Below are positions 1 to 55,721 of a DNA stretch of 55,721 nt, in pieces. Positions within the stretch are counted from its first letter, which is position 1, and every line of letters begins with the position of its first letter. Location: positions 1-55,721 of IMG/VR virus record IMGVR_UViG_3300038958_000005; one strand, 5' to 3'. Source of the DNA: a virus. Lineage: Duplodnaviria; Caudoviricetes. The notes below the pieces were generated by a model. It had not been told where the DNA came from and ran no database searches. It was given only the letters and a program-made list of their open reading frames with translations. The translations under genes and the position numbers were made by a program.

Positions 1-234
1 CCCGCCCCGCCCGGCCGCCTGTCCTTCACCGGACTGTCACCATTCTGCAACCGTCTCGTCATCGGTTCGTCACCGTTCACTTGATACGCCGGTCCGATGC
101 TGATGTCGTGCATGTTCGCCGTCCCTCTCTCTAGGTTATAGACCCGGTCGCCCGGTCATCGGGTGACCCGTTGCCCCGATACGCTGATGCGCCGATGCTT
201 CATCGATGCTGCACCGATGCCCCGGTCAACGCGG

Positions 235-549
235 TTAACGACGGTTGAGCGCATCTAGCTTATCTTCCCAGATTCGTTCAACGAACGTCGGATACGGTGC
301 CGGGGGTCCGTTGCCCCTATCCTGCCAGTGTCTGACGATACCCGATTCGGTGATGCACGTACAACGTAGGCCGCCCGATATCTCGCAGGGTATCAGCGCC
401 CGGCGGCATGCGGTGCAATACCACCGGCCGCCGTAGCGGATACTGCGAGTGCGCCGGAATAGTGACAACGCGGCCTTGAGTTCACCGGCCATGTCAATCT
501 TTGGCATCCAGCGAACCTGCCACGGCCGATAGATGCCCGCGTCCCTCAA
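235..549 (-). CDS. Cys-rich hypothetical protein (start uncertain: TTG 549 or ATG 507)
   Basis: WYCTAC...PC...CTC motifs; TTG at 549 overlaps the stop of the upstream 546..734 ORF. Confidence 0.55.
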   Translation of the reverse strand: MRDAGIYRPWQVRWMPKIDMAGELKAALSLFRRTRSIRYGGRWYCTACRRALIPCEISGGLRCTCITESGIVRHWQDRGNGPPAPYPTFVERIWEDKLDALNRR

Positions 550-734
550 TTCTTGGGGCACTGATGCGCCCGGATTGCCCGGTCCACGCGTTCCCGGCGT
601 TCGGTGTGACGCTGATAATCCGAAACGTCTAGCACCGGTTCGTGATGCACGATTGCCTGGCATGCTTTGCACCTCCACCTATGGGCTATCAGTCTCTTGC
701 GCCGCCGGATAGGTTCGTAAACGATAGTCGGCAT
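546..734 (-). CDS. small putative Zn-binding protein
   Basis: WRCKAC...AHQC motif; fits the tightly packed minus-strand gene run. Confidence 0.55.
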   Translation of the reverse strand: MPTIVYEPIRRRKRLIAHRWRCKACQAIVHHEPVLDVSDYQRHTERRERVDRAIRAHQCPKN

Positions 735-1069
735 GTAGTCAGTCCGTCGATAATGTCCGTTATCGCGCCCCTCACATGATCGATTAGTTGCTTGCGTAGA
801 TCATCATCGGTACGCCTGCCCGAAGGCATCCACCCGCAAGAACACTTGACCCGTACGCGTTCGAACAGCGGATGCTTGCGTAGGGTCACAACGTGACCGT
901 AACCGAGAAAGTAGGTGATGCGCTTGCGTGACCACCGGCGAGGAATGCGGGCCCTGTACCATCGCGGGAAGTACGCCCGGATATGACTTAACGCTTCGTT
1001 GCGGTCCACGAATCGATGACCGCATAGGCACCACTCGGTATTTAACGGCCAATGTTCATCCTTCGCCAT
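689..1069 (-). CDS. protein with two CxC...H Zn-finger-like modules
   Basis: WCLCGHRF...LSHIRA and KCSCGW...LIDHVRG are internally repeated. Confidence 0.65.
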   Translation of the reverse strand: MAKDEHWPLNTEWCLCGHRFVDRNEALSHIRAYFPRWYRARIPRRWSRKRITYFLGYGHVVTLRKHPLFERVRVKCSCGWMPSGRRTDDDLRKQLIDHVRGAITDIIDGLTTCRLSFTNLSGGARD

Positions 1070-1118
1070 TCGCCCGGTCCACGCCTATCGCATGTACGCC
1101 TACGCCTAGACCTACAAC

Positions 1119-1268
1119 CTATCGTTTACGGTCACGTGATACGGCCGCCGTATGACCGCATGTTAGGAACACGGCGACGTATCCTGTTCGCAACATTCGA
1201 ACCTTCGGTTTTCCAGCCTCTAGCACGGGTTCGCGCTCATACCCGCAACGCCTACAGTACCACGTCAC
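1119..1268 (-). CDS. small Zn-ribbon-like protein (GTG start)
   Basis: WYCRRCG...LTCGH; GGGGG SD at 1279-1283. Confidence 0.5.
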   Translation of the reverse strand: MTWYCRRCGYEREPVLEAGKPKVRMLRTGYVAVFLTCGHTAAVSRDRKR

Positions 1269-1285
1269 GGTTTCATCACCCCCTA

Positions 1286-1495
1286 CTACTTGATGCGTAT
1301 CCCGCAGTGCACAAGGCGTACGTCTACGTTGCGGGATAGGGTCATTACCACCGCCGGGCGTACTGTCGCGTCGGTGTACCAATACATCCAAAGGATGCGC
1401 CCGTTGGAAGTCCGTATCCCCCACTCGCAGATAGGTTCCCACTTGCCACTGCGCCAATTGATGTTGTTCGTCCAAAGCGGGAGTATGGCCTGCAT
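1286..1495 (-). CDS. small-protein array member (ends IRIK)
   Basis: central ILWMYWY; C-terminal IRIK; GGGG SD. Confidence 0.75.
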   Translation of the reverse strand: MQAILPLWTNNINWRSGKWEPICEWGIRTSNGRILWMYWYTDATVRPAVVMTLSRNVDVRLVHCGIRIK

Positions 1496-1505
1496 TGTAC
1501 GGCCC

Positions 1506-1700
1506 CTATTTCAACCGCATCATACAAAGTTTCCTGTTGGTGAATAGGATACGCCCGGCATCATTGACGATTCGGCCCGGCGGCCCGGTATCGGAACGCC
1601 AATATGCCAGTGACGAATAGTAGCCGTCATGGTTGAGCACCACGAACACGTCGCCCCGTACGTTAACCCAGATAGGATTGTTCCAGCTTGAACCGCTCAT
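1506..1700 (-). CDS. small-protein array member (ends MRLK)
   Basis: central SLAYWR; ATG 1700 with GAGGGG SD. Confidence 0.75.
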   Translation of the reverse strand: MSGSSWNNPIWVNVRGDVFVVLNHDGYYSSLAYWRSDTGPPGRIVNDAGRILFTNRKLCMMRLK

Positions 1701-1711
1701 GAACCGGCCCC

Positions 1712-1888
1712 TCACTTGAGGCGTAGGGCTAATCGGCCGTAGTACAGCATGATATCCTGATGCGTAATGCTTACTTCCGGGTCTACGGAATAATGACGTA
1801 GCCAGTACACCACGTTCAACAAATCATCGCCCATATCCCGGATATAGTACACGTCGCGCCTATCGTTCGAAGCGATGAATGTTCTCAT
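1712..1888 (-). CDS. small-protein array member (ends LRLK)
   Basis: DRRDVYY...VVYWL; ATGA overlap with upstream stop. Confidence 0.75.
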   Translation of the reverse strand: MRTFIASNDRRDVYYIRDMGDDLLNVVYWLRHYSVDPEVSITHQDIMLYYGRLALRLK

Positions 1889-2064
1889 TTCAGCCTCAAT
1901 AGGCAACGGCCGCAGTCATACATGATAATCGGCCGCCGTACCGTCGGATATCGGAATTTCGGCGATACCGGTATTTCATACAGCATGTACAGCACGCCTA
2001 GCATTTCCGTATCTGTTACCAGATAGTAGATATCCCGGTTATCGGTGAATCCAACGCTAATCAT
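1885..2064 (-). CDS. small-protein array member (ends LRLK)
   Basis: DNRDIYY...VLYML; ATGA overlap; similar to 1712..1888. Confidence 0.75.
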   Translation of the reverse strand: MISVGFTDNRDIYYLVTDTEMLGVLYMLYEIPVSPKFRYPTVRRPIIMYDCGRCLLRLK

Positions 2065-2261
2065 TTCAGCACTATCGAACGGACGAATTTCCCGGAAGGT
2101 ATCGTAATCAGCACCGCGATAGCGCACCTTGTTGTACCGTGCACCGACACGCGGGCCGTTTCCTGTTGTTCATGATTCGCGGCCAAGATATAAAAGTCAT
2201 AACATACGCCGGACTTACACTCTAGGTAGTAGATGCGCGGCCCGATGCACTTAACACGCAT
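2061..2261 (-). CDS. divergent small-protein array member (ends IVLK)
   Basis: RIYY...DFYIL; C-terminal variant lacks the R/K at -3; start uncertain. Confidence 0.6.
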   Translation of the reverse strand: MRVKCIGPRIYYLECKSGVCYDFYILAANHEQQETARVSVHGTTRCAIAVLITIPSGKFVRSIVLK

Positions 2262-2295
2262 TTCCGGGGTCAGCGCCGCCGTGTTCGTGTCGCCC

Positions 2296-2502
2296 TTACT
2301 TGACGCGAACATAGATAGCCCCCACGAACGCGTTGTTTCGCATCGGGGAATAGACCAATACCGCGGACTCCGATAAACCTTGCCTTACACGCGGCCGGTT
2401 CACCGCGAACGAATGGCCGTAGATTGTGGTAGTCTTCCACCCGTACGTCATCAGATAGTCGCCGCGGTCACTGTAGATATCAGGTCTGACTTCGCTTTGC
2501 AT
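2296..2502 (-). CDS. small-protein array member (ends VRVK)
   Basis: DRGDY...TIYG; GAGGG SD before ATG 2502. Confidence 0.7.
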   Translation of the reverse strand: MQSEVRPDIYSDRGDYLMTYGWKTTTIYGHSFAVNRPRVRQGLSESAVLVYSPMRNNAFVGAIYVRVK

Positions 2503-2509
2503 GGTACCC

Positions 2510-2728
2510 TCACTTGATGCGCAATGATGCCTGCCTATCATCATTCCCGGTACGGTGCAGGTTGATCCATACATAACCGATGTTATCGTTTAACTCTACT
2601 GACGGTCCAAAATCTGGAGCCGCATACACCGCCGGGTGGATCAACAAGTACACCACCAATGTTGACCCGTCAACGTCAAAATAGCATACGTCGCCCTTCG
2701 GTTCAATGCTGATAGATTGCTGACTCAT
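2510..2728 (-). CDS. small-protein array member (ends LRIK)
   Basis: VVYLL, GYVW, ASLRIK; GGGGG SD; close paralogue of 2748..2975. Confidence 0.75.
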   Translation of the reverse strand: MSQQSISIEPKGDVCYFDVDGSTLVVYLLIHPAVYAAPDFGPSVELNDNIGYVWINLHRTGNDDRQASLRIK

Positions 2729-2747
2729 CGCGTAAGCCCCCGCCCGG

Positions 2748-2975
2748 TCACTTGATGCGCAATGATGCCCGGCTAATGCCGTTCGCGTCACGGAATAGGT
2801 GCATCCATACGTAGCCTCTAGGCCATGTAATCCACGGCGGATTGTGTGGTCTGACGCTTGACGTGTAGACGGTGAACAACGCGCCGCCGTCCACTTGCAG
2901 ATAATAATCATTCGGGTATGCCACTATCGCCTGATGCATTGCCGCCGCCCGATTAGTCTGATTCATCGCGTTCAT
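2748..2975 (-). CDS. small-protein array member (ends LRIK)
   Basis: TVYTS, GYVW, ASLRIK; last 22 nt identical to those of 2510..2728. Confidence 0.75.
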   Translation of the reverse strand: MNAMNQTNRAAAMHQAIVAYPNDYYLQVDGGALFTVYTSSVRPHNPPWITWPRGYVWMHLFRDANGISRASLRIK

Positions 2976-3138
2976 CCCGCGCCATTGTTGCATTGACCGC
3001 GCACGCTGTCAAGTACACCGCCGTCCACACGACCGAAACAGCGGCGATGATACGCATATCGCCCGTCATCACCGCGCCGCCCAATACCACCATGACTACC
3101 ATCCAGATAACCCACCGAATGAATGTTTCGTGTCGCAT
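2953..3138 (-). CDS. small membrane protein (2 predicted TM helices)
   Basis: two hydrophobic stretches; GAGG SD. Confidence 0.6.
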   Translation of the reverse strand: MRHETFIRWVIWMVVMVVLGGAVMTGDMRIIAAVSVVWTAVYLTACAVNATMARDERDESD

Positions 3139-3148
3139 CGGTTGTTCC

Positions 3149-3400
3149 TCACTTGACCCGCAGGCCCGTTGTATCCAGTAGCAACATCACGGCGTTCGAT
3201 TTCTTCGGCGGATAGGTTCGATATTGCCGACGTTCACCGGTTAGCCAGTACAGCCAGAAGGCGTCATTGCGGTTTAGACACATAACGTATGTGACCCAAC
3301 AGGTTCCATTACACCGTCCAATATGTGATTCGATTCGCGGGTACCCGTCGTGGCTTAACGGTCCTAGGATATCGAACAGTGGCACATTCGCTGACTGCAT
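3149..3400 (-). CDS. small-protein array member (ends LRVK)
   Basis: YPRI...FWLYWL; GGGGG SD; paralogue of 3875..4096. Confidence 0.75.
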   Translation of the reverse strand: MQSANVPLFDILGPLSHDGYPRIESHIGRCNGTCWVTYVMCLNRNDAFWLYWLTGERRQYRTYPPKKSNAVMLLLDTTGLRVK

Positions 3401-3855
3401 CAATTCACCCCCGCCGAATTGCTAGGCTTAGAGGCGTTACCTAGTACTGAGCGAAGGGCTTTATCCGCGTTACGTTCGCATTCGATAACATCGCCTTCGC
3501 TAAGTTCTACAGGTTTGACCGCTACAACATGGAATGTGAACACGCCCCACGGGGCGATGAGGCTAGTATTGCATTCAGGGCAAATAATATCGCCCCATTC
3601 CTCATCATAAGCCCCGTCGGTGTTACACGCGCTACAACGCACTGCGCTTTCCACCTTATCAATGAACCGGGCGAATTCTATGTCGCGCATGGCCTTTGCC
3701 CATCGGCTAGCCAAACGGTAGTTATCCGCCTTGACCAATAGGTCAAGGTCCGGTCGCGCAGATTCTGCCCGTCCGACTTGCACCCTAAACAGCATATTCC
3801 TTGAACCCCCTTTGTCTAGACTGTTTTCAGTCCGCGCATCATTGATTAACTGCAT
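3400..3855 (-). CDS. Zn-ribbon protein
   Basis: CSAC...CPEC; GGGGGTG SD. Confidence 0.7.
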   Translation of the reverse strand: MQLINDARTENSLDKGGSRNMLFRVQVGRAESARPDLDLLVKADNYRLASRWAKAMRDIEFARFIDKVESAVRCSACNTDGAYDEEWGDIICPECNTSLIAPWGVFTFHVVAVKPVELSEGDVIECERNADKALRSVLGNASKPSNSAGVN

Positions 3856-3874
3856 CGATTCACCCCCACCGGTT

Positions 3875-4096
3875 TTACTTTATGCGCATGGCCCGATACG
3901 GGGCCGATAGCATCACCGAATCGCTTTCCCTCAAAGGGCTTATCACGTGTTCCCGGCGGCCGTGTAGCCAGTACAGCCAGAGGGCGTAATCGCGGTTCAT
4001 CCACATGATGTATGACGCCCGGCAGATTCGGCTATGCCGGTCAATATCTACCGCGATTCGCGGATAGTCCGTCGCCTTATTCCTCGCCCGGTTCAT
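3875..4096 (-). CDS. small-protein array member (ends MRIK)
   Basis: YPRI...LWLYWL; GGGGGTG SD. Confidence 0.75.
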   Translation of the reverse strand: MNRARNKATDYPRIAVDIDRHSRICRASYIMWMNRDYALWLYWLHGRREHVISPLRESDSVMLSAPYRAMRIK

Positions 4097-4218
4097 TGTT
4101 CACCCCCGGATACCCTAACCGATGCTAGCACCCCCAAAGCGTTCGCGCAACTGCCGGACAGTGAATTATCGGTTACAGGGTGTTCGATGCCCGGCGTCGC
4201 GCCGATTCGGCTGCCCGG

Positions 4219-4398
4219 CTACTTGAGTCTTAGGCATCCCCTGTTACTCCGAAACTCTACGCCGTACGGTTCCTGATGAATGTTAGGCCGGGGTTCGGAA
4301 CCGTTGCTTATCCAGTAGACCCACATATCGAACAACGTTCCCTTGAGTATCCATATCGCCCGTTCATCGCTAGGCCGAAATGTAAACCGGTTGACCAT
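4219..4398 (-). CDS. small-protein array member (59 aa, ends LRLK; not in ORF track)
   Basis: manual translation MVNRFTFRPSDERAIWILKGTLFDMWVYWISNGSEPRPNIHQEPYGVEFRSNRGCLRLK; GGGGG SD. Confidence 0.75.
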   Translation of the reverse strand: MVNRFTFRPSDERAIWILKGTLFDMWVYWISNGSEPRPNIHQEPYGVEFRSNRGCLRLK

Positions 4399-4413
4399 CG
4401 CATTAACCCCCGG

Positions 4414-4476
4414 TCACTTTATCTTGATGCACCCCCTGTTACTCCGAAACTGTATGCCGCGCACTTCCCGATGCAC
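4414..4476 (-). CDS. 20-aa minigene or truncated array member (ends IKIK)
   Basis: GTG-HREVRGIQFRSNRGCIKIK; 4429-4451 matches 4234-4256 at 22/23 nt. Confidence 0.45.
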   Translation of the reverse strand: MHREVRGIQFRSNRGCIKIK

Positions 4477-4486
4477 CCGGCCCCGG

Positions 4487-4690
4487 TCATTTCAGCTTGA
4501 GTTCTAACGCGTGACCGCGCGGCCGCTTGACCGCCGTAGCGTACACGCTACCGTCGGCGTTGACCTTGAGCTGGCTAGACCCGTTCGTTTGCCAGAAACG
4601 GCAATAGACCCAGTAAGACTGCCCCCTATCCGGCAAGTACGCCCGAATCCAGCCCTCAACCGTAATTCGTATACCCATTTCCGGGTTCAT
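4487..4690 (-). CDS. small-protein array member (ends LKLK)
   Basis: WIRAY...YWVYC...DGSVYA; paralogue of 4703..4912. Confidence 0.75.
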   Translation of the reverse strand: MNPEMGIRITVEGWIRAYLPDRGQSYWVYCRFWQTNGSSQLKVNADGSVYATAVKRPRGHALELKLK

Positions 4691-4702
4691 CGGTCACCCC
4701 GC

Positions 4703-4912
4703 TTACTTTAGCTTTAGGCGTAGTAGCCGCAGTACCCGTGATTGTTTGGTCAACGCCGCGGCATACACGCCATCCTTGCCGATTTCAATGCCGCCTTCCC
4801 CCGGTGCCCCGCTGAAACATGTGTACACCCACCAAAACATTCCGTTCACGTCCGGGGCATACGCCAACACCCACTCGTGGATGACGATATTCAGTCCGGC
4901 GTTTCCGTTCAT
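4703..4912 (-). CDS. small-protein array member (ends LKLK)
   Basis: WVLAY...WWVYT...DGVYA. Confidence 0.75.
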   Translation of the reverse strand: MNGNAGLNIVIHEWVLAYAPDVNGMFWWVYTCFSGAPGEGGIEIGKDGVYAAALTKQSRVLRLLRLKLK

Positions 4913-4926
4913 CGATGCGACTCCGG

Positions 4927-5154
4927 TCACTTTAGCCTGACGGCTATTTGACGGCCTGCCATACCTATGACGAAATCCACCGTACCGTTCGTGTATACCC
5001 TGAATTCCGTAGTGTTCCCGCGTACGGCCCGGTGGAAGTACAGCCAGTACCGGCCGTTGCCCGCCTTAGTCATCGCCCAGCCGTGCGAATAGCCGACGAT
5101 CTTCGATCCGAACGAATAGCTGATGGTGCCGCCAAAGATTCGTGGTTCGTTCAT
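4927..5154 (-). CDS. small-protein array member (ends VRLK)
   Basis: RYWLYF; ATGA overlap with upstream stop. Confidence 0.75.
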   Translation of the reverse strand: MNEPRIFGGTISYSFGSKIVGYSHGWAMTKAGNGRYWLYFHRAVRGNTTEFRVYTNGTVDFVIGMAGRQIAVRLK

Positions 5155-5411
5155 TTTATCCGCATCCAAACGTCCCTGCCCGTGTTCCCGGCGTATCGGG
5201 TGCGAATGCTGACCGTTGACCGGGGCCGGAGGCCTATCATGAGCACGTTCGGTGATTCAACCCATCGCCGGTACTGTACCCAGTTCGACCAATACACCCG
5301 GCTAATGTACACCCGTTCGGAGCCGTTCACCCGGTACAGGTTGAATTCGTCAACCGGTGGGACTGTAGACCATACCCCCGGATTACGCTTAACCTCTACG
5401 TCTCGGTACAT
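5151..5411 (-). CDS. small-protein array member (ends MRIK)
   Basis: RVYWS; ATG 5411 directly downstream of the ATPase stop. Confidence 0.7.
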   Translation of the reverse strand: MYRDVEVKRNPGVWSTVPPVDEFNLYRVNGSERVYISRVYWSNWVQYRRWVESPNVLMIGLRPRSTVSIRTRYAGNTGRDVWMRIK

Positions 5412-5424
5412 TACCCCAGCCCCT

Positions 5425-6675
5425 TTACTTTGTCCGCCGTGACCCGGACCGCTTGCCAGCGCGCCCGGTCGTGTACTTGCCCGGCACGGGAACAGCCACC
5501 GCATCCTTGACGGGTTCGTCGGTGACCGGGTCCACGTCATAGACCTTGACCGTCGGCGTTTCGCCTTTGCTAAGGGCGATGGACGCATCGATCAGTTCGC
5601 CCTTGAGTTCGCCGTTCTCCTCATAGTAGATGCCGTGGCGCTCAAGAATGCCCGCGAACCGTTCGGCAACGCTATCGCATGACCTAAAGAATGACTCAAG
5701 GCCTGCGGTCAGCGGCGCTTCGTACCACGCCCGGCGGAACGTCGGGTAGTACGCCTGAAACCGCGTAATGGCCAACAGTCCGCGAAGCCGGGCCGTATCG
5801 TCGGCCGTAGTCAGCGCCTGTAGTAGGCCTTCGAAGTAGCCCACCATTTCAAGGTCATTGTGGCCCACCTGTTCGTACACCTGAAACACAAAGTTCGGGT
5901 CAGCCAGCGCCCAACTGGGATCGATGCGTTGCATCATGGTATCCACGGCGGCCGCCGGCAAGAATGACCGCAGAATCAGCCGTTGGGCGTCAGCGCTCAA
6001 TCCGTAGAACGCCGGGTTGATGAGTTCGCGCGCGGCCGCGATTTCGGCGGCCGTCACCCATTCCGCATCAGGCGGCGGTTCGGGTGACCATTCGCGACTC
6101 GCCCACGTTTCCGTTGGTTCGACCGGGGCCGTGGTAGCCAGTAGGCGCGCCATGGCGTGGTCACCGGCCACTTCGATCAGGTCTTCGCGTTCGGGCACAA
6201 CGTGAAATGTGAGCACGCGGGTTCGGAGGCCGCCGTCCATATCGAACGGATTCGTCGCCCCGATGATGTACCACTCACTGCCCCGCGCGGGCATTTCCAC
6301 GTTGAGTAGCTTATTACCCCGAATCAGCCCGTACAACGTGGACACTACCGAACCCCCGGCGTTCGCCGCTTGCCCCACTTCGTCAAGGAACAGCACCGTG
6401 CGCTTGCCCTTCGCGGCGTTGTCAAGCACCGTACGTGCCCATTCGGGCAACGCCCAACGAATCTGCCCGTCTACTTCGATAGGGAAGCCGCAGATTTCGT
6501 GTGGATTCTGCGTTGCCAGATACAGGTAGAGGATATCGGCGTCCAATTCCCGCGCAATTTCCGTTGCTAGGTACGTCTTCCCTGCGCCCGTCGGCCCCCA
6601 CAACAGCGGGGCACGCGTTCGGGCGTGAGTCATTGCGTGCATCACGGCCTGTTTAATGGCGTCGCGTCGCGTCAT
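5425..6675 (-). CDS. MoxR-family AAA+ ATPase
   Basis: Walker A GPTGAGKT, Walker B LFLDE, sensor GATNP, arginine finger LRTR; paired with a vWA gene. Confidence 0.85.
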   Translation of the reverse strand: MTRRDAIKQAVMHAMTHARTRAPLLWGPTGAGKTYLATEIARELDADILYLYLATQNPHEICGFPIEVDGQIRWALPEWARTVLDNAAKGKRTVLFLDEVGQAANAGGSVVSTLYGLIRGNKLLNVEMPARGSEWYIIGATNPFDMDGGLRTRVLTFHVVPEREDLIEVAGDHAMARLLATTAPVEPTETWASREWSPEPPPDAEWVTAAEIAAARELINPAFYGLSADAQRLILRSFLPAAAVDTMMQRIDPSWALADPNFVFQVYEQVGHNDLEMVGYFEGLLQALTTADDTARLRGLLAITRFQAYYPTFRRAWYEAPLTAGLESFFRSCDSVAERFAGILERHGIYYEENGELKGELIDASIALSKGETPTVKVYDVDPVTDEPVKDAVAVPVPGKYTTGRAGKRSGSRRTK

Positions 6676-6676
6676 G

Positions 6677-7885
6677 TTAGTTACCCCCTGCGTCAACGAT
6701 TGTTACCGACTTCCACGGCGGCGTATTCCCGGCCCCGGTCCGAATCCAAAGCACCGGAACGCCCGGATCATCGGGCCAGTCAAGGTAGCCGTCCGTGATA
6801 AGTACCAGACCGTCCGGGCGGTATTGCATCGCCCGGTCAATCAGCGGCTTTATGTCAGTGCCGCCGCTACCCGTAAGTGTTCGGGGCACTGCGTGTGCCG
6901 CCGTAATCTCAACGTCAAGCGTGACTTCGGTATCGCCCGCGATAAGCCGAACCGGCGTCGCGCGCGATGCAATGGCCTTTACGGCCGCGATAGCCTGCGC
7001 TAGGTCTTCGGCCTGCATCGATCCTGACGTGTCAAGCACCATCACCAAATGCCGCCGCATCGGGGCCCACGTCAACCGCCGCGTTGGCAGAATCACGCCG
7101 TACCGACGCGGTACGCGCGCGGGCCGGTTGATAGCATCGGCCGTTTCAAGCGTGAACCGCCGGTACGCCGTCAGCCAGCGCCGGGTCAGTTTGACCCACG
7201 CAGGCGTCCGAGATTCGGGTATGTCAATCGTCGCGGCTCCGGCGGTCAGTCCGTGTCCGAATCCGGCGGCCGCCTGTTTGCCCGCCGCGTCGGCGTACTG
7301 CGACGCCGCGATGCTAGCCGCGATGCTTGCCATCGGGTCATCCGTCGGTTCGATGCCCCCACAGAGGCCATCGGGCAATAGCCCGCCGTCATTGCCCGGT
7401 TCACCGTTGCCCGATGCACCACTGCCGCCCGTTTGCTCATGCATGGCCCGGTGCACCGCGACATAGTGCGGCGTGTCAAGTTTCAAGGCCTCTAGATATT
7501 CCACGGGGTCAACCGGCCGGTGCACGGCCCGCTTGAGCGCCTCAAACCGTTCGCGCCCAATGGCGGCGTTCACGTGTACATCCGTTGCGATGAGCATGCA
7601 CTCGCGGCCATGATGCGCCGCTTCGTCGGCGTCTACCTGAAAGTGTCCGAGTAGCACGTGCCCTAGCTCATGCCAAAGCACCGCCCGGATCACTTCCGGG
7701 TCCTCAAATTCAGGGCTGATGTATACCGTCCAAAGGCGCTTTGTTTTATCCCATACCGTCGCGGCCTTCGCCGGAATGCCGAAGTCGGCGGGGTTACGCG
7801 CGACAAGCTCAATCTGCGCCGCTCCGGTCAGTAGGCGCTTTTGAATGTCATCAGCCGCGTTGAGAATATCGTTCACCGTCGCCAT
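6677..7885 (-). CDS. HExxH metallopeptidase-vWA fusion (DUF2201-like)
   Basis: LWHELGHVLLGH; Gly-rich linker; MIDAS DTSGS, GGTD, ITDGY. Confidence 0.85.
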   Translation of the reverse strand: MATVNDILNAADDIQKRLLTGAAQIELVARNPADFGIPAKAATVWDKTKRLWTVYISPEFEDPEVIRAVLWHELGHVLLGHFQVDADEAAHHGRECMLIATDVHVNAAIGRERFEALKRAVHRPVDPVEYLEALKLDTPHYVAVHRAMHEQTGGSGASGNGEPGNDGGLLPDGLCGGIEPTDDPMASIAASIAASQYADAAGKQAAAGFGHGLTAGAATIDIPESRTPAWVKLTRRWLTAYRRFTLETADAINRPARVPRRYGVILPTRRLTWAPMRRHLVMVLDTSGSMQAEDLAQAIAAVKAIASRATPVRLIAGDTEVTLDVEITAAHAVPRTLTGSGGTDIKPLIDRAMQYRPDGLVLITDGYLDWPDDPGVPVLWIRTGAGNTPPWKSVTIVDAGGN

Positions 7886-7894
7886 GGTGACCCT

Positions 7895-7923
7895 ATCGTC
7901 GCATAGCCGCCGGGGGAAGTCAA
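7895..7923 (-). promoter_or_regulatory. putative sigma70-type promoter of the peptidase/ATPase/array operon
   Basis: TTGACT-17 nt-(TG)nGACGAT just upstream of ATG 7885; the -10 is a weak match. Confidence 0.4.
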
Positions 7924-7962
7924 GGGCCCCGACGGGCTCATTCACCGAATCTTTACAATTTT

Positions 7963-8175
7963 CTACGCGTGGCGGTCACCGGTCCGACGCGCCGGGCGCG
8001 CCGCTACTACGGCATCCAGCCGCTCAATCAGCCGCAGTAGCGCGGCTAGCAACGGTTCGGGCCCGTTGCCGTCAAACTGCGCCTCTAGCGCGCCCTCGGA
8101 CGTTGCGAATTCCACCCAACGGTGCAACCCGGCCGCGATATCGGCCAATTCGCGATTCACGTTCGCGTTCGCCAT
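7963..8175 (-). CDS. hypothetical protein (first gene of early arm)
   Basis: AGGGGGTG SD at ~8182-8189; helical-looking sequence. Confidence 0.6.
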   Translation of the reverse strand: MANANVNRELADIAAGLHRWVEFATSEGALEAQFDGNGPEPLLAALLRLIERLDAVVAARPARRTGDRHA

Positions 8176-8406
8176 TGCATTCACCCCCTATGTTGTCCGT
8201 GCCTACTCTAGCATGCCGGGTGCAGTAGGGCAAGTATTTGGCCCCCGGCGCGGTCCATGATTCGGCGGCCCCGTGCATACGGCGGCGGTCTTCTCGGACG
8301 CCGGGCCCGGTATTCGCCCGTTGCCCGCGCGCGCCGGGCGTGCATTTCTGACCGCGTCGGCGTCCCCCTCTAGGCCCCGTTTCGGCCCGGTACCGGCGCA
8401 CGATTC

Positions 8407-8475
8407 GGCCCCGCTTTGGCCCCGCTTTTAGGCCCGCTTTAGCCCCCGCTTTGCCGCTACGTTGGCCCCCGCTTT
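8407..8475. repeat. 5 closely spaced CCCGCTTT repeats
   Basis: read directly from 8407-8475. Confidence 0.85.
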
Positions 8476-9611
8476 AGCCCCGATACGGCCGTCCGATGCG
8501 TCGCCGATGCGTCTCCGTTGCGCCGCCGTTGCGCCGCCGTTGTTGCCCCGATGCATTGCCCCGATTTCGTCATCGATTCGTCACCATTTCGTCACTTTGG
8601 GTTCATGCGCGGGTTATCTTCGAACCCAAAGCCCCCCATCGCGCCCTATCGATGCCAAATTCGCCGATGCGTGCGCCGCCCCGCCGATGCGCCGCCAATG
8701 CATGCGCGCGCTACTGATTCGCCGCCGGGCCCGTCGATTCGCCGTCACGCTGATATGCGGCCGGTTCGCTATGCCGTATCGTGCCGCCGATGTAGTGCGT
8801 TAACGGTTCGCCCGGCGTCAGCGGTTCGCATCGGTTTCGTCGCGGGTACGTTGGCGGTTCATCATCAACGGCGCGGCCCCCGGTTCGTCGCCGATGCGAC
8901 GCCGCACTGGATGCATCCGCCGATTCGCCGGTTGCCCGATACGCGCCCGATGCGCCGCTACGCCGGTTCGGCCGCGATGCACCGCCCGGTTCACGGTGCA
9001 TGCCCACGCGCGCGTTGTCGGTTCGGCCCCCGGCTTTATCCCTATTCGGCCCGGCGCGTTCCCTCTATGCGCGGCCCGGCGGGCGCCGGGTAGTGCGTCA
9101 GCGGTTCGTCGGCGGTTCGGCGGTTCGGCGTGGGCGTGGGCGTGGGCGCCGCCCGCGCGCCCGTCACGTCATCGGTTCACCGTTGGCCGTTCGCCGATTA
9201 CGCGCCCGTGCATTACCGCCGCATTGCCGCCGCCCTTCGCCTTATGCCCCGACGCCCTCCCAAAGTGCCCTATCCCCTCCGAATCCCCGAATCGCTCGTG
9301 TTCGAAGTAACAACGCTACATACCCCCAGAAGTGCCCAAGCGAGCGGGGCCGGGGGCCAGCGCCCACGAGCGCCGGAGTGACGGTGACGGTCATATACCC
9401 CCGCGAAATTTTTTACAAAACCATACCTCCCTCATATCGCTCACATACGAACAAATGCAGGCATCAGCGCAGGTATAGGAAATGGCGGTTGCGGTGCGTG
9501 CGGAGCCTGAAATTACCGCCGACTTTCGATCAATCAATTCGACCAGATAGGTTTCTCAGCACTGCGGCGCAGCCGCCCCGGAGCACGTATAGGGCAGAGA
9601 GATGAACAGGT

Positions 9612-9640
9612 TTCGGCGGATGGTGTATATCGTATATAAT
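9612..9640 (+). promoter_or_regulatory. possible promoter for the only plus-strand gene
   Basis: perfect TATAAT at 9635-9640; weak -35. Confidence 0.35.
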
Positions 9641-9686
9641 GTCATTAGGCCGCTAGACGGTCGATCGACGGCCAGGCGGCGGCCGC

Positions 9687-9877
9687 AGTATCGTGCAAAG
9701 TATCGTACAAAGCATCGTGCAAAGTATAGGAGTAAGTATAGTGCGTAGGTATGGATATCAGTATACTCTGGTCCAGACCGAGGTCTAGCGATAAGTCTAG
9801 CATTAGGTATAGACCACAGTCTAGACCTTGGTATAGACCTTGGTATAGACCTTAGTCTAGACCTTGGTATAGACCTA
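9687..9877. repeat. two abutting 12-bp-period tandem arrays (AGTATCGTGCAA-like, then RGTMTAGACCTT-like)
   Basis: ~7 degenerate units at 9687-9769 and 9 units at 9770-9877, e.g. GGTATAGACCTT/AGTCTAGACCTT. Confidence 0.9.
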
Positions 9878-9920
9878 TCAATCCCTCAGTCCTACCCTTA
9901 GCACTAGAGGAGGCAGAACC

Positions 9921-10472
9921 ATGATGCAGATTTGCAAGAACGACCGATGCTCGAACATCGTCATGCCTAACGAGAAGGGTAGACCCAAGCTCTTCTGCTC
10001 CGCTCGATGCAGGAGGAGATATTACTCAAGACGCGAATACCAGACGCTTTTCGGTAACGGTCTGATGATGATCGATGAGAAGAACAGGCCGAAGATCAAC
10101 AGGACGCTCTCCAGAACAGCTGAGGAGGCTGCCAGGCGCTACAAGAAGCATCTGGACGACTGCCCACTGTATAGAGGACCATGCCCCGGCAGATATGACC
10201 CTCACGGCCAGCAGAAGCGTTGTCTGATCGCTGCTGTGCTCGCAGACGACTGGAGATACCTGCTTCAGCTAGAAGGAGGTGTCATGAAGCCCAGGAGGTC
10301 TTCTACGAGCGTTTCTGGCTACTGGCTGTCCGACCTCACTCCAGAAGAGATAAAGGAGGAAGAGAAACGATTTGGCAGGAGGTATTCGAGTTACTACAAC
10401 TTCACCGATACCCAGCTACAGAGACTTAGAGAGGTCGGCTTCTTCAACCCGGTAGAGGAGCTTCCGGAGTAG
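9921..10472 (+). CDS. Zn-finger DNA-binding protein (putative regulator)
   Basis: CKNDRC...GRPKLFCSARCRRR; GAGGAGG SD; only credible plus-strand gene. Confidence 0.75.
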   Translation: MMQICKNDRCSNIVMPNEKGRPKLFCSARCRRRYYSRREYQTLFGNGLMMIDEKNRPKINRTLSRTAEEAARRYKKHLDDCPLYRGPCPGRYDPHGQQKRCLIAAVLADDWRYLLQLEGGVMKPRRSSTSVSGYWLSDLTPEEIKEEEKRFGRRYSSYYNFTDTQLQRLREVGFFNPVEELPE

Positions 10473-10563
10473 GCCGGACTCTCTTATATATTATTATCTA
10501 TAGGGGGATGACAGAGGACTGTCTATGGACGAATTGATTGATTAAAAGTCGAATCTGGGTTGG

Positions 10564-10881
10564 TCAAATAAAGGGGTGTTGAGACGAATAATTGATCAGT
10601 AGGCCCTTGATCAGGGGTAGCCAGCGCGGTGAACTCGCGATCAGGGATACGAGGGCCAGTGTAGCGGCCAGAATCGCGCGAGCAAGCGGCTGCTTCAGCA
10701 TCCTGAACATGACGCTCGTGAGTAGCTCCGACCTGTCCGCCTTGTTCCCTAAGGCGGTCCTCAACTCCAACAGGTTGGCCTCCATCAGGGACATACGGTG
10801 GTTGACATGATCCTTGAGGTCAACGACATCATGCTTGAGTTCCAGGAGTTTCTCGTAAATCTCATGGTTCGTGATTCGCAT
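10564..10881 (-). CDS. coiled-coil + C-terminal TM protein (holin/accessory-like)
   Basis: heptad N-terminus, hydrophobic C-terminus; TGATG overlap. Confidence 0.6.
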   Translation of the reverse strand: MRITNHEIYEKLLELKHDVVDLKDHVNHRMSLMEANLLELRTALGNKADRSELLTSVMFRMLKQPLARAILAATLALVSLIASSPRWLPLIKGLLINYSSQHPFI

Positions 10882-11105
10882 CAGGAACCCCATTCAGGCC
10901 ATTTGCCTTCGAGCGCTTCTGCGGCCATGAATCCGCAGGCGATGGCAGCGAACAGCACAGGAATAGAACGAAAGTCGTTGCGCATCAGGAAGTACCTGAA
11001 ATGCGAGAACTCGACGATCGAAGCGAAACCGAGAACGGAAGTCCAGAAGATTCGAGCGAGGGTACCGGTCATCTGATCTATCTCCTTATCCGTATTCCAA
11101 TCCAT
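10881..11105 (-). CDS. small 2-TM membrane protein
   Basis: two hydrophobic segments, immediately after the tail spike gene. Confidence 0.6.
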   Translation of the reverse strand: MDWNTDKEIDQMTGTLARIFWTSVLGFASIVEFSHFRYFLMRNDFRSIPVLFAAIACGFMAAEALEGKWPEWGS

Positions 11106-11106
11106 T

Positions 11107-13662
11107 CTATATCACGGTCCATTCGGTGTAGGTAGCGTTCCAGACGAATTCCACTACCTCTTTCGGTCCGATCACGACGTTCGCTCCTCCTTTCCCTCTC
11201 ACGTTGCTTCCTGGTAGTACTGACTCGTCCTGCAGCGTCAGCGTGTTCACGGCGCTGTCGTTGAGGATATAGAGGCGTTGTCCATCCGCTTCTCCGTCAC
11301 TAATCGATGGGGTGCTGGTCAGGGTGATGTTGGCGTTGGGAGTAACCTTGACCAATTCAGCAGTGGATACCACCGTATCGCCGGCAGCTGAGATAGTCTG
11401 AGTGACAGGCTGGAGGATCGCCTTCGCCGTATTGGTATATCCGCTAGGCTTCCAGATGAACTTGTCCGTATTCGCGATCTTGAGCGAAGCGGTGTCGTTC
11501 TGACGATTGTACGACAGGTAGTCGTTGATGTCGAACGTAATGTTGGAGGCTGTAACGGTCTCTACGGATAGGTAAGCGGAGAAGTCGTTGGTACTGGATG
11601 AGCCGCCGCTCCAGGGATTCTCCAGTCCGTCGCTGTACGTATCCGGATTGTTGATCCAGCTGCTTCCGGCGGCTCCTGCATCATAGGCCCAACTTACGGT
11701 TACTCCTGCGCCCACATTTGGTAATACGGCGATCCAGTATGTTCCTGGCGAAAGGATAATAGGATTAGGCAGATTGAGCGTCAACCAGCTGGCAGCTGTG
11801 GGCAGTGTTCCTGAGGTGCTGGCGAGCAGATTGTTAGGAGTACCTGCATTGTTGTCATAGATGCCGAAGTACACTCCTCTACCGGCAACATTAGCCCAGG
11901 TGTAGGCGCTAATTGCAGTAACCTTCGCCGTCGATGTGAGCACTACCTTGGCCGCCGACGAGTTATTTGCCGGGAAGGTATACGTGCTGCCGCCAACAGC
12001 CGTCTTCCCCACCGTGGTCACCACCGATCCCGTATCCAGTTTGAATGCCGTGTCCTTTACGTACAAAGATGAAGGCTTAGCGATGAAGTCGAAGTATCCG
12101 ATATCAAAGTTGCCGACGGTCCAGTTACCGCTGAGAGGAGTAGTACCGTCTCGTTTGATGAAGATACTTTCGTCTGAAGTTATCTGACTCGATCCATCCA
12201 CTTTGGTCGTGATCCGAACCGAGTGGTTAGGATCAAAAACTCCATTTATCGTGCTTCCAATACCACTGTTGATAAACTTTATGCCTATAGGAGAGTTGAT
12301 AAATTGATTGTTTGCAACAATAGCGCGAATATGAGCACTGGTAGTAGACTGTCCAGCGGCCTCCACCAATACAGACTGTGCCGATGAATTTACAATCTGA
12401 TTACTGGTGACAACATTCAACGTAAAGGTCCCGGCTCTTGCTCGCAAATGAACTCCTGTACTGAAATTCCTGATGATGTTACCAGTCGCTACTAGACCTG
12501 CTATATCGGCTGCAGTATCCGGATTTCCAGTCTTGTGCCAATCAGTATAGATGCCGGATCCGACATTAGCTCCAACAATGTAGTTGTTGGCAACGATGAA
12601 TTCCTGTTGCGAAAACCCGCTGTTTCCTACATATACTCCTCCGGCATTAGCCGAGCTAGAAGTCTGAATTATTAGGTTGTTGCGTATGTAGAATCTGCTT
12701 GCGGAAAGTGCCAGAATCGCTGGTCCATCTGATGCAACATTGATTATGTTGTTGTCTATCAGTGCAGTGTCAACGGAACCAACTGGTGCACGTATTGGTA
12801 TCGAGAAATAGTTCCTGTTGATCACAATTCTTAGATCATTGGATGACCCTCTTAGGATTAACTCACTACCCCCCTTAAAATAAGAATCAATGAACGTGCT
12901 ACCGCCCATGGAGCTAGTTTTTAGTGGGGATAGACCGTTATTAGACTGCTCTAGCAGACAGCTTTTTATGTATAGTTTAGTACCGCCTGCCGAAGTATCA
13001 ATGAGCTCTGAAGCGACTAAATTAGGCCTGTTCGTTAGATGAATATTAGACAGCACCAGACTCCATGAGGCGCCTATGTAACATTTTTTGCCTTCTGGGG
13101 CCTTCCACTTTACTCGTTGTATTACCCATTGACCTACAGCTGTATGAGACATGAAATGACCGTCTACACCCATACGAACGCCGACGATTACCAAGGTTGC
13201 ATTAGGTCCAGGGCTGACAGTAGGAATAACTTCTTCTTCGATATCATCTGCTAATAGTATGACCCAAGTTTTTTGGTTACTACTACTGACTACTGCCGCT
13301 CCTGCATCGATTGCTGCAGTTAGCGTAGTGAATCCTGTACCGAGTCTTCCCTTAGGATCGACGATTGCGTCGTATTCTAGCTTTCCTCCTCCACCATCGA
13401 TCTTAATGAACCCGGTGCCGGTACCCGACAGATTGGTCACATTGATCCCTGAACCGAACAGAAGCGCTCCCTGACCAATGAACGACGTATCCTCTCTCTT
13501 GGACGGATCGGAACCAATCAGCTTCCATACCGATGTACCCTGCTGCTCCATGAGCCCGCTATGACCCTGAACGCGCCACATGCGCGTATTAAGCTCGTTC
13601 AGTTGAGCTTTTAGTGCCTCGACTTCTTCCAGCAGCTGTTCGTACGGTTTGAATTCAGCCAT
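11107..13662 (-). CDS. tail spike/fibre with beta-helix domain
   Basis: repeated IxxNxI/VxNNxI rungs; AT-rich core; last gene of tail block. Confidence 0.8.
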   Translation of the reverse strand: MAEFKPYEQLLEEVEALKAQLNELNTRMWRVQGHSGLMEQQGTSVWKLIGSDPSKREDTSFIGQGALLFGSGINVTNLSGTGTGFIKIDGGGGKLEYDAIVDPKGRLGTGFTTLTAAIDAGAAVVSSSNQKTWVILLADDIEEEVIPTVSPGPNATLVIVGVRMGVDGHFMSHTAVGQWVIQRVKWKAPEGKKCYIGASWSLVLSNIHLTNRPNLVASELIDTSAGGTKLYIKSCLLEQSNNGLSPLKTSSMGGSTFIDSYFKGGSELILRGSSNDLRIVINRNYFSIPIRAPVGSVDTALIDNNIINVASDGPAILALSASRFYIRNNLIIQTSSSANAGGVYVGNSGFSQQEFIVANNYIVGANVGSGIYTDWHKTGNPDTAADIAGLVATGNIIRNFSTGVHLRARAGTFTLNVVTSNQIVNSSAQSVLVEAAGQSTTSAHIRAIVANNQFINSPIGIKFINSGIGSTINGVFDPNHSVRITTKVDGSSQITSDESIFIKRDGTTPLSGNWTVGNFDIGYFDFIAKPSSLYVKDTAFKLDTGSVVTTVGKTAVGGSTYTFPANNSSAAKVVLTSTAKVTAISAYTWANVAGRGVYFGIYDNNAGTPNNLLASTSGTLPTAASWLTLNLPNPIILSPGTYWIAVLPNVGAGVTVSWAYDAGAAGSSWINNPDTYSDGLENPWSGGSSSTNDFSAYLSVETVTASNITFDINDYLSYNRQNDTASLKIANTDKFIWKPSGYTNTAKAILQPVTQTISAAGDTVVSTAELVKVTPNANITLTSTPSISDGEADGQRLYILNDSAVNTLTLQDESVLPGSNVRGKGGANVVIGPKEVVEFVWNATYTEWTVI

Positions 13663-13664
13663 GA

Positions 13665-15788
13665 TTACATCCTCGGCCGTTCACCGGATTTCTCCGGCAG
13701 TACTTCGAAGTCGGCTTCGATCGAGGTGATTACCGGCGTTCCTGGGCTCTGCTCGTTAGGATTATCGCGCTTGAATCCGATCGCCCAGCGGAATCGGTTG
13801 CCGACCGTCATGTATCCGGGCGCGCCTTCCTGTAGCGTTTCTGGGAATCTGGTGATCGCGGAACCAAAGCGGCTCCACTCACGCTCGTTGAACTGGTAGT
13901 AGAAGTACATCCTGATGTCTCTGGTACTGCCGTATCCGTTGATTCTCACCTCTTTCAATCGTACCGTTCTTCCTGGTACAGGCTCAAAAGCAGTACTCTC
14001 TACCAATCCATGACTGTGCAGCCACGGGTTTGGTTCTGTTCCAGGACGATCGTCGGCAGGAGTGGATAGACGCCATACCTTGAATCTTCCGGTGATGAAG
14101 AGGTTTCGCGTACGATTGATATTACTCCCGCCGGTATCGGAGAAGACAATCGCTCCAACCTCGTCCGGTTCAGGAAACGATACCATATCGTGCCAGACAG
14201 GCTCGTTATCGATTGCCCGTCCGTAGAGAAGATGCGGGTATACTCCGGCCTTGTCCAGACCATCGAGTGGAAAGTTCGTAGGATCGATCGATGATTCATA
14301 CGGAAGGATGGCGCAGGTGAGCCATGTCGTGTTCGCTGACAATGCACCTGAGAATGAGAGTTCCATCCAGTAGGCGGAAATGCCGTTGACCGTAGTCTTC
14401 GTCCATCCTAGTGCCAGGGGATCGGTCATGAGAGTGACATTAGCGGTCTGGCCCAGTGTCGCATTGTTCAGTTCCGTGAAGTCACGGAACCCGACGTTCT
14501 TCGCTCCTACCGTTACGAATCCGCTGGAGGTGCCTATCTTGATCGTCATCGACACGGCATTCGTATTGTTGCTACTGGTAGCGAAGTGGAATGCCAGGAA
14601 TGGGTATTTCCAACCTAGATAGATTTTCAGCCCGGCATTGGATGGAAGCGTAGTTCCGGTCGTCAGATTGAAATCATTGACCGCACTGCTCGCATCGGTG
14701 AACGAGACGCCATCCGTCGTATAGAGGAATTTCAGGTCCGGAGAAGATAGCATCTTCGGAGTGATCGTCACTCCTGACGGTCCCTGCGTTGATCCGATGA
14801 TCCAGTGCCTCATCGCGCCGATTGTAGTGAAGTTCGAAGATGTCGTGTGCCGATTAGGGCTGGCCATCAAACTGCCTGGATCGAACGGACGCACCGTGCT
14901 TCCATCGAACAGCACCGCACCGCCATCTCCCATAGGGACGACCAGCACATCTCCCAGGAAGAATGCGCCGATACCATTCCTGAGATGGAAGAAGCTTCTC
15001 CATGCCGGAGTGTAGTTCACCCACTGGTCGATCGTCTGGTTATAGGCAAAGATTCCCTCTGGCTTGATAGCGACTACGGCATTCCTCACTGCCGTGAGCA
15101 CATTGATATCGGTACCGGCGAAGCCCACGGTAGTACCAGCGCTCCAATTCGCAGCTACGAATCGGTCTCTACCGTACGGACAGACGGATACCTGGCAGGT
15201 AGCGGTTCCTCCTGCAGGCTTGATCGTACGATACGCTTTTCCGTTCAGGCTCAGGAGTAGACCAGCAACGACATCTGTGGAGGTCGTAACGGTACCGGCT
15301 ACGTTCATGCGCTTGATCTTTGGGCTTCCTGCGTCTCCTCCGAATGATGCGTATAAATACGGAACACCGGAACCATCGTCGTCGAACATGGCACCGGTAG
15401 CCGAATTACCCAGAGCGGCGGCCTGCGATACCTGACCAAACATCACCTTCATGATCTTGTCGTCAACCACATAGAAGACCGCAGGATAGATTCCGTTGGT
15501 ATCTGTCCACTGAATCGCGAAGATTGGCGGGCTGTTGTGATTCACGGAAGCGACGGCTTCTAGCTTCATTCCTGGACGAATTTCTCCCGGCCATCGGCAA
15601 TCTATCGAACCATGAATCCGATTGTATCGTGATGGAGCGCTGATGCGATTAGGAATCTGTCCAGATGGGGGCGTGCGTATCTCGTACGCGTCTCCGAAGC
15701 CTTTGTGCAGTGATGAAAAAAGGGAAACGGTAACCGTTTCCAGATCAGGCATTTGAAGCTGGTTCGGACCGGTACCTCTTCTCGCCAT
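13665..15788 (-). CDS. tail structural protein (nozzle/tubular B-like)
   Basis: beta-rich 707 aa; podovirus-type position. Confidence 0.6.
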   Translation of the reverse strand: MARRGTGPNQLQMPDLETVTVSLFSSLHKGFGDAYEIRTPPSGQIPNRISAPSRYNRIHGSIDCRWPGEIRPGMKLEAVASVNHNSPPIFAIQWTDTNGIYPAVFYVVDDKIMKVMFGQVSQAAALGNSATGAMFDDDGSGVPYLYASFGGDAGSPKIKRMNVAGTVTTSTDVVAGLLLSLNGKAYRTIKPAGGTATCQVSVCPYGRDRFVAANWSAGTTVGFAGTDINVLTAVRNAVVAIKPEGIFAYNQTIDQWVNYTPAWRSFFHLRNGIGAFFLGDVLVVPMGDGGAVLFDGSTVRPFDPGSLMASPNRHTTSSNFTTIGAMRHWIIGSTQGPSGVTITPKMLSSPDLKFLYTTDGVSFTDASSAVNDFNLTTGTTLPSNAGLKIYLGWKYPFLAFHFATSSNNTNAVSMTIKIGTSSGFVTVGAKNVGFRDFTELNNATLGQTANVTLMTDPLALGWTKTTVNGISAYWMELSFSGALSANTTWLTCAILPYESSIDPTNFPLDGLDKAGVYPHLLYGRAIDNEPVWHDMVSFPEPDEVGAIVFSDTGGSNINRTRNLFITGRFKVWRLSTPADDRPGTEPNPWLHSHGLVESTAFEPVPGRTVRLKEVRINGYGSTRDIRMYFYYQFNEREWSRFGSAITRFPETLQEGAPGYMTVGNRFRWAIGFKRDNPNEQSPGTPVITSIEADFEVLPEKSGERPRM

Positions 15789-15789
15789 T

Positions 15790-17103
15790 CTATATCCTCA
15801 GAGTGAAGACTCCAATCGGCGTTTGCTGATCCATGACGTACCTTGGTTCAGCGCCGAATTCGCGCTCCCAGTGATTGAGTTCAGAAGAGTTGCGCACCCA
15901 GTCGTCCTGCCACTGCGGGCTATTCGTCATGTCCAGCATGTACTTCGAGAGCCTCTCAGCGAGCGTGGCCACGATGTATTCTTTAGGACAATCGGTGACC
16001 GCAGCATCACCGGCGACACGTCCGGACACTGTATAGTAATCAGTCTGCAACCGTTTGTAGAATCCGCGCTCATAGTAGTACACGCCGTACTCCGATAGAG
16101 GCGGACTGAACCCTAGCTCTACTTGCGATCCAACCTGCACACGTTCTACGGCGATCGTGGAGAACTTGTAGTAGAAATTCGCCTGCTCGGACGTTGCCGG
16201 ATTGATGTTCGACATGATGAACACATTGCCCACACGATTCCTCGAACGGATGCGCGCAGGTAGAATATGCCTGGTCTTCTGCCTCCTGTGACAGGCAAAC
16301 GGACCCCAGATCGTGCTGGAATTGTCGCTGTTCGTGTGTAATCGCAGCCTGATGCGATAGCAGCCGGAAGGAATCGTGAAGAGCAGACTGATCCATCCGA
16401 GTCCAGGTCCTGTTTGCTGCGTTTTCAGACCTCCAATTGGAACGTTGACGTTATTCGTGTAGTCACGCACGACGATTGTTGCTGTCGCAGGATTGTACGT
16501 ACCGTTGACATATGCTCTTACCGGCACCTGTAACATGAATCGCTCGTTCGGGTTGACGAAGATATCATCGCTTTCGGCATAGGCTGCGCTGGTAGGATGA
16601 TTGACGACCAGTTCTCGACGCCAGAATGCATCACTGATGGAAGGAAATGCGATCGACACTGTTGCGCCACTCACACCTGTCCAGCCATCGTCATCCTGCA
16701 GGTCACCGTTCGGGATGACCGTGATAGGATTGATGCGCCAGGTGGAGCACATCGACTCCAGCGCGTCGTCCCTGATTCGGTCAGCGATATCGGGGTCGAT
16801 TCCCCTGAGCCATACCTCGTATTCGGTGCCGGACGGTATCGCCTGAGACAGCGTGGGAGTGACGTACAGTTTTCCGTTGAGTGGATCGAGTCGATCGACG
16901 TACACCTTATTGCCGGCGAGAGGGCCGGACGATATCCTAACGATTCCATTATCGAAGAGGGAACCGGGAAGATTCGCGCCCTTGAGCCGTGCAGTATCGA
17001 CGAGGAAGTCGGTAGAGCCATTATCAGTGGATGTTCCCAGGAAGCACCAGCTGAGGTTGACCAGAGACTGCCGTATCTGCTTCCCGGTGATCGTTGTCGG
17101 CAT
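15790..17103 (-). CDS. head-tail adaptor/tail tubular A-like protein with inserted carbohydrate-binding-like module
   Basis: position; IPNGDLQDDDGW and W..L.FT.P signatures typical of CBM-like domains; GGAGG SD. Confidence 0.55.
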   Translation of the reverse strand: MPTTITGKQIRQSLVNLSWCFLGTSTDNGSTDFLVDTARLKGANLPGSLFDNGIVRISSGPLAGNKVYVDRLDPLNGKLYVTPTLSQAIPSGTEYEVWLRGIDPDIADRIRDDALESMCSTWRINPITVIPNGDLQDDDGWTGVSGATVSIAFPSISDAFWRRELVVNHPTSAAYAESDDIFVNPNERFMLQVPVRAYVNGTYNPATATIVVRDYTNNVNVPIGGLKTQQTGPGLGWISLLFTIPSGCYRIRLRLHTNSDNSSTIWGPFACHRRQKTRHILPARIRSRNRVGNVFIMSNINPATSEQANFYYKFSTIAVERVQVGSQVELGFSPPLSEYGVYYYERGFYKRLQTDYYTVSGRVAGDAAVTDCPKEYIVATLAERLSKYMLDMTNSPQWQDDWVRNSSELNHWEREFGAEPRYVMDQQTPIGVFTLRI

Positions 17104-17119
17104 CCTTTACCTCCAGTAG

Positions 17120-17626
17120 TTACTGTCTGGCAAAGCAGGCTACATACAATGTACCGGATGCCGCATCTGTCGTTTTGATACGAAGCCGTGCTCCAATGCC
17201 CAACGGTAGCGTTACGGAAGAATTCGCGGGGATCGCTCCGTCCGTATAGTTGACTCCGCCATGTTTGCCGACAATCGTCGAAGACGAGTTGAGATCGAAC
17301 ATCACCATCGTCACTGCCGGCGATGGGAGTTCAGGGTCTCCGACCGAGAAACGAACGTTGCGAACGTCATACCAGTTCGTACCATCGAATGTCGTTTGCG
17401 CGTACAGGTCCATTCTGGTGTTCAAACTCACCTGATCTCCTCTGATGAACCAGATCAGGTGACGAACGCTATCGATGAACAGTTGTGGCACCGTGCAGGT
17501 GTCGTCCATGTTCGCGCTCAGAGTGACCGGAGCGAACCGGATGAAGATACCGTTGGCATGACCGGTGCGAACGGAAGAGCCTGGAATCTTCGTAGAAGTT
17601 TCGGCTGCAATCGCAATCTCTGCCAT
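17120..17626 (-). CDS. virion structural protein
   Basis: QTTFDGTNWYD beta-sandwich-like motif; structural block. Confidence 0.55.
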   Translation of the reverse strand: MAEIAIAAETSTKIPGSSVRTGHANGIFIRFAPVTLSANMDDTCTVPQLFIDSVRHLIWFIRGDQVSLNTRMDLYAQTTFDGTNWYDVRNVRFSVGDPELPSPAVTMVMFDLNSSSTIVGKHGGVNYTDGAIPANSSVTLPLGIGARLRIKTTDAASGTLYVACFARQ

Positions 17627-17642
17627 GACATTCTCCCTGAAA

Positions 17643-17679
17643 GGGCGGGGGTTGCTCCCTACCGGGAGGCCCCCGCCCG
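17643..17679 (-). terminator. GC-rich hairpin, probable terminator
   Basis: GGGCGGGGG..CTCCC/GGGAG..CCCCCGCCC stem followed by a short TTT on the minus strand. Confidence 0.55.
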
Positions 17680-17686
17680 TACGATC

Positions 17687-18508
17687 TTACGCGATGGTGT
17701 TGGCGACGCGCTCCTGACCGAATTCGATGTAATCGACATCGATCTGAAGATCGGAGGCCGCGCGCGTTCCGAACAGGAAGACCGGGCTGAGAAGCTGGCC
17801 GGTCCTGACGGCGTTATCGACCGACTCGGCCACCTTGCCGCCGTTGACGAACGCGTACGCTTTGCCGTTCCGCAGTTCCACTCTCCAGATGACGAATTCG
17901 TTAGCCGCGCCGAGACCGTTGGACGTAAGGTTGACTTTCCTCGTCGTCACGCCGTCACGGGTCACCAGAGCGGCAACCTGCAGCGTTTCGGCCGTGTCCA
18001 GACCGATCACGGCAGCATCAGCAATACCGCCAGCAAGGGAAGGAACATCGATGTCAGCTAGGATATCTCCAGCACTGGCAAGAACGCTACTGACAAGGCC
18101 GACCGTGATCTCCAGATCGGTCACACGGCTGGGCGCGAAACAGATTTCGACCCAGCAGTGTTGTTCAGCAAGAAGCATGGCCGACGTTGCTACCAGTTCG
18201 ACGTTCACGTTGTTGGTAGCCGACGTACTAAGCCTGACCGCACTGGTCCTGGTAGCCGTAGGAGTCAGCTTGGTAATGAAGGCGTTAACATTACTCTCAG
18301 CATAGTTGAGAACCTTGGTCGCACCGACCACATCTGCTGAATCAGCTACCAGGAAATCTTCCCTGAATCGCTCGAAGTCGGATATGCTGTTGAGCGCTAC
18401 CGCTTCGAACAGCGGAGAGCCAGGGCCGTGAGGACCGGCCTTGATTCCCTTTACTTTGCCTGCGACACCGCTGGGGATGACGCGAAGAATCGACGCTCTG
18501 TTAGGCAT
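17687..18508 (-). CDS. capsid-associated/decoration protein (lectin-like beta sandwich)
   Basis: WRVEL..G.AYAFVNG..V, IDVDYI; own promoter and terminator. Confidence 0.55.
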   Translation of the reverse strand: MPNRASILRVIPSGVAGKVKGIKAGPHGPGSPLFEAVALNSISDFERFREDFLVADSADVVGATKVLNYAESNVNAFITKLTPTATRTSAVRLSTSATNNVNVELVATSAMLLAEQHCWVEICFAPSRVTDLEITVGLVSSVLASAGDILADIDVPSLAGGIADAAVIGLDTAETLQVAALVTRDGVTTRKVNLTSNGLGAANEFVIWRVELRNGKAYAFVNGGKVAESVDNAVRTGQLLSPVFLFGTRAASDLQIDVDYIEFGQERVANTIA

Positions 18509-18560
18509 GATACACGCTCCTTTCTGCGTTCACAGGTAATCCTGTACACCACGCTACAGC

Positions 18561-18589
18561 AGTATAGCATGTCAGGATATGCGAATGAA
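18561..18589 (-). promoter_or_regulatory. putative promoter (extended -10)
   Basis: TTCATT-17 nt-(TG)cTATACT upstream of 18508. Confidence 0.45.
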
Positions 18590-18606
18590 CAGTTCGCAGG
18601 ACGTAC

Positions 18607-19425
18607 CTACACGACCGTGGCAGCCTCGGTCTCAATCGGCTTGGAGGCCCGGTAGTGCCGCAGCGACAGTCCGGCAGCCCTGACCGCCTCGGCAGCCTCT
18701 CTGAACGGATATCCGTGACCGGACATGAGATGTGCACGGTAGGACTCGCCGGCCTGAGCCTTCTGTTCCGGCATGAAGAACAGTTGGTGACCACAGGCTT
18801 CGCACACGAAGCTGAGCACGTTACTCTTGATCGCCTCGTACTGCGGGAACTTCAGGCCGGGAATAGGCGGCCGGATGTGCCACTGGTAAGCGATGACCTG
18901 CGAGGCCGGGAACTCTACCGCTCCGCCTTTGCGTAGCATAGGCAGGAACATATGCACTGCATTCGGCTGTACCGGCGGTTCTACGTATCCGTATTTGGTA
19001 ATCGGCGTAAACCCTTTCCTGAGATACGTCGTGTATGCACCGACATCACGGTTTCCCTTGGGAGTCGCTCCACCGGGACCGACCGTAATCCAGTGACTCT
19101 CGACACCGTTAGCCCAGCCTTCGGGCTTTCTCCAGTACATCCAAGGGTATCCGCCGACGCTCGCTTGCTCATCGAACAGAGTACCGTCCGGTCTCGCCTG
19201 TCTCACCGTTTCGAGTTCGGCGCGCAGCGCCTGAATTTCCGCATCCCTGGCGGCCATTGCCTGATTGATGAGCGCCTTGACGGCGTCGATATCATTGGCA
19301 CCCATCTTTCTGGCGATGGCTTCCGCAGCTTCTTCCGTTGCTTCGATATCAGCCCCCAGCGATTCGAATGCGGTCGGTACCAGTCCGCCTTCGAACTCTT
19401 CCATCTCTGGTCTCTTTCTAGCCAT
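18607..19425 (-). CDS. hypothetical protein with C-terminal C2H2-like Zn finger
   Basis: FVCEACG...HLMSGH; GGAGG SD. Confidence 0.7.
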   Translation of the reverse strand: MARKRPEMEEFEGGLVPTAFESLGADIEATEEAAEAIARKMGANDIDAVKALINQAMAARDAEIQALRAELETVRQARPDGTLFDEQASVGGYPWMYWRKPEGWANGVESHWITVGPGGATPKGNRDVGAYTTYLRKGFTPITKYGYVEPPVQPNAVHMFLPMLRKGGAVEFPASQVIAYQWHIRPPIPGLKFPQYEAIKSNVLSFVCEACGHQLFFMPEQKAQAGESYRAHLMSGHGYPFREAAEAVRAAGLSLRHYRASKPIETEAATVV

Positions 19426-19436
19426 GACTGTGCCTC

Positions 19437-19988
19437 CTATTCATGTACTGATGGCGTATTCGGAGTCGTTCGACCAAACCCCCAGGTGCGCGGATGTCTG
19501 GCAGCGCGCTCTTCTTCGATGATCTGTTCACGCTTCTTGAGAATCTCGATCGTGACCTGGGGTGCCCAGAATACTCCTACGATTCGATAATCAACGTATC
19601 CGCGTGAATCTTCGAGGGACATTGGCTGCTTCAGTGTCGGTACTCCCTTGCCCTGGAGATCGAGCAACTCGTCAGGTTGCTGCTTGGTCAGGTCGTGAGT
19701 GATCGAATAGGTGGCATATGGCCTCCCATCTTCGTACGTCACGACCTTCGGATTCCCGTCCGGTAGAGGAATCAGCGTGAGCCCTTGAAGCTCCATCGCG
19801 TGAATGAATTTTTCAGTAGCTTCGATCAGTTTCTTGCGTAGTTCCGATCCGCGGACTCCGTATTCCACGGGAAACGCCGCTTCTCTCGCAACGATCATCT
19901 TCGGCAGGTCCTGCTGCACAGCGATCAAAGGACCGCCAGGACCCTTGCTGGAAGCGATATATCTCATGACGATTCGCGGATCACCCAT
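19437..19988 (-). CDS. hypothetical protein
   Basis: ORF fills the gap downstream of the capsid gene. Confidence 0.65.
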   Translation of the reverse strand: MGDPRIVMRYIASSKGPGGPLIAVQQDLPKMIVAREAAFPVEYGVRGSELRKKLIEATEKFIHAMELQGLTLIPLPDGNPKVVTYEDGRPYATYSITHDLTKQQPDELLDLQGKGVPTLKQPMSLEDSRGYVDYRIVGVFWAPQVTIEILKKREQIIEEERAARHPRTWGFGRTTPNTPSVHE

Positions 19989-19997
19989 CGTTCGAAA

Positions 19998-20027
19998 GGC
20001 GGACCGGAGCGTATGCCCCGGCCCGCC
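19998..20027 (-). terminator. hairpin after major capsid gene
   Basis: GGCGGGCCGGGGC-ATAC-GCTCCGGTCCGCC then TTT on the minus strand. Confidence 0.6.
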
Positions 20028-20039
20028 CTATCTCCTTTC

Positions 20040-20954
20040 TCACTGGCCTCTGATCAGAACGGCACCGTAGTCACCGATTGTCTCAGTAGCCGAACTCTGC
20101 GGACCACCGCTGTCCGTAGGCGGAGTCTCGGCGGGCTGCTCGGCCTCAGCGACGGCGTACAGGTCGAACATCAACATCGCATCGGCGTTGTACTCGATCC
20201 TGTACTGCGTCTTCGGTGTCGGCTTCACCTGCCTGACCAGGATCACGGACGACCGGTGAATCAGCGCGTTGTCGTGCTGACCGGCAGCCGGGGACCGCAG
20301 GAGGTTACTGACGAACGCCGGGTGGCCGAGAATCATTGGCAGCCTGGCCGTTTCGATCGCTGAACGGGCACCGGACTGGAAGTCCTTCGAGATGAAGTGG
20401 TCCTGACCGAAGATGCTCTGAGCAGCGCCAGGGCTGAACACCCACGAAGCGTCGTCATAGAAACCAGCGTCGGCCAGGTACTGCCAGGCCCTGCGGAGCA
20501 CGGAACTGTCCGTGTCACCGCCGTACGTACCTACCACCTGGGAGAAGTTCTGGAACAGGTTGGCCAGAGACACTTCCATACCCCTGACCAGCGCGTACCC
20601 CATCTTCCCGGCCAGAGCGGCGCGGTCGTTGTACTTCGACTGGGCCTGAACGACCGCGTTCAGGAGACACGCAGCGTACTCGTACGTGGACACCGTAATG
20701 TCCTGATTGGTCTGCGTGATCGCATTGAACACGATCGTGTTGCTGATGCCCTCGGTCTTCGTCTGAGTGGCCAGGTTTGACCGGTGCGGGATGTGCAGCA
20801 CGCGGCCAATCGCCATCTCGTCCTCGAACGAGGTGTTCACCAGCTTGGACAACACCTCCTTGAACTCAATAGCATCCTGCGTGTCATCAGCCCAGATTTC
20901 GGGCAGGAACGCAGCATGCGTGGTCGATGTAATTTCTGCTGAAGTAAGTGGCAT
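20040..20954 (-). CDS. major capsid protein (HK97 fold)
   Basis: AFLPEIWA, G..LHIP and G.P.FVSN motifs typical of podovirus coat proteins; follows scaffold; strong codon bias. Confidence 0.85.
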   Translation of the reverse strand: MPLTSAEITSTTHAAFLPEIWADDTQDAIEFKEVLSKLVNTSFEDEMAIGRVLHIPHRSNLATQTKTEGISNTIVFNAITQTNQDITVSTYEYAACLLNAVVQAQSKYNDRAALAGKMGYALVRGMEVSLANLFQNFSQVVGTYGGDTDSSVLRRAWQYLADAGFYDDASWVFSPGAAQSIFGQDHFISKDFQSGARSAIETARLPMILGHPAFVSNLLRSPAAGQHDNALIHRSSVILVRQVKPTPKTQYRIEYNADAMLMFDLYAVAEAEQPAETPPTDSGGPQSSATETIGDYGAVLIRGQ

Positions 20955-20974
20955 CTCTTATCCCTCCCTGACTG

Positions 20975-22042
20975 TTATGGTCTGGCCATAGCAGCCAGAA
21001 TCGCATCGGCTCGTTCATAATCACCCGCTGCCTTGGCTGCCCGGTAGTCTTCCAGCGTTGGCTTCGCAGGAATCGACTGCGACTGCGGGGCCTGTCCAGG
21101 AGTCCGGGGCGGTAGCTTCTTTCGCGTACTCGCCACCCTCGCGACTGCAGCCTTGAGCGCGTTTTCGGACGTGATCCGCTTCAGCGCCTCCTGCTTCTTC
21201 TTCACTTCCGCCAACGCTTCCTTTCTGCCTGCCTCCTTCGCACGCTGAACCAGGAGCTTCACCGATTCGGTGAACAGGAACTCGGTCGCCTTGTCCTGCC
21301 CCTGACGGGGATCGTTGGCGATCCGTTGCGCTGTCTGGACGATCTTCACAACTTCATTCTTTTCCTCCTCGGTGAGAGGCATGACTGATGTCACTCCCTC
21401 ACGAAAGGCGATAGAAAAGGCATTGTCGATCGTCCTGCGCGTTTCAGCTACTGCGGCTGCACCGAACGCTCCCAGATGTTGCATCAGTTCGTTCGGGTCT
21501 ACCTGCAGATCGCTTTCGTTGACCTCCTCACCTTCGGCAAGTTTGCTCGCTGCATCACGTAGGCGGTTGAACACGTTATAGATGCTCTCGACCGCCTGCC
21601 TTCCCTGGCTGATGATGAGTTCAGTTTCCTTACTCGTCTGTTCAGCGCGCAGTCGCTCTTCGAATCTCCGTTCGGCTTCCTGTCTGGCCCGCTCTTCCAG
21701 TTTCTTCTGAATCTTCGGGCTGTTCAGTAGCCGCTCTTCGAAGGCTTCGAGGAAGAGTTCCAGGTCTTCGTCCGAGAGGTCTTCCAGTGGCAGACTCTCT
21801 TCCTCTTCTTCAGCTTCCTCTTCTTCTTCCTCCGGTTCCTCTTCTACTTCCTCTTCGGATTCTTCTTCGCCGGCACCTTCCTCTTCAGTGTCCTCGGACT
21901 CGACATCGTCGTCACCGGCCTGTTCCTCTGAAGTATTCAGGAATTGACGGATCGTTTCCTCATCCCGCTCTTCAGGGGTAGGTGCGGTTTCGGAAGAGTC
22001 GGTGAGCGGCTCATCCGGAGTGAATTTCTTACTACCTGCCAT
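20975..22042 (-). CDS. capsid scaffolding protein
   Basis: very acidic N-terminus, coiled coil, directly upstream of MCP. Confidence 0.7.
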   Translation of the reverse strand: MAGSKKFTPDEPLTDSSETAPTPEERDEETIRQFLNTSEEQAGDDDVESEDTEEEGAGEEESEEEVEEEPEEEEEEAEEEEESLPLEDLSDEDLELFLEAFEERLLNSPKIQKKLEERARQEAERRFEERLRAEQTSKETELIISQGRQAVESIYNVFNRLRDAASKLAEGEEVNESDLQVDPNELMQHLGAFGAAAVAETRRTIDNAFSIAFREGVTSVMPLTEEEKNEVVKIVQTAQRIANDPRQGQDKATEFLFTESVKLLVQRAKEAGRKEALAEVKKKQEALKRITSENALKAAVARVASTRKKLPPRTPGQAPQSQSIPAKPTLEDYRAAKAAGDYERADAILAAMARP

Positions 22043-22079
22043 GACCTGCCTCCTAACGTATCTATACCCTTTATCAATT

Positions 22080-25000
22080 TTATCTTGAAGTCGAGGTTAC
22101 TGCCAGACGGTACTCCTGCAGACTGGTCTGGTTGTATCCCCATTTGGACAGCAATCTGGTAAGCTCAGGGTCTTTGTACTGCATGAGAAGCCGTTCCCTG
22201 GCGCGCAGCTTCTGGAACGCCTTGACGATCGGATCGCGCTGAAGAGCAACTTCAGCGAGGAGTTCGGGGAATCGCTTGCCAGTCTTCGTATACTGATCGA
22301 CGTATTCATAGTACCGCTTCAGCCGGTAGTCGTAGTAATCCTTGTAGCGATCCAGCTTGATACGAGATACACCAGCCCTGGATCTGATGATGTCCTTGAG
22401 CGTATTCCAGGCGATTTCGTCAGCGTCCCACCAACCGCTATCGGCGATATACTTGCGGTCCCGGCGAAGCTCCGTTTCCATCGGCGTTTCACCGATCGTT
22501 TCCGCCGGTTCGATAAGTCGTTCGTATTCTCCTGGGTGCGCTCTCTTCCACTCTTCCTGAACCAGTTCCAGACCGTCAGGATTGATACCTCCGGTGATCG
22601 GGTCGATTGCCCTGGGATCGTCATAGGTCTCGTACCAGGACTGTACTAGCTTCCTGTCACCCTTGCTCTGGACCGTGCCGAGGTGGAGAAGTTCCAGCTG
22701 AGTTCTCGCTTGCGCTCTGATCTGGTTGACCTGATTACGGTACCGGTAGTAATCGCGGGTCTTCTTGAATTCTTCCTCAGCCGCCTCCAGTCTGGCGGCG
22801 CGCTCGTCCAATACGACCTGGATCGCCTTGCTCTTACCTCCTCTCGTCAATCGTTCGCGCTCGTACTGTTCCTTCAGGGCTTTAGCGATGGGATCGTACT
22901 GTATGAATTCCTTGAACCCATTCTGTCTGGTATGTACGGTATTCGCTCCGTCCGGAAATCGCTGTTCACCATTCGGATATGTGATTGACTTCAGGTATTC
23001 GTCATATATCTGATAGGCAGTGAGTGGAGTGGTATTCAGACCGAATCCGGCAGCCATCAGCGATGCAACTTTGTTGCCGGTACCACCTCTGGCTTCGAGA
23101 GCAGCCTGCACCGCGAAAGGAAGCGTGCGCTCCCTGACCAGGGAAACCCAGTCGTTACCGTCTTCTAGAGCCGTTCCTGTGAACGTCTCGCCGGACCAGA
23201 TATCGAGAACGGTTCCGGAGAGAGGCGCAGCCCTGGATCGCCAGAATGATAGGAACGGATTCGAATGAGCACCGCTGAAATCAGGGCTGATGAATCGCGT
23301 AGGATCAGTCTTCGCCGATTCATACGACTCAGCGAACAGCCTGGCCAGAGCGCGCATTCCACCACCGATACCAATCCGGTTATTCCCTATACGTACGGAG
23401 AAGAAGTCCGGATTGAACCGGCCGTTCTTGAGTGGTTCCAGATCAGGTTTCTGTCCTAAAGCATATGAGGTTGTGAGATACAGGGCGGTGGCGGCAGCTG
23501 CCAACCCTCCGAGAGCGAGTCGTGCTTCGTTTCCCGCTTTGTCCGTCTTGAATATGGTTGCTACGGTAGCGAACAGGGAACGAGTGAAGCGGGGAGAGAA
23601 GAAGAGCCAGGTCGCTTCGATATCCTGTTGCCTGGGAGAGACTCCTAGCCTGGCGGTGGAGGTAACGCCGGTCACGTTCCTCACCCACGCGCCCAACGCT
23701 TCTTTCTCAGCAGCAGGGATATCGGTACCGAGAATCCGCTCAAGCGATTTGACATATTCTATCTTGGCTACGTCGAGAGAGGCCTCGAATGCTCTGGCAA
23801 AACGCTTCATACCGGGAATTCGCATGACGAAGGACTGCTCCGGTTCCCTGAGGAGCGCCGATACGTACTCCGTATTCCTAAGCCCACCCAGATATGGAGC
23901 CCAGCGTTCGATCACTTCCTTGTTGGCCGCGTAGTATCGGGACAGATTGGTCGGAGAGAACCAACTCTTGAATCCGTTCCATACGGCGATAGGGAAGATT
24001 GCGGAAGGCCTGGATTTCCTTCCTAATGTGGCTCCCGCCATCAGGAGATGTCCAGTATCAGCGCCCAGCGCACCCAGTAGCTGCACCCCGGTAGTACCGA
24101 AGTCCATCGATGCGATTGCCGCACGGCTTTCCTGAACCAACCAGGTGACCGCTCCGATCGCTGGCTTCGATTTCACTGCCAGAAGTTCGTTGATGTACTT
24201 CACGACATCGGGCGGAGCGTAGTATCCCTTGAGGGCAGGAGTGAGAGATGCATCGAATCCCTGCATACCCCATCGTTCGGGTGATACTCCGGTTCGCGCA
24301 CCTGGACCGAGAATGGCAGCCTTTCTCTTGACGATTCCCGTGGAGATTAGCCATCGCTGGAACTGTGCATCAGCGGTTCTCCTCGATATTTCCAGCGCCT
24401 TGCTGTGCAGTGCAGCATCGGGATCGACGTAGCGCCAGCCTTCTTCTACCATTTCCTTGGCCGAGCGAATCGAGCCGTCCGGATTCATCGCTCTCGATCT
24501 GGTGAACGATCCGCCGGTAGCCAGGGCACCAGCCTTTCTACCCTTCGCTTTACCGAGGATCAGTTCGGCCGGAGAGAGTTCGAATTCGTCTCCTTTGTGC
24601 AGACGCTTACCGTCGAACCATCCCAGTGTCTTCCTGGGAAACATGTCGTCACGTGACCGTAGACGACTACGACCGACCGCTTTGTTGTAGTATCTCCTGA
24701 GATCGCCCCATATATTCTTGCGCAGAAGGAGAGCGTCCCTCTGCTCAGCAGTAAGGTTAAATTGCTTATACAGTTTACCTTCTAGTAGATCGTTGATATG
24801 AACTTTCTCTGTCTGGCCGTCCAACCGTCTCAGTACGGTGAATCCGAGATCGTCAAGGTTGAAGACTTCCTTCAGTGGCTTGCTCTTCGCTACCAACGAC
24901 AACGCTGCCATCGTCGCTGCCTGGCGCTCTTCCCGCAATACCTGATGAGCGATTACATGCCTGGCGATCGGCTCGTTGGTCATATCGGCAGCCGGATTGA

Positions 25001-25130
25001 TGGCGCGGATGAGGAAGCCAATCTGAGGAAACCGGCGAATGACAGCGTTGACCGTTTCCGATTTCTGCAGATTGGCAGCGATGTCGTCGATATTCTCTGG
25101 AGGCTTGACAATTGGACATGTTCCGGCCAT
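22080..25130 (-). CDS. large internal virion/ejection protein
   Basis: 1016 aa helical protein with hydrophobic segments between portal and capsid genes. Confidence 0.6.
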   Translation of the reverse strand: MAGTCPIVKPPENIDDIAANLQKSETVNAVIRRFPQIGFLIRAINPAADMTNEPIARHVIAHQVLREERQAATMAALSLVAKSKPLKEVFNLDDLGFTVLRRLDGQTEKVHINDLLEGKLYKQFNLTAEQRDALLLRKNIWGDLRRYYNKAVGRSRLRSRDDMFPRKTLGWFDGKRLHKGDEFELSPAELILGKAKGRKAGALATGGSFTRSRAMNPDGSIRSAKEMVEEGWRYVDPDAALHSKALEISRRTADAQFQRWLISTGIVKRKAAILGPGARTGVSPERWGMQGFDASLTPALKGYYAPPDVVKYINELLAVKSKPAIGAVTWLVQESRAAIASMDFGTTGVQLLGALGADTGHLLMAGATLGRKSRPSAIFPIAVWNGFKSWFSPTNLSRYYAANKEVIERWAPYLGGLRNTEYVSALLREPEQSFVMRIPGMKRFARAFEASLDVAKIEYVKSLERILGTDIPAAEKEALGAWVRNVTGVTSTARLGVSPRQQDIEATWLFFSPRFTRSLFATVATIFKTDKAGNEARLALGGLAAAATALYLTTSYALGQKPDLEPLKNGRFNPDFFSVRIGNNRIGIGGGMRALARLFAESYESAKTDPTRFISPDFSGAHSNPFLSFWRSRAAPLSGTVLDIWSGETFTGTALEDGNDWVSLVRERTLPFAVQAALEARGGTGNKVASLMAAGFGLNTTPLTAYQIYDEYLKSITYPNGEQRFPDGANTVHTRQNGFKEFIQYDPIAKALKEQYERERLTRGGKSKAIQVVLDERAARLEAAEEEFKKTRDYYRYRNQVNQIRAQARTQLELLHLGTVQSKGDRKLVQSWYETYDDPRAIDPITGGINPDGLELVQEEWKRAHPGEYERLIEPAETIGETPMETELRRDRKYIADSGWWDADEIAWNTLKDIIRSRAGVSRIKLDRYKDYYDYRLKRYYEYVDQYTKTGKRFPELLAEVALQRDPIVKAFQKLRARERLLMQYKDPELTRLLSKWGYNQTSLQEYRLAVTSTSR

Positions 25131-25139
25131 TCTCTCTCC

Positions 25140-28100
25140 TTAGAAGATATTCGTGACGATCCTGGAACCGCATTCACCGAGAACCGAACGATTCTTCGGT
25201 GAAATTGTATTCGCTACCGGACGCTCCACTCCAGCCAACTCCCTCTTGGGATACCGGCTTAGAATTTCATGCTTGATTCGTTCTACATTGAGTTTACGAC
25301 GCGCTTCGAAGAACGGAGTGGCTTCCCAGTACGGTGACGTTCTCGTCGCTCGCTGTAGTCTTCCGCCACGCTCGTAGACTCTTTCTGTTGGTATCTTCTT
25401 CCCTACCCATGCCTGAATGTCGGGTCCAGCGATATCCTTGTTTCTACGCAACCATGCTTTCAGTTGCTCTGGACTCCTGACTTTCTTCAGTTGCTCCAGC
25501 CTGGCTTCGACTCTCGCAATCTCTACAGGATTGTCCGGTATCCGTTGCCAGCCTAGGGATTCTAGGCGGGCCTGTTCGGACCTGGGCAGTTTCTCCCAGG
25601 ACTTTTCCACAATTTTCTCTCCTCGCTGGCGCATCTCCAGTTCCCTCTGGATTTCTCTCTTCTGCCATTCGGGGACGCGCTTGATGGACTTTAGCGTTTC
25701 CTCATCGGCATTGCTGATCCTGGCTCGGAACGATTCGAGCGCTTCATCAGCCATTCTCCTGACTTCCCTGATCACTCCGGGAGATCGAAGATAGGATGGT
25801 AGTTCTCCTGTATCCAGTAGTTGCGCAGCAGCCATTTTCGCGTTGAACTGAAGCATGGCCGCGTCGTTGAGTCTCTGCATAGCCTGCTGAGGCGTTTCTC
25901 CCGGACGGGCATTCAACAGTTTCCTGGCGTGATCCAGTTGCCATGATTCCACTTCGGCCAGAACCGGATCGTCAGCGAACAGGTCGGCTCCCTTGACCTT
26001 TCCCTTCGTCCGTATCTTATATTTCCTGAAGGTTCTTTCGAGAATTTCCTCGAACGTCTCGGCCGTTGTTCCCTGTGGCTTTTCGCCGGCTGCTTTGAGC
26101 AGGTTATCAACCTCTTTCCTGAAGCCGCCCCAGACAGCAGCCTGGAACTTCGCGGGAGGAAGACCGGCCTCTTCTGCAGCTTCCCGGAATACGTGCTGCA
26201 GGAATGCGATCTTTCTCGGATTGTTTTGCCACTTCTTCCACAGGCTTTCCTTGATACCGGCGGCTCCAATGCCCCAGCGGTCAATCGCAATTGCATTACG
26301 TCCACGCTCTCTGTGGATATAGCGGAGTGCTTCGAAGAACGGGGAAATCTTCGGACCGGATGGTTCCAGTCCCATAATGGCAGCTTCCATCTGCTCCGCG
26401 ATCGTACGTGTAGCCAGGCCTCCAGGTATCGGCTCTCCCAGTTTCCACCTCGTGAATGCTCTGAGTGCCATCGGCACGCCGGTAGCCGGACTGGCGTCCA
26501 TCTGAGTAACGGCCAGGAATCGCAGCAGCATCTCCGCGTCTTCCTTGCCGAATTCGTTCACCAAGTAACTCCAGGTTTTGTCGTACCATTTCGATACGTC
26601 CTTTACTGATCCGCGCTCCTTAAGACGCATGCCTTCTTCGGCGAGTGAGATAAGACGCTCGTAGCGAGAAGGCGCGACTTCCGGACCGATTTCGATTCCC
26701 TTGGTCGTAGCGATGAGTTGCTTACCGGTTCCGATTCCAGAAACTTGCTTCTCCAGTAAGTCGAGGACTTCTTTCTTTCTCGATAGCCAGTATTCGGTAT
26801 CTCCGACTTTCTTCGAGAGTGCCCTGGCCCACTCTTCCCAGGTCTCTTCGGGGAAGAGCCAGCGTCTCGCCGCACCGGCCATAATGATGTCTTCATCGGT
26901 CAGGTCCTGTGGCCTCTTGCCCAGTTTCATCGCTCCGAGTTCATCCTTGTGAATCTTTCGTCCTAACGCTTTTACCCGATCATTAATCTTCCGGATTATG
27001 CCCGCAGCCGAACGGAGCAATCTACGTCCCACGTTTCCGGCCGCGACATAATCTACGTATCTTTCTTCTCCGTCCTCGATCAGCCGATTCCGCGATTCGT
27101 CGAACGGAAGTTTCGTGACAGGAATTTCTCTCTGCGCAACGCCCGGTACCTCGATCGATTCGCTCTTACCCAGGTCCCAGATACGCTGCTCTCCGTGCTT
27201 TTGTGCTTCAGCGATTGCCTCTTCTAGAGAATCGAACCGTCGAGAAGCGTCAATATTGACCCACTTCTCTCCGTCACGGACAACGACTTCTGTACCGAGG
27301 ATGAGGTCCTCGTTATCCAGGAATGCATCAGCGTTCTTCCGGATATAGTCGAGTAGTTCCTGAGCGTCAAGATCGCTCAGTCTTACCGACTTCGTTGGCG
27401 CATACCCACCGACGATGTATCCGCTGTCCGCTTCGACGAACGCATGCTTCCTTGGTAGATACGAGGCACCGCCTTCCCGTCGTGTCCTACTGATGAGTGG
27501 CTGGAATTCTTGAGCGGCCCTGGCAACTTCGAGCGCTTCCCGGTACGGACGCTGGCCGTATCGGAGAGTAGCGCGAAATTCTTCCCGCTCCTTGAGTTTC
27601 TCTTCGGCTTCGGAGGCGATCTTCTTTGCTTCCTTGACGATAGGCGTTTCTGGTACCTTCGGCTCTTTACGTTCCGTAACCGCTCTGAAGATTCTCCGCA
27701 ACGCCTCATCCGATAGACCCTCTAGCTCTTCTGGCAGTTCTCCTCTTGCTTCGAGGTCGATTTCCTTGAGCCGCTTGTTCAACGCATTGCGGAATAGTTT
27801 TGCTTCGTTGTACGTGTCGAACCCGCCATAGATGGCCTGATGTGGTGCTTTAGGATCGACTCCGTCTTCGAGCGAGAAGTAGTTGAAGTCGATGACCTCG
27901 AACTTTCCGTCATCCACTCTCTGCCAGATTTCGACACCGGTCTTGCCTTCGTAGACCATCCGTCTGGGGCGGCCATCGAACGTCTCCCTCACGACGGGAC
28001 CGACGGTCTTTCTCCTGGTCTTGGGAATCGCTTCGTCGAATTCTGGAGGAACCTCCTGCCTGAATGCTCGGCCAGCGATTTCTCCGGCCTCACGAACGAT

Positions 28101-30065
28101 TTCGGGCTCAGGCTCCTCTCTACCGTAAGGCTTACCCCTTCTCAGAAGCTCTTCCAGATCGTCAAGCTCCTTCGAAGTCATTCCTCCCGGCGTCTGCAAG
28201 CGATCGAATGCATTGGCTGCACGAACCGCTTCGTCCAGATCGTCAAAAACCATTAGCGCTTCGGGAAGACCGCTCGTTGGCCCATACTTTACGTGGAAGT
28301 AGCGCTTGTCTCCTAGTTCGTACTTATTATCGTCCAGTCGTTGCCAGACTTCGGTGATTCGGCCACGATAGATGAGCCTGCGTGGACGCTTGTCGAATGT
28401 ATCAGTAACCATCTCTGGAGAGACCGGTTTCGCCTCTTCCGGCAGGCGTACTTCTTCTGGCGGCCTTACTTCTTCTGGCGGACGTGCTTCGACTGGCTCC
28501 CGGATTTTCTCTCGTGCCGCAGGAGGCGCTGCTGGAGGAGGCGCAGGAGCAGCCGCTTCCCCTTCGGGCACGAGTTCTACCCTGGGACCTTTACGTTGCC
28601 GGGCAAGCTCGATAGCCTCTTCCCTGGTAATCGGATTGCCGCGATCATCGAAGAATCGGGCTTCCGGACGGCGGGCGAAGAGCCTGGCTCCACCTTCGGT
28701 ATTGAGATCGGCAGTGATCACCGCATCAGGATTCTCGGAATGAACCCTCTCGATGACGGCATCGAGGAGTGCGCTACCTCGTCCCTCTCGCTCCCTGACT
28801 ACGGTGATGTCCATGACGTGTGCGCCTTCGGGAGTCATTCGGACATCGGCACGGTCACCTTCGGGAAGCATGAACCTGCGGATGCCACGTTCGGCTGCGG
28901 ACGGTGGCATAGGCTCTTCGAAGACCTTGAGCTTCAGGGACTCGACCGGATCGAGTCTGATTCCACGGTACTGATTGATCTCATCGATCGCTTTCGCCAG
29001 TTCTCTCCTGCTCTTCCATCCTCTCACGCTCCGTCCGACGATGTGACCACCGACCGGGCCGACGATGTTGAGCGAAGCCATACCCGATCCGAGCAGGAAC
29101 GTCTTCGTATCGATTGCCCCCTGACGATATGCCGAATAGAGATTCTTGATGTCATCGGATGCGCTTAGGGCGAATGCGATATCAGCGGAAGTGAGAATCC
29201 TGGCAGCTGTGGCCGGTCCGGCGATTTCCGGTACCAGGGCAGCGAGAACGATATATGGAGCGATCTGCCCGGCGACATCCAGTGCGGTGATGACCTTCTT
29301 CGATACTGCATCCGGCAATGTCTTGTTGAGGATCGGGTCGATCGTACGATCGGTCACGTAGTCAACAGCCCTACCCGGAGCGGAAGCAACCGGAATGAAT
29401 CCGTATTGATTCAGCGCGCTGAGCGCGGTTTCCAGGTTCAACGGCTGGCCGGTCTTCAGCTGGAACTCGCGACCGAATTCCTTCTTGAATACCGTCGCGG
29501 CCAGAGGAACACTCTCGATAGCAGTACCGACGCGTTCGGCTCCAGGCACAGGTACGCGCTGGATCACCCGGCCAGTCGTCTCGATTCCTGTCTCGATCGT
29601 CTTTCCGATTGGGGATAGTGCGATCTCCGCGATATCTCCCAGCTTCGAGAAGAATCCACCGGCGGCGCGATCAAGAACTGGAGGCGGAAGCTGTTCGAAC
29701 TGCGGGTGCGTTGCAGGCGGTTGCACCGGCGATGGCGCGACGGGAGCAGGCTGAGTTGGCGCAGCGGGAATCATCGTGCCTTCCGGTATCGCTCCCGTAT
29801 CGGTCATGCCGAGTTCTGGCAGACCGGTCTCTACCGGGGCCGCCACCGCTGCGACACGATTCTGTAGTTCCTGTTGCTGCGCTTTTCTTATCGCTTCGTA
29901 TTGAGCGATCTGCTCAGCCGCGGAACGAAAGAATTCCGGCACGCGCTGATTGAAGACAATACGATCCAGTTCATCCAGATAGGCATCTGGAGGAGCGGGC
30001 GGCTGAGGAGGCCTCGCCGAAAGATCATATACAAACTTCAGAGGAAGAGTAGGGATATCAGCCAT
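25140..30065 (-). CDS. large polyvalent internal protein (GNAT-like, duplicated module, HhH-glycosylase-like domains)
   Basis: REGRGSALL..N.EGGARLF GNAT-like motif; two TFD.RPRR..Y.G..E.WQR.DD repeats; KWYD..GPK..F..IDRW..QAAVW. Confidence 0.7.
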   Translation of the reverse strand: MADIPTLPLKFVYDLSARPPQPPAPPDAYLDELDRIVFNQRVPEFFRSAAEQIAQYEAIRKAQQQELQNRVAAVAAPVETGLPELGMTDTGAIPEGTMIPAAPTQPAPVAPSPVQPPATHPQFEQLPPPVLDRAAGGFFSKLGDIAEIALSPIGKTIETGIETTGRVIQRVPVPGAERVGTAIESVPLAATVFKKEFGREFQLKTGQPLNLETALSALNQYGFIPVASAPGRAVDYVTDRTIDPILNKTLPDAVSKKVITALDVAGQIAPYIVLAALVPEIAGPATAARILTSADIAFALSASDDIKNLYSAYRQGAIDTKTFLLGSGMASLNIVGPVGGHIVGRSVRGWKSRRELAKAIDEINQYRGIRLDPVESLKLKVFEEPMPPSAAERGIRRFMLPEGDRADVRMTPEGAHVMDITVVREREGRGSALLDAVIERVHSENPDAVITADLNTEGGARLFARRPEARFFDDRGNPITREEAIELARQRKGPRVELVPEGEAAAPAPPPAAPPAAREKIREPVEARPPEEVRPPEEVRLPEEAKPVSPEMVTDTFDKRPRRLIYRGRITEVWQRLDDNKYELGDKRYFHVKYGPTSGLPEALMVFDDLDEAVRAANAFDRLQTPGGMTSKELDDLEELLRRGKPYGREEPEPEIVREAGEIAGRAFRQEVPPEFDEAIPKTRRKTVGPVVRETFDGRPRRMVYEGKTGVEIWQRVDDGKFEVIDFNYFSLEDGVDPKAPHQAIYGGFDTYNEAKLFRNALNKRLKEIDLEARGELPEELEGLSDEALRRIFRAVTERKEPKVPETPIVKEAKKIASEAEEKLKEREEFRATLRYGQRPYREALEVARAAQEFQPLISRTRREGGASYLPRKHAFVEADSGYIVGGYAPTKSVRLSDLDAQELLDYIRKNADAFLDNEDLILGTEVVVRDGEKWVNIDASRRFDSLEEAIAEAQKHGEQRIWDLGKSESIEVPGVAQREIPVTKLPFDESRNRLIEDGEERYVDYVAAGNVGRRLLRSAAGIIRKINDRVKALGRKIHKDELGAMKLGKRPQDLTDEDIIMAGAARRWLFPEETWEEWARALSKKVGDTEYWLSRKKEVLDLLEKQVSGIGTGKQLIATTKGIEIGPEVAPSRYERLISLAEEGMRLKERGSVKDVSKWYDKTWSYLVNEFGKEDAEMLLRFLAVTQMDASPATGVPMALRAFTRWKLGEPIPGGLATRTIAEQMEAAIMGLEPSGPKISPFFEALRYIHRERGRNAIAIDRWGIGAAGIKESLWKKWQNNPRKIAFLQHVFREAAEEAGLPPAKFQAAVWGGFRKEVDNLLKAAGEKPQGTTAETFEEILERTFRKYKIRTKGKVKGADLFADDPVLAEVESWQLDHARKLLNARPGETPQQAMQRLNDAAMLQFNAKMAAAQLLDTGELPSYLRSPGVIREVRRMADEALESFRARISNADEETLKSIKRVPEWQKREIQRELEMRQRGEKIVEKSWEKLPRSEQARLESLGWQRIPDNPVEIARVEARLEQLKKVRSPEQLKAWLRRNKDIAGPDIQAWVGKKIPTERVYERGGRLQRATRTSPYWEATPFFEARRKLNVERIKHEILSRYPKRELAGVERPVANTISPKNRSVLGECGSRIVTNIF

Positions 30066-30071
30066 TGGCCA

Positions 30072-30521
30072 TTACCCTGTCTTTCTCTTCCGGCCCTTTG
30101 CTGCGAGTTCCTGGAATCGCTTCTTACCGTACTTCTTCCTACCGATGTACGCGGCGAGCGCGGCCGGGTCGGTGACTCCCTTACGTCCGGCAAGTTTGGC
30201 CTTCAGCTGAGCGAATCGCTCGCCGGTACCGAGAGGCGGCTTCTTTTCCATCACCTTGCCGCCTTTCTTCAGCTGCCTGACCGGCACTCTCCGGCCATCG
30301 ACGAACACATCCGTGATCGGCCTGGGCGTGTACGTGTCATCCAGCATCATCCGTCCACCATGAGCCATCGCGCCCGGAGTAGCTGCCGGCCGATAGTTGG
30401 CGTACAGCGCTCGCAATTGTCGTTCCGCCTTGTCCCGGCTCTTGTGCTTACCTACGACTTCGCCGGTTGTCTGAGACACAACCAGGTATTCGCTATCTCG
30501 TTTTCTGATATCCCAGGGCAT
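30072..30521 (-). CDS. small basic phage protein
   Basis: MPW...GKHKSRDKAERQLRAL N-terminus and AALAAYIGRKKYG C-terminus. Confidence 0.7.
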   Translation of the reverse strand: MPWDIRKRDSEYLVVSQTTGEVVGKHKSRDKAERQLRALYANYRPAATPGAMAHGGRMMLDDTYTPRPITDVFVDGRRVPVRQLKKGGKVMEKKPPLGTGERFAQLKAKLAGRKGVTDPAALAAYIGRKKYGKKRFQELAAKGRKRKTG

Positions 30522-30532
30522 AATTCTTCCTC

Positions 30533-32233
30533 CTATGAAAGGCTATCTGGTCTGAACTGGCGGATATAGTGTAACAGGTCTTCCGGAGACGAGATGATTC
30601 CAGTCTGCATGAGCAGTGATGTCAAGGCGCTTCTCTCGAACGGCGACATGGTCGACCACTGCTGCGAGGTAGGCAATGTTCCCGGCACTCGCCCTTCGTT
30701 CAGCGCTCTCGCCGCTTCCCTCATCGTTTGATTACCGGATAGGACGCCACCCAACAGACGGGCATAGCGTTCCTGGTATGTGGAACCCGGTGCCTGCTGC
30801 ACCATGCGCATCAGGTCTTCGATCGACTTCGGTCGGGAAGCAGCGCCATATACCTGCCCTATAGGCAGTGGCTCAGCAGGACCGCCCCATGTCGGAATCA
30901 TGTTCGTACCCGGAAGAGGTGACGTATCTACCTTGGAGCCGGGAACGTCCTTGGGGAAGAGGAACTTCGAGCCGGTAGCGGCATGCGGCATCCGGTTATT
31001 GAGCATGGAGGACATATGCACCTGCATTTTAGCGAGCATTCGCGCCCACTCTTCTCCAGGCCTTTTACCCGTATATGCTTCGTACCGATCCGGTTTCAGG
31101 GGAACGACTTCCACTCCCTTGCCGCGAATGTGTTCCGGCTGACCATCTTCGGTAATGACCGCCACCGGGTATCCGTTGTCATCGACGATCCAGTGTGGCC
31201 TTCCGGCGAGCGTCACGCCACCGCCTTTCTGGAATCTGCCCTGCCATGTGGGAGAAGGCATGAATGTCCAGTAGCCTACCCTGGGTCTGTTCCATGGTTG
31301 ATACCGGTTAATCAGATCGGAGACGAACGACGCGTAATCGATGTTCGAGACCGATGTCTGCTTCTTCGCCTGGATCAGGTCATTGAGCAGTTTCCTGAAT
31401 TCGGGCGTATCCGCTCCAATATTGAGCATCCTGGCTACTTGCTCAGCCTGCTTCGTCTTCTGCGGCAGCTTACCGTACTTCAACAGTTCAGAACGCAGTG
31501 CTTCTCTCGTCGTTTCGATCAGGTTGCCAAGTCTCCTGATTTGCGTCCAGTAATCGGCTTCACTGCCTCCGGCTTCTACCCACTTCCTGGCTCCCTGAGC
31601 GAGTTGCATCAGGCCAATTGGCGGTACGGTTTCGGTCGCCGGCGTCGTACGTTGCGCCGATACTGCCGGTGTCGGTGTAGGTGTCGGTATCGGTGTAGGT
31701 GTCGGTGTCGGTGTGGGCGTTGTCATAGGAACATATCCACCCTGTTGCAGTCCAAACTGCGATCGTTGCGGGTGCAGTTGTCCTGGATGGTAGGCTTCCC
31801 ATGCCTTGATCCATTCCTGAGCGACATTAGGGGCCTTGGCTGCATTCTCCGGACTGAGAGCAGGAGCTTTGTACGGATCGACGAACGGCACTTCCGATGT
31901 CTTGCGGCCAAGATTTCGAGTATAGTCCATCAGGGTATCGAGCAACGATTCGAACCTGCTCGTCATCTGAGAAGTGTCAAATCCTCTGCCCTGGGTAGCC
32001 TGAGCTACTCCCTGCGGGCTTCCGTATGCCGCTAGCGCGGCCAGGCCCAGAGGGCCAGATGTAGGACTGGTGAGGAATTGCGTCAGCGTGTCCAGAACGC
32101 CCTTCCCGGTCGTCGCCTGGGTTGCCTGAGACTGGGCAAGAAGTTGAGCCAGGAGATTCTGGTAATCGTACCAGCCGAGACCGAGCGGATATTCTATCGG
32201 ACCAAGATTGAGCCCTGAGACCTGTTCAGCCAT
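30533..32233 (-). CDS. internal virion protein with PT-repeat linker
   Basis: Gln/Gly-rich; TPTPTP tract at ~31667-31725. Confidence 0.6.
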   Translation of the reverse strand: MAEQVSGLNLGPIEYPLGLGWYDYQNLLAQLLAQSQATQATTGKGVLDTLTQFLTSPTSGPLGLAALAAYGSPQGVAQATQGRGFDTSQMTSRFESLLDTLMDYTRNLGRKTSEVPFVDPYKAPALSPENAAKAPNVAQEWIKAWEAYHPGQLHPQRSQFGLQQGGYVPMTTPTPTPTPTPIPTPTPTPAVSAQRTTPATETVPPIGLMQLAQGARKWVEAGGSEADYWTQIRRLGNLIETTREALRSELLKYGKLPQKTKQAEQVARMLNIGADTPEFRKLLNDLIQAKKQTSVSNIDYASFVSDLINRYQPWNRPRVGYWTFMPSPTWQGRFQKGGGVTLAGRPHWIVDDNGYPVAVITEDGQPEHIRGKGVEVVPLKPDRYEAYTGKRPGEEWARMLAKMQVHMSSMLNNRMPHAATGSKFLFPKDVPGSKVDTSPLPGTNMIPTWGGPAEPLPIGQVYGAASRPKSIEDLMRMVQQAPGSTYQERYARLLGGVLSGNQTMREAARALNEGRVPGTLPTSQQWSTMSPFERSALTSLLMQTGIISSPEDLLHYIRQFRPDSLS

Positions 32234-32797
32234 TTAACCTAACCCTCCGGCCCTACGCACATCACCGATCATCTGCATGACTTCAGGAGGAATCTGCCCC
32301 GGCTGCATGAGCACTTCCGGACTGATCGTCCTGGTCTGCATAGGAGGAACATGATACTCTTCGAGACCGAGACTGGCAGCAAGCTGATGTGCCAGTCCAC
32401 CGGGTTCGTATCCTGGAGCATACTGAGTTCCGGGCGGAACGGCGTACTTCGCCAGGTTCATGAACGTTTCGATTGCCGCCGCTTTCCTCGCATCGGCCAG
32501 TGACTGTGCCTGGAGGAATGACGATAGTGCCGCCTGCGCGGCATCCAGAGCGTCGTTACGTCCTGTACCGCCTCCTTCTGCTCCTACCGGAGTCGCGCGG
32601 GCAGGTCCGATCAGTACCCATCCTGGAGGATTGAGGGGGTCGTTCGGGTCTCCAGGATTCCACATGAACGTGTAGTTGCCGACGACCTTCAGCTGCGGCC
32701 CTTCGGTAGTGTCAGGAGTGGGGGGCGGCGGCTCTCGTTTCGGAATCGGGTCCAGGAACAGTCCGTATGCGGGGTTGACATCATTGTACTGATTCAT
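32234..32797 (-). CDS. hypothetical virion protein
   Basis: abuts next gene; Pro/Gly-rich. Confidence 0.6.
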   Translation of the reverse strand: MNQYNDVNPAYGLFLDPIPKREPPPPTPDTTEGPQLKVVGNYTFMWNPGDPNDPLNPPGWVLIGPARATPVGAEGGGTGRNDALDAAQAALSSFLQAQSLADARKAAAIETFMNLAKYAVPPGTQYAPGYEPGGLAHQLAASLGLEEYHVPPMQTRTISPEVLMQPGQIPPEVMQMIGDVRRAGGLG

Positions 32798-32828
32798 GTG
32801 CGCACACCTGATAAACTGATCACTCTCA

Positions 32829-33158
32829 TTATCCTAACTTCAATGCCTGCATCCGGGCAAGCAGTTCGGCTTTCTGCTGCAAACTGGTGAGAGAATTGAA
32901 CAGAGCGACGAACTCCTCAGGAGTCATTCGCTTGAGCATTTCATCAGTTACAGGATACTCGAATGGCGGATATCCTGCACTGAGAAGACCATAATCGATG
33001 AGACGTGTGAGCAATTCTTCCACACGCCTGGTCACGTTGAGCACCCTGCGGTTGACCCAGTCGGCATTGAGAAACGAAAGGCGCTCGGAAGCGCCTCCTC
33101 CTCCCCCGTACGAAACACCTTCGATCGGTATCGCGCCTTCAGTGGAACTGAACGGCAT
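32829..33158 (-). CDS. hypothetical protein
   Basis: GGAGG SD; follows portal. Confidence 0.6.
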   Translation of the reverse strand: MPFSSTEGAIPIEGVSYGGGGGASERLSFLNADWVNRRVLNVTRRVEELLTRLIDYGLLSAGYPPFEYPVTDEMLKRMTPEEFVALFNSLTSLQQKAELLARMQALKLG

Positions 33159-33169
33159 GGATACACCTC

Positions 33170-35296
33170 CTAGATTTCCACATTGGTTTCCAGTTCACCA
33201 GAACCCTCATGAACTCGTGGACCGTAGGTATCCACGGTAGGACCGGCCGGACTCATTCCCACTCCAGGCATCCGTCCTAGAGACGCGATCGGCGTGCTGG
33301 CTGACGCTCCTGGCATTCCGCCGCCACTCTCATTTCCGCCCTGTCCGGGAATAGGAGTGAGTCCAGGAGAAGGAAGCGCGCCGAGTTTGGCCAGGGCCCT
33401 GTCGGCGATCATGCGCACAATGACAGGAATCGCCTGCTGCATCACGGCAACCAGCGTCTGGCCTTCGAAGATTCTCGCGATCTCATCTCCCACGTTCTCG
33501 ACATCGCTTTGCTCCATGAGCGTTTCGAACGAGAGCGTTCCAGCCTTGAACCGTTGTTCGAGTGCTGCCCACTTCGCGAACTTGGTGACCGGAGTCTCCG
33601 AACCGATCGTCACGACCAGGTTGAAGTCCATATCGCACATATCGGGCGTCAGCGCGCGTACCGGTTGCACCTTGCTGACCTTGTTCATCATGATGAGGTG
33701 CTGATCCGGTATCTCCTTGATGTACACCGGTTGCCCGAACTTCTTTACAGCGTAGAGACAACTGAGCAATACTTCGGCGATAGCGGACGCTCTGGCATTC
33801 TGATAGGGAACCAGCTGCGTGTCGGCCTGGGATACCTGGATCGCGAGCTTATGTCCGCTGTCGGAACTCTGCGCATCGCCGGCCAGGACCTCATTGAACC
33901 GGTACGACGCCATCATCTGGTTGAGGAACAGTTCCGCTTTGTCCAGGTCGATGTTAACTGTTTCCTCACGCCTGACCTCTCCCGGTATGACCGGGACCGG
34001 CGTTCCGTCCTTCACTTCGGGAGTCTTCTCCGATTGCTGCTGGGATAGAGCAGGAGGTGGAGAGACATCCTCCGACTTGATGTATTTGCCCGCCAGAGCC
34101 TTATCCACGGCGGCGCTGGTTCTGATCGTCGTGAGGATATTGAGATGCTGGGCAACGGACAGCGTTCCCAGTACCGGAGGTTGGAACTCTTCCGCCGGAT
34201 CGGGGCTTCCTGTCGCATCAGCGGGAACCGGGATATATCCTGTGCTGTATGGACCGAACGGGTTCTCGAATTTGATGCACACGTAATCGTCTTCTTCCTT
34301 CTCTTCCCGTCTGATCCGTCTCGATTTCATGAGCGTTGGATGCCGGATCAGGATGACGATTTCCTTGCGCGTGCGAATTTCGATGTAGTCACACAAATCA
34401 GAGTATTCGCCGGAAAAGACCTTCTGTTCCGAAATCGTCGGACTGGATACGGCATCCGATTCGGTAGACAGCATGACGAAACGGTTATTGATGAATTTCA
34501 GCCCATGATCCCCGAAGGCTTCGAGCAGGGCGTTGATCTGACGCTTACCCTTTTCGATCACGATATCCAGCGCGTCTCCGTCCCATCGGTAATAGATCGT
34601 CCTGGGATCGGGCGCTGAAAGCCTGAATGGCGGATCGGTACGACGGAGATACTTGTCCGTTACCTCCTTGTACGCCCTGGCATCGATATCGATCTCGTCC
34701 GGGAACTGCTCGGACAAGCGATTCCTGACGGAGATGAATTCCATGCGAGCGGAAACGTACCGGTCACGCTCGTCCTCCGGGAATTCCTGTATCAACGGTT
34801 CGAACTCTTCGTCGGAAATGAGAAGATAGTCGAGATTGAACGGAGCCAGGACATCATCGGCGTAGGACGGGATGAAGTCGAGCTTGAACCAACCGAGTCC
34901 GTCTCCCTGCTGGAATTCGGTCGCCAGTTGTTCGGCCGGTACCTTGCCACGGTTCATCCACTTCCACAGCGCTTTGAGACCGTCTTCGATATCCTGTGCG
35001 CGACGCTTCGATTCTTCGTCGGCATCGTAGACGATCACTTCGATCCTCGGCTTGTTCGCAATGAGGCGCTTCACCCGGCGGTGTACTTCCTGATTGACTT
35101 CTTCCGTCTGGAAGACGAGTAACGCCTGATTGGTTCCTGCCCGGTTGGACAGAGGGAGCGAACGAAGCTCGGCGTCCATCTTCCGGAAACGGATTTTTCT
35201 CCGGTTATCGTAGATCGTATCCCGGTTATCGAACGGTTTGGAGACGGCCTTTACTAGCTTGAGCAGATCGGATACCGTAGCTTCGCGAAGATTCAT
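33170..35296 (-). CDS. portal protein
   Basis: directly after TerL; G.GWFKL, DPRTIYY and low-complexity C-tail typical of podovirus portals. Confidence 0.8.
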   Translation of the reverse strand: MNLREATVSDLLKLVKAVSKPFDNRDTIYDNRRKIRFRKMDAELRSLPLSNRAGTNQALLVFQTEEVNQEVHRRVKRLIANKPRIEVIVYDADEESKRRAQDIEDGLKALWKWMNRGKVPAEQLATEFQQGDGLGWFKLDFIPSYADDVLAPFNLDYLLISDEEFEPLIQEFPEDERDRYVSARMEFISVRNRLSEQFPDEIDIDARAYKEVTDKYLRRTDPPFRLSAPDPRTIYYRWDGDALDIVIEKGKRQINALLEAFGDHGLKFINNRFVMLSTESDAVSSPTISEQKVFSGEYSDLCDYIEIRTRKEIVILIRHPTLMKSRRIRREEKEEDDYVCIKFENPFGPYSTGYIPVPADATGSPDPAEEFQPPVLGTLSVAQHLNILTTIRTSAAVDKALAGKYIKSEDVSPPPALSQQQSEKTPEVKDGTPVPVIPGEVRREETVNIDLDKAELFLNQMMASYRFNEVLAGDAQSSDSGHKLAIQVSQADTQLVPYQNARASAIAEVLLSCLYAVKKFGQPVYIKEIPDQHLIMMNKVSKVQPVRALTPDMCDMDFNLVVTIGSETPVTKFAKWAALEQRFKAGTLSFETLMEQSDVENVGDEIARIFEGQTLVAVMQQAIPVIVRMIADRALAKLGALPSPGLTPIPGQGGNESGGGMPGASASTPIASLGRMPGVGMSPAGPTVDTYGPRVHEGSGELETNVEI

Positions 35297-35308
35297 ACTC
35301 TTTACCCC

Positions 35309-36745
35309 TTACGCGCTCACCGCGATGATTCCCTGCGGAGTATCGATATACCTGACTCTGGATAGCTTCGGATCGTTCCGAAGACCGAACAGGTATCGGA
35401 GACCGTATCGCAGAGCGTCGTAGCAGTGATCCTCTCCAGATGTATCTACGTCCTCTACGTTCTGCGTGGAGTGAACGAGCGCAGGGAGCGTGCGGATGGT
35501 GTTCTGGCAGGACCGCATGATGCGAAGTCTCGGAGGGACGTGTACATGAATCGTCCCATCAGGGTCCTCGATTCCCTGCCAGTCCAGACACTCACGCACG
35601 ATACTCGCTCCCTGTATTCGCTCATTATTCCCCTTGATTATATCGGCTATGCCCGCAAATTCGTCCTTCCACACATCAGCGGCGGAAAGCAGGTATTCGC
35701 CCTCTGCATCGCGCTCTCGTGACCACATGGCAGGATCAGTGATGATCGCCTGGATTTTCTCTCCGGATGCCTTCACGGCCTGAGCCGCGCGCCTTGCCTG
35801 TTCTCTGGTAGGTACCTGCACTCCGTACTGTTCTCGATAAATCCATACGAAATTCGTACCTGGAGGACGGGCGGCCCACAGTGCGGCATATGGAGCGGCA
35901 AGACCCCAGTCCACGAAGATGTAGCGTTCCCAGTCCTGAGGCGGTGAGAAATCATCGACGACGTGAACCTGATCCCGCCAGCGGGAGAAGAACTGTCCTG
36001 AGAAGACTTCCCAGTCTCCGTACAGCTTGGCCCGTTTCTCCTCTTCGGGCAGTCCTTGCAGCAATGCGACGTATCCTGGGTCTCGCTTCATGAGCGTCGG
36101 GTTATCGGTCACGCGAGCCGGTATGAACTGACGTACCAGCCCGCCTTCCTCTAGGGGAGCGCGCTTCTTCTCGTAAGGTTTGGCGAAGTCGATCCATCTC
36201 CGCTTGACCCATAGATGTCCGATATTTCCTGGATTCGTCGCCGAACAAATCTTCCTGCCCGGCCACCATGGTTTGGTAGACCGGCATCTGGTCGTGAGAT
36301 AGACGTACTGGAATTCGCTGAAGGCGGTAAGCTCATCGAACAGCATCAGGTCTGCCTCGAACGTGTCGTAACTGCGAACATCGGTTTCCTTTTCGCAGAA
36401 TCGACACATGAGGATTGATCCGTTCGTGAAGACGAAGTCATGAGTCGTAGCTTTGTACGTCGCCAGGTACGACGGAAGCTCGCTCTGTAGCCTAAGGATG
36501 TGCGTATCTTCCAATTCCCTGAAGGTGCGGCGGAAAAGGACGACAGTCGCGCCAGGATATTGCAGGCAGTAGGATACGGCAAGCGCCCGAAGTGCATAAC
36601 TCTTTCCACCTCCTGCCGCGCCACCATACAACACTTCTTCCGCGTCCGTCAGCATGAATTCTGTTTGCGGACCGGAATGAACCGGATAGAGCAGTTTTCT
36701 CTGTGACGAAGGCGGAAGGCCTTGAGGTCTTACTCTTCTGCCCAA
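35309..36745 (-). CDS. terL: terminase large subunit
   Basis: YGGAAGGGKS Walker A, LFDEL Walker B, ATNPG, VDWG and DHCYDALRY nuclease motifs. Confidence 0.95.
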   Translation of the reverse strand: MGRRVRPQGLPPSSQRKLLYPVHSGPQTEFMLTDAEEVLYGGAAGGGKSYALRALAVSYCLQYPGATVVLFRRTFRELEDTHILRLQSELPSYLATYKATTHDFVFTNGSILMCRFCEKETDVRSYDTFEADLMLFDELTAFSEFQYVYLTTRCRSTKPWWPGRKICSATNPGNIGHLWVKRRWIDFAKPYEKKRAPLEEGGLVRQFIPARVTDNPTLMKRDPGYVALLQGLPEEEKRAKLYGDWEVFSGQFFSRWRDQVHVVDDFSPPQDWERYIFVDWGLAAPYAALWAARPPGTNFVWIYREQYGVQVPTREQARRAAQAVKASGEKIQAIITDPAMWSRERDAEGEYLLSAADVWKDEFAGIADIIKGNNERIQGASIVRECLDWQGIEDPDGTIHVHVPPRLRIMRSCQNTIRTLPALVHSTQNVEDVDTSGEDHCYDALRYGLRYLFGLRNDPKLSRVRYIDTPQGIIAVSA

Positions 36746-37137
36746 GATTCCTCACTCACTTCCCGCACACTCGGTGCCTTGAGCCGCGGACGTTCGTTCT
36801 CCTCCAGTAGTCCCTCCGATACTGCATTGGCTGTGGGCATCCAGGGGATGATTTCTACCGGATTTCCGTCTCGTCCCGTAAGCTCGATGCGTTGCGGCGT
36901 TTTCCCGATCACGTTCTCAATGAGGAATTGTAACGCCTGCCGGTCAGGCGGTTGCCGGTAGACTCTGGCTACCATCTCCCCGGATTCCTTATCGAGACGC
37001 ACTTCCTGTACCAGCACGCCTTCGGCGAGATCGAACATTCGTTGAATCAGAATGGGAAGCCGTTTCCTGATTTCTTCCTCGACCTCAGGAATTCCCATCA
37101 ACTCTTTCATCTCTCTACGGCTCAGGCTCTTTCCCAT
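36730..37137 (-). CDS. terS: terminase small subunit
   Basis: upstream of and overlapping TerL; PPDRQA..F..E, IELTGRDGNP. Confidence 0.7.
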   Translation of the reverse strand: MGKSLSRREMKELMGIPEVEEEIRKRLPILIQRMFDLAEGVLVQEVRLDKESGEMVARVYRQPPDRQALQFLIENVIGKTPQRIELTGRDGNPVEIIPWMPTANAVSEGLLEENERPRLKAPSVREVSEESWAEE

Positions 37138-37368
37138 ACACGATGCCTCCTATATGCTGTCCTCTATCTAGTGTATAACAGTCTTCAGGCGGCCCGCCTT
37201 CGTTCCGGTCAGCGAGGCCGCCTGTTCGTTGTGGAGGCTGGATGGCGGGAGGCAGCACCGAAATCCAGCACATGCAGGGGGTGACGCTTCATCCTATCAT
37301 TTGTTCAATCGCATATGCTAATGACTTATACATGGTTATGACCACAATTTCTGGTCAAAAGTGCTGCC

Positions 37369-37806
37369 TCATGACAGATATTTCCGTACGTATCCGACGA
37401 GTTCGTCGATATCCCTGGCGACCCTGGTTGCCAGTCCATACATCACGTCCCAGCGTTCAGGTTGTTCGTGGAACAGAACGAACGTGTTCTTGCCCTGACC
37501 GATGAGATATCCGAGTTCGATGTGCGCCGACCTTCCGGCAGGAAGCACCAGGATGCCGGCGGCGGAATCGTCGAGATGTTTTCGATCGAAGAGGAGAATG
37601 TTCCTGGGATGTGGCGCATACAGTGCATCCCAGTACTCCCTGCCGCGTTCTTCCTCGTATCGCTGCCAGCAATCGTCCGCTTCCGGTCCTGCGCCGAACC
37701 AGTCATCGAACGCGTTGAATCCTTCCGCTCGTATTCTCCGAGCGACCTCGGTCACTCTTGGATTTCGCAGCGATCCAATGATATAGATTTTCTTCGGATC
37801 AGGCAT
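37369..37806 (-). CDS. nucleoside 2-deoxyribosyltransferase-like protein
   Basis: IYIIGS, D..HLD.S, GRSAHIELGY motifs. Confidence 0.75.
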   Translation of the reverse strand: MPDPKKIYIIGSLRNPRVTEVARRIRAEGFNAFDDWFGAGPEADDCWQRYEEERGREYWDALYAPHPRNILLFDRKHLDDSAAGILVLPAGRSAHIELGYLIGQGKNTFVLFHEQPERWDVMYGLATRVARDIDELVGYVRKYLS

Positions 37807-38341
37807 CATATCCTCCTGCAAGACGCTGCAATAATCGGTCAACCTGTTCGAATAATGATTCCGGTGATCCGTACGACACGCAAAACCGGACATCCTCAGG
37901 ATAGTCGAGCAGTTCCGTATCACTACGATGCGACGTGATTGGAACATCCCAGTCGGGAACGATGCGAATTACCAGGAACCCATGTCTTCGGAGCAGTCTG
38001 ATCTCGTTGTAGAACCGGGCATCGGGAACGACGACAGGCTTACCGGAGAGCCGGTTGAGACCGGCCTTCATCTTATGGTTCCAGTATTCGCGATCGTAGG
38101 CACGCCTGAATTCCGTACCCCAGACCTGGAGCAGAGGGCGTAGTTGCTGCTTGTCCCTCTCCAAACGTTCCAGGGACCATACTCCTTCGCCATCGAGGAA
38201 CGAAAGCGCGGCGACGATCTCTTCCTTCAGAGGATCGGCGAACGCCAGCCTGGTATAGCCATAGTTCTTCACGAGATATTCGGCCAGGGTGTCCTTGCCC
38301 GAACGGGAAGGACCGATAATCGCGAGATTCGGGACCATCAT
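37799..38341 (-). CDS. deoxynucleoside monophosphate kinase
   Basis: GPSRSGKDT, AFADPLK, R.LLQ.WGTE, DARF.NE, H.SD motifs. Confidence 0.9.
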   Translation of the reverse strand: MMVPNLAIIGPSRSGKDTLAEYLVKNYGYTRLAFADPLKEEIVAALSFLDGEGVWSLERLERDKQQLRPLLQVWGTEFRRAYDREYWNHKMKAGLNRLSGKPVVVPDARFYNEIRLLRRHGFLVIRIVPDWDVPITSHRSDTELLDYPEDVRFCVSYGSPESLFEQVDRLLQRLAGGYDA

Positions 38342-38381
38342 CCAGCTATCCTGTGGTGATTATTCGCTTATGCGTCTATAC

Positions 38382-38612
38382 CTATTGCTGATGATCCGGT
38401 CTGTCCCGATTATCCTGGCTGAAGAAGCGACCGGCCGCAGCGAATGCGAGAGCGGCCCCCTGAGCCAGAACCGTGACCAGCGTCGTCGTGATCTCTTTCT
38501 CGGCACCGCGAATGACCGCGTATGCGGCCAGAGCGCTGACCGTAATCACGTTGATGATCACGACCAGTCCAATGACGCTGAGTTTGCCGATTGCCCCTAG
38601 GCGATCATTCAT
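38382..38612 (-). CDS. putative holin
   Basis: 2 TM helices, downstream of endolysin. Confidence 0.6.
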   Translation of the reverse strand: MNDRLGAIGKLSVIGLVVIINVITVSALAAYAVIRGAEKEITTTLVTVLAQGAALAFAAAGRFFSQDNRDRPDHQQ

Positions 38613-38614
38613 CG

Positions 38615-38722
38615 CTACCAGCTCCTCATGATGATCCTGAAGATGATCAGAGCGATCGTCGCTCCTAACGTACCTACCGCAGCGTTGATCAACGCTGGAA
38701 TCACGACTTCATTCCACATCAT
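38615..38722 (-). CDS. 35-aa single-TM peptide (lysis accessory?)
   Basis: manual translation MMWNEVVIPALINAAVGTLGATIALIIFRIIMRSW. Confidence 0.5.
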   Translation of the reverse strand: MMWNEVVIPALINAAVGTLGATIALIIFRIIMRSW

Positions 38723-38747
38723 GTTCTATCCTGTTCGTTTCGTTCGC

Positions 38748-39581
38748 CTACGTCTTGCGATTAGCGGACCGTATGAGACTGGACCAGCGTTTCGCTTTGT
38801 CCGTCTGATAGATTCCGAATAGCGCCAGAGCGGCAGGATTGATACCCATCTGATACAGGGAAACCGCACCCCTGATCGTATCAGCCATATCTTCCTGCCA
38901 GGCCTTTTGCAGAATCCTCAGTCCCTCCGCCCCTGATGCAGGACCGATAGCGAGCCAGTCTGCATCGAATACAGAGAAGTCGAAATCGACTCCCTTCACT
39001 CTCGTACTGCCGGTATACTGCTCGCCGACGAGACGGACGTTGGAACCGCCGTAACGATTGGAATGGAAGTCGATATCCGGATTCTGATCATAGAATGCGT
39101 TGATGAGAGGCAGGTCGTCTGGTATCGTCGGGTTACCGAGACGATCGACCCACCACCATCTAGCCGTGTAGAGCGCCGGCCGCTGCCTGAGTTCGATAAT
39201 CCGCTGCGCCGCTTTCTTCAGATCGTCGAGACCGGCGACCGAAGAATCGCTCTTCGGATTTCCCCATTCCATGTCTATGGCAACGAAGGAGAGTTTCGAC
39301 CATTCTTCGTCACCGATCAGGCGATGGGCTGCATTCACGTCTTCCACCGCTGTACCACGACGCGTGAGCGCAACGTAGGTACCGGTCATGAGTCCGTGGT
39401 TCCTGGCTCTCCTGAGTGTTTCCGCGACAGCGTCGTATCCGGAGACACCATGCCAGGCACCGGGCCAGAGGAGTTTCACGCGATAGACGCGCTTGAGTTC
39501 CTCGATGACCTCATCGGGAACCGGCTGATTGTTCGTTGCGAATTTGCTGGTATCAGCGGCGAACACGGCGAAGTTGCTCAT
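38748..39581 (-). CDS. endolysin, GH25-like muramidase
   Basis: AADTSKF, AIDME, LYTARWWW, QYT and DFDFS motifs. Confidence 0.75.
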   Translation of the reverse strand: MSNFAVFAADTSKFATNNQPVPDEVIEELKRVYRVKLLWPGAWHGVSGYDAVAETLRRARNHGLMTGTYVALTRRGTAVEDVNAAHRLIGDEEWSKLSFVAIDMEWGNPKSDSSVAGLDDLKKAAQRIIELRQRPALYTARWWWVDRLGNPTIPDDLPLINAFYDQNPDIDFHSNRYGGSNVRLVGEQYTGSTRVKGVDFDFSVFDADWLAIGPASGAEGLRILQKAWQEDMADTIRGAVSLYQMGINPAALALFGIYQTDKAKRWSSLIRSANRKT

Positions 39582-39714
39582 TCACGCTCTCCTGATCTTC
39601 CCGATTACTAGACTTCATTCTCGCGTTCAGTTCCATTTCTTCGAGAGCCCGTGCCGCCCGGAGATCACCCTGTAGATACTGCCTGAGATACTGACGGACT
39701 CTCGAACGCTTCAC
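39553..39714 (-). CDS. 53-aa hypothetical protein
   Basis: GTGA overlap with upstream stop; fills the gap; MKRSRVRQYLRQYLQGDL... Confidence 0.4.
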   Translation of the reverse strand: MKRSRVRQYLRQYLQGDLRAARALEEMELNARMKSSNREDQESVNEQLRRVRR

Positions 39715-40940
39715 TGGTTTCCTTCGCGCCATACTGAACCTGCCGGTGCTACCTGACCCACGTTAGCATACAGAGGAAGGAACTGAGTGACTCCATGTTC
39801 CTCATGGAATTCTACCAACCACTGCAACGGTTGGCGAACCGCCTTGAACGAAGACTGGATGAACTGGGAACTGGCGGTGAGGGAACCGTTCATGATGATC
39901 CAGCCATCCTGTCCGAGCGGAAGAATGGCCGGTTGATGGAAATGACCGAACCAGACGACTTCCGCACCGCCCAGCATCTGGATCAGCCCTTTCGCCGCAT
40001 TGACGATCGGATACCAGGGAACGCCGCCGTAACTGGAACCACTGGTGCGGAACGAGGCTCCGTGTTCGAAGACGTGGCGCATACCGGCGAACTTCCGATA
40101 GCCGAAAAATGTCTCCCAGTTCTTGATTTCCACGCGAGGATCGTTCTCGAACAGGCGCTGGAGAAGAGAGCCGATGAGCCATGCATAGGTATCAACGTAG
40201 TCCACTTCTCCGAGACTGGCATTTCCTGGCCTGGACGATGTCCGATCGTGATTGCCGCCCACGAAGTCGGCGATGACCTGTTCGACTCCGGGCAAGCTGA
40301 GGATATACCGGATGAATAGCGCACACAGATCGAAGACCTCGATCACCTGCTTCATGACGACGCGGTCAACCTGGGCCGCATGCGCCGGTCGCAGACAATC
40401 GCCGTCCACGAGATCACCCAGAAAGTTGAGCCAGATTCTGCGAACGCGCTTTCTTCCGCGCTCTACCTCGACGAAGTGAATGTCTTTGATCGCTTTGTAG
40501 AGCGTATCGATCTGCAAACGGGTGAGTGCCGTGGTCTGCTCGTAGACACCGCCAGTGCTCTGCAACGGCGTGGACTGACCTACCTGCCAGTCAGACAGGG
40601 CGATCGCCCACTCGACTTCTACCGATCCGGGGAGTTCGCGCACCGGGATCGGTTCCGACGGACTCCATGCCTCCAGCGTTTCCCTGATTGCTGAGAGATA
40701 CTCCTGACGTTTGGCCTCTCCTCTCTGGAGTTCCATGAGCGTCTTGGCCAGCTGTTGCTGCTTCAGCCGTTCCCGTTCGGCTTCGATCTTCTCTTCCATC
40801 GAGAGGTTCAGCGTGCCCAGAACCTTGCGCCGCTGATATGACGATCGAGCGGCATCACGCTGATGAGCCAGGGAGCAGTACTTCTTCCGGTTACTGGGAA
40901 CGACTTCACTGCATCCTTCCAGCGCACAGATTCTCTCCAT
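39711..40940 (-). CDS. calcineurin-like metallophosphoesterase with N-terminal Zn finger
   Basis: SDWQ, GDLVDG, GNHD, EHG, GHFH; N-terminal C..EGC...YCS..H. Confidence 0.85.
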   Translation of the reverse strand: MERICALEGCSEVVPSNRKKYCSLAHQRDAARSSYQRRKVLGTLNLSMEEKIEAERERLKQQQLAKTLMELQRGEAKRQEYLSAIRETLEAWSPSEPIPVRELPGSVEVEWAIALSDWQVGQSTPLQSTGGVYEQTTALTRLQIDTLYKAIKDIHFVEVERGRKRVRRIWLNFLGDLVDGDCLRPAHAAQVDRVVMKQVIEVFDLCALFIRYILSLPGVEQVIADFVGGNHDRTSSRPGNASLGEVDYVDTYAWLIGSLLQRLFENDPRVEIKNWETFFGYRKFAGMRHVFEHGASFRTSGSSYGGVPWYPIVNAAKGLIQMLGGAEVVWFGHFHQPAILPLGQDGWIIMNGSLTASSQFIQSSFKAVRQPLQWLVEFHEEHGVTQFLPLYANVGQVAPAGSVWREGNQ

Positions 40941-40941
40941 G

Positions 40942-41694
40942 CTAACTTCCTTTCCAATCACTGGTCACCGCCGCTCGCGCTTTTCTCAGTCTGGAACCGA
41001 GCTTTCGACCATTGACGGATACGGATTCCGCCGAACCATCAGCGATCGCTTCGATCGTTGCTATCAGTGTACCGTACGTATCGAGAAGCGCCGAAGCAGT
41101 TTCCGGACCGATACCCGGCAGCGCGCACAGGGACCACAGGACATCGCTGTACAGTTCCCCGCCAAGCACCGTCGATACCGGCAATTCCGGCCGTTGCCGT
41201 TCTCGTATGAATCTCCTGTGCGTATCCGCTGTATTGCCTACGATCGAGGCGATCTTGCGCGCGGCGTCGTACAGCTTGCAACGTACGATATGGACGCCGA
41301 GGAGACCGAGTTCGAATAGCATGCCATCGACGGCTTCGTACTGCCAGCCACTCTGTACCCAGCCGGATGCATCAGCTTCGGGATGATTAGGATAGTGATA
41401 TTCGAGCCGTCCGGTAGTGGCCTGCCGATATTCTCCCTCGATGAGCAGGATGTAGTGGTCGAACATCGATACGCCGCGATGCGCCTGTTCAACGAGTTGC
41501 CGGTCTCGCAGCGACTGGAGCAAGTTGGTGATGGTCTTGCGCTCAATTCCGAATCGCAGCGTATGAACGAACCATACATAATCGGTTCCCGCTTCTCCAG
41601 ATACCGCATTGAGCCCATAGGTATTGAGGCGGGCGATCATCTCCTCTGGTTCCGATGGAGAGACGATGACCAGATGGCGGCCAATATCAGTCAT
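40942..41694 (-). CDS. ERCC4/XPF-family nuclease with HhH
   Basis: GTDY, IERKT..NL..S, LLIEG; LPGIGPETA HhH. Confidence 0.8.
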   Translation of the reverse strand: MTDIGRHLVIVSPSEPEEMIARLNTYGLNAVSGEAGTDYVWFVHTLRFGIERKTITNLLQSLRDRQLVEQAHRGVSMFDHYILLIEGEYRQATTGRLEYHYPNHPEADASGWVQSGWQYEAVDGMLFELGLLGVHIVRCKLYDAARKIASIVGNTADTHRRFIRERQRPELPVSTVLGGELYSDVLWSLCALPGIGPETASALLDTYGTLIATIEAIADGSAESVSVNGRKLGSRLRKARAAVTSDWKGS

Positions 41695-42541
41695 CGATGC
41701 GCTGTTCCGCATCACCCTTCTTCCCCGGATAGGGCCTTCCGGTCTGCATCGTGTAGAGCGTTTCGAATGTCAGATTCTCAACGACAAGTCCTTCCAGACC
41801 CGTATTGCCGGACAGTTTCTTGATCCTGGCCAGATGCTTCCTGCCGATGTGTTCCGGATTCGTGCAGGCTGGAGCGCTACAGGACCGGCACACCTTGGAT
41901 AACTCGACTTCCACTTCGACCAGGTAGGGAGTTTGCGAGTTCTTCCGCGGGCTGTAGCTACCTGGGATCGGGCCATCGCTATCCCAGTTCTGCTTGAGTT
42001 GATGTGTGAGTACCAGGAAGCAGCCGCAGGCCTTGATGTAGCTGATGATACCCCTGACCCGGTTATTCGCTTCTTCGTAGATGATTCCGCCGATCGACTT
42101 CTTGCCAGCAGCGATCCGTTCCTTTTCCTTGGGCTCGACGAATACCTGCTGCATCACGGACCACCATGAGGAGCCGCCGTCCAGTACGAACGTTCCGTTC
42201 TTCAGGCGGGGAGCCGCTTCCCGGATCACCTGATTCAGTGTGAGCAGAGACTGCACTGCTTCCTGATACGTCCATCCTTCGGGGGAAGCAGGCTGGATGT
42301 CACATATGTACACGTCACGTCGCTTTTCTTCCGGAAGATCGTACAGCAAGAGGTTGGCCGACCGGTCACCGAAGTTGACGAGGATCAGCGGCCGTGGGAA
42401 TCCGAGCGCGAACGTCGTCTTTCCCGTTCCTTCGAGACCATCTACGGAGACGGAGAATGGCGTAATCTCATCCGGATGTAGCTCTTCGGCACTGGTGAGG
42501 ATGATTCCCTTACTCTGTAGTTCCCTCTGCACGTCTTTCAT
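41687..42541 (-). CDS. P-loop ATPase (Sak4/AAA_24-like recombinase candidate)
   Basis: GLEGTGKTT Walker A, FVLDG Walker B, LTHQ; next to Cas4-like and SSB-like genes. Confidence 0.7.
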   Translation of the reverse strand: MKDVQRELQSKGIILTSAEELHPDEITPFSVSVDGLEGTGKTTFALGFPRPLILVNFGDRSANLLLYDLPEEKRRDVYICDIQPASPEGWTYQEAVQSLLTLNQVIREAAPRLKNGTFVLDGGSSWWSVMQQVFVEPKEKERIAAGKKSIGGIIYEEANNRVRGIISYIKACGCFLVLTHQLKQNWDSDGPIPGSYSPRKNSQTPYLVEVEVELSKVCRSCSAPACTNPEHIGRKHLARIKKLSGNTGLEGLVVENLTFETLYTMQTGRPYPGKKGDAEQRIDD

Positions 42542-43367
42542 GTTCGGACAGCCTCGCTTTCAGCCATTGTTCCAGTTCCTCCAATGATTGTTCGGGAGTC
42601 GATGGCGGATGGGCCTGTAACCATCGCTCGCAGACACTGCCATCCGGCAGCTTCTCTCCGATCATACAGTACTTGCATTGATAGTCGTAGATCGGCGAAT
42701 CCGGACCGAGAGGTGGTAGCTCATCACCTTCTACGATCATCTTACGTCGCTGCATTTCCTTGAGCCATCCTACACGTTCCTGTTCGCTGTTCCATCTGAT
42801 TTCAGCCGCCTGCAAATCTGCCCTGGTTCCATTGGTGTTCCGGTAATTCCCGTTGACGTGGAAGATGACCAGGTATCCATAATCGGCTCCATGAATCGCG
42901 AGATACGTCTTTAGCTGATCCAGGTACCAGGGGAACGATTCCACAGCCCGGTTCGAAGAATACTGCGTCGATTTCATCTCGACCAGCACCGGCCGATCGC
43001 CTTCGAATTCGCACCAATCCACCGTCCCGATCATAAGTGTGTCCTCGCATTCGGGGCAGCGTTGCGTGCGTTCGAGTTCGGCGCTCCAAGGGTGCAGCGT
43101 AGAGCACCGGAAGCAGTATCCGGCTCGCACCTGCTGGAAATCACCGGCGAGAAGGTCTTCATGAGAAAGGCCACGGAGCCAGTCGAGAATCGTCGAATCG
43201 GGAACGTCGGAGGCGAAGTTGCTGACTCTTTCTGCCCAGGCCTTGCGCAGGCAGAAGAGCAGATCGCTGACGTGGATTCCAGACCGTCGCTCTCCGATTT
43301 TCAATCGCTTACGGAACCGCTCCAGAAGCTTCTTGCGAAACTTCGGAGCGAGCGTCACCGTAATCAT
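42510..43367 (-). CDS. Cas4-like PD-(D/E)XK exonuclease
   Basis: HVSDL..C.RK, GTVD, EMKS, Q...Y, C-terminal CKYC...C; inserted CFRC/CPEC ribbon. Confidence 0.8.
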   Translation of the reverse strand: MITVTLAPKFRKKLLERFRKRLKIGERRSGIHVSDLLFCLRKAWAERVSNFASDVPDSTILDWLRGLSHEDLLAGDFQQVRAGYCFRCSTLHPWSAELERTQRCPECEDTLMIGTVDWCEFEGDRPVLVEMKSTQYSSNRAVESFPWYLDQLKTYLAIHGADYGYLVIFHVNGNYRNTNGTRADLQAAEIRWNSEQERVGWLKEMQRRKMIVEGDELPPLGPDSPIYDYQCKYCMIGEKLPDGSVCERWLQAHPPSTPEQSLEELEQWLKARLSEHERRAEGTTE

Positions 43368-43392
43368 CGTTCTCTTCTTTCGTCTCCTCTGG

Positions 43393-43513
43393 CTCCTAGA
43401 GAGGGCAGGTACCCGGAAAGGGGGTGACGGCGACGGTTTGCGGCTAGCTCAAGGAAGGGTGACAACAAGGATACCTGCCCTCTGTAGGAGGGGCTATCGG
43501 AAGACGATAGCCC
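43393..43513 (-). ncRNA. candidate structured intergenic RNA
   Basis: ~22-bp stem (43393-43414 with 43469-43490, one mismatch, one G-U) closing a 54-nt loop, plus a 9-bp hairpin at 43491-43513. Confidence 0.45.
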
Positions 43514-43522
43514 TATGAATGA

Positions 43523-43819
43523 TCACTTACCGGACACCGGCTTTTTGCGCACCTTTTCGTTTCCCTCTCGCTTCCCAGTTTTGCTCCCTGTCGCACGCAC
43601 TGTCTCCATACTCTGATTCGGGACCGTGACTTCGTTCTCTTCCAGCAGCGCCCGGTAAGCATCTTCCCGCGCGGGGTCGAAGAGAAGTAGGAGTCCTTCG
43701 ACCAGCACTACGGCTCCACCGTATCGCGGGTCTACAGGATATTTTAGCAGCTGATTCCTGATGCGTTCCAGCATCGACCTCCAGCTTTCCAGCTGCGTCG
43801 AAGGAATCATTCCATCCAT
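43523..43819 (-). CDS. hypothetical protein
   Basis: TGATG overlap with upstream gene. Confidence 0.6.
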   Translation of the reverse strand: MDGMIPSTQLESWRSMLERIRNQLLKYPVDPRYGGAVVLVEGLLLLFDPAREDAYRALLEENEVTVPNQSMETVRATGSKTGKREGNEKVRKKPVSGK

Positions 43820-44607
43820 CAGGACTTGAATCCGTCCAGAACCTCGGCGAGACCGCCGGTCGCGATGGCCGTCAGGAACGGCTCGATTCTGGCAGCCGCC
43901 GGGAATTCAGGGTCGGCCAGGATCGAAACAGGAGCCTTCTCGGCGGAAATGCCTCTGGACGCCAGGAACTGCCTGATGAGAGAGGCCGCCTGTTCGACAC
44001 TGACCTCACCGGCCTTCGACTCAGTGGCGTTGGAGACCGACTCAGTCGCCGGTTCCGTCGCGCGAACCCGGAACTTCTGCACCGGCCCGGTGTACCTGTA
44101 GTCCGGAGGCAGCACCTCGATCGGGACGATCACGTTCTTGGCGTAGAAGCCAGGAGCGATCTCCTTTTCGCGGTACCGCTCGACCAACAGATTCATCCCT
44201 TCGATCCGGGACGGGTCAGGAACCAGGGAACCGACGACACGCGTCCATGCGGTAATGATGAACTGCTCCTTACCGCGCGTCCTCATAATCGGCTTGAGCA
44301 CGCCGCTGGAGTCCAGCTTCTCCAGATCGACACCGGCGTAGAGCGTGGCGGGAACCTCAGTGCCGTCAGGCCGCACGAAGACGGCGTCGTAGCGTTCCAG
44401 CTGCAGGTCCCACTGTTGAATCGAATTCCCTTCCGGACCGTAGCCTTCGCCCCGATAGGGGAACGCCTGACGGAACGACGTAGCCCGGTTGTACTCCGGC
44501 GCGCTCCACCGGAACCTGGAGACCTTGACCCGTACCGGGATGGTCTCCCTCGGCTCTTCCCAACTGGACGGGTCGAGCAACGAGACATTGAAGTTCTGAT
44601 TGTCCAT
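43819..44607 (-). CDS. highly expressed protein, possible ssDNA-binding protein
   Basis: ATG 44607 with GGAGG SD; strong codon bias; recombination block position (function inferred). Confidence 0.5.
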   Translation of the reverse strand: MDNQNFNVSLLDPSSWEEPRETIPVRVKVSRFRWSAPEYNRATSFRQAFPYRGEGYGPEGNSIQQWDLQLERYDAVFVRPDGTEVPATLYAGVDLEKLDSSGVLKPIMRTRGKEQFIITAWTRVVGSLVPDPSRIEGMNLLVERYREKEIAPGFYAKNVIVPIEVLPPDYRYTGPVQKFRVRATEPATESVSNATESKAGEVSVEQAASLIRQFLASRGISAEKAPVSILADPEFPAAARIEPFLTAIATGGLAEVLDGFKS

Positions 44608-44635
44608 ATTAGCCTCCCAACGTATAAGGTCTATT

Positions 44636-44675
44636 CTGCTGCTTATCCTGCTGCTTATCCTGCTGCTTATCCTGC
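44636..44675. repeat. 12-bp tandem repeat (CTGCTGCTTATC) x3.3
   Basis: read directly. Confidence 0.9.
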
Positions 44676-44754
44676 GATGTGCTATGCACTGCTCACTGCT
44701 GCATGCATGCCGTACCTGCGTGCTACCGCCCGCTAGAGCAGATTTCACCCCCTT

Positions 44755-46566
44755 TCATTCGATGATGAGTTCCCTGAACGCTTCCCGGAAGAATCGCGGG
44801 CTCCATGTCCGTTTGTACAGACGGGCATAGTTCGCGTCGAGGATGAACGTCACTCCAGCGTCATCCACACTCCTGACGGCCCGGCCAGCAGCCTGAATGA
44901 CCGCGTTCTGAGCTTCGCTGTCATACAGTTCCTGGCCGATAGGATATCCGTTCTCCAGCCTGAATGCTCGCCTTGCCGCAACGATTTCGTCTCCGAGAGA
45001 AGCATACGGAACTTTCGCTATCACCTGCCATCCTATCAGATACGGAATGTCCACGCCAGTCGTCATGCTCGCTGTGACCATGACCAGTGGCTCTTTGGAT
45101 GTGATGAATGTCTTGAGCGCGCGAGAGACTTCGGTGGTCGACTCTCCATGCGTGAAAAACCTGCCCGGTATCAAGGCATTGAGCATCTCCGTGAGCTTGC
45201 GAGCGTTGCGATGCGATGCGGTATGCACCAGACCTTTGCGATACTTCCAGTGTCCAGATTGAGCAATGTGTGCAATCGCTTTCGCAATTGCCTGCCAGTC
45301 TTCGTCGGTACTCCGGTGAGACAGGCTGCGAACGGGCCAGAAGTATACCGGACGCCGTTCGGGCGGGAAGATACTCGGTACCTCGATGAAGTAGTGCTGA
45401 TCTTCCGGGATATCGAGCCGGATGCTCTCCAGCTTCGGGTCACCGGGAGTCGCGCTCATGAGCAGGACACGATCGAAATGACGCCACAATAGACGGTTTG
45501 TCTCCGTACGGCCAAACAGCGGCCGGGCAGTGATCCCAGACTCCTTCCCATACACGATGTCTCTGCGAATGATCCACTCTTCGGGAGAAGAGAGTTCCGC
45601 CAGAATACTCATTCCATCGCGCAGCGCTGTCAGTTGCCGATGCTTCATCCTGATTTCCGCCAGTAGTTTCTGATTCCGCGCGGACGGGTCTTCGAGACAG
45701 AGACCAATGATCGATGTCTGTTCGGCCCGTATGCGCTCCAGTGCGGATATGACAGAGGGAAGGGACTGGCGAGCCCATTCCGACCACTTCACGCTAGACT
45801 CACGCGTTCTCACCGTACGCGGACCATAACGGACAACTTCCTGCGTTTCATCGGCCGGCGGCAGTCTGACGCCGCAGAGGTACAGGAGCCGGTTGTGGAT
45901 ACGCAGGCTCACCGATTCAAGGACTGCCTGCTCTAGAAGATGGCTCTCATCGGCGATCAGGAGCGGTCTGCGGAATGGATTGGCAATCTGTCGGTATCCT
46001 TGTGCCGATGAGATACGCATGACCGGTAGCTGGAGAATACGAAGCGCGTAGGCGTAGTTGGTCACGACCATCGGCGCGTACGCCGCCGTCCAGTATTGCC
46101 GGTAATAACCGCAACCGCCGGGGCCATCCAGTTTCGCATCGCATGCCTGTCCGTCAGCGCATGGTGCTGTTTCGGCTGTCATCTCTTCCAGAAAGCCGAG
46201 ACGGGCCGGATGCTCTGCCGGTAACTCACAGAGAAAATTCCTGCGGCCTTTGAGCACGACAGCGTCTGGTAAGAATTGCCGGTATTGTTCCTGTAACTGA
46301 ATCGTGTGCGTGAGAACCAGCGAATTCCCCGAACCTGAGAACGACAGGAGTTTCTGCACAGCGGCGGCGATGAGACTCTTGCCGGAGCCTGTCGGCGCCG
46401 CCAGAGAGACGAACTTGATGCCGCTGTCGAACGCGTCGAGAATCTCCTGTATTACCTCTCTCTGATTCGGACGCCAGGATTCCTTGGGGAGTCCGAGTTC
46501 CAACGGCGAATCAGGAACGGAAATCGGAGAGCGGCGGATTACGTGGTCTCCAGGTCCAGGTACCAT
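44755..46566 (-). CDS. DinG/XPD-like SF2 helicase (start uncertain)
   Basis: APTGSGKS, KGRRNFLC, IADESH, MSAT, GVDIP, QAAGRAVR motifs. Confidence 0.9.
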   Translation of the reverse strand: MVPGPGDHVIRRSPISVPDSPLELGLPKESWRPNQREVIQEILDAFDSGIKFVSLAAPTGSGKSLIAAAVQKLLSFSGSGNSLVLTHTIQLQEQYRQFLPDAVVLKGRRNFLCELPAEHPARLGFLEEMTAETAPCADGQACDAKLDGPGGCGYYRQYWTAAYAPMVVTNYAYALRILQLPVMRISSAQGYRQIANPFRRPLLIADESHLLEQAVLESVSLRIHNRLLYLCGVRLPPADETQEVVRYGPRTVRTRESSVKWSEWARQSLPSVISALERIRAEQTSIIGLCLEDPSARNQKLLAEIRMKHRQLTALRDGMSILAELSSPEEWIIRRDIVYGKESGITARPLFGRTETNRLLWRHFDRVLLMSATPGDPKLESIRLDIPEDQHYFIEVPSIFPPERRPVYFWPVRSLSHRSTDEDWQAIAKAIAHIAQSGHWKYRKGLVHTASHRNARKLTEMLNALIPGRFFTHGESTTEVSRALKTFITSKEPLVMVTASMTTGVDIPYLIGWQVIAKVPYASLGDEIVAARRAFRLENGYPIGQELYDSEAQNAVIQAAGRAVRSVDDAGVTFILDANYARLYKRTWSPRFFREAFRELIIE

Positions 46567-47246
46567 TCTCTCCATTCTTCTGCTAGTCGCGGCCAGTCCG
46601 GGTCCCATTCTTCGGTCGGAACCCGGTGCGGATCGCTGATCCACTTCGCGAACGCCAGGGCAGCGCTGCGTGTAGGAATACTTTCGGCCAGCACGCTGCG
46701 TAGCATCTTTCTCTGAGCTTCGGATTCACAGCTATCCAGCATTTCGGTGTATCGCTTCAGACGACGACCGATCGCTTCCCAGTCTCCGATCCGACGTGCC
46801 TGATCCAGTTCCGCTTCATGTTGAGCGATATTTTCCACGAATTCACGACGAATGCGCGCCCGATCGGCGTCGAGACGGGCTTCGTGCTGAATCCTGAGGG
46901 CATCGTTCACGAATCCTTCGATATGGCCCGGCATCATCTTCTGTTCCGCGAAATACTTGATAAGCATTTCGACCGCGTGCCTGATGATATTCGATACCGA
47001 ACCCTGATAGCCGAACCGATTGTCGTTTGCCATTTCTTGCAGGATCGCATCCGTGTACCGGGTGAGACGGACCGTGCGATTGACAGTATTCCTGACTTCA
47101 GACTCCGTCAGTGCGCCCAGATAGGTCGTATTCTCGGCGTGTTCCATGACCTCCATCGGGGACAGGACTGCCTCGATCGGAGTCGCTACGGGAATCTCAG
47201 CAGGAACTCGTACGCTGGAGTCATCTTTCCTCCACCGTTGTTGCAT
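46539..47246 (-). CDS. ribbon-helix-helix-containing regulator
   Basis: RTVRLT...L..MA...SVSNIIRHAVEML. Confidence 0.55.
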   Translation of the reverse strand: MQQRWRKDDSSVRVPAEIPVATPIEAVLSPMEVMEHAENTTYLGALTESEVRNTVNRTVRLTRYTDAILQEMANDNRFGYQGSVSNIIRHAVEMLIKYFAEQKMMPGHIEGFVNDALRIQHEARLDADRARIRREFVENIAQHEAELDQARRIGDWEAIGRRLKRYTEMLDSCESEAQRKMLRSVLAESIPTRSAALAFAKWISDPHRVPTEEWDPDWPRLAEEWREWYLDLETT

Positions 47247-47262
47247 GCTTACCTCCTATGAG

Positions 47263-47682
47263 CTACGAACAGTCGATCAGCCAGGTACCGTCTACCTTCG
47301 TGAAGAGGCCGAACGTCGGCCCCGCTACCTTCGTATCGAGTAAGATGATGGCCTGACTTCCTGATGCATTGATGAAGACATCACGAACAGAGAATGCTTC
47401 ACTCCATGTATAACCGGAATCGCGAAGATACTTCGATGACATACGCATGGAGACACGTGCTGCATCCATATTACCACGGCAGTTCTCGGCCGTGAGTTGC
47501 CATACCCGGTCGTAGTTTCCCTCATCGAGTAGTGCGAGCTGATAACGGAATGCCTGCGCGACATCGTCGTATGGATCGTCAGTACTGTTTAATTGAGTAT
47601 ACAGATATGCTCCCAGTAGCAGGATCGCGCTCGCGATGAGCGCGAATCCGTGCCATGTGGAATCCAGCCTCGGTAATGACAT
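47263..47682 (-). CDS. membrane-anchored NTF2-like protein
   Basis: N-terminal TM; GNYDRVWQL and KVDGTWLID motifs. Confidence 0.6.
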   Translation of the reverse strand: MSLPRLDSTWHGFALIASAILLLGAYLYTQLNSTDDPYDDVAQAFRYQLALLDEGNYDRVWQLTAENCRGNMDAARVSMRMSSKYLRDSGYTWSEAFSVRDVFINASGSQAIILLDTKVAGPTFGLFTKVDGTWLIDCS

Positions 47683-47700
47683 CGGTACCCCCTGTAGTTT

Positions 47701-47802
47701 CTACTTCTTCTTATTCTTCTGCTTGCCACCGCCCTTCTTCTGAGGTTTCCGTTGCTCCGTAACGACTACGGTCTTCTTCTTGTTCTTTTTCTTCTTCGCC
47801 AT
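47701..47802 (-). CDS. 33-aa lysine-rich peptide
   Basis: manual translation MAKKKKNKKKTVVVTEQRKPQKKGGGKQKNKKK. Confidence 0.55.
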   Translation of the reverse strand: MAKKKKNKKKTVVVTEQRKPQKKGGGKQKNKKK

Positions 47803-47820
47803 TGCACGTTGATCCTGGAT

Positions 47821-48126
47821 TCAGTGCGGAGTGCCGACCGTCAGACTACCCAGACCGTAGACGGTGAGAGAGACGTGCAGGTCCGTCGGGAACGAGTAGA
47901 AGAGTCGAAGCTCTACTCCCAATACGCAGACGCTGATGCCCATGCACGCGAAGACGCCCCTCAGACCTGAACCACTCGATGCCCCGGCTGAGGTGTGCAC
48001 ATCAACACCGATCAGAGCGGAGAAACGTTGAGCAATGAAGTTCGAAAGACCGTACCATTGGAGTTCGAGAGAGACGCATCGCTTCACCAGCGATACCAGC
48101 GAACACAGAATACAGCGCTCTTTCAT
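47821..48126 (-). CDS. hypothetical protein
   Basis: GGAGGAG SD. Confidence 0.45.
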   Translation of the reverse strand: MKERCILCSLVSLVKRCVSLELQWYGLSNFIAQRFSALIGVDVHTSAGASSGSGLRGVFACMGISVCVLGVELRLFYSFPTDLHVSLTVYGLGSLTVGTPH

Positions 48127-48137
48127 GATGCTCCTCC

Positions 48138-50138
48138 CTATTTGTGGGCCTCGGCCCAGTTATGTCCCCATGCGACATCAACGCGCAAGGGCACATACGG
48201 TTCGAACGGTTGCTGAAGCTCCATGTGCTGCTTCAGCTTTTGACCGTACACCTCACTGTACCGCCTGTCTACCAGACAGACAAGTTCATCGTGTACCTGC
48301 AGGACGACTCGGCCCCAGGCGGACATTTCGGTATCTAGGCTGATCGAACGCATCGCCAGTTTCATGAGGTCCGCTGCTGTTCCCTGGATCACGTGGTTCA
48401 CGCATGCTCGTTCCGCTTCCTTACGCTTCTGTTCGTCTCGACTGTCGATATCCGGGAAGTATCGGGGGCGGCCGAAGACCGTTTCGCTGTATCCTAGTTG
48501 TCTTGTCTTCTCGATCGTATGATAGACCCAACTCCAGTACGTACTGTACAGGCGCTTATGCGCTTTGAGGAATTCCATGCACTCTTCCCGACTCGGTACC
48601 GGAATACCGGCAGCCATATTGCTCAATGCGAGTTTCTCAAGTTGTTCGCGGAGAAGTTCATGCTGACCGCCATAATTGCTAAGGTAGTTAACCATTTTAG
48701 CGATGACTCGCATCGTCGATTCCTTTGGGATTTCCTGCCACGGAATCCCGTAGATAGCAGACGCCGTGATGCGATGCAGGTCCCAATCGTTTCGTATCGC
48801 TTCGCAAAGTTTCGGATCACGGCTGACGAATGCTGCAATCGTGAGTTCCAGCTGGGACATATCGCCGCTCACGATTACCGTGTCCGGATCGGCGATGAAA
48901 AGATGACGGAATTTCTGCGTGACCTGTTGTAGATTGGGCGAACGGCTGGATAGGCGTCCGGATACGACTGTCGTATTCGTGAATTCGGTATGCAACCTGC
49001 CGTCCTTCTCTGACAGCGTGATCCATTGCTTCAGGAATCCGGTGTCCTTGGACAGCCGGGAACGGATGATGAACAACGGCACGATTGGATGTTTGTCTCG
49101 AAGCTGGAGAAGCGCGAGAGAATCGGTAGAGCCAGGCCCTTGCTCATCCTCGACTTCCCATTCTTTCTTGCCGCCAGCGAAGCGTTTCTTGGGAAGCTTC
49201 AGGACATCGTACAGGAGTCTTTCCTTCTGCTGCCATGAAGCAGGATTGAACGGTACGGGTACAGGTGGTAGACGGCCCGCTCCCGAACAGCGCTCGCACG
49301 AGACACGCTTGTTCTTACCGTTGCGGCAGGAAGGACATACCGGATACCAGATCGTACCATTGCGTTTCTCGTATTCGCGATAACCCAGACGTTCCGCCTG
49401 TTCCACGATGATTCGGTCGATCGCTTCCAGACCACGCTGGTATTCTTCCAGCATCGGATACGCCCGATTCCGGTCGAACCTGATACCGGTCAGCGTCATT
49501 TCGGCGAGCATTGGTACGACCGGAAGTTCGATTTCAGAATAGATGCGCAACGCTTTCGGGTTGCTGTCAGCTAGCTCCGAGCGCATGATCCGTTCCAGGC
49601 GCACGACCTGTTCGGCATCCTGAGAAGCGCAGTACCGGGCCACTTCTTCCAGAGGTACTTCGCCGATATGCCTTGCCCTGTATGTGCGCAGGAGTTCCGT
49701 ATATTCCAGCGTGTCGATCCGAAGGTAGCGTTGCAGCAACGGTTTCAATGATGCTTCCGGTTCACCTAGAAGGTAGGCGAGAATTCGCGGATCGCCAGCG
49801 AGTGGACCCGGCGGTCCTAACCGGTACCGCAACAGATAGGTGAGATCGAACAACGCGTTGTGCGCATACCAGGGACGATTCCGTATCAACGAAGAGACGC
49901 GCTGCAGTAACGATTCCGTTTCCGGTATCTCCGGGTAGACGCGAACGTAGACGGTAATCGGCGTATCGCCTTCTGGTGGATAGAACGATAGACCGATACC
50001 GGCGAGAAGGTCGATCCAGGGTCGTGGTTGTTTTCTGTTACTATCGATGGGAATACTCTCGATGTCGATGCCCACGACCCAGTCTTCAGGAATATCCGGT
50101 AGATCGTCCGGTCGATCGGCAATGATGCAGTTCATCAT
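48138..50138 (-). CDS. polA: family A DNA polymerase with 3'-5' exonuclease
   Basis: ExoI DIE, ExoII HNALFDL, ExoIII YC..D; GRLSS..PNLQ, motif A DMSQLEL, motif B R..AK..NY, motif C VHDEL. Confidence 0.95.
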   Translation of the reverse strand: MMNCIIADRPDDLPDIPEDWVVGIDIESIPIDSNRKQPRPWIDLLAGIGLSFYPPEGDTPITVYVRVYPEIPETESLLQRVSSLIRNRPWYAHNALFDLTYLLRYRLGPPGPLAGDPRILAYLLGEPEASLKPLLQRYLRIDTLEYTELLRTYRARHIGEVPLEEVARYCASQDAEQVVRLERIMRSELADSNPKALRIYSEIELPVVPMLAEMTLTGIRFDRNRAYPMLEEYQRGLEAIDRIIVEQAERLGYREYEKRNGTIWYPVCPSCRNGKNKRVSCERCSGAGRLPPVPVPFNPASWQQKERLLYDVLKLPKKRFAGGKKEWEVEDEQGPGSTDSLALLQLRDKHPIVPLFIIRSRLSKDTGFLKQWITLSEKDGRLHTEFTNTTVVSGRLSSRSPNLQQVTQKFRHLFIADPDTVIVSGDMSQLELTIAAFVSRDPKLCEAIRNDWDLHRITASAIYGIPWQEIPKESTMRVIAKMVNYLSNYGGQHELLREQLEKLALSNMAAGIPVPSREECMEFLKAHKRLYSTYWSWVYHTIEKTRQLGYSETVFGRPRYFPDIDSRDEQKRKEAERACVNHVIQGTAADLMKLAMRSISLDTEMSAWGRVVLQVHDELVCLVDRRYSEVYGQKLKQHMELQQPFEPYVPLRVDVAWGHNWAEAHK

Positions 50139-50683
50139 GATGACGTATGCGCCTGACCACTATACCTGATTGCTCGCGCCAGTGACCTGTCGATGGCTTC
50201 TATGATCTGCTCTGATGAACCGCGCAGTGCAGCACTCGGATGATAGGAACCAACGACCCAGAAGTGATGGAATCGGACATCTTGCGCGGCGAGAATCCGC
50301 ACCGGTATCTGTTCTGTTCCCGGACGGAAGAACGTGAGCGCAGTCCGTCCCAGCGCTACCACAACACGCAGCGAAGGAAGCCGGTAGAGTTCCGTGAGCA
50401 AGTGGATATAGGGACACGGAGAACCGGCCGCTAATGCAATACGATTATCGGGCGGACGACAATGATACGTATTGGTGATCCATAGGTCATCGGGCGATAG
50501 GCCAGATGACAAGATTCGTTCGCGCAGAAGCTGCCCGGCCCTGCCGATGAACGGAACGCCGATACGGTCCTCATCAGCACCGGGCGCTTCTCCCACCAGC
50601 GCGATTCGCGCATTCACGTTTCCCGTACCGTGCACGACTTGCGTGCAGGTAGCGCGTAGATGGCAGAGATGACAGTCACCCAT
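50135..50683 (-). CDS. udg: uracil-DNA glycosylase family 4
   Basis: C..C.L, VGEAPG..E, PFIG.AG, C.PP.NR, YHPS. Confidence 0.9.
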   Translation of the reverse strand: MGDCHLCHLRATCTQVVHGTGNVNARIALVGEAPGADEDRIGVPFIGRAGQLLRERILSSGLSPDDLWITNTYHCRPPDNRIALAAGSPCPYIHLLTELYRLPSLRVVVALGRTALTFFRPGTEQIPVRILAAQDVRFHHFWVVGSYHPSAALRGSSEQIIEAIDRSLARAIRYSGQAHTSS

Positions 50684-50700
50684 CCGCAGTTCATCTAGTT

Positions 50701-50756
50701 ACGATGCACGATGCACGATGCACGATGCACGATGCACGATGCACGATGCACTATGT
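50701..50756. repeat. heptamer tandem repeat (ACGATGC) x7 plus one degenerate unit
   Basis: read directly. Confidence 0.95.
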
Positions 50757-51218
50757 ACTGGCTCCCGACCAGTCACCTAGTTGCTGCAGATACGTCTGGA
50801 TTTCGGATACGTTCATGGCCTTATCCGGGCCTTCAGAGTTGATCGTTTCTAATCGTACCGGGATTCCGTTCTCGTGTTCCCAGATGACGGTAAAGACCTG
50901 AATCAACAGCGTTCTCGCTCCCTTGTACGATTCGGCGTTGATGACGGAGTCGATGTACCACGCTTCATCATAATCGAGAGGAAGGGTTAACCATTCGAGT
51001 TCTGGCTCCTGTTCGAATCGGCAGAGAAGCGCATTGACCTTCGAGCGAAGGCGTAGTGCTGTGTGTTCACCGGCTTCTACCGGAAAGCTCACCGGCTTCA
51101 TCGTTTGTGGGTCCATCATGAATGTGTTGTACTTGATGGCCTTCTGGATTGCCCATAGGTCGATACGGTCTACGATGACAGTCTTGGGTTCCCGTACTGA
51201 CAGGCGGTTCTCTGACAT
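50751..51218 (-). CDS. hypothetical protein
   Basis: GGAGG SD. Confidence 0.65.
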   Translation of the reverse strand: MSENRLSVREPKTVIVDRIDLWAIQKAIKYNTFMMDPQTMKPVSFPVEAGEHTALRLRSKVNALLCRFEQEPELEWLTLPLDYDEAWYIDSVINAESYKGARTLLIQVFTVIWEHENGIPVRLETINSEGPDKAMNVSEIQTYLQQLGDWSGAST

Positions 51219-51246
51219 TGTGTACGATCCCTCCTGATCTATTGTA

Positions 51247-52329
51247 CTACGACCAGAGGAACCCAGAATATCCGGTAAGCGATGCTGAAGAATACGGGTA
51301 GCTGCGTGTTTGCTTCATACAGGGGCCGCCGAGACGTTCGGTCCAGACCACGAAGTACCTGCCTTTCGCGTATGAGTATCTTGGGTCTTCCTGCATCCAG
51401 TCTCTCACCACATGATTCCATTCAATGCACATCTTGTACTTGAGGTGAAACGGAAGATAGATGAGTGGAGCCGGGATGAGGCTCTTCGCGTCCTTAAATA
51501 ACTCGGCGACTTTTCGGCGGCCTTCAGGTGATTCGTCACCTTGCTGGGACAGTGCGTTGTTCGCTTCCCGGTCCATCTGCCACTGGAATCCAGCGACTCT
51601 ACGTTCGATAGATTCTTCGGTCATCGTGCGACAGAACAGACAATCATCCTCGATTACGAACGGTTCTTCCCAGTCGCCGACGATCTCCACGGTATTGTCC
51701 CTCTTGTATCCGTCGTCGTCGATGAACGTACGGCCCATCTGGCTCACTCTCACCTTCTTGCCGATCAGCGCACCGGCGTAGACCTGGGCGACACGCGCGT
51801 ATTCGTCGACGAGAGGAATCGGCAATTCGGTGTGAAAGCGAAGGATGAAGACGTTGACGAAGACGTGAGGATGCGGCGAATCCTCTGGCGACGTGAGCTT
51901 GAAGTTCCGGTCGTTCGCTGCAGGTAGCGAAGGGGATACGCCTGCCAAAGGCGGGTAGAAGTTGGAGTCATGGATATTGGATTCTGAATGGTATTCCAGT
52001 TTGCCGAACGAGATGAAGGGACGGATACGCGGGTCCTGCGCGATGCCGTGGTCATCGAGCCACCTGATGGCTGCCTGACGCAGGTCCCAGTCGATGACCA
52101 GATCACTAGAGTCTTCCAGATGTTTCGATGCGATCGCTATGACGCGTCCATGTGGTCCGATACCTACGATAATGTTGCGATCAATTCCGCCGGGGTATGT
52201 ACTCGTGAATTCAGAAAACTCGCCGTTCTCCAGATCATGCAGCGTTCTGCAGACCTGACACTCTGCCATTGTACCGTCTCCATCCATGGCTTCTGCATCC
52301 ACGGTTCCCATTACGGGAGTGAACGCCAT
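51247..52329 (-). CDS. hypothetical protein
   Basis: 360-aa ORF, no motif recognised. Confidence 0.65.
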   Translation of the reverse strand: MAFTPVMGTVDAEAMDGDGTMAECQVCRTLHDLENGEFSEFTSTYPGGIDRNIIVGIGPHGRVIAIASKHLEDSSDLVIDWDLRQAAIRWLDDHGIAQDPRIRPFISFGKLEYHSESNIHDSNFYPPLAGVSPSLPAANDRNFKLTSPEDSPHPHVFVNVFILRFHTELPIPLVDEYARVAQVYAGALIGKKVRVSQMGRTFIDDDGYKRDNTVEIVGDWEEPFVIEDDCLFCRTMTEESIERRVAGFQWQMDREANNALSQQGDESPEGRRKVAELFKDAKSLIPAPLIYLPFHLKYKMCIEWNHVVRDWMQEDPRYSYAKGRYFVVWTERLGGPCMKQTRSYPYSSASLTGYSGFLWS

Positions 52330-52460
52330 GTACTCTTCTGGGTCTGGTCAGGACAGAGTCGCTCCGGCCAGTAGAACCGGTCCGGGTCTTCCTTTACCGG
52401 CCGTTCCGTTTCCGGTCCTGGAACGTTCGTCTTCACCGGGGTTTCAGTTGGAGCGGGCAT
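52311..52460 (-). CDS. small Pro-rich protein
   Basis: AAGGAG SD before MPAPTETP. Confidence 0.5.
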   Translation of the reverse strand: MPAPTETPVKTNVPGPETERPVKEDPDRFYWPERLCPDQTQKSTWRSLP

Positions 52461-52492
52461 GATGGCTACTCCTTTGCTGGACTGCGCACTCA

Positions 52493-53236
52493 TTATATCA
52501 GATACCGGCGATAGGCTCTGGAACCGATCGTCTTCAGTAACCTTTTGCGACCTACTGTTGTACTACCGCCGCCACCGCCGCCACCGCCGCCACCACCGCC
52601 ACCGGCGGCCGGTTTTACAGCCAGTGTCGTTAGCAAATGTTTGTTTCCGGCTGACCAGGAAGAGCTGAACGCAAATGATCCTGGGTCTTCACTGGTAGCT
52701 CTCAGGTTTCTGAACACCAATCGCTGCATCCATGAGTTGACACCATTGGTGATTGTTGAAGGACTACCATAGTTAGGAGGATCACTCACCGCGGTAATGG
52801 CAGCTGAAGAAACAAGTCCTGCTGATCCTATCCATAGATAATCATCTTCACCTCCAGAAGGCGTATGTGCAGGCAAGTTCCAGTCAGAAATAACTCCTAC
52901 CAATACCAAGGGAGTTCCTGATATTGCAGTTGCATTACTAATACGCAGTGCATGATTTACCGATCCAACATTAAAGTTAGCTGTTACTGTAACCGAACTT
53001 CCCTCAGTACCATCTGCAATCCGATACATACAGTACCCGTAACTGTTATACGTACTATCAGTGATTACTCTTGTCCATCCGCTTGGAATCGTAATTGTTA
53101 AGGTGTTGTCTGTACCCGCTCTTCCCATTACCAGTAATAGTTCACCGGACTGAATACCAGCAGGTAAATTAACAACCCAGGTAGCAGTATTTCCAACAGC
53201 GGTGGTTACGATGCTTTGAACTACGGGAAATGCCAT
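52493..53236 (-). CDS. virion/adhesin-like beta protein with 13-Gly linker and basic tail
   Basis: LPAGIQSGELLL, PSGWT, YRIADGTE motifs typical of phage minor tail domains; AT-rich. Confidence 0.6.
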   Translation of the reverse strand: MAFPVVQSIVTTAVGNTATWVVNLPAGIQSGELLLVMGRAGTDNTLTITIPSGWTRVITDSTYNSYGYCMYRIADGTEGSSVTVTANFNVGSVNHALRISNATAISGTPLVLVGVISDWNLPAHTPSGGEDDYLWIGSAGLVSSAAITAVSDPPNYGSPSTITNGVNSWMQRLVFRNLRATSEDPGSFAFSSSWSAGNKHLLTTLAVKPAAGGGGGGGGGGGGGSTTVGRKRLLKTIGSRAYRRYLI

Positions 53237-53264
53237 CGTCTCTTTTCCCTAACCCGCCTCTGTT

Positions 53265-53606
53265 CTATACGAGGGCAAAGATCAGAACCACATCTCTCTG
53301 CTGCACCTGGTTCACGGGAGCCGAAGAAGTGCCCGAACGCACCTTCAACTGCTTGCTTCCAGCAATTCCCAGTTCGCTCACCAGTACGTACTTCCCGGCC
53401 GATACCGTGAGCGCCACTTCGGTTCCCGCCTTGTCCGTCACGACCCGGTCCACGTTGTCATACCCGACCGCAACGAACGTCATCGACGCGGCAGTCCAGT
53501 CGCTCGGCATCTGCACTGCGACCAGCGTGAGTTCGCTAGAATCTATAGCATTGGAGAGTGACCCACCAGCAGAGATTGTTGCAGTACGAATCACGAACAT
53601 CGGCAT
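53265..53606 (-). CDS. small beta-sandwich virion-like protein
   Basis: ATISAG.SLS..ID, MPSDWTAA, LKVRSGT; GAGGAG SD. Confidence 0.6.
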   Translation of the reverse strand: MPMFVIRTATISAGGSLSNAIDSSELTLVAVQMPSDWTAASMTFVAVGYDNVDRVVTDKAGTEVALTVSAGKYVLVSELGIAGSKQLKVRSGTSSAPVNQVQQRDVVLIFALV

Positions 53607-53614
53607 ACTCCTCG

Positions 53615-53776
53615 TCAGTCTGCTTCAAGTATATACTTAAACTCATAGTCGAAGTCCTGAAGGAATCTCCTTTGATCTTCAGTCAGTCTCGCCCATCGCT
53701 CATCCGCCGTCGTCTTCTGCAGATAGCGGTCCAGAAGCGCATCGGTATCGAGCTTCTTGCCGATCTCCTTATCCAT
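53615..53776 (-). CDS. hypothetical protein
   Basis: fills gap in the gene run. Confidence 0.5.
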   Translation of the reverse strand: MDKEIGKKLDTDALLDRYLQKTTADERWARLTEDQRRFLQDFDYEFKYILEAD

Positions 53777-53789
53777 CTTCACTCTTCCG

Positions 53790-54242
53790 TTAGATGATGC
53801 TGAACCCGGCATTGTTCCCACCTTCTTCCACCATGATCGTTTCGCTGCCCTCGTTGATGCTGTTGTAGATTTTTATCAACAATTCCCGCTCCCTCTTGGT
53901 GCGCGGAATCTGCTTCGTCAGCACATAGAGCAGCGCGTAGAGGAGCGAGAGTGCACCGGATGCAGTGAGCCACATGACGTTCAGGTCTTCCGGCTGGACG
54001 TTCTCTTTTTCTGCGGGCCCGGCGATGAGCGAAACCCCATTCAGGATCGCATTCCCCGGTGCATAGACGATGATCTCCACCGGCTTCCCATTATCGACGC
54101 ACGGTCCCGAATGCTGACCGGAACACTTGGGGGTACCATCAGGATATACCGCCTCTAGGTCTTCCTGATGCTCCCGCCGTTCCCGCTGTTCCTGCTGTGC
54201 ATACTCCTGCTGTGCGTCTTCCTGCTGCCCGTACTCGTTCAT
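53790..54242 (-). CDS. hypothetical protein
   Basis: ATGA overlap; AAGG SD. Confidence 0.6.
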   Translation of the reverse strand: MNEYGQQEDAQQEYAQQEQRERREHQEDLEAVYPDGTPKCSGQHSGPCVDNGKPVEIIVYAPGNAILNGVSLIAGPAEKENVQPEDLNVMWLTASGALSLLYALLYVLTKQIPRTKRERELLIKIYNSINEGSETIMVEEGGNNAGFSII

Positions 54243-54652
54243 GAACGTTCCTTTCTCGCTGCCGGTACCACTGCCACCCTGGCCGGCAATCGGTCATTGA
54301 CCGTTACGATGAACGGCTCCAACACCCTGAACACTTCTTCCTTCTGCAGTATATCCGGCGGGATTCGATCCAGGTTACGAAAAGCCGGAACGAATATCTT
54401 CCACGTGTATTCCGGTATCGTATCCTCGACGATCGAGAACGCTTCCTCTGCCCGATTCTGGTCGAACCTTACCGGATGTGACGGTCGAGGGAAGGATACG
54501 GTGATGCGATATCCATTCTTCTCGAATTCGGCCGGTTCGTTAACGATCGACAGCAGGGCATTCCGCGCTTCCTCACGTAGCTTCGCCGCCTGCTTTTCTA
54601 GCGTATCGGCCCGGATGAGCGTGTCCAGAATTTCGTCAAGCTTCTTATCCAT
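54239..54652 (-). CDS. hypothetical protein
   Basis: coiled-coil N-terminus; SD present. Confidence 0.6.
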   Translation of the reverse strand: MDKKLDEILDTLIRADTLEKQAAKLREEARNALLSIVNEPAEFEKNGYRITVSFPRPSHPVRFDQNRAEEAFSIVEDTIPEYTWKIFVPAFRNLDRIPPDILQKEEVFRVLEPFIVTVNDRLPARVAVVPAARKERS

Positions 54653-54663
54653 TTCCTATCTCC

Positions 54664-54975
54664 TCAGGTAGTGTTTGGCATCATCAGCCAGTAGCGTAGC
54701 AGCTTACCTCTAGCGGCCTGCTTATCTGTGAAGAGCATAATGAACGTACACGGAACGAGGCGGATGCAGAACAGGAACGAGAATCCTAGCAACAGGAACA
54801 CTACTCCATTGCCGAGAATGTAGAATTCCACGCGAGCACAGGGATGTTCCGACAGATCGATCCACAGTCCGAATTTCAGGAATCGAGAACGAAACTGACG
54901 TATCGCCTGTCTCCAGTGGTGAAGAAAGCCTTCGACAACGAATGTGCGCTCCAATTTCCTGATGGTAAGCTTCAC
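54664..54975 (-). CDS. hypothetical protein
   Basis: GGGAG SD; fills gap. Confidence 0.45.
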   Translation of the reverse strand: MKLTIRKLERTFVVEGFLHHWRQAIRQFRSRFLKFGLWIDLSEHPCARVEFYILGNGVVFLLLGFSFLFCIRLVPCTFIMLFTDKQAARGKLLRYWLMMPNTT

Positions 54976-54994
54976 TGTCTTATCTCCCTTCGAT

Positions 54995-55336
54995 CTATAG
55001 ATTGCCGCTTCTCAATTCGAGTACTATATCTTCGTTGACATACACCATCCTCGCTCTCTCAATCCTATCGGCCAGTGACGGCGAAATCGTCACGACCTCT
55101 TCGAACAGGTTGATATCCGATCGAGATAGAAGACGACGACCGCAACTGATGCAGAAGATCGTTCCATCTCTATCGATACCCCCTGATCCACACAACGGGC
55201 ACACCATTCCAAATTCCAGCATGGTGAAGACATCATCTAATGCCTGATTCTTCGTGATCTCATTGTGTATTAGCCATCGACCGATTGGTTGTTCATCATC
55301 TACAGTTGTTAACGTGATAAGTCTGGCGGTGTTCAT
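54995..55336 (-). CDS. Zn-ribbon protein
   Basis: CPLCG...CISCG. Confidence 0.65.
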   Translation of the reverse strand: MNTARLITLTTVDDEQPIGRWLIHNEITKNQALDDVFTMLEFGMVCPLCGSGGIDRDGTIFCISCGRRLLSRSDINLFEEVVTISPSLADRIERARMVYVNEDIVLELRSGNL

Positions 55337-55357
55337 CTCGAATCTCCGTTTCCTCAG

Positions 55358-55432
55358 TGGTGGGCCCGGCAGGATTCGAACCTGCGACCGATCGGTTATG
55401 AGCCGACTGCTCTGCCCCTGAGCTACGGGCCC
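55358..55432 (-). tRNA. tRNA with CAT anticodon, probably tRNA-Ile2 (elongator Met not excluded)
   Basis: GGGCCCG acceptor stem, GCTC/GAGC D arm, GTCGG-CTCATAA-CCGAT, GGTTCGAATCC T loop, encoded ACCA; no C1 mismatch, so not initiator. Confidence 0.9.
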
Positions 55433-55436
55433 CTGA

Positions 55437-55661
55437 TTACTTCACGCGAACGTACGCTTCATTGCGCATCCTGCCCGTAATGAAACCCATGACGACTGCG
55501 CCACTCGTCAGGTCTTCACTTTCTGGATGAATAACGATCTTGGCCGCATCGGGAATTGATGGACTGTATGGAAGGTTCATCGACTTCGAACGCCAATATA
55601 CCATTTTCATCCATCCGCCCAACGATCGTTGTTTGACGAAGGATGAGGGCTTGACAACCAT
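55437..55661 (-). CDS. orphan small-protein array member (ends VRVK)
   Basis: MVYWRS and C-terminal YVRVK as in the 1.3-5.4 kb array. Confidence 0.65.
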   Translation of the reverse strand: MVVKPSSFVKQRSLGGWMKMVYWRSKSMNLPYSPSIPDAAKIVIHPESEDLTSGAVVMGFITGRMRNEAYVRVK

Positions 55662-55721
55662 CCTCGCGCTACGCGGCCCCGGAGACTCCAGAAGTGCCCG
55701 CGCCCGCGCCCCGCGCCCGCG

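Follow-up and report, generated by a model that had tools for sequence, protein, structure and literature searches.

A phage N4 gp24/gp25-type AAA+ ATPase and zincin–vWA gene pair beside an array of small genes with a common C-terminal motif

The DNA analysed here (the window) is the full 55,721-nucleotide stretch of the IMG/VR record IMGVR_UViG_3300038958_000005, assigned to the Caudoviricetes. Near its left end, the minus strand carries a gene for a protein with zincin and von Willebrand factor A (vWA) motifs, a gene for an AAA+ ATPase and, directly after them, an array of small genes whose products end in nearly the same four residues. The features of the locus are collected in Table 1.

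Table 1. Features of the locus, by position in the window.
Feature	Position	Strand	Details
Array of 15 small genes, 58-86 aa	1286..5411	minus	14 end h-[R/K]-h-K, one ends SIVLK
Membrane-protein-like ORF, 61 aa	2953-3138		interrupts array
Zinc-ribbon gene	3400-3855		interrupts array
Remnant in array, 20 aa	4414-4476		duplicates 3' end of A5
AAA+ ATPase, MoxR-like, N4 gp24 type (predicted)	5425..6696	minus	Pfam AAA, phrog_1297, invariant motifs, structure model
Zincin (HExxHxxxxH) + vWA/DUF2201 protein, N4 gp25 type (predicted)	6677..7945	minus	PF09967, phrog_1314, Litunavirus alignment, invariant residues
Small ORF just upstream of vWA gene	7963..8184	minus	73 aa from GTG 8184; 70 aa from ATG 8175
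Non-coding region	8200..9900	no strand	62% G+C, full of 11-12 nt iterated repeats
16th tagged small gene	55437..55661	minus	74 aa, ends YVRVK; other end of contig, beside tRNA-Met

The vWA gene may start at GTG 7945 (422 aa) or at ATG 7885 (402 aa), the latter being the likelier start. Its product matched the vWA-like domain DUF2201 of Pfam (PF09967; 4.1e-20, 72.6 bits, above the gathering cut-off of 26.4) and PHROG 1314 (6.1e-27), and it contains the HExxH sequence HELGH, so that the gene announced as metallopeptidase–vWA in a preliminary description of this DNA is real. In the alignment of relatives, the zincin residues H72, E73, H76 and H81 and the vWA residues D285, S287, S289, T343 and D365 were invariant across nine sequences, the latter five being taken by us as the metal-site residues of a MIDAS (DxSxS ... 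T ... D). The protein is accordingly predicted to have a vWA domain with a complete MIDAS and an intact zincin site, formed by HExxH plus a further invariant His. A Litunavirus gp25-like protein aligned over the full length (25% identity, 373 aa, E 6e-14) with HELGH/HEIEH and DTSGS/DLSAS in register, and the nearest homologues, P0015-P0019, were 31-34% identical. PF13203, the putative metallopeptidase family DUF2201_N, appears in the precomputed annotation of four vWA relatives (P0015, P0021, P0022 and P0025); in the Pfam search it gave no match at E <= 0.01 to the N-terminal half of the window protein, for which phrog_87 'metallo-protease' was matched at 0.0012. Searching JGI metagenomes and GTDB genomes with the vWA alignment returned generic vWA matches only.

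For the ATPase gene, ATG 6675 (416 aa) is a likelier start than TTG 6696 (423 aa). The AAA+ core occupies residues 1-170; beyond it lie a C-terminal region of helices and a basic tail that is disordered. Matches were obtained to Pfam AAA (5.9e-10), AAA_5 (4e-6) and PHROG 1297 (1.4e-16), and the Pfam families found at E <= 0.01 were six: AAA, AAA_16, AAA_5, AAA_14, AAA_22 and ResIII. Since AAA_3 (PF07726), the strict MoxR family, was absent from these six, the protein was filed as MoxR-like and not as MoxR proper. The earlier assignment to the MoxR ATPases stands for an AAA+ protein of MoxR-like type, on the Pfam AAA and PHROG 1297 matches and the helix-2 insert described below, and falls for MoxR in the strict sense. 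G27, G32, K33, G63, N142 and R153 were invariant in 12 sequences, with D98 and E99 nearly so. Walker A, Walker B, sensor 1 and the arginine finger are all kept, and the ATPase is predicted to be catalytically competent.

A helix-2 insert together with a pre-sensor-1 hairpin defines the MoxR-like or helix-2-insert AAA+ class (MoxR, dynein, midasin, McrB), and the structure model of the ATPase, with a mean pLDDT of 65.5 and ten-residue blocks up to residue 160 scoring 71-93, places the protein in it. A beta-hairpin was modelled within helix 2 (residues 64-75; strands 64-68 and 71-75, flanked by helices 58-62 and 78-88), with further short strands ahead of sensor 1 (121-134), the pLDDT blocks at both inserts being 79-92. 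Excerpts of PMC13036017 describe hairpin inserts at these two places as the mark of the class. Among the best 10 PDB chains found by Foldseek, seven were NorQ and three MgsA. The VIA Z-scores of the core were 15.1 for cso-CbbQ, 14.8 for NorQ, 14.7-14.3 for dynein and 14.1 for CbbQ2, although unrelated AAA+ proteins were no more than 2 Z units behind the best row (Vps4 13.7, ClpC 13.6, Lon 13.5, and p97 likewise). By sequence only, the best PDB matches were the D2 domain of Cdc48 and NSF. The post-sensor-1 loop is about seven residues shorter than in 10 other ATPases, a shortening common to the window phage and one relative only, the genome G001 discussed below. A word-indexed search with the ATPase returned its own protein and one weak match only, and the NCBIfam library gave AAA and vWA matches that were all sub-threshold.

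With the ATG starts, 1 nt separates the vWA stop from the ATPase start, and the first tagged gene begins (ATG 5411) 13 nt after the ATPase stop. The vWA/ATPase junction is also covered (6625-6908) by a contig of run X2, from a second study, with 2 differing letters in 284. Gaps of 1-13 nt on one strand had been noted before as a sign of an operon; the gaps and the shared strand hold, but such spacing is not distinctive: a rough gene call on the minus strand (72 genes) gave a median gap of 12 nt, with 41 of 71 gaps at <=20 nt. The pair had also been described as the head of the operon behind a putative promoter, and neither point was confirmed. A consensus scan of positions 1-10600 found seven promoter-like sites against 6.9 +/- 2.2 in shuffles, none of them at about 7923, and the pair is preceded by the small ORF of Table 1. 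Leftward of the non-coding region, this ORF is the first gene; it has a Shine-Dalgarno-like site (GGGGGTG) before its ATG and matched no family in Pfam or PHROG. The repeat-rich 1.7-kb region itself is likely the control region in which leftward transcription of the unit would start. Rfam gave tRNA as its sole match, and no RNA records containing this DNA are listed.

On their PHROG families (1297 and 1314), the two genes are assigned to this phage's copy of the phage N4 gp24/gp25-type module, a pair already known as a core module of N4-like (Schitoviridae) phages and found in many others. Besides both family matches, the full-length vWA alignment keeps HExxH and DxSxS, the ATPase core aligns with a gp24-like protein, and at gp24/gp25-type loci the genes are likewise neighbours on one strand near replication genes. 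The window differs in its order, vWA then ATPase, in an identity of only 24-25%, in the longer C-terminal region and shortened post-sensor-1 loop of its ATPase, common to G001 only, and in the tagged mini-genes beside the pair, which the five N4-type or other GenBank loci do not have. In its other genes the phage is not N4-like, and a virion RNA polymerase was not identified. An ATPase gene was present in the flank at 70 of 80 IMG/VR loci with a relative of the vWA protein, on the same strand in 70/70 and within 1.5 kb in 65/70, with the order vWA then ATPase in a minority (11/70). In IMG/VR, no close relatives came up in single-query searches using the vWA protein, the ATPase or the family A DNA polymerase (PolA), and a terminase search yielded five contigs only, all of them short, at 33% identity.

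In Table 3 of PMC4193335, the 14 genes given as the core of N4-like phages include gp24 and gp25, and excerpts of the same paper describe the N4 homologues as middle transcripts. Neither these two tables, PMC2784036 (Table 1) and PMC4193335 (Table 3), nor excerpts of PMC7824862 name a function or client for the gp24/gp25-type pair. In the full-text literature search, no paper combined DUF2201 with MoxR, and the DUF2201 papers found say nothing on function. Vis-à-vis the vWA–MoxR ternary conflict systems (PMC7159879), no neighbouring ORF had a Pfam family of the third component (VMAP, iSTAND, FtsH or beta-propeller types). The same three domains make up a pair in jumbo phages of group 2.2 (Iyer et al. 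2021, PMC7824862, in excerpt), described there as chaperone and co-chaperone with a metallopeptidase fused at the N-terminus; their pair was proposed for virion assembly, whereas the pair of this 56-kb phage lies in a putative early/middle, replication-side block. The bacterial MoxR AAA+/vWA systems NorQ/NorD and CbbQ/CbbO supply the best structural matches of the ATPase core and have a partner with a vWA domain and MIDAS. They differ in that NorD and CbbO have no peptidase domain and act in metal insertion or Rubisco activation, and the likeness to NorQ and CbbQ is to be read with the close scores of Vps4, Lon and p97 and the missing AAA_3 match.

The array itself is far above chance. Fifteen of 1086 stop-to-stop ORFs of >=30 aa in the window end in the strict pattern [LIVMF][RK][LIVM]K, all 15 on the minus strand and 14 of them contiguous in 1286-5591, and this bore out the earlier report of a small-gene array with a shared C-terminal tag directly after the pair; in 30 shuffles, even the looser pattern [LIVMF][RK][LIVM][KLIVM] averaged 2.1 matches with a maximum of 6. 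Across the 16 small, basic and aromatic-rich proteins, nothing but the tail is conserved. Without the last five residues, only 6 of 120 array-protein pairs were alike at z > 4, the adjacent copies A6-A7 (z 22.8), A3-A4 (z 19.1) and A12-A13 (z 7.4) being clearly paralogous. Lys occupies position -1 in 17/17 copies, while Arg at position -3 is encoded by CGG (three times), AGG (twice), AGA (once) and CGC (seven times). Since these codons come from both the CGN and AGR families, a DNA-level origin of the motif was ruled out. Conserved far better than the protein bodies, the tail is selected at the protein level.

No homologues of the array family were detectable among 1.84 billion representative proteins, the ESM Atlas search gave no usable match, and a generic scan of 161 sources for over-represented C-terminal residue classes gave no informative signal. 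The model of an array protein had a pLDDT of 51.9 and placed the tail, at this low confidence, in a strand (residues 76-84 of 86). The tail may bear some resemblance to the LRLRGG of ubiquitin/ISG15, encapsulin cargo-loading peptides, T4 capsid-targeting sequences, C-terminal ClpX signals and T9SS C-terminal domains. Like other small-paralog arrays of phage early regions, this one is tandem, translationally coupled, fast-diverging and without a database family; it differs in that the shared feature is a 4-residue C-terminal motif, which recurs with another last residue on non-tandem mini-genes of G001.

Of the relatives, only G001 is fairly close (about 30% protein identity), and it carries both the pair and tagged mini-genes. 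Six credible small genes there end in L/V-R-h-L/I, one of them between the ATPase and vWA genes, and they are scattered through the replication block in non-tandem fashion. Loose tags were found in 13 of 734 ORFs of G001 against a background of 84 in 35989 (binomial P 3e-8). The array profile had 0 matches in G001, and profile–profile comparison (hhalign) of the array with the G001 tagged proteins gave a probability of 2.5%. In G001 the pair lies just upstream of the uracil-DNA glycosylase (UDG) and PolA genes, and UDG is directly upstream of PolA in both phages. In the window and in G001 the pair is set apart from the head/tail genes (20040-36745 and 11107-15788) and adjoins the replication block.

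Taken together, the locus is best explained as a gp24/gp25 module co-expressed with lineage-specific mini-proteins, which share its unit through tight packing, a reading to which we give about an even chance. Solved MoxR/vWA pairs suggest a mechanism by analogy: the vWA partner would be gripped and pulled by the ATPase ring, and a client protein would be bound through a carboxylate at the MIDAS site and may then be cut by the zincin domain. The pair would lie near the start of a leftward early/middle unit beginning in the repeat-rich control region, its timing being taken from synteny only. If the contig ends are joined, the unit would continue into the replication block with its genes for UDG and PolA, as in G001. 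Small genes and pair would share a transcription unit because the genome is packed tightly on one strand. The 16 small proteins would be a lineage-specific expansion unified by the C-terminal h-R-h-K and may be co-expressed host-directed mini-proteins, 'host-directed binder' being a guess by exclusion since they gave no usable model. Against this explanation count the tagged mini-genes of G001, including the one between its ATPase and vWA genes, and the match of loop and tail ends described below.

The tail could also have no signalling role, being the last amphipathic beta-strand of fast-evolving paralogs, with the Lys codon and TGA kept since AAATGA/AAGTGA give overlapping starts that couple translation. 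The paralogy of adjacent copies, the remnant derived from A5 and the strand placed at the tail by the low-confidence model agree with this, as do the TGA after AAA or AAG at 10 of 17 gene ends and the ATGA or GTGA overlaps that start A2, A3, A12 and A13. However, the other 7 of 17 ends are TAA or TAG, and 114 of the 120 body pairs are dissimilar, yet the tail is kept in all. The G001 proteins, non-tandem, ending in Leu/Ile and without profile similarity to the array, still keep L/V-R-h-h. With this balance we consider a tail without signal unlikely.

The reading closest to the preliminary description makes the h-R-h-K tail a docking tag for the phage's own ATPase/vWA-peptidase, with the small proteins as clients or interchangeable adaptors. 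That description had relied on AAA+ rings often engaging short terminal tags, but current knowledge of this class differs: in the mechanistic template, NorQ/NorD, a finger of the vWA partner sits in the pore, although the hydrophobic C-terminus of the partner does dock on the post-sensor-1 loop (PMC13036017, in excerpt). Removal of the last two residues of NorD abolished co-purification with NorQ, according to excerpts of the same paper, and speaks for docking by a C-terminus. A possible route is that the tail fills the ring's post-sensor-1 site, in the way that the NorD C-terminus does in NorQ. The array lies on the strand of the pair and begins 13 nt after it, the tail is all that its proteins conserve, and G001 has both elements, with one tagged gene inside the pair, as a functional link would predict. 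In addition, the post-sensor-1 loop and the final residue of the tail covary between the two genomes, FDMDGG with Lys tails in the window phage and AVFAPP with Leu/Ile tails in G001, so that loop chemistry appears to match the tail ends; because only two related genomes are compared, their agreement is not independent.

Against docking, the pair without tagged genes is the rule. The 79 other IMG/VR loci with a relative of the vWA protein had 35 loose-tag matches in 18528 ORFs, without enrichment, and no strict tags were found at five GenBank phage loci carrying the pair. The expected co-occurrence of pair and tagged genes was seen in G001 and failed at these loci. Moreover, the 16th tagged gene is at the far contig end, the tagged genes of G001 are scattered, tight spacing is normal for this genome, and the C-terminus of the window vWA protein (...VDAGGN) is unlike the tag. 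Evidence for a functional link between pair and tail is mixed, and we hold the docking tag to be quite unlikely. Equally improbable is its full form, in which the gp24/gp25 module would have become, in a small phage lineage, a machine addressed by tags. Fast-evolving mini-proteins, in their dozens and as interchangeable clients or adaptors, would dock by their tail (h-R-h-K here, L/V-R-h-L/I in G001) on the cognate ATPase at its shortened post-sensor-1 loop, acidic here and hydrophobic in G001.

Alternatively, the tail may address host machinery, for instance as a degron for a host AAA+ protease or as a binding site for a chaperone, so that early proteins would be short-lived. The motif is C-terminal and mixes basic and hydrophobic residues, presumably resembling basic-hydrophobic C-terminal ClpX signals and DnaK-binding peptides, and the genes lie in the putative early/middle block. 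No tool gave a motif match, though, and the change of the last residue from Lys to Leu/Ile between phages is explained no less well by co-evolution with a partner encoded by the phage, which leaves a host address very unlikely. Just as poorly placed is the view that the pair is a chaperone/protease of virion assembly with no relation to the array: such a role was proposed for the MoxR and peptidase-vWA pair of group 2.2 jumbo phages, and a MoxR–vWA system was shown in tail assembly of Acidianus two-tailed virus (both in excerpts of PMC7824862), but the pair lies beside the replication block and apart from the head/tail genes in both phages, and its N4 homologues are middle transcripts (PMC4193335, in excerpt).

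If the tag-addressed reading were true, this core module of N4-like phages would for the first time have named substrates or partners in these mini-proteins, and the window phage and G001 would give a ready set of candidate clients together with a natural specificity swap (Lys against Leu/Ile). If the tail is not an address label, the array is still an unusually clean case of a protein family united by a C-terminal tetrapeptide alone.

The preliminary description placed a metallopeptidase–vWA gene beside an ATPase gene, and this was confirmed by the HELGH motif and by matches to DUF2201 and to PHROG 1314 and 1297. Comparison of the vWA protein with 50697 phage records by tblastn gave matches in 110 records, none covering 80% of the query, and most of them are N4-like phages (85 Pseudomonas, 11 Achromobacter and 4 Erwinia). 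The gp25-type gene and an ATPase gene lie on one strand in 5/5 records inspected. In Erwinia phage Pastis the two genes are direct neighbors; a single small gene separates them in Pseudomonas phage PA14 and Acinetobacter phage Presley, where they are annotated as N4 gp24-like and gp25-like, and three to five genes do so in Thermus phiFa and Planktothrix Pag-Yong1. In a 373-residue alignment (E 6e-14), the vWA protein shares 25% identity with the gp25-like protein of PA14, and the HExxH and DxSxS motifs coincide; the ATPase core is 24% identical to the gp24-like protein over 135 residues (E 4e-6). Since H72, E73, H76 and H81 as well as D285, S287, S289, T343 and D365, the last five of which we take to be the MIDAS metal-site residues, are invariant in nine relatives, both the peptidase site and the metal site look functional.

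Scanning IMG/VR with the vWA alignment of the nine relatives gave 471 stretches that encode relatives. In the best 80 of these loci, an ATPase profile found a partner in 70, on the same strand in 70/70. The partner lies upstream of the vWA gene in 59 loci and downstream of it in the other 11, at a distance within 1.5 kb in 65/70; nine of the ten loci without a partner have an upstream flank of less than 3 kb. The N4 literature describes gp24 and gp25 as core genes of N4-like phages, of unknown function and transcribed as middle genes in N4 (PMC2784036; PMC10783043; PMC4193335). For group 2.2 jumbo phages, one paper describes a pair of the same kind, with the same three-domain composition as the window's pair, and proposes a role in virion assembly (PMC7824862). 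The pair is thus an ordinary member of a known phage module without an explained function. PHROG 1314 and several RefSeq records (NC_023581, NC_019514, NC_023556 and others) label the gp25-type zincin-vWA family 'HNH endonuclease', which looks like a propagated mislabel because the sequence offers it no support.

The ATPase had been called MoxR. It has no Pfam AAA_3 match, its best PDB sequence matches are Cdc48 and NSF, and by sequence it is a generic AAA+ protein. A structure model built from 12 sequences has a mean pLDDT of 65.5, with ten-residue blocks up to residue 160 scoring 71–93, and contains a β-hairpin within helix 2 and short strands ahead of sensor 1. These two features are characteristic of the class to which MoxR, dynein and McrB belong. 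NorQ accounts for 7 of the top 10 PDB chains in Foldseek, and VIA-align Z scores were 15.1 for cso-CbbQ, 14.8 for NorQ, 14.7–14.3 for dynein and 14.1 for CbbQ2, followed by Vps4, ClpC, McrB, Lon and p97 at 13.7–13.2. Matching viral models include 'Gp24-like' and 'COG0714 MoxR-like' proteins. The modelled fold suggests that the ATPase is MoxR-like, although not MoxR proper.

With the starts in public gene calls, ATG 7885 for the vWA protein (P0014, 402 aa) and ATG 6675 for the ATPase (P0001, 416 aa), the ATPase starts 1 nt from the vWA stop, and the first small gene's ATG is 13 nt beyond the ATPase stop, so the gaps of 1–13 nt noted earlier are correct. This spacing is nothing special for the window, where a crude gene call on the minus strand (72 genes) gave a median gap of 12 nt, with 41/71 gaps of at most 20 nt. 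The putative promoter before the pair was not borne out: positions 1–10600 hold 7 promoter-like sites versus 6.9 ± 2.2 in shuffled sequence, none near 7923. Nor was it confirmed that the pair heads the operon of the array (the small minus-strand genes downstream): another small ORF precedes the vWA gene. The minus strand showed no terminator-like site from 8184 to 1286, which is compatible with a single transcription unit.

Coordinates of features in the window and in the related phage record G001
Feature	Position	Strand	Remarks
Small ORF	7963-8184	minus	70-73 aa; good ribosome-binding site; precedes vWA gene
Zincin-vWA ORF	6677-7945	minus	Pfam DUF2201 (vWA-like domain) 4.1e-20; PHROG 1314 6.1e-27
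ATPase ORF	5425-6696	minus	Pfam AAA and AAA_5; PHROG 1297 1.4e-16
Tagged ORFs, 14	within 1286-5591	minus	
Tagged ORF, contig end	55437-55721	minus	
Tagged remnant	4414-4476	minus	20 codons; ends IKIK-stop
Gene next to remnant	4219-4398		
Zinc-ribbon-like protein gene	3400-3855	minus	151 aa; CxxC...CxxC; weak Pfam A2L_zn_ribbon match, 0.0066
Membrane-protein-like ORF	2953-3138	minus	61 aa, hydrophobic
Cys-rich ORFs after array	1119-1475, 689-1069, 235-678		family matches 0/3
GGTCTAKAC array	9807-9875		6 copies
Other 11-12 nt repeat families	8404-8554, 9675-9746		
Cys-rich gene	9921-10472	plus	183 aa; divergent
tRNA-Met	55358-55432	minus	anticodon CAT
ACGATGC repeat	50701-50755		7.9 copies, 97% matches
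G001 tagged ORFs	5385-5555, 8458-8619, 10795-10974, 12284-12478, 14531-14731, 19896-20072		53-66 aa

The unusual part of the locus is the array with its four-residue tail. Among the 1086 stop-to-stop ORFs of at least 30 aa in the window, 15 end in [LIVMF][RK][LIVM]K, all on the minus strand, and one further gene within the row ends in SIVLK. With the likeliest starts, the 16 tagged proteins have 58–86 aa, a pI of at least 8.7 in 13 cases and 8–16% aromatic residues. The tail is selected at the protein level; Arg at −3 is encoded by CGG, AGG, AGA and CGC, each hydrophobic position uses 8–9 different codons, and Lys at −1 is kept in 17/17 copies. It is by far the best-kept feature of the family, and once the last five residues are removed, only 6/120 pairs show likeness at z > 4. 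The family has expanded by tandem duplication, and the strongest three body matches are between adjacent genes (A6–A7, A3–A4 and A12–A13). The DNA of the remnant is a repeat of the 3′ end of the next gene, a sign of recent partial duplication within the array.

A profile of the 16 proteins found no credible relatives elsewhere among 1.84 billion representative proteins: 10 of its 11 matches at E ≤ 0.001 are the window's own proteins, and the eleventh, a 681-aa repeat protein, is regarded as spurious. Structure modeling of an array protein was unusable (pLDDT 51.9), and the ESM Atlas held no usable match. The row is broken by the zinc-ribbon-like and the membrane-protein-like ORFs, and three Cys-rich ORFs follow it.

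The link between tail and pair was evaluated with the looser C-terminal pattern [LIVMF][RK][LIVM][KLIVM]. It ends 35/18528 ORFs in 79 other IMG/VR loci with a vWA-protein relative and 49/17461 in 80 family A DNA polymerase (PolA) loci, compared with 15/1086 in the window (binomial P 8e-8) and 13/734 in G001 (P 3e-8), a 46283-base IMG/VR record with 31%, 28% and 32% identity to the window in vWA protein, ATPase and PolA. Six of the G001 tagged ORFs are credible genes with ribosome-binding sites, ending in GLRIL, ALRVL, SLRLL, RLRLL, RLRVI and SVRLL, i.e., L/V-R-[ILV]-[LI]. They are not in tandem, one lying between ATPase and vWA genes and the others in gaps around UDG (uracil-DNA glycosylase), PolA and primase, and their proteins show no detectable profile likeness to the array. 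Across phages, therefore, the pair normally stands without tags, but both known members of this sparsely sampled lineage combine it with tagged mini-genes; being related, the two genomes are not independent evidence.

In the NorQ/NorD system, the pore of the ATPase is occupied by a vWA-domain finger, and NorD docks its hydrophobic C-terminus on the post-sensor-1 loop; NorD that lacks its last two residues no longer co-purifies with NorQ (PMC13036017). In the window and G001 ATPases, the post-sensor-1 loop is about 7 residues shorter than in ten other aligned sequences; it reads FDMDGG in the window, whose tails end in Lys, and AVFAPP in G001, whose tails end in Leu or Ile. Since loop chemistry tracks the last tail residue in the two phages, this covariation between two sequences would fit docking of the tail. 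It is the one suggestive comparative hint for the earlier proposal that the tail marks the small proteins as substrates or adaptors of the ATPase/peptidase, a model that we consider unlikely, its two founding arguments being removed by the wide occurrence of the pair without tags and by the tight packing genome-wide.

The 55721-base window is the whole virus record, which is listed as linear and estimated to be 88% complete, and it belongs to a tailed phage. Almost all genes are on the minus strand, and they include DNA polymerase, helicase, exonuclease, large terminase and major head protein, as well as UDG, an ERCC4 nuclease and a lysozyme-like protein. No close relative was found in GenBank phages or IMG/VR. 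In Logan contigs, sequencing run X1, possibly the source sample, covers the window in full, while run X2, from a different study, gave three contigs of 254–292 nt, each 1–2 letters off, one of which spans the vWA/ATPase junction.

In both phages the gene directly upstream of PolA is UDG, and the G001 pair is just upstream of this block. In the window, pair and array continue off one end of the contig; at the opposite end come the 16th tagged gene, a tRNA-Met and then the UDG–PolA block, so a map joined at the ends would be syntenic with G001. From this synteny, pair and array may form an early/middle, replication-side unit starting at the repeat-rich region. The tRNA-Met directly follows the 16th tagged gene, and a heptamer repeat sits in the gap that precedes the UDG gene.

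Beyond the small ORF that precedes the vWA gene are 1.7 kb without convincing ORFs and full of 11–12 nt repeats, with the leftward unit on one side and a divergent Cys-rich gene on the other. Inside this non-coding stretch (8200–9900), GGTCTAKAC recurs at exact 12-nt spacing (0.58 copies expected by chance) and is absent from the rest of the window; GGTCTAGACC is a palindrome. The repeats look like an operator or iteron array. One short X1 contig joins 9073 to 9151, omitting 77 nt, so the repeat region is either variable in length or hard to assemble.
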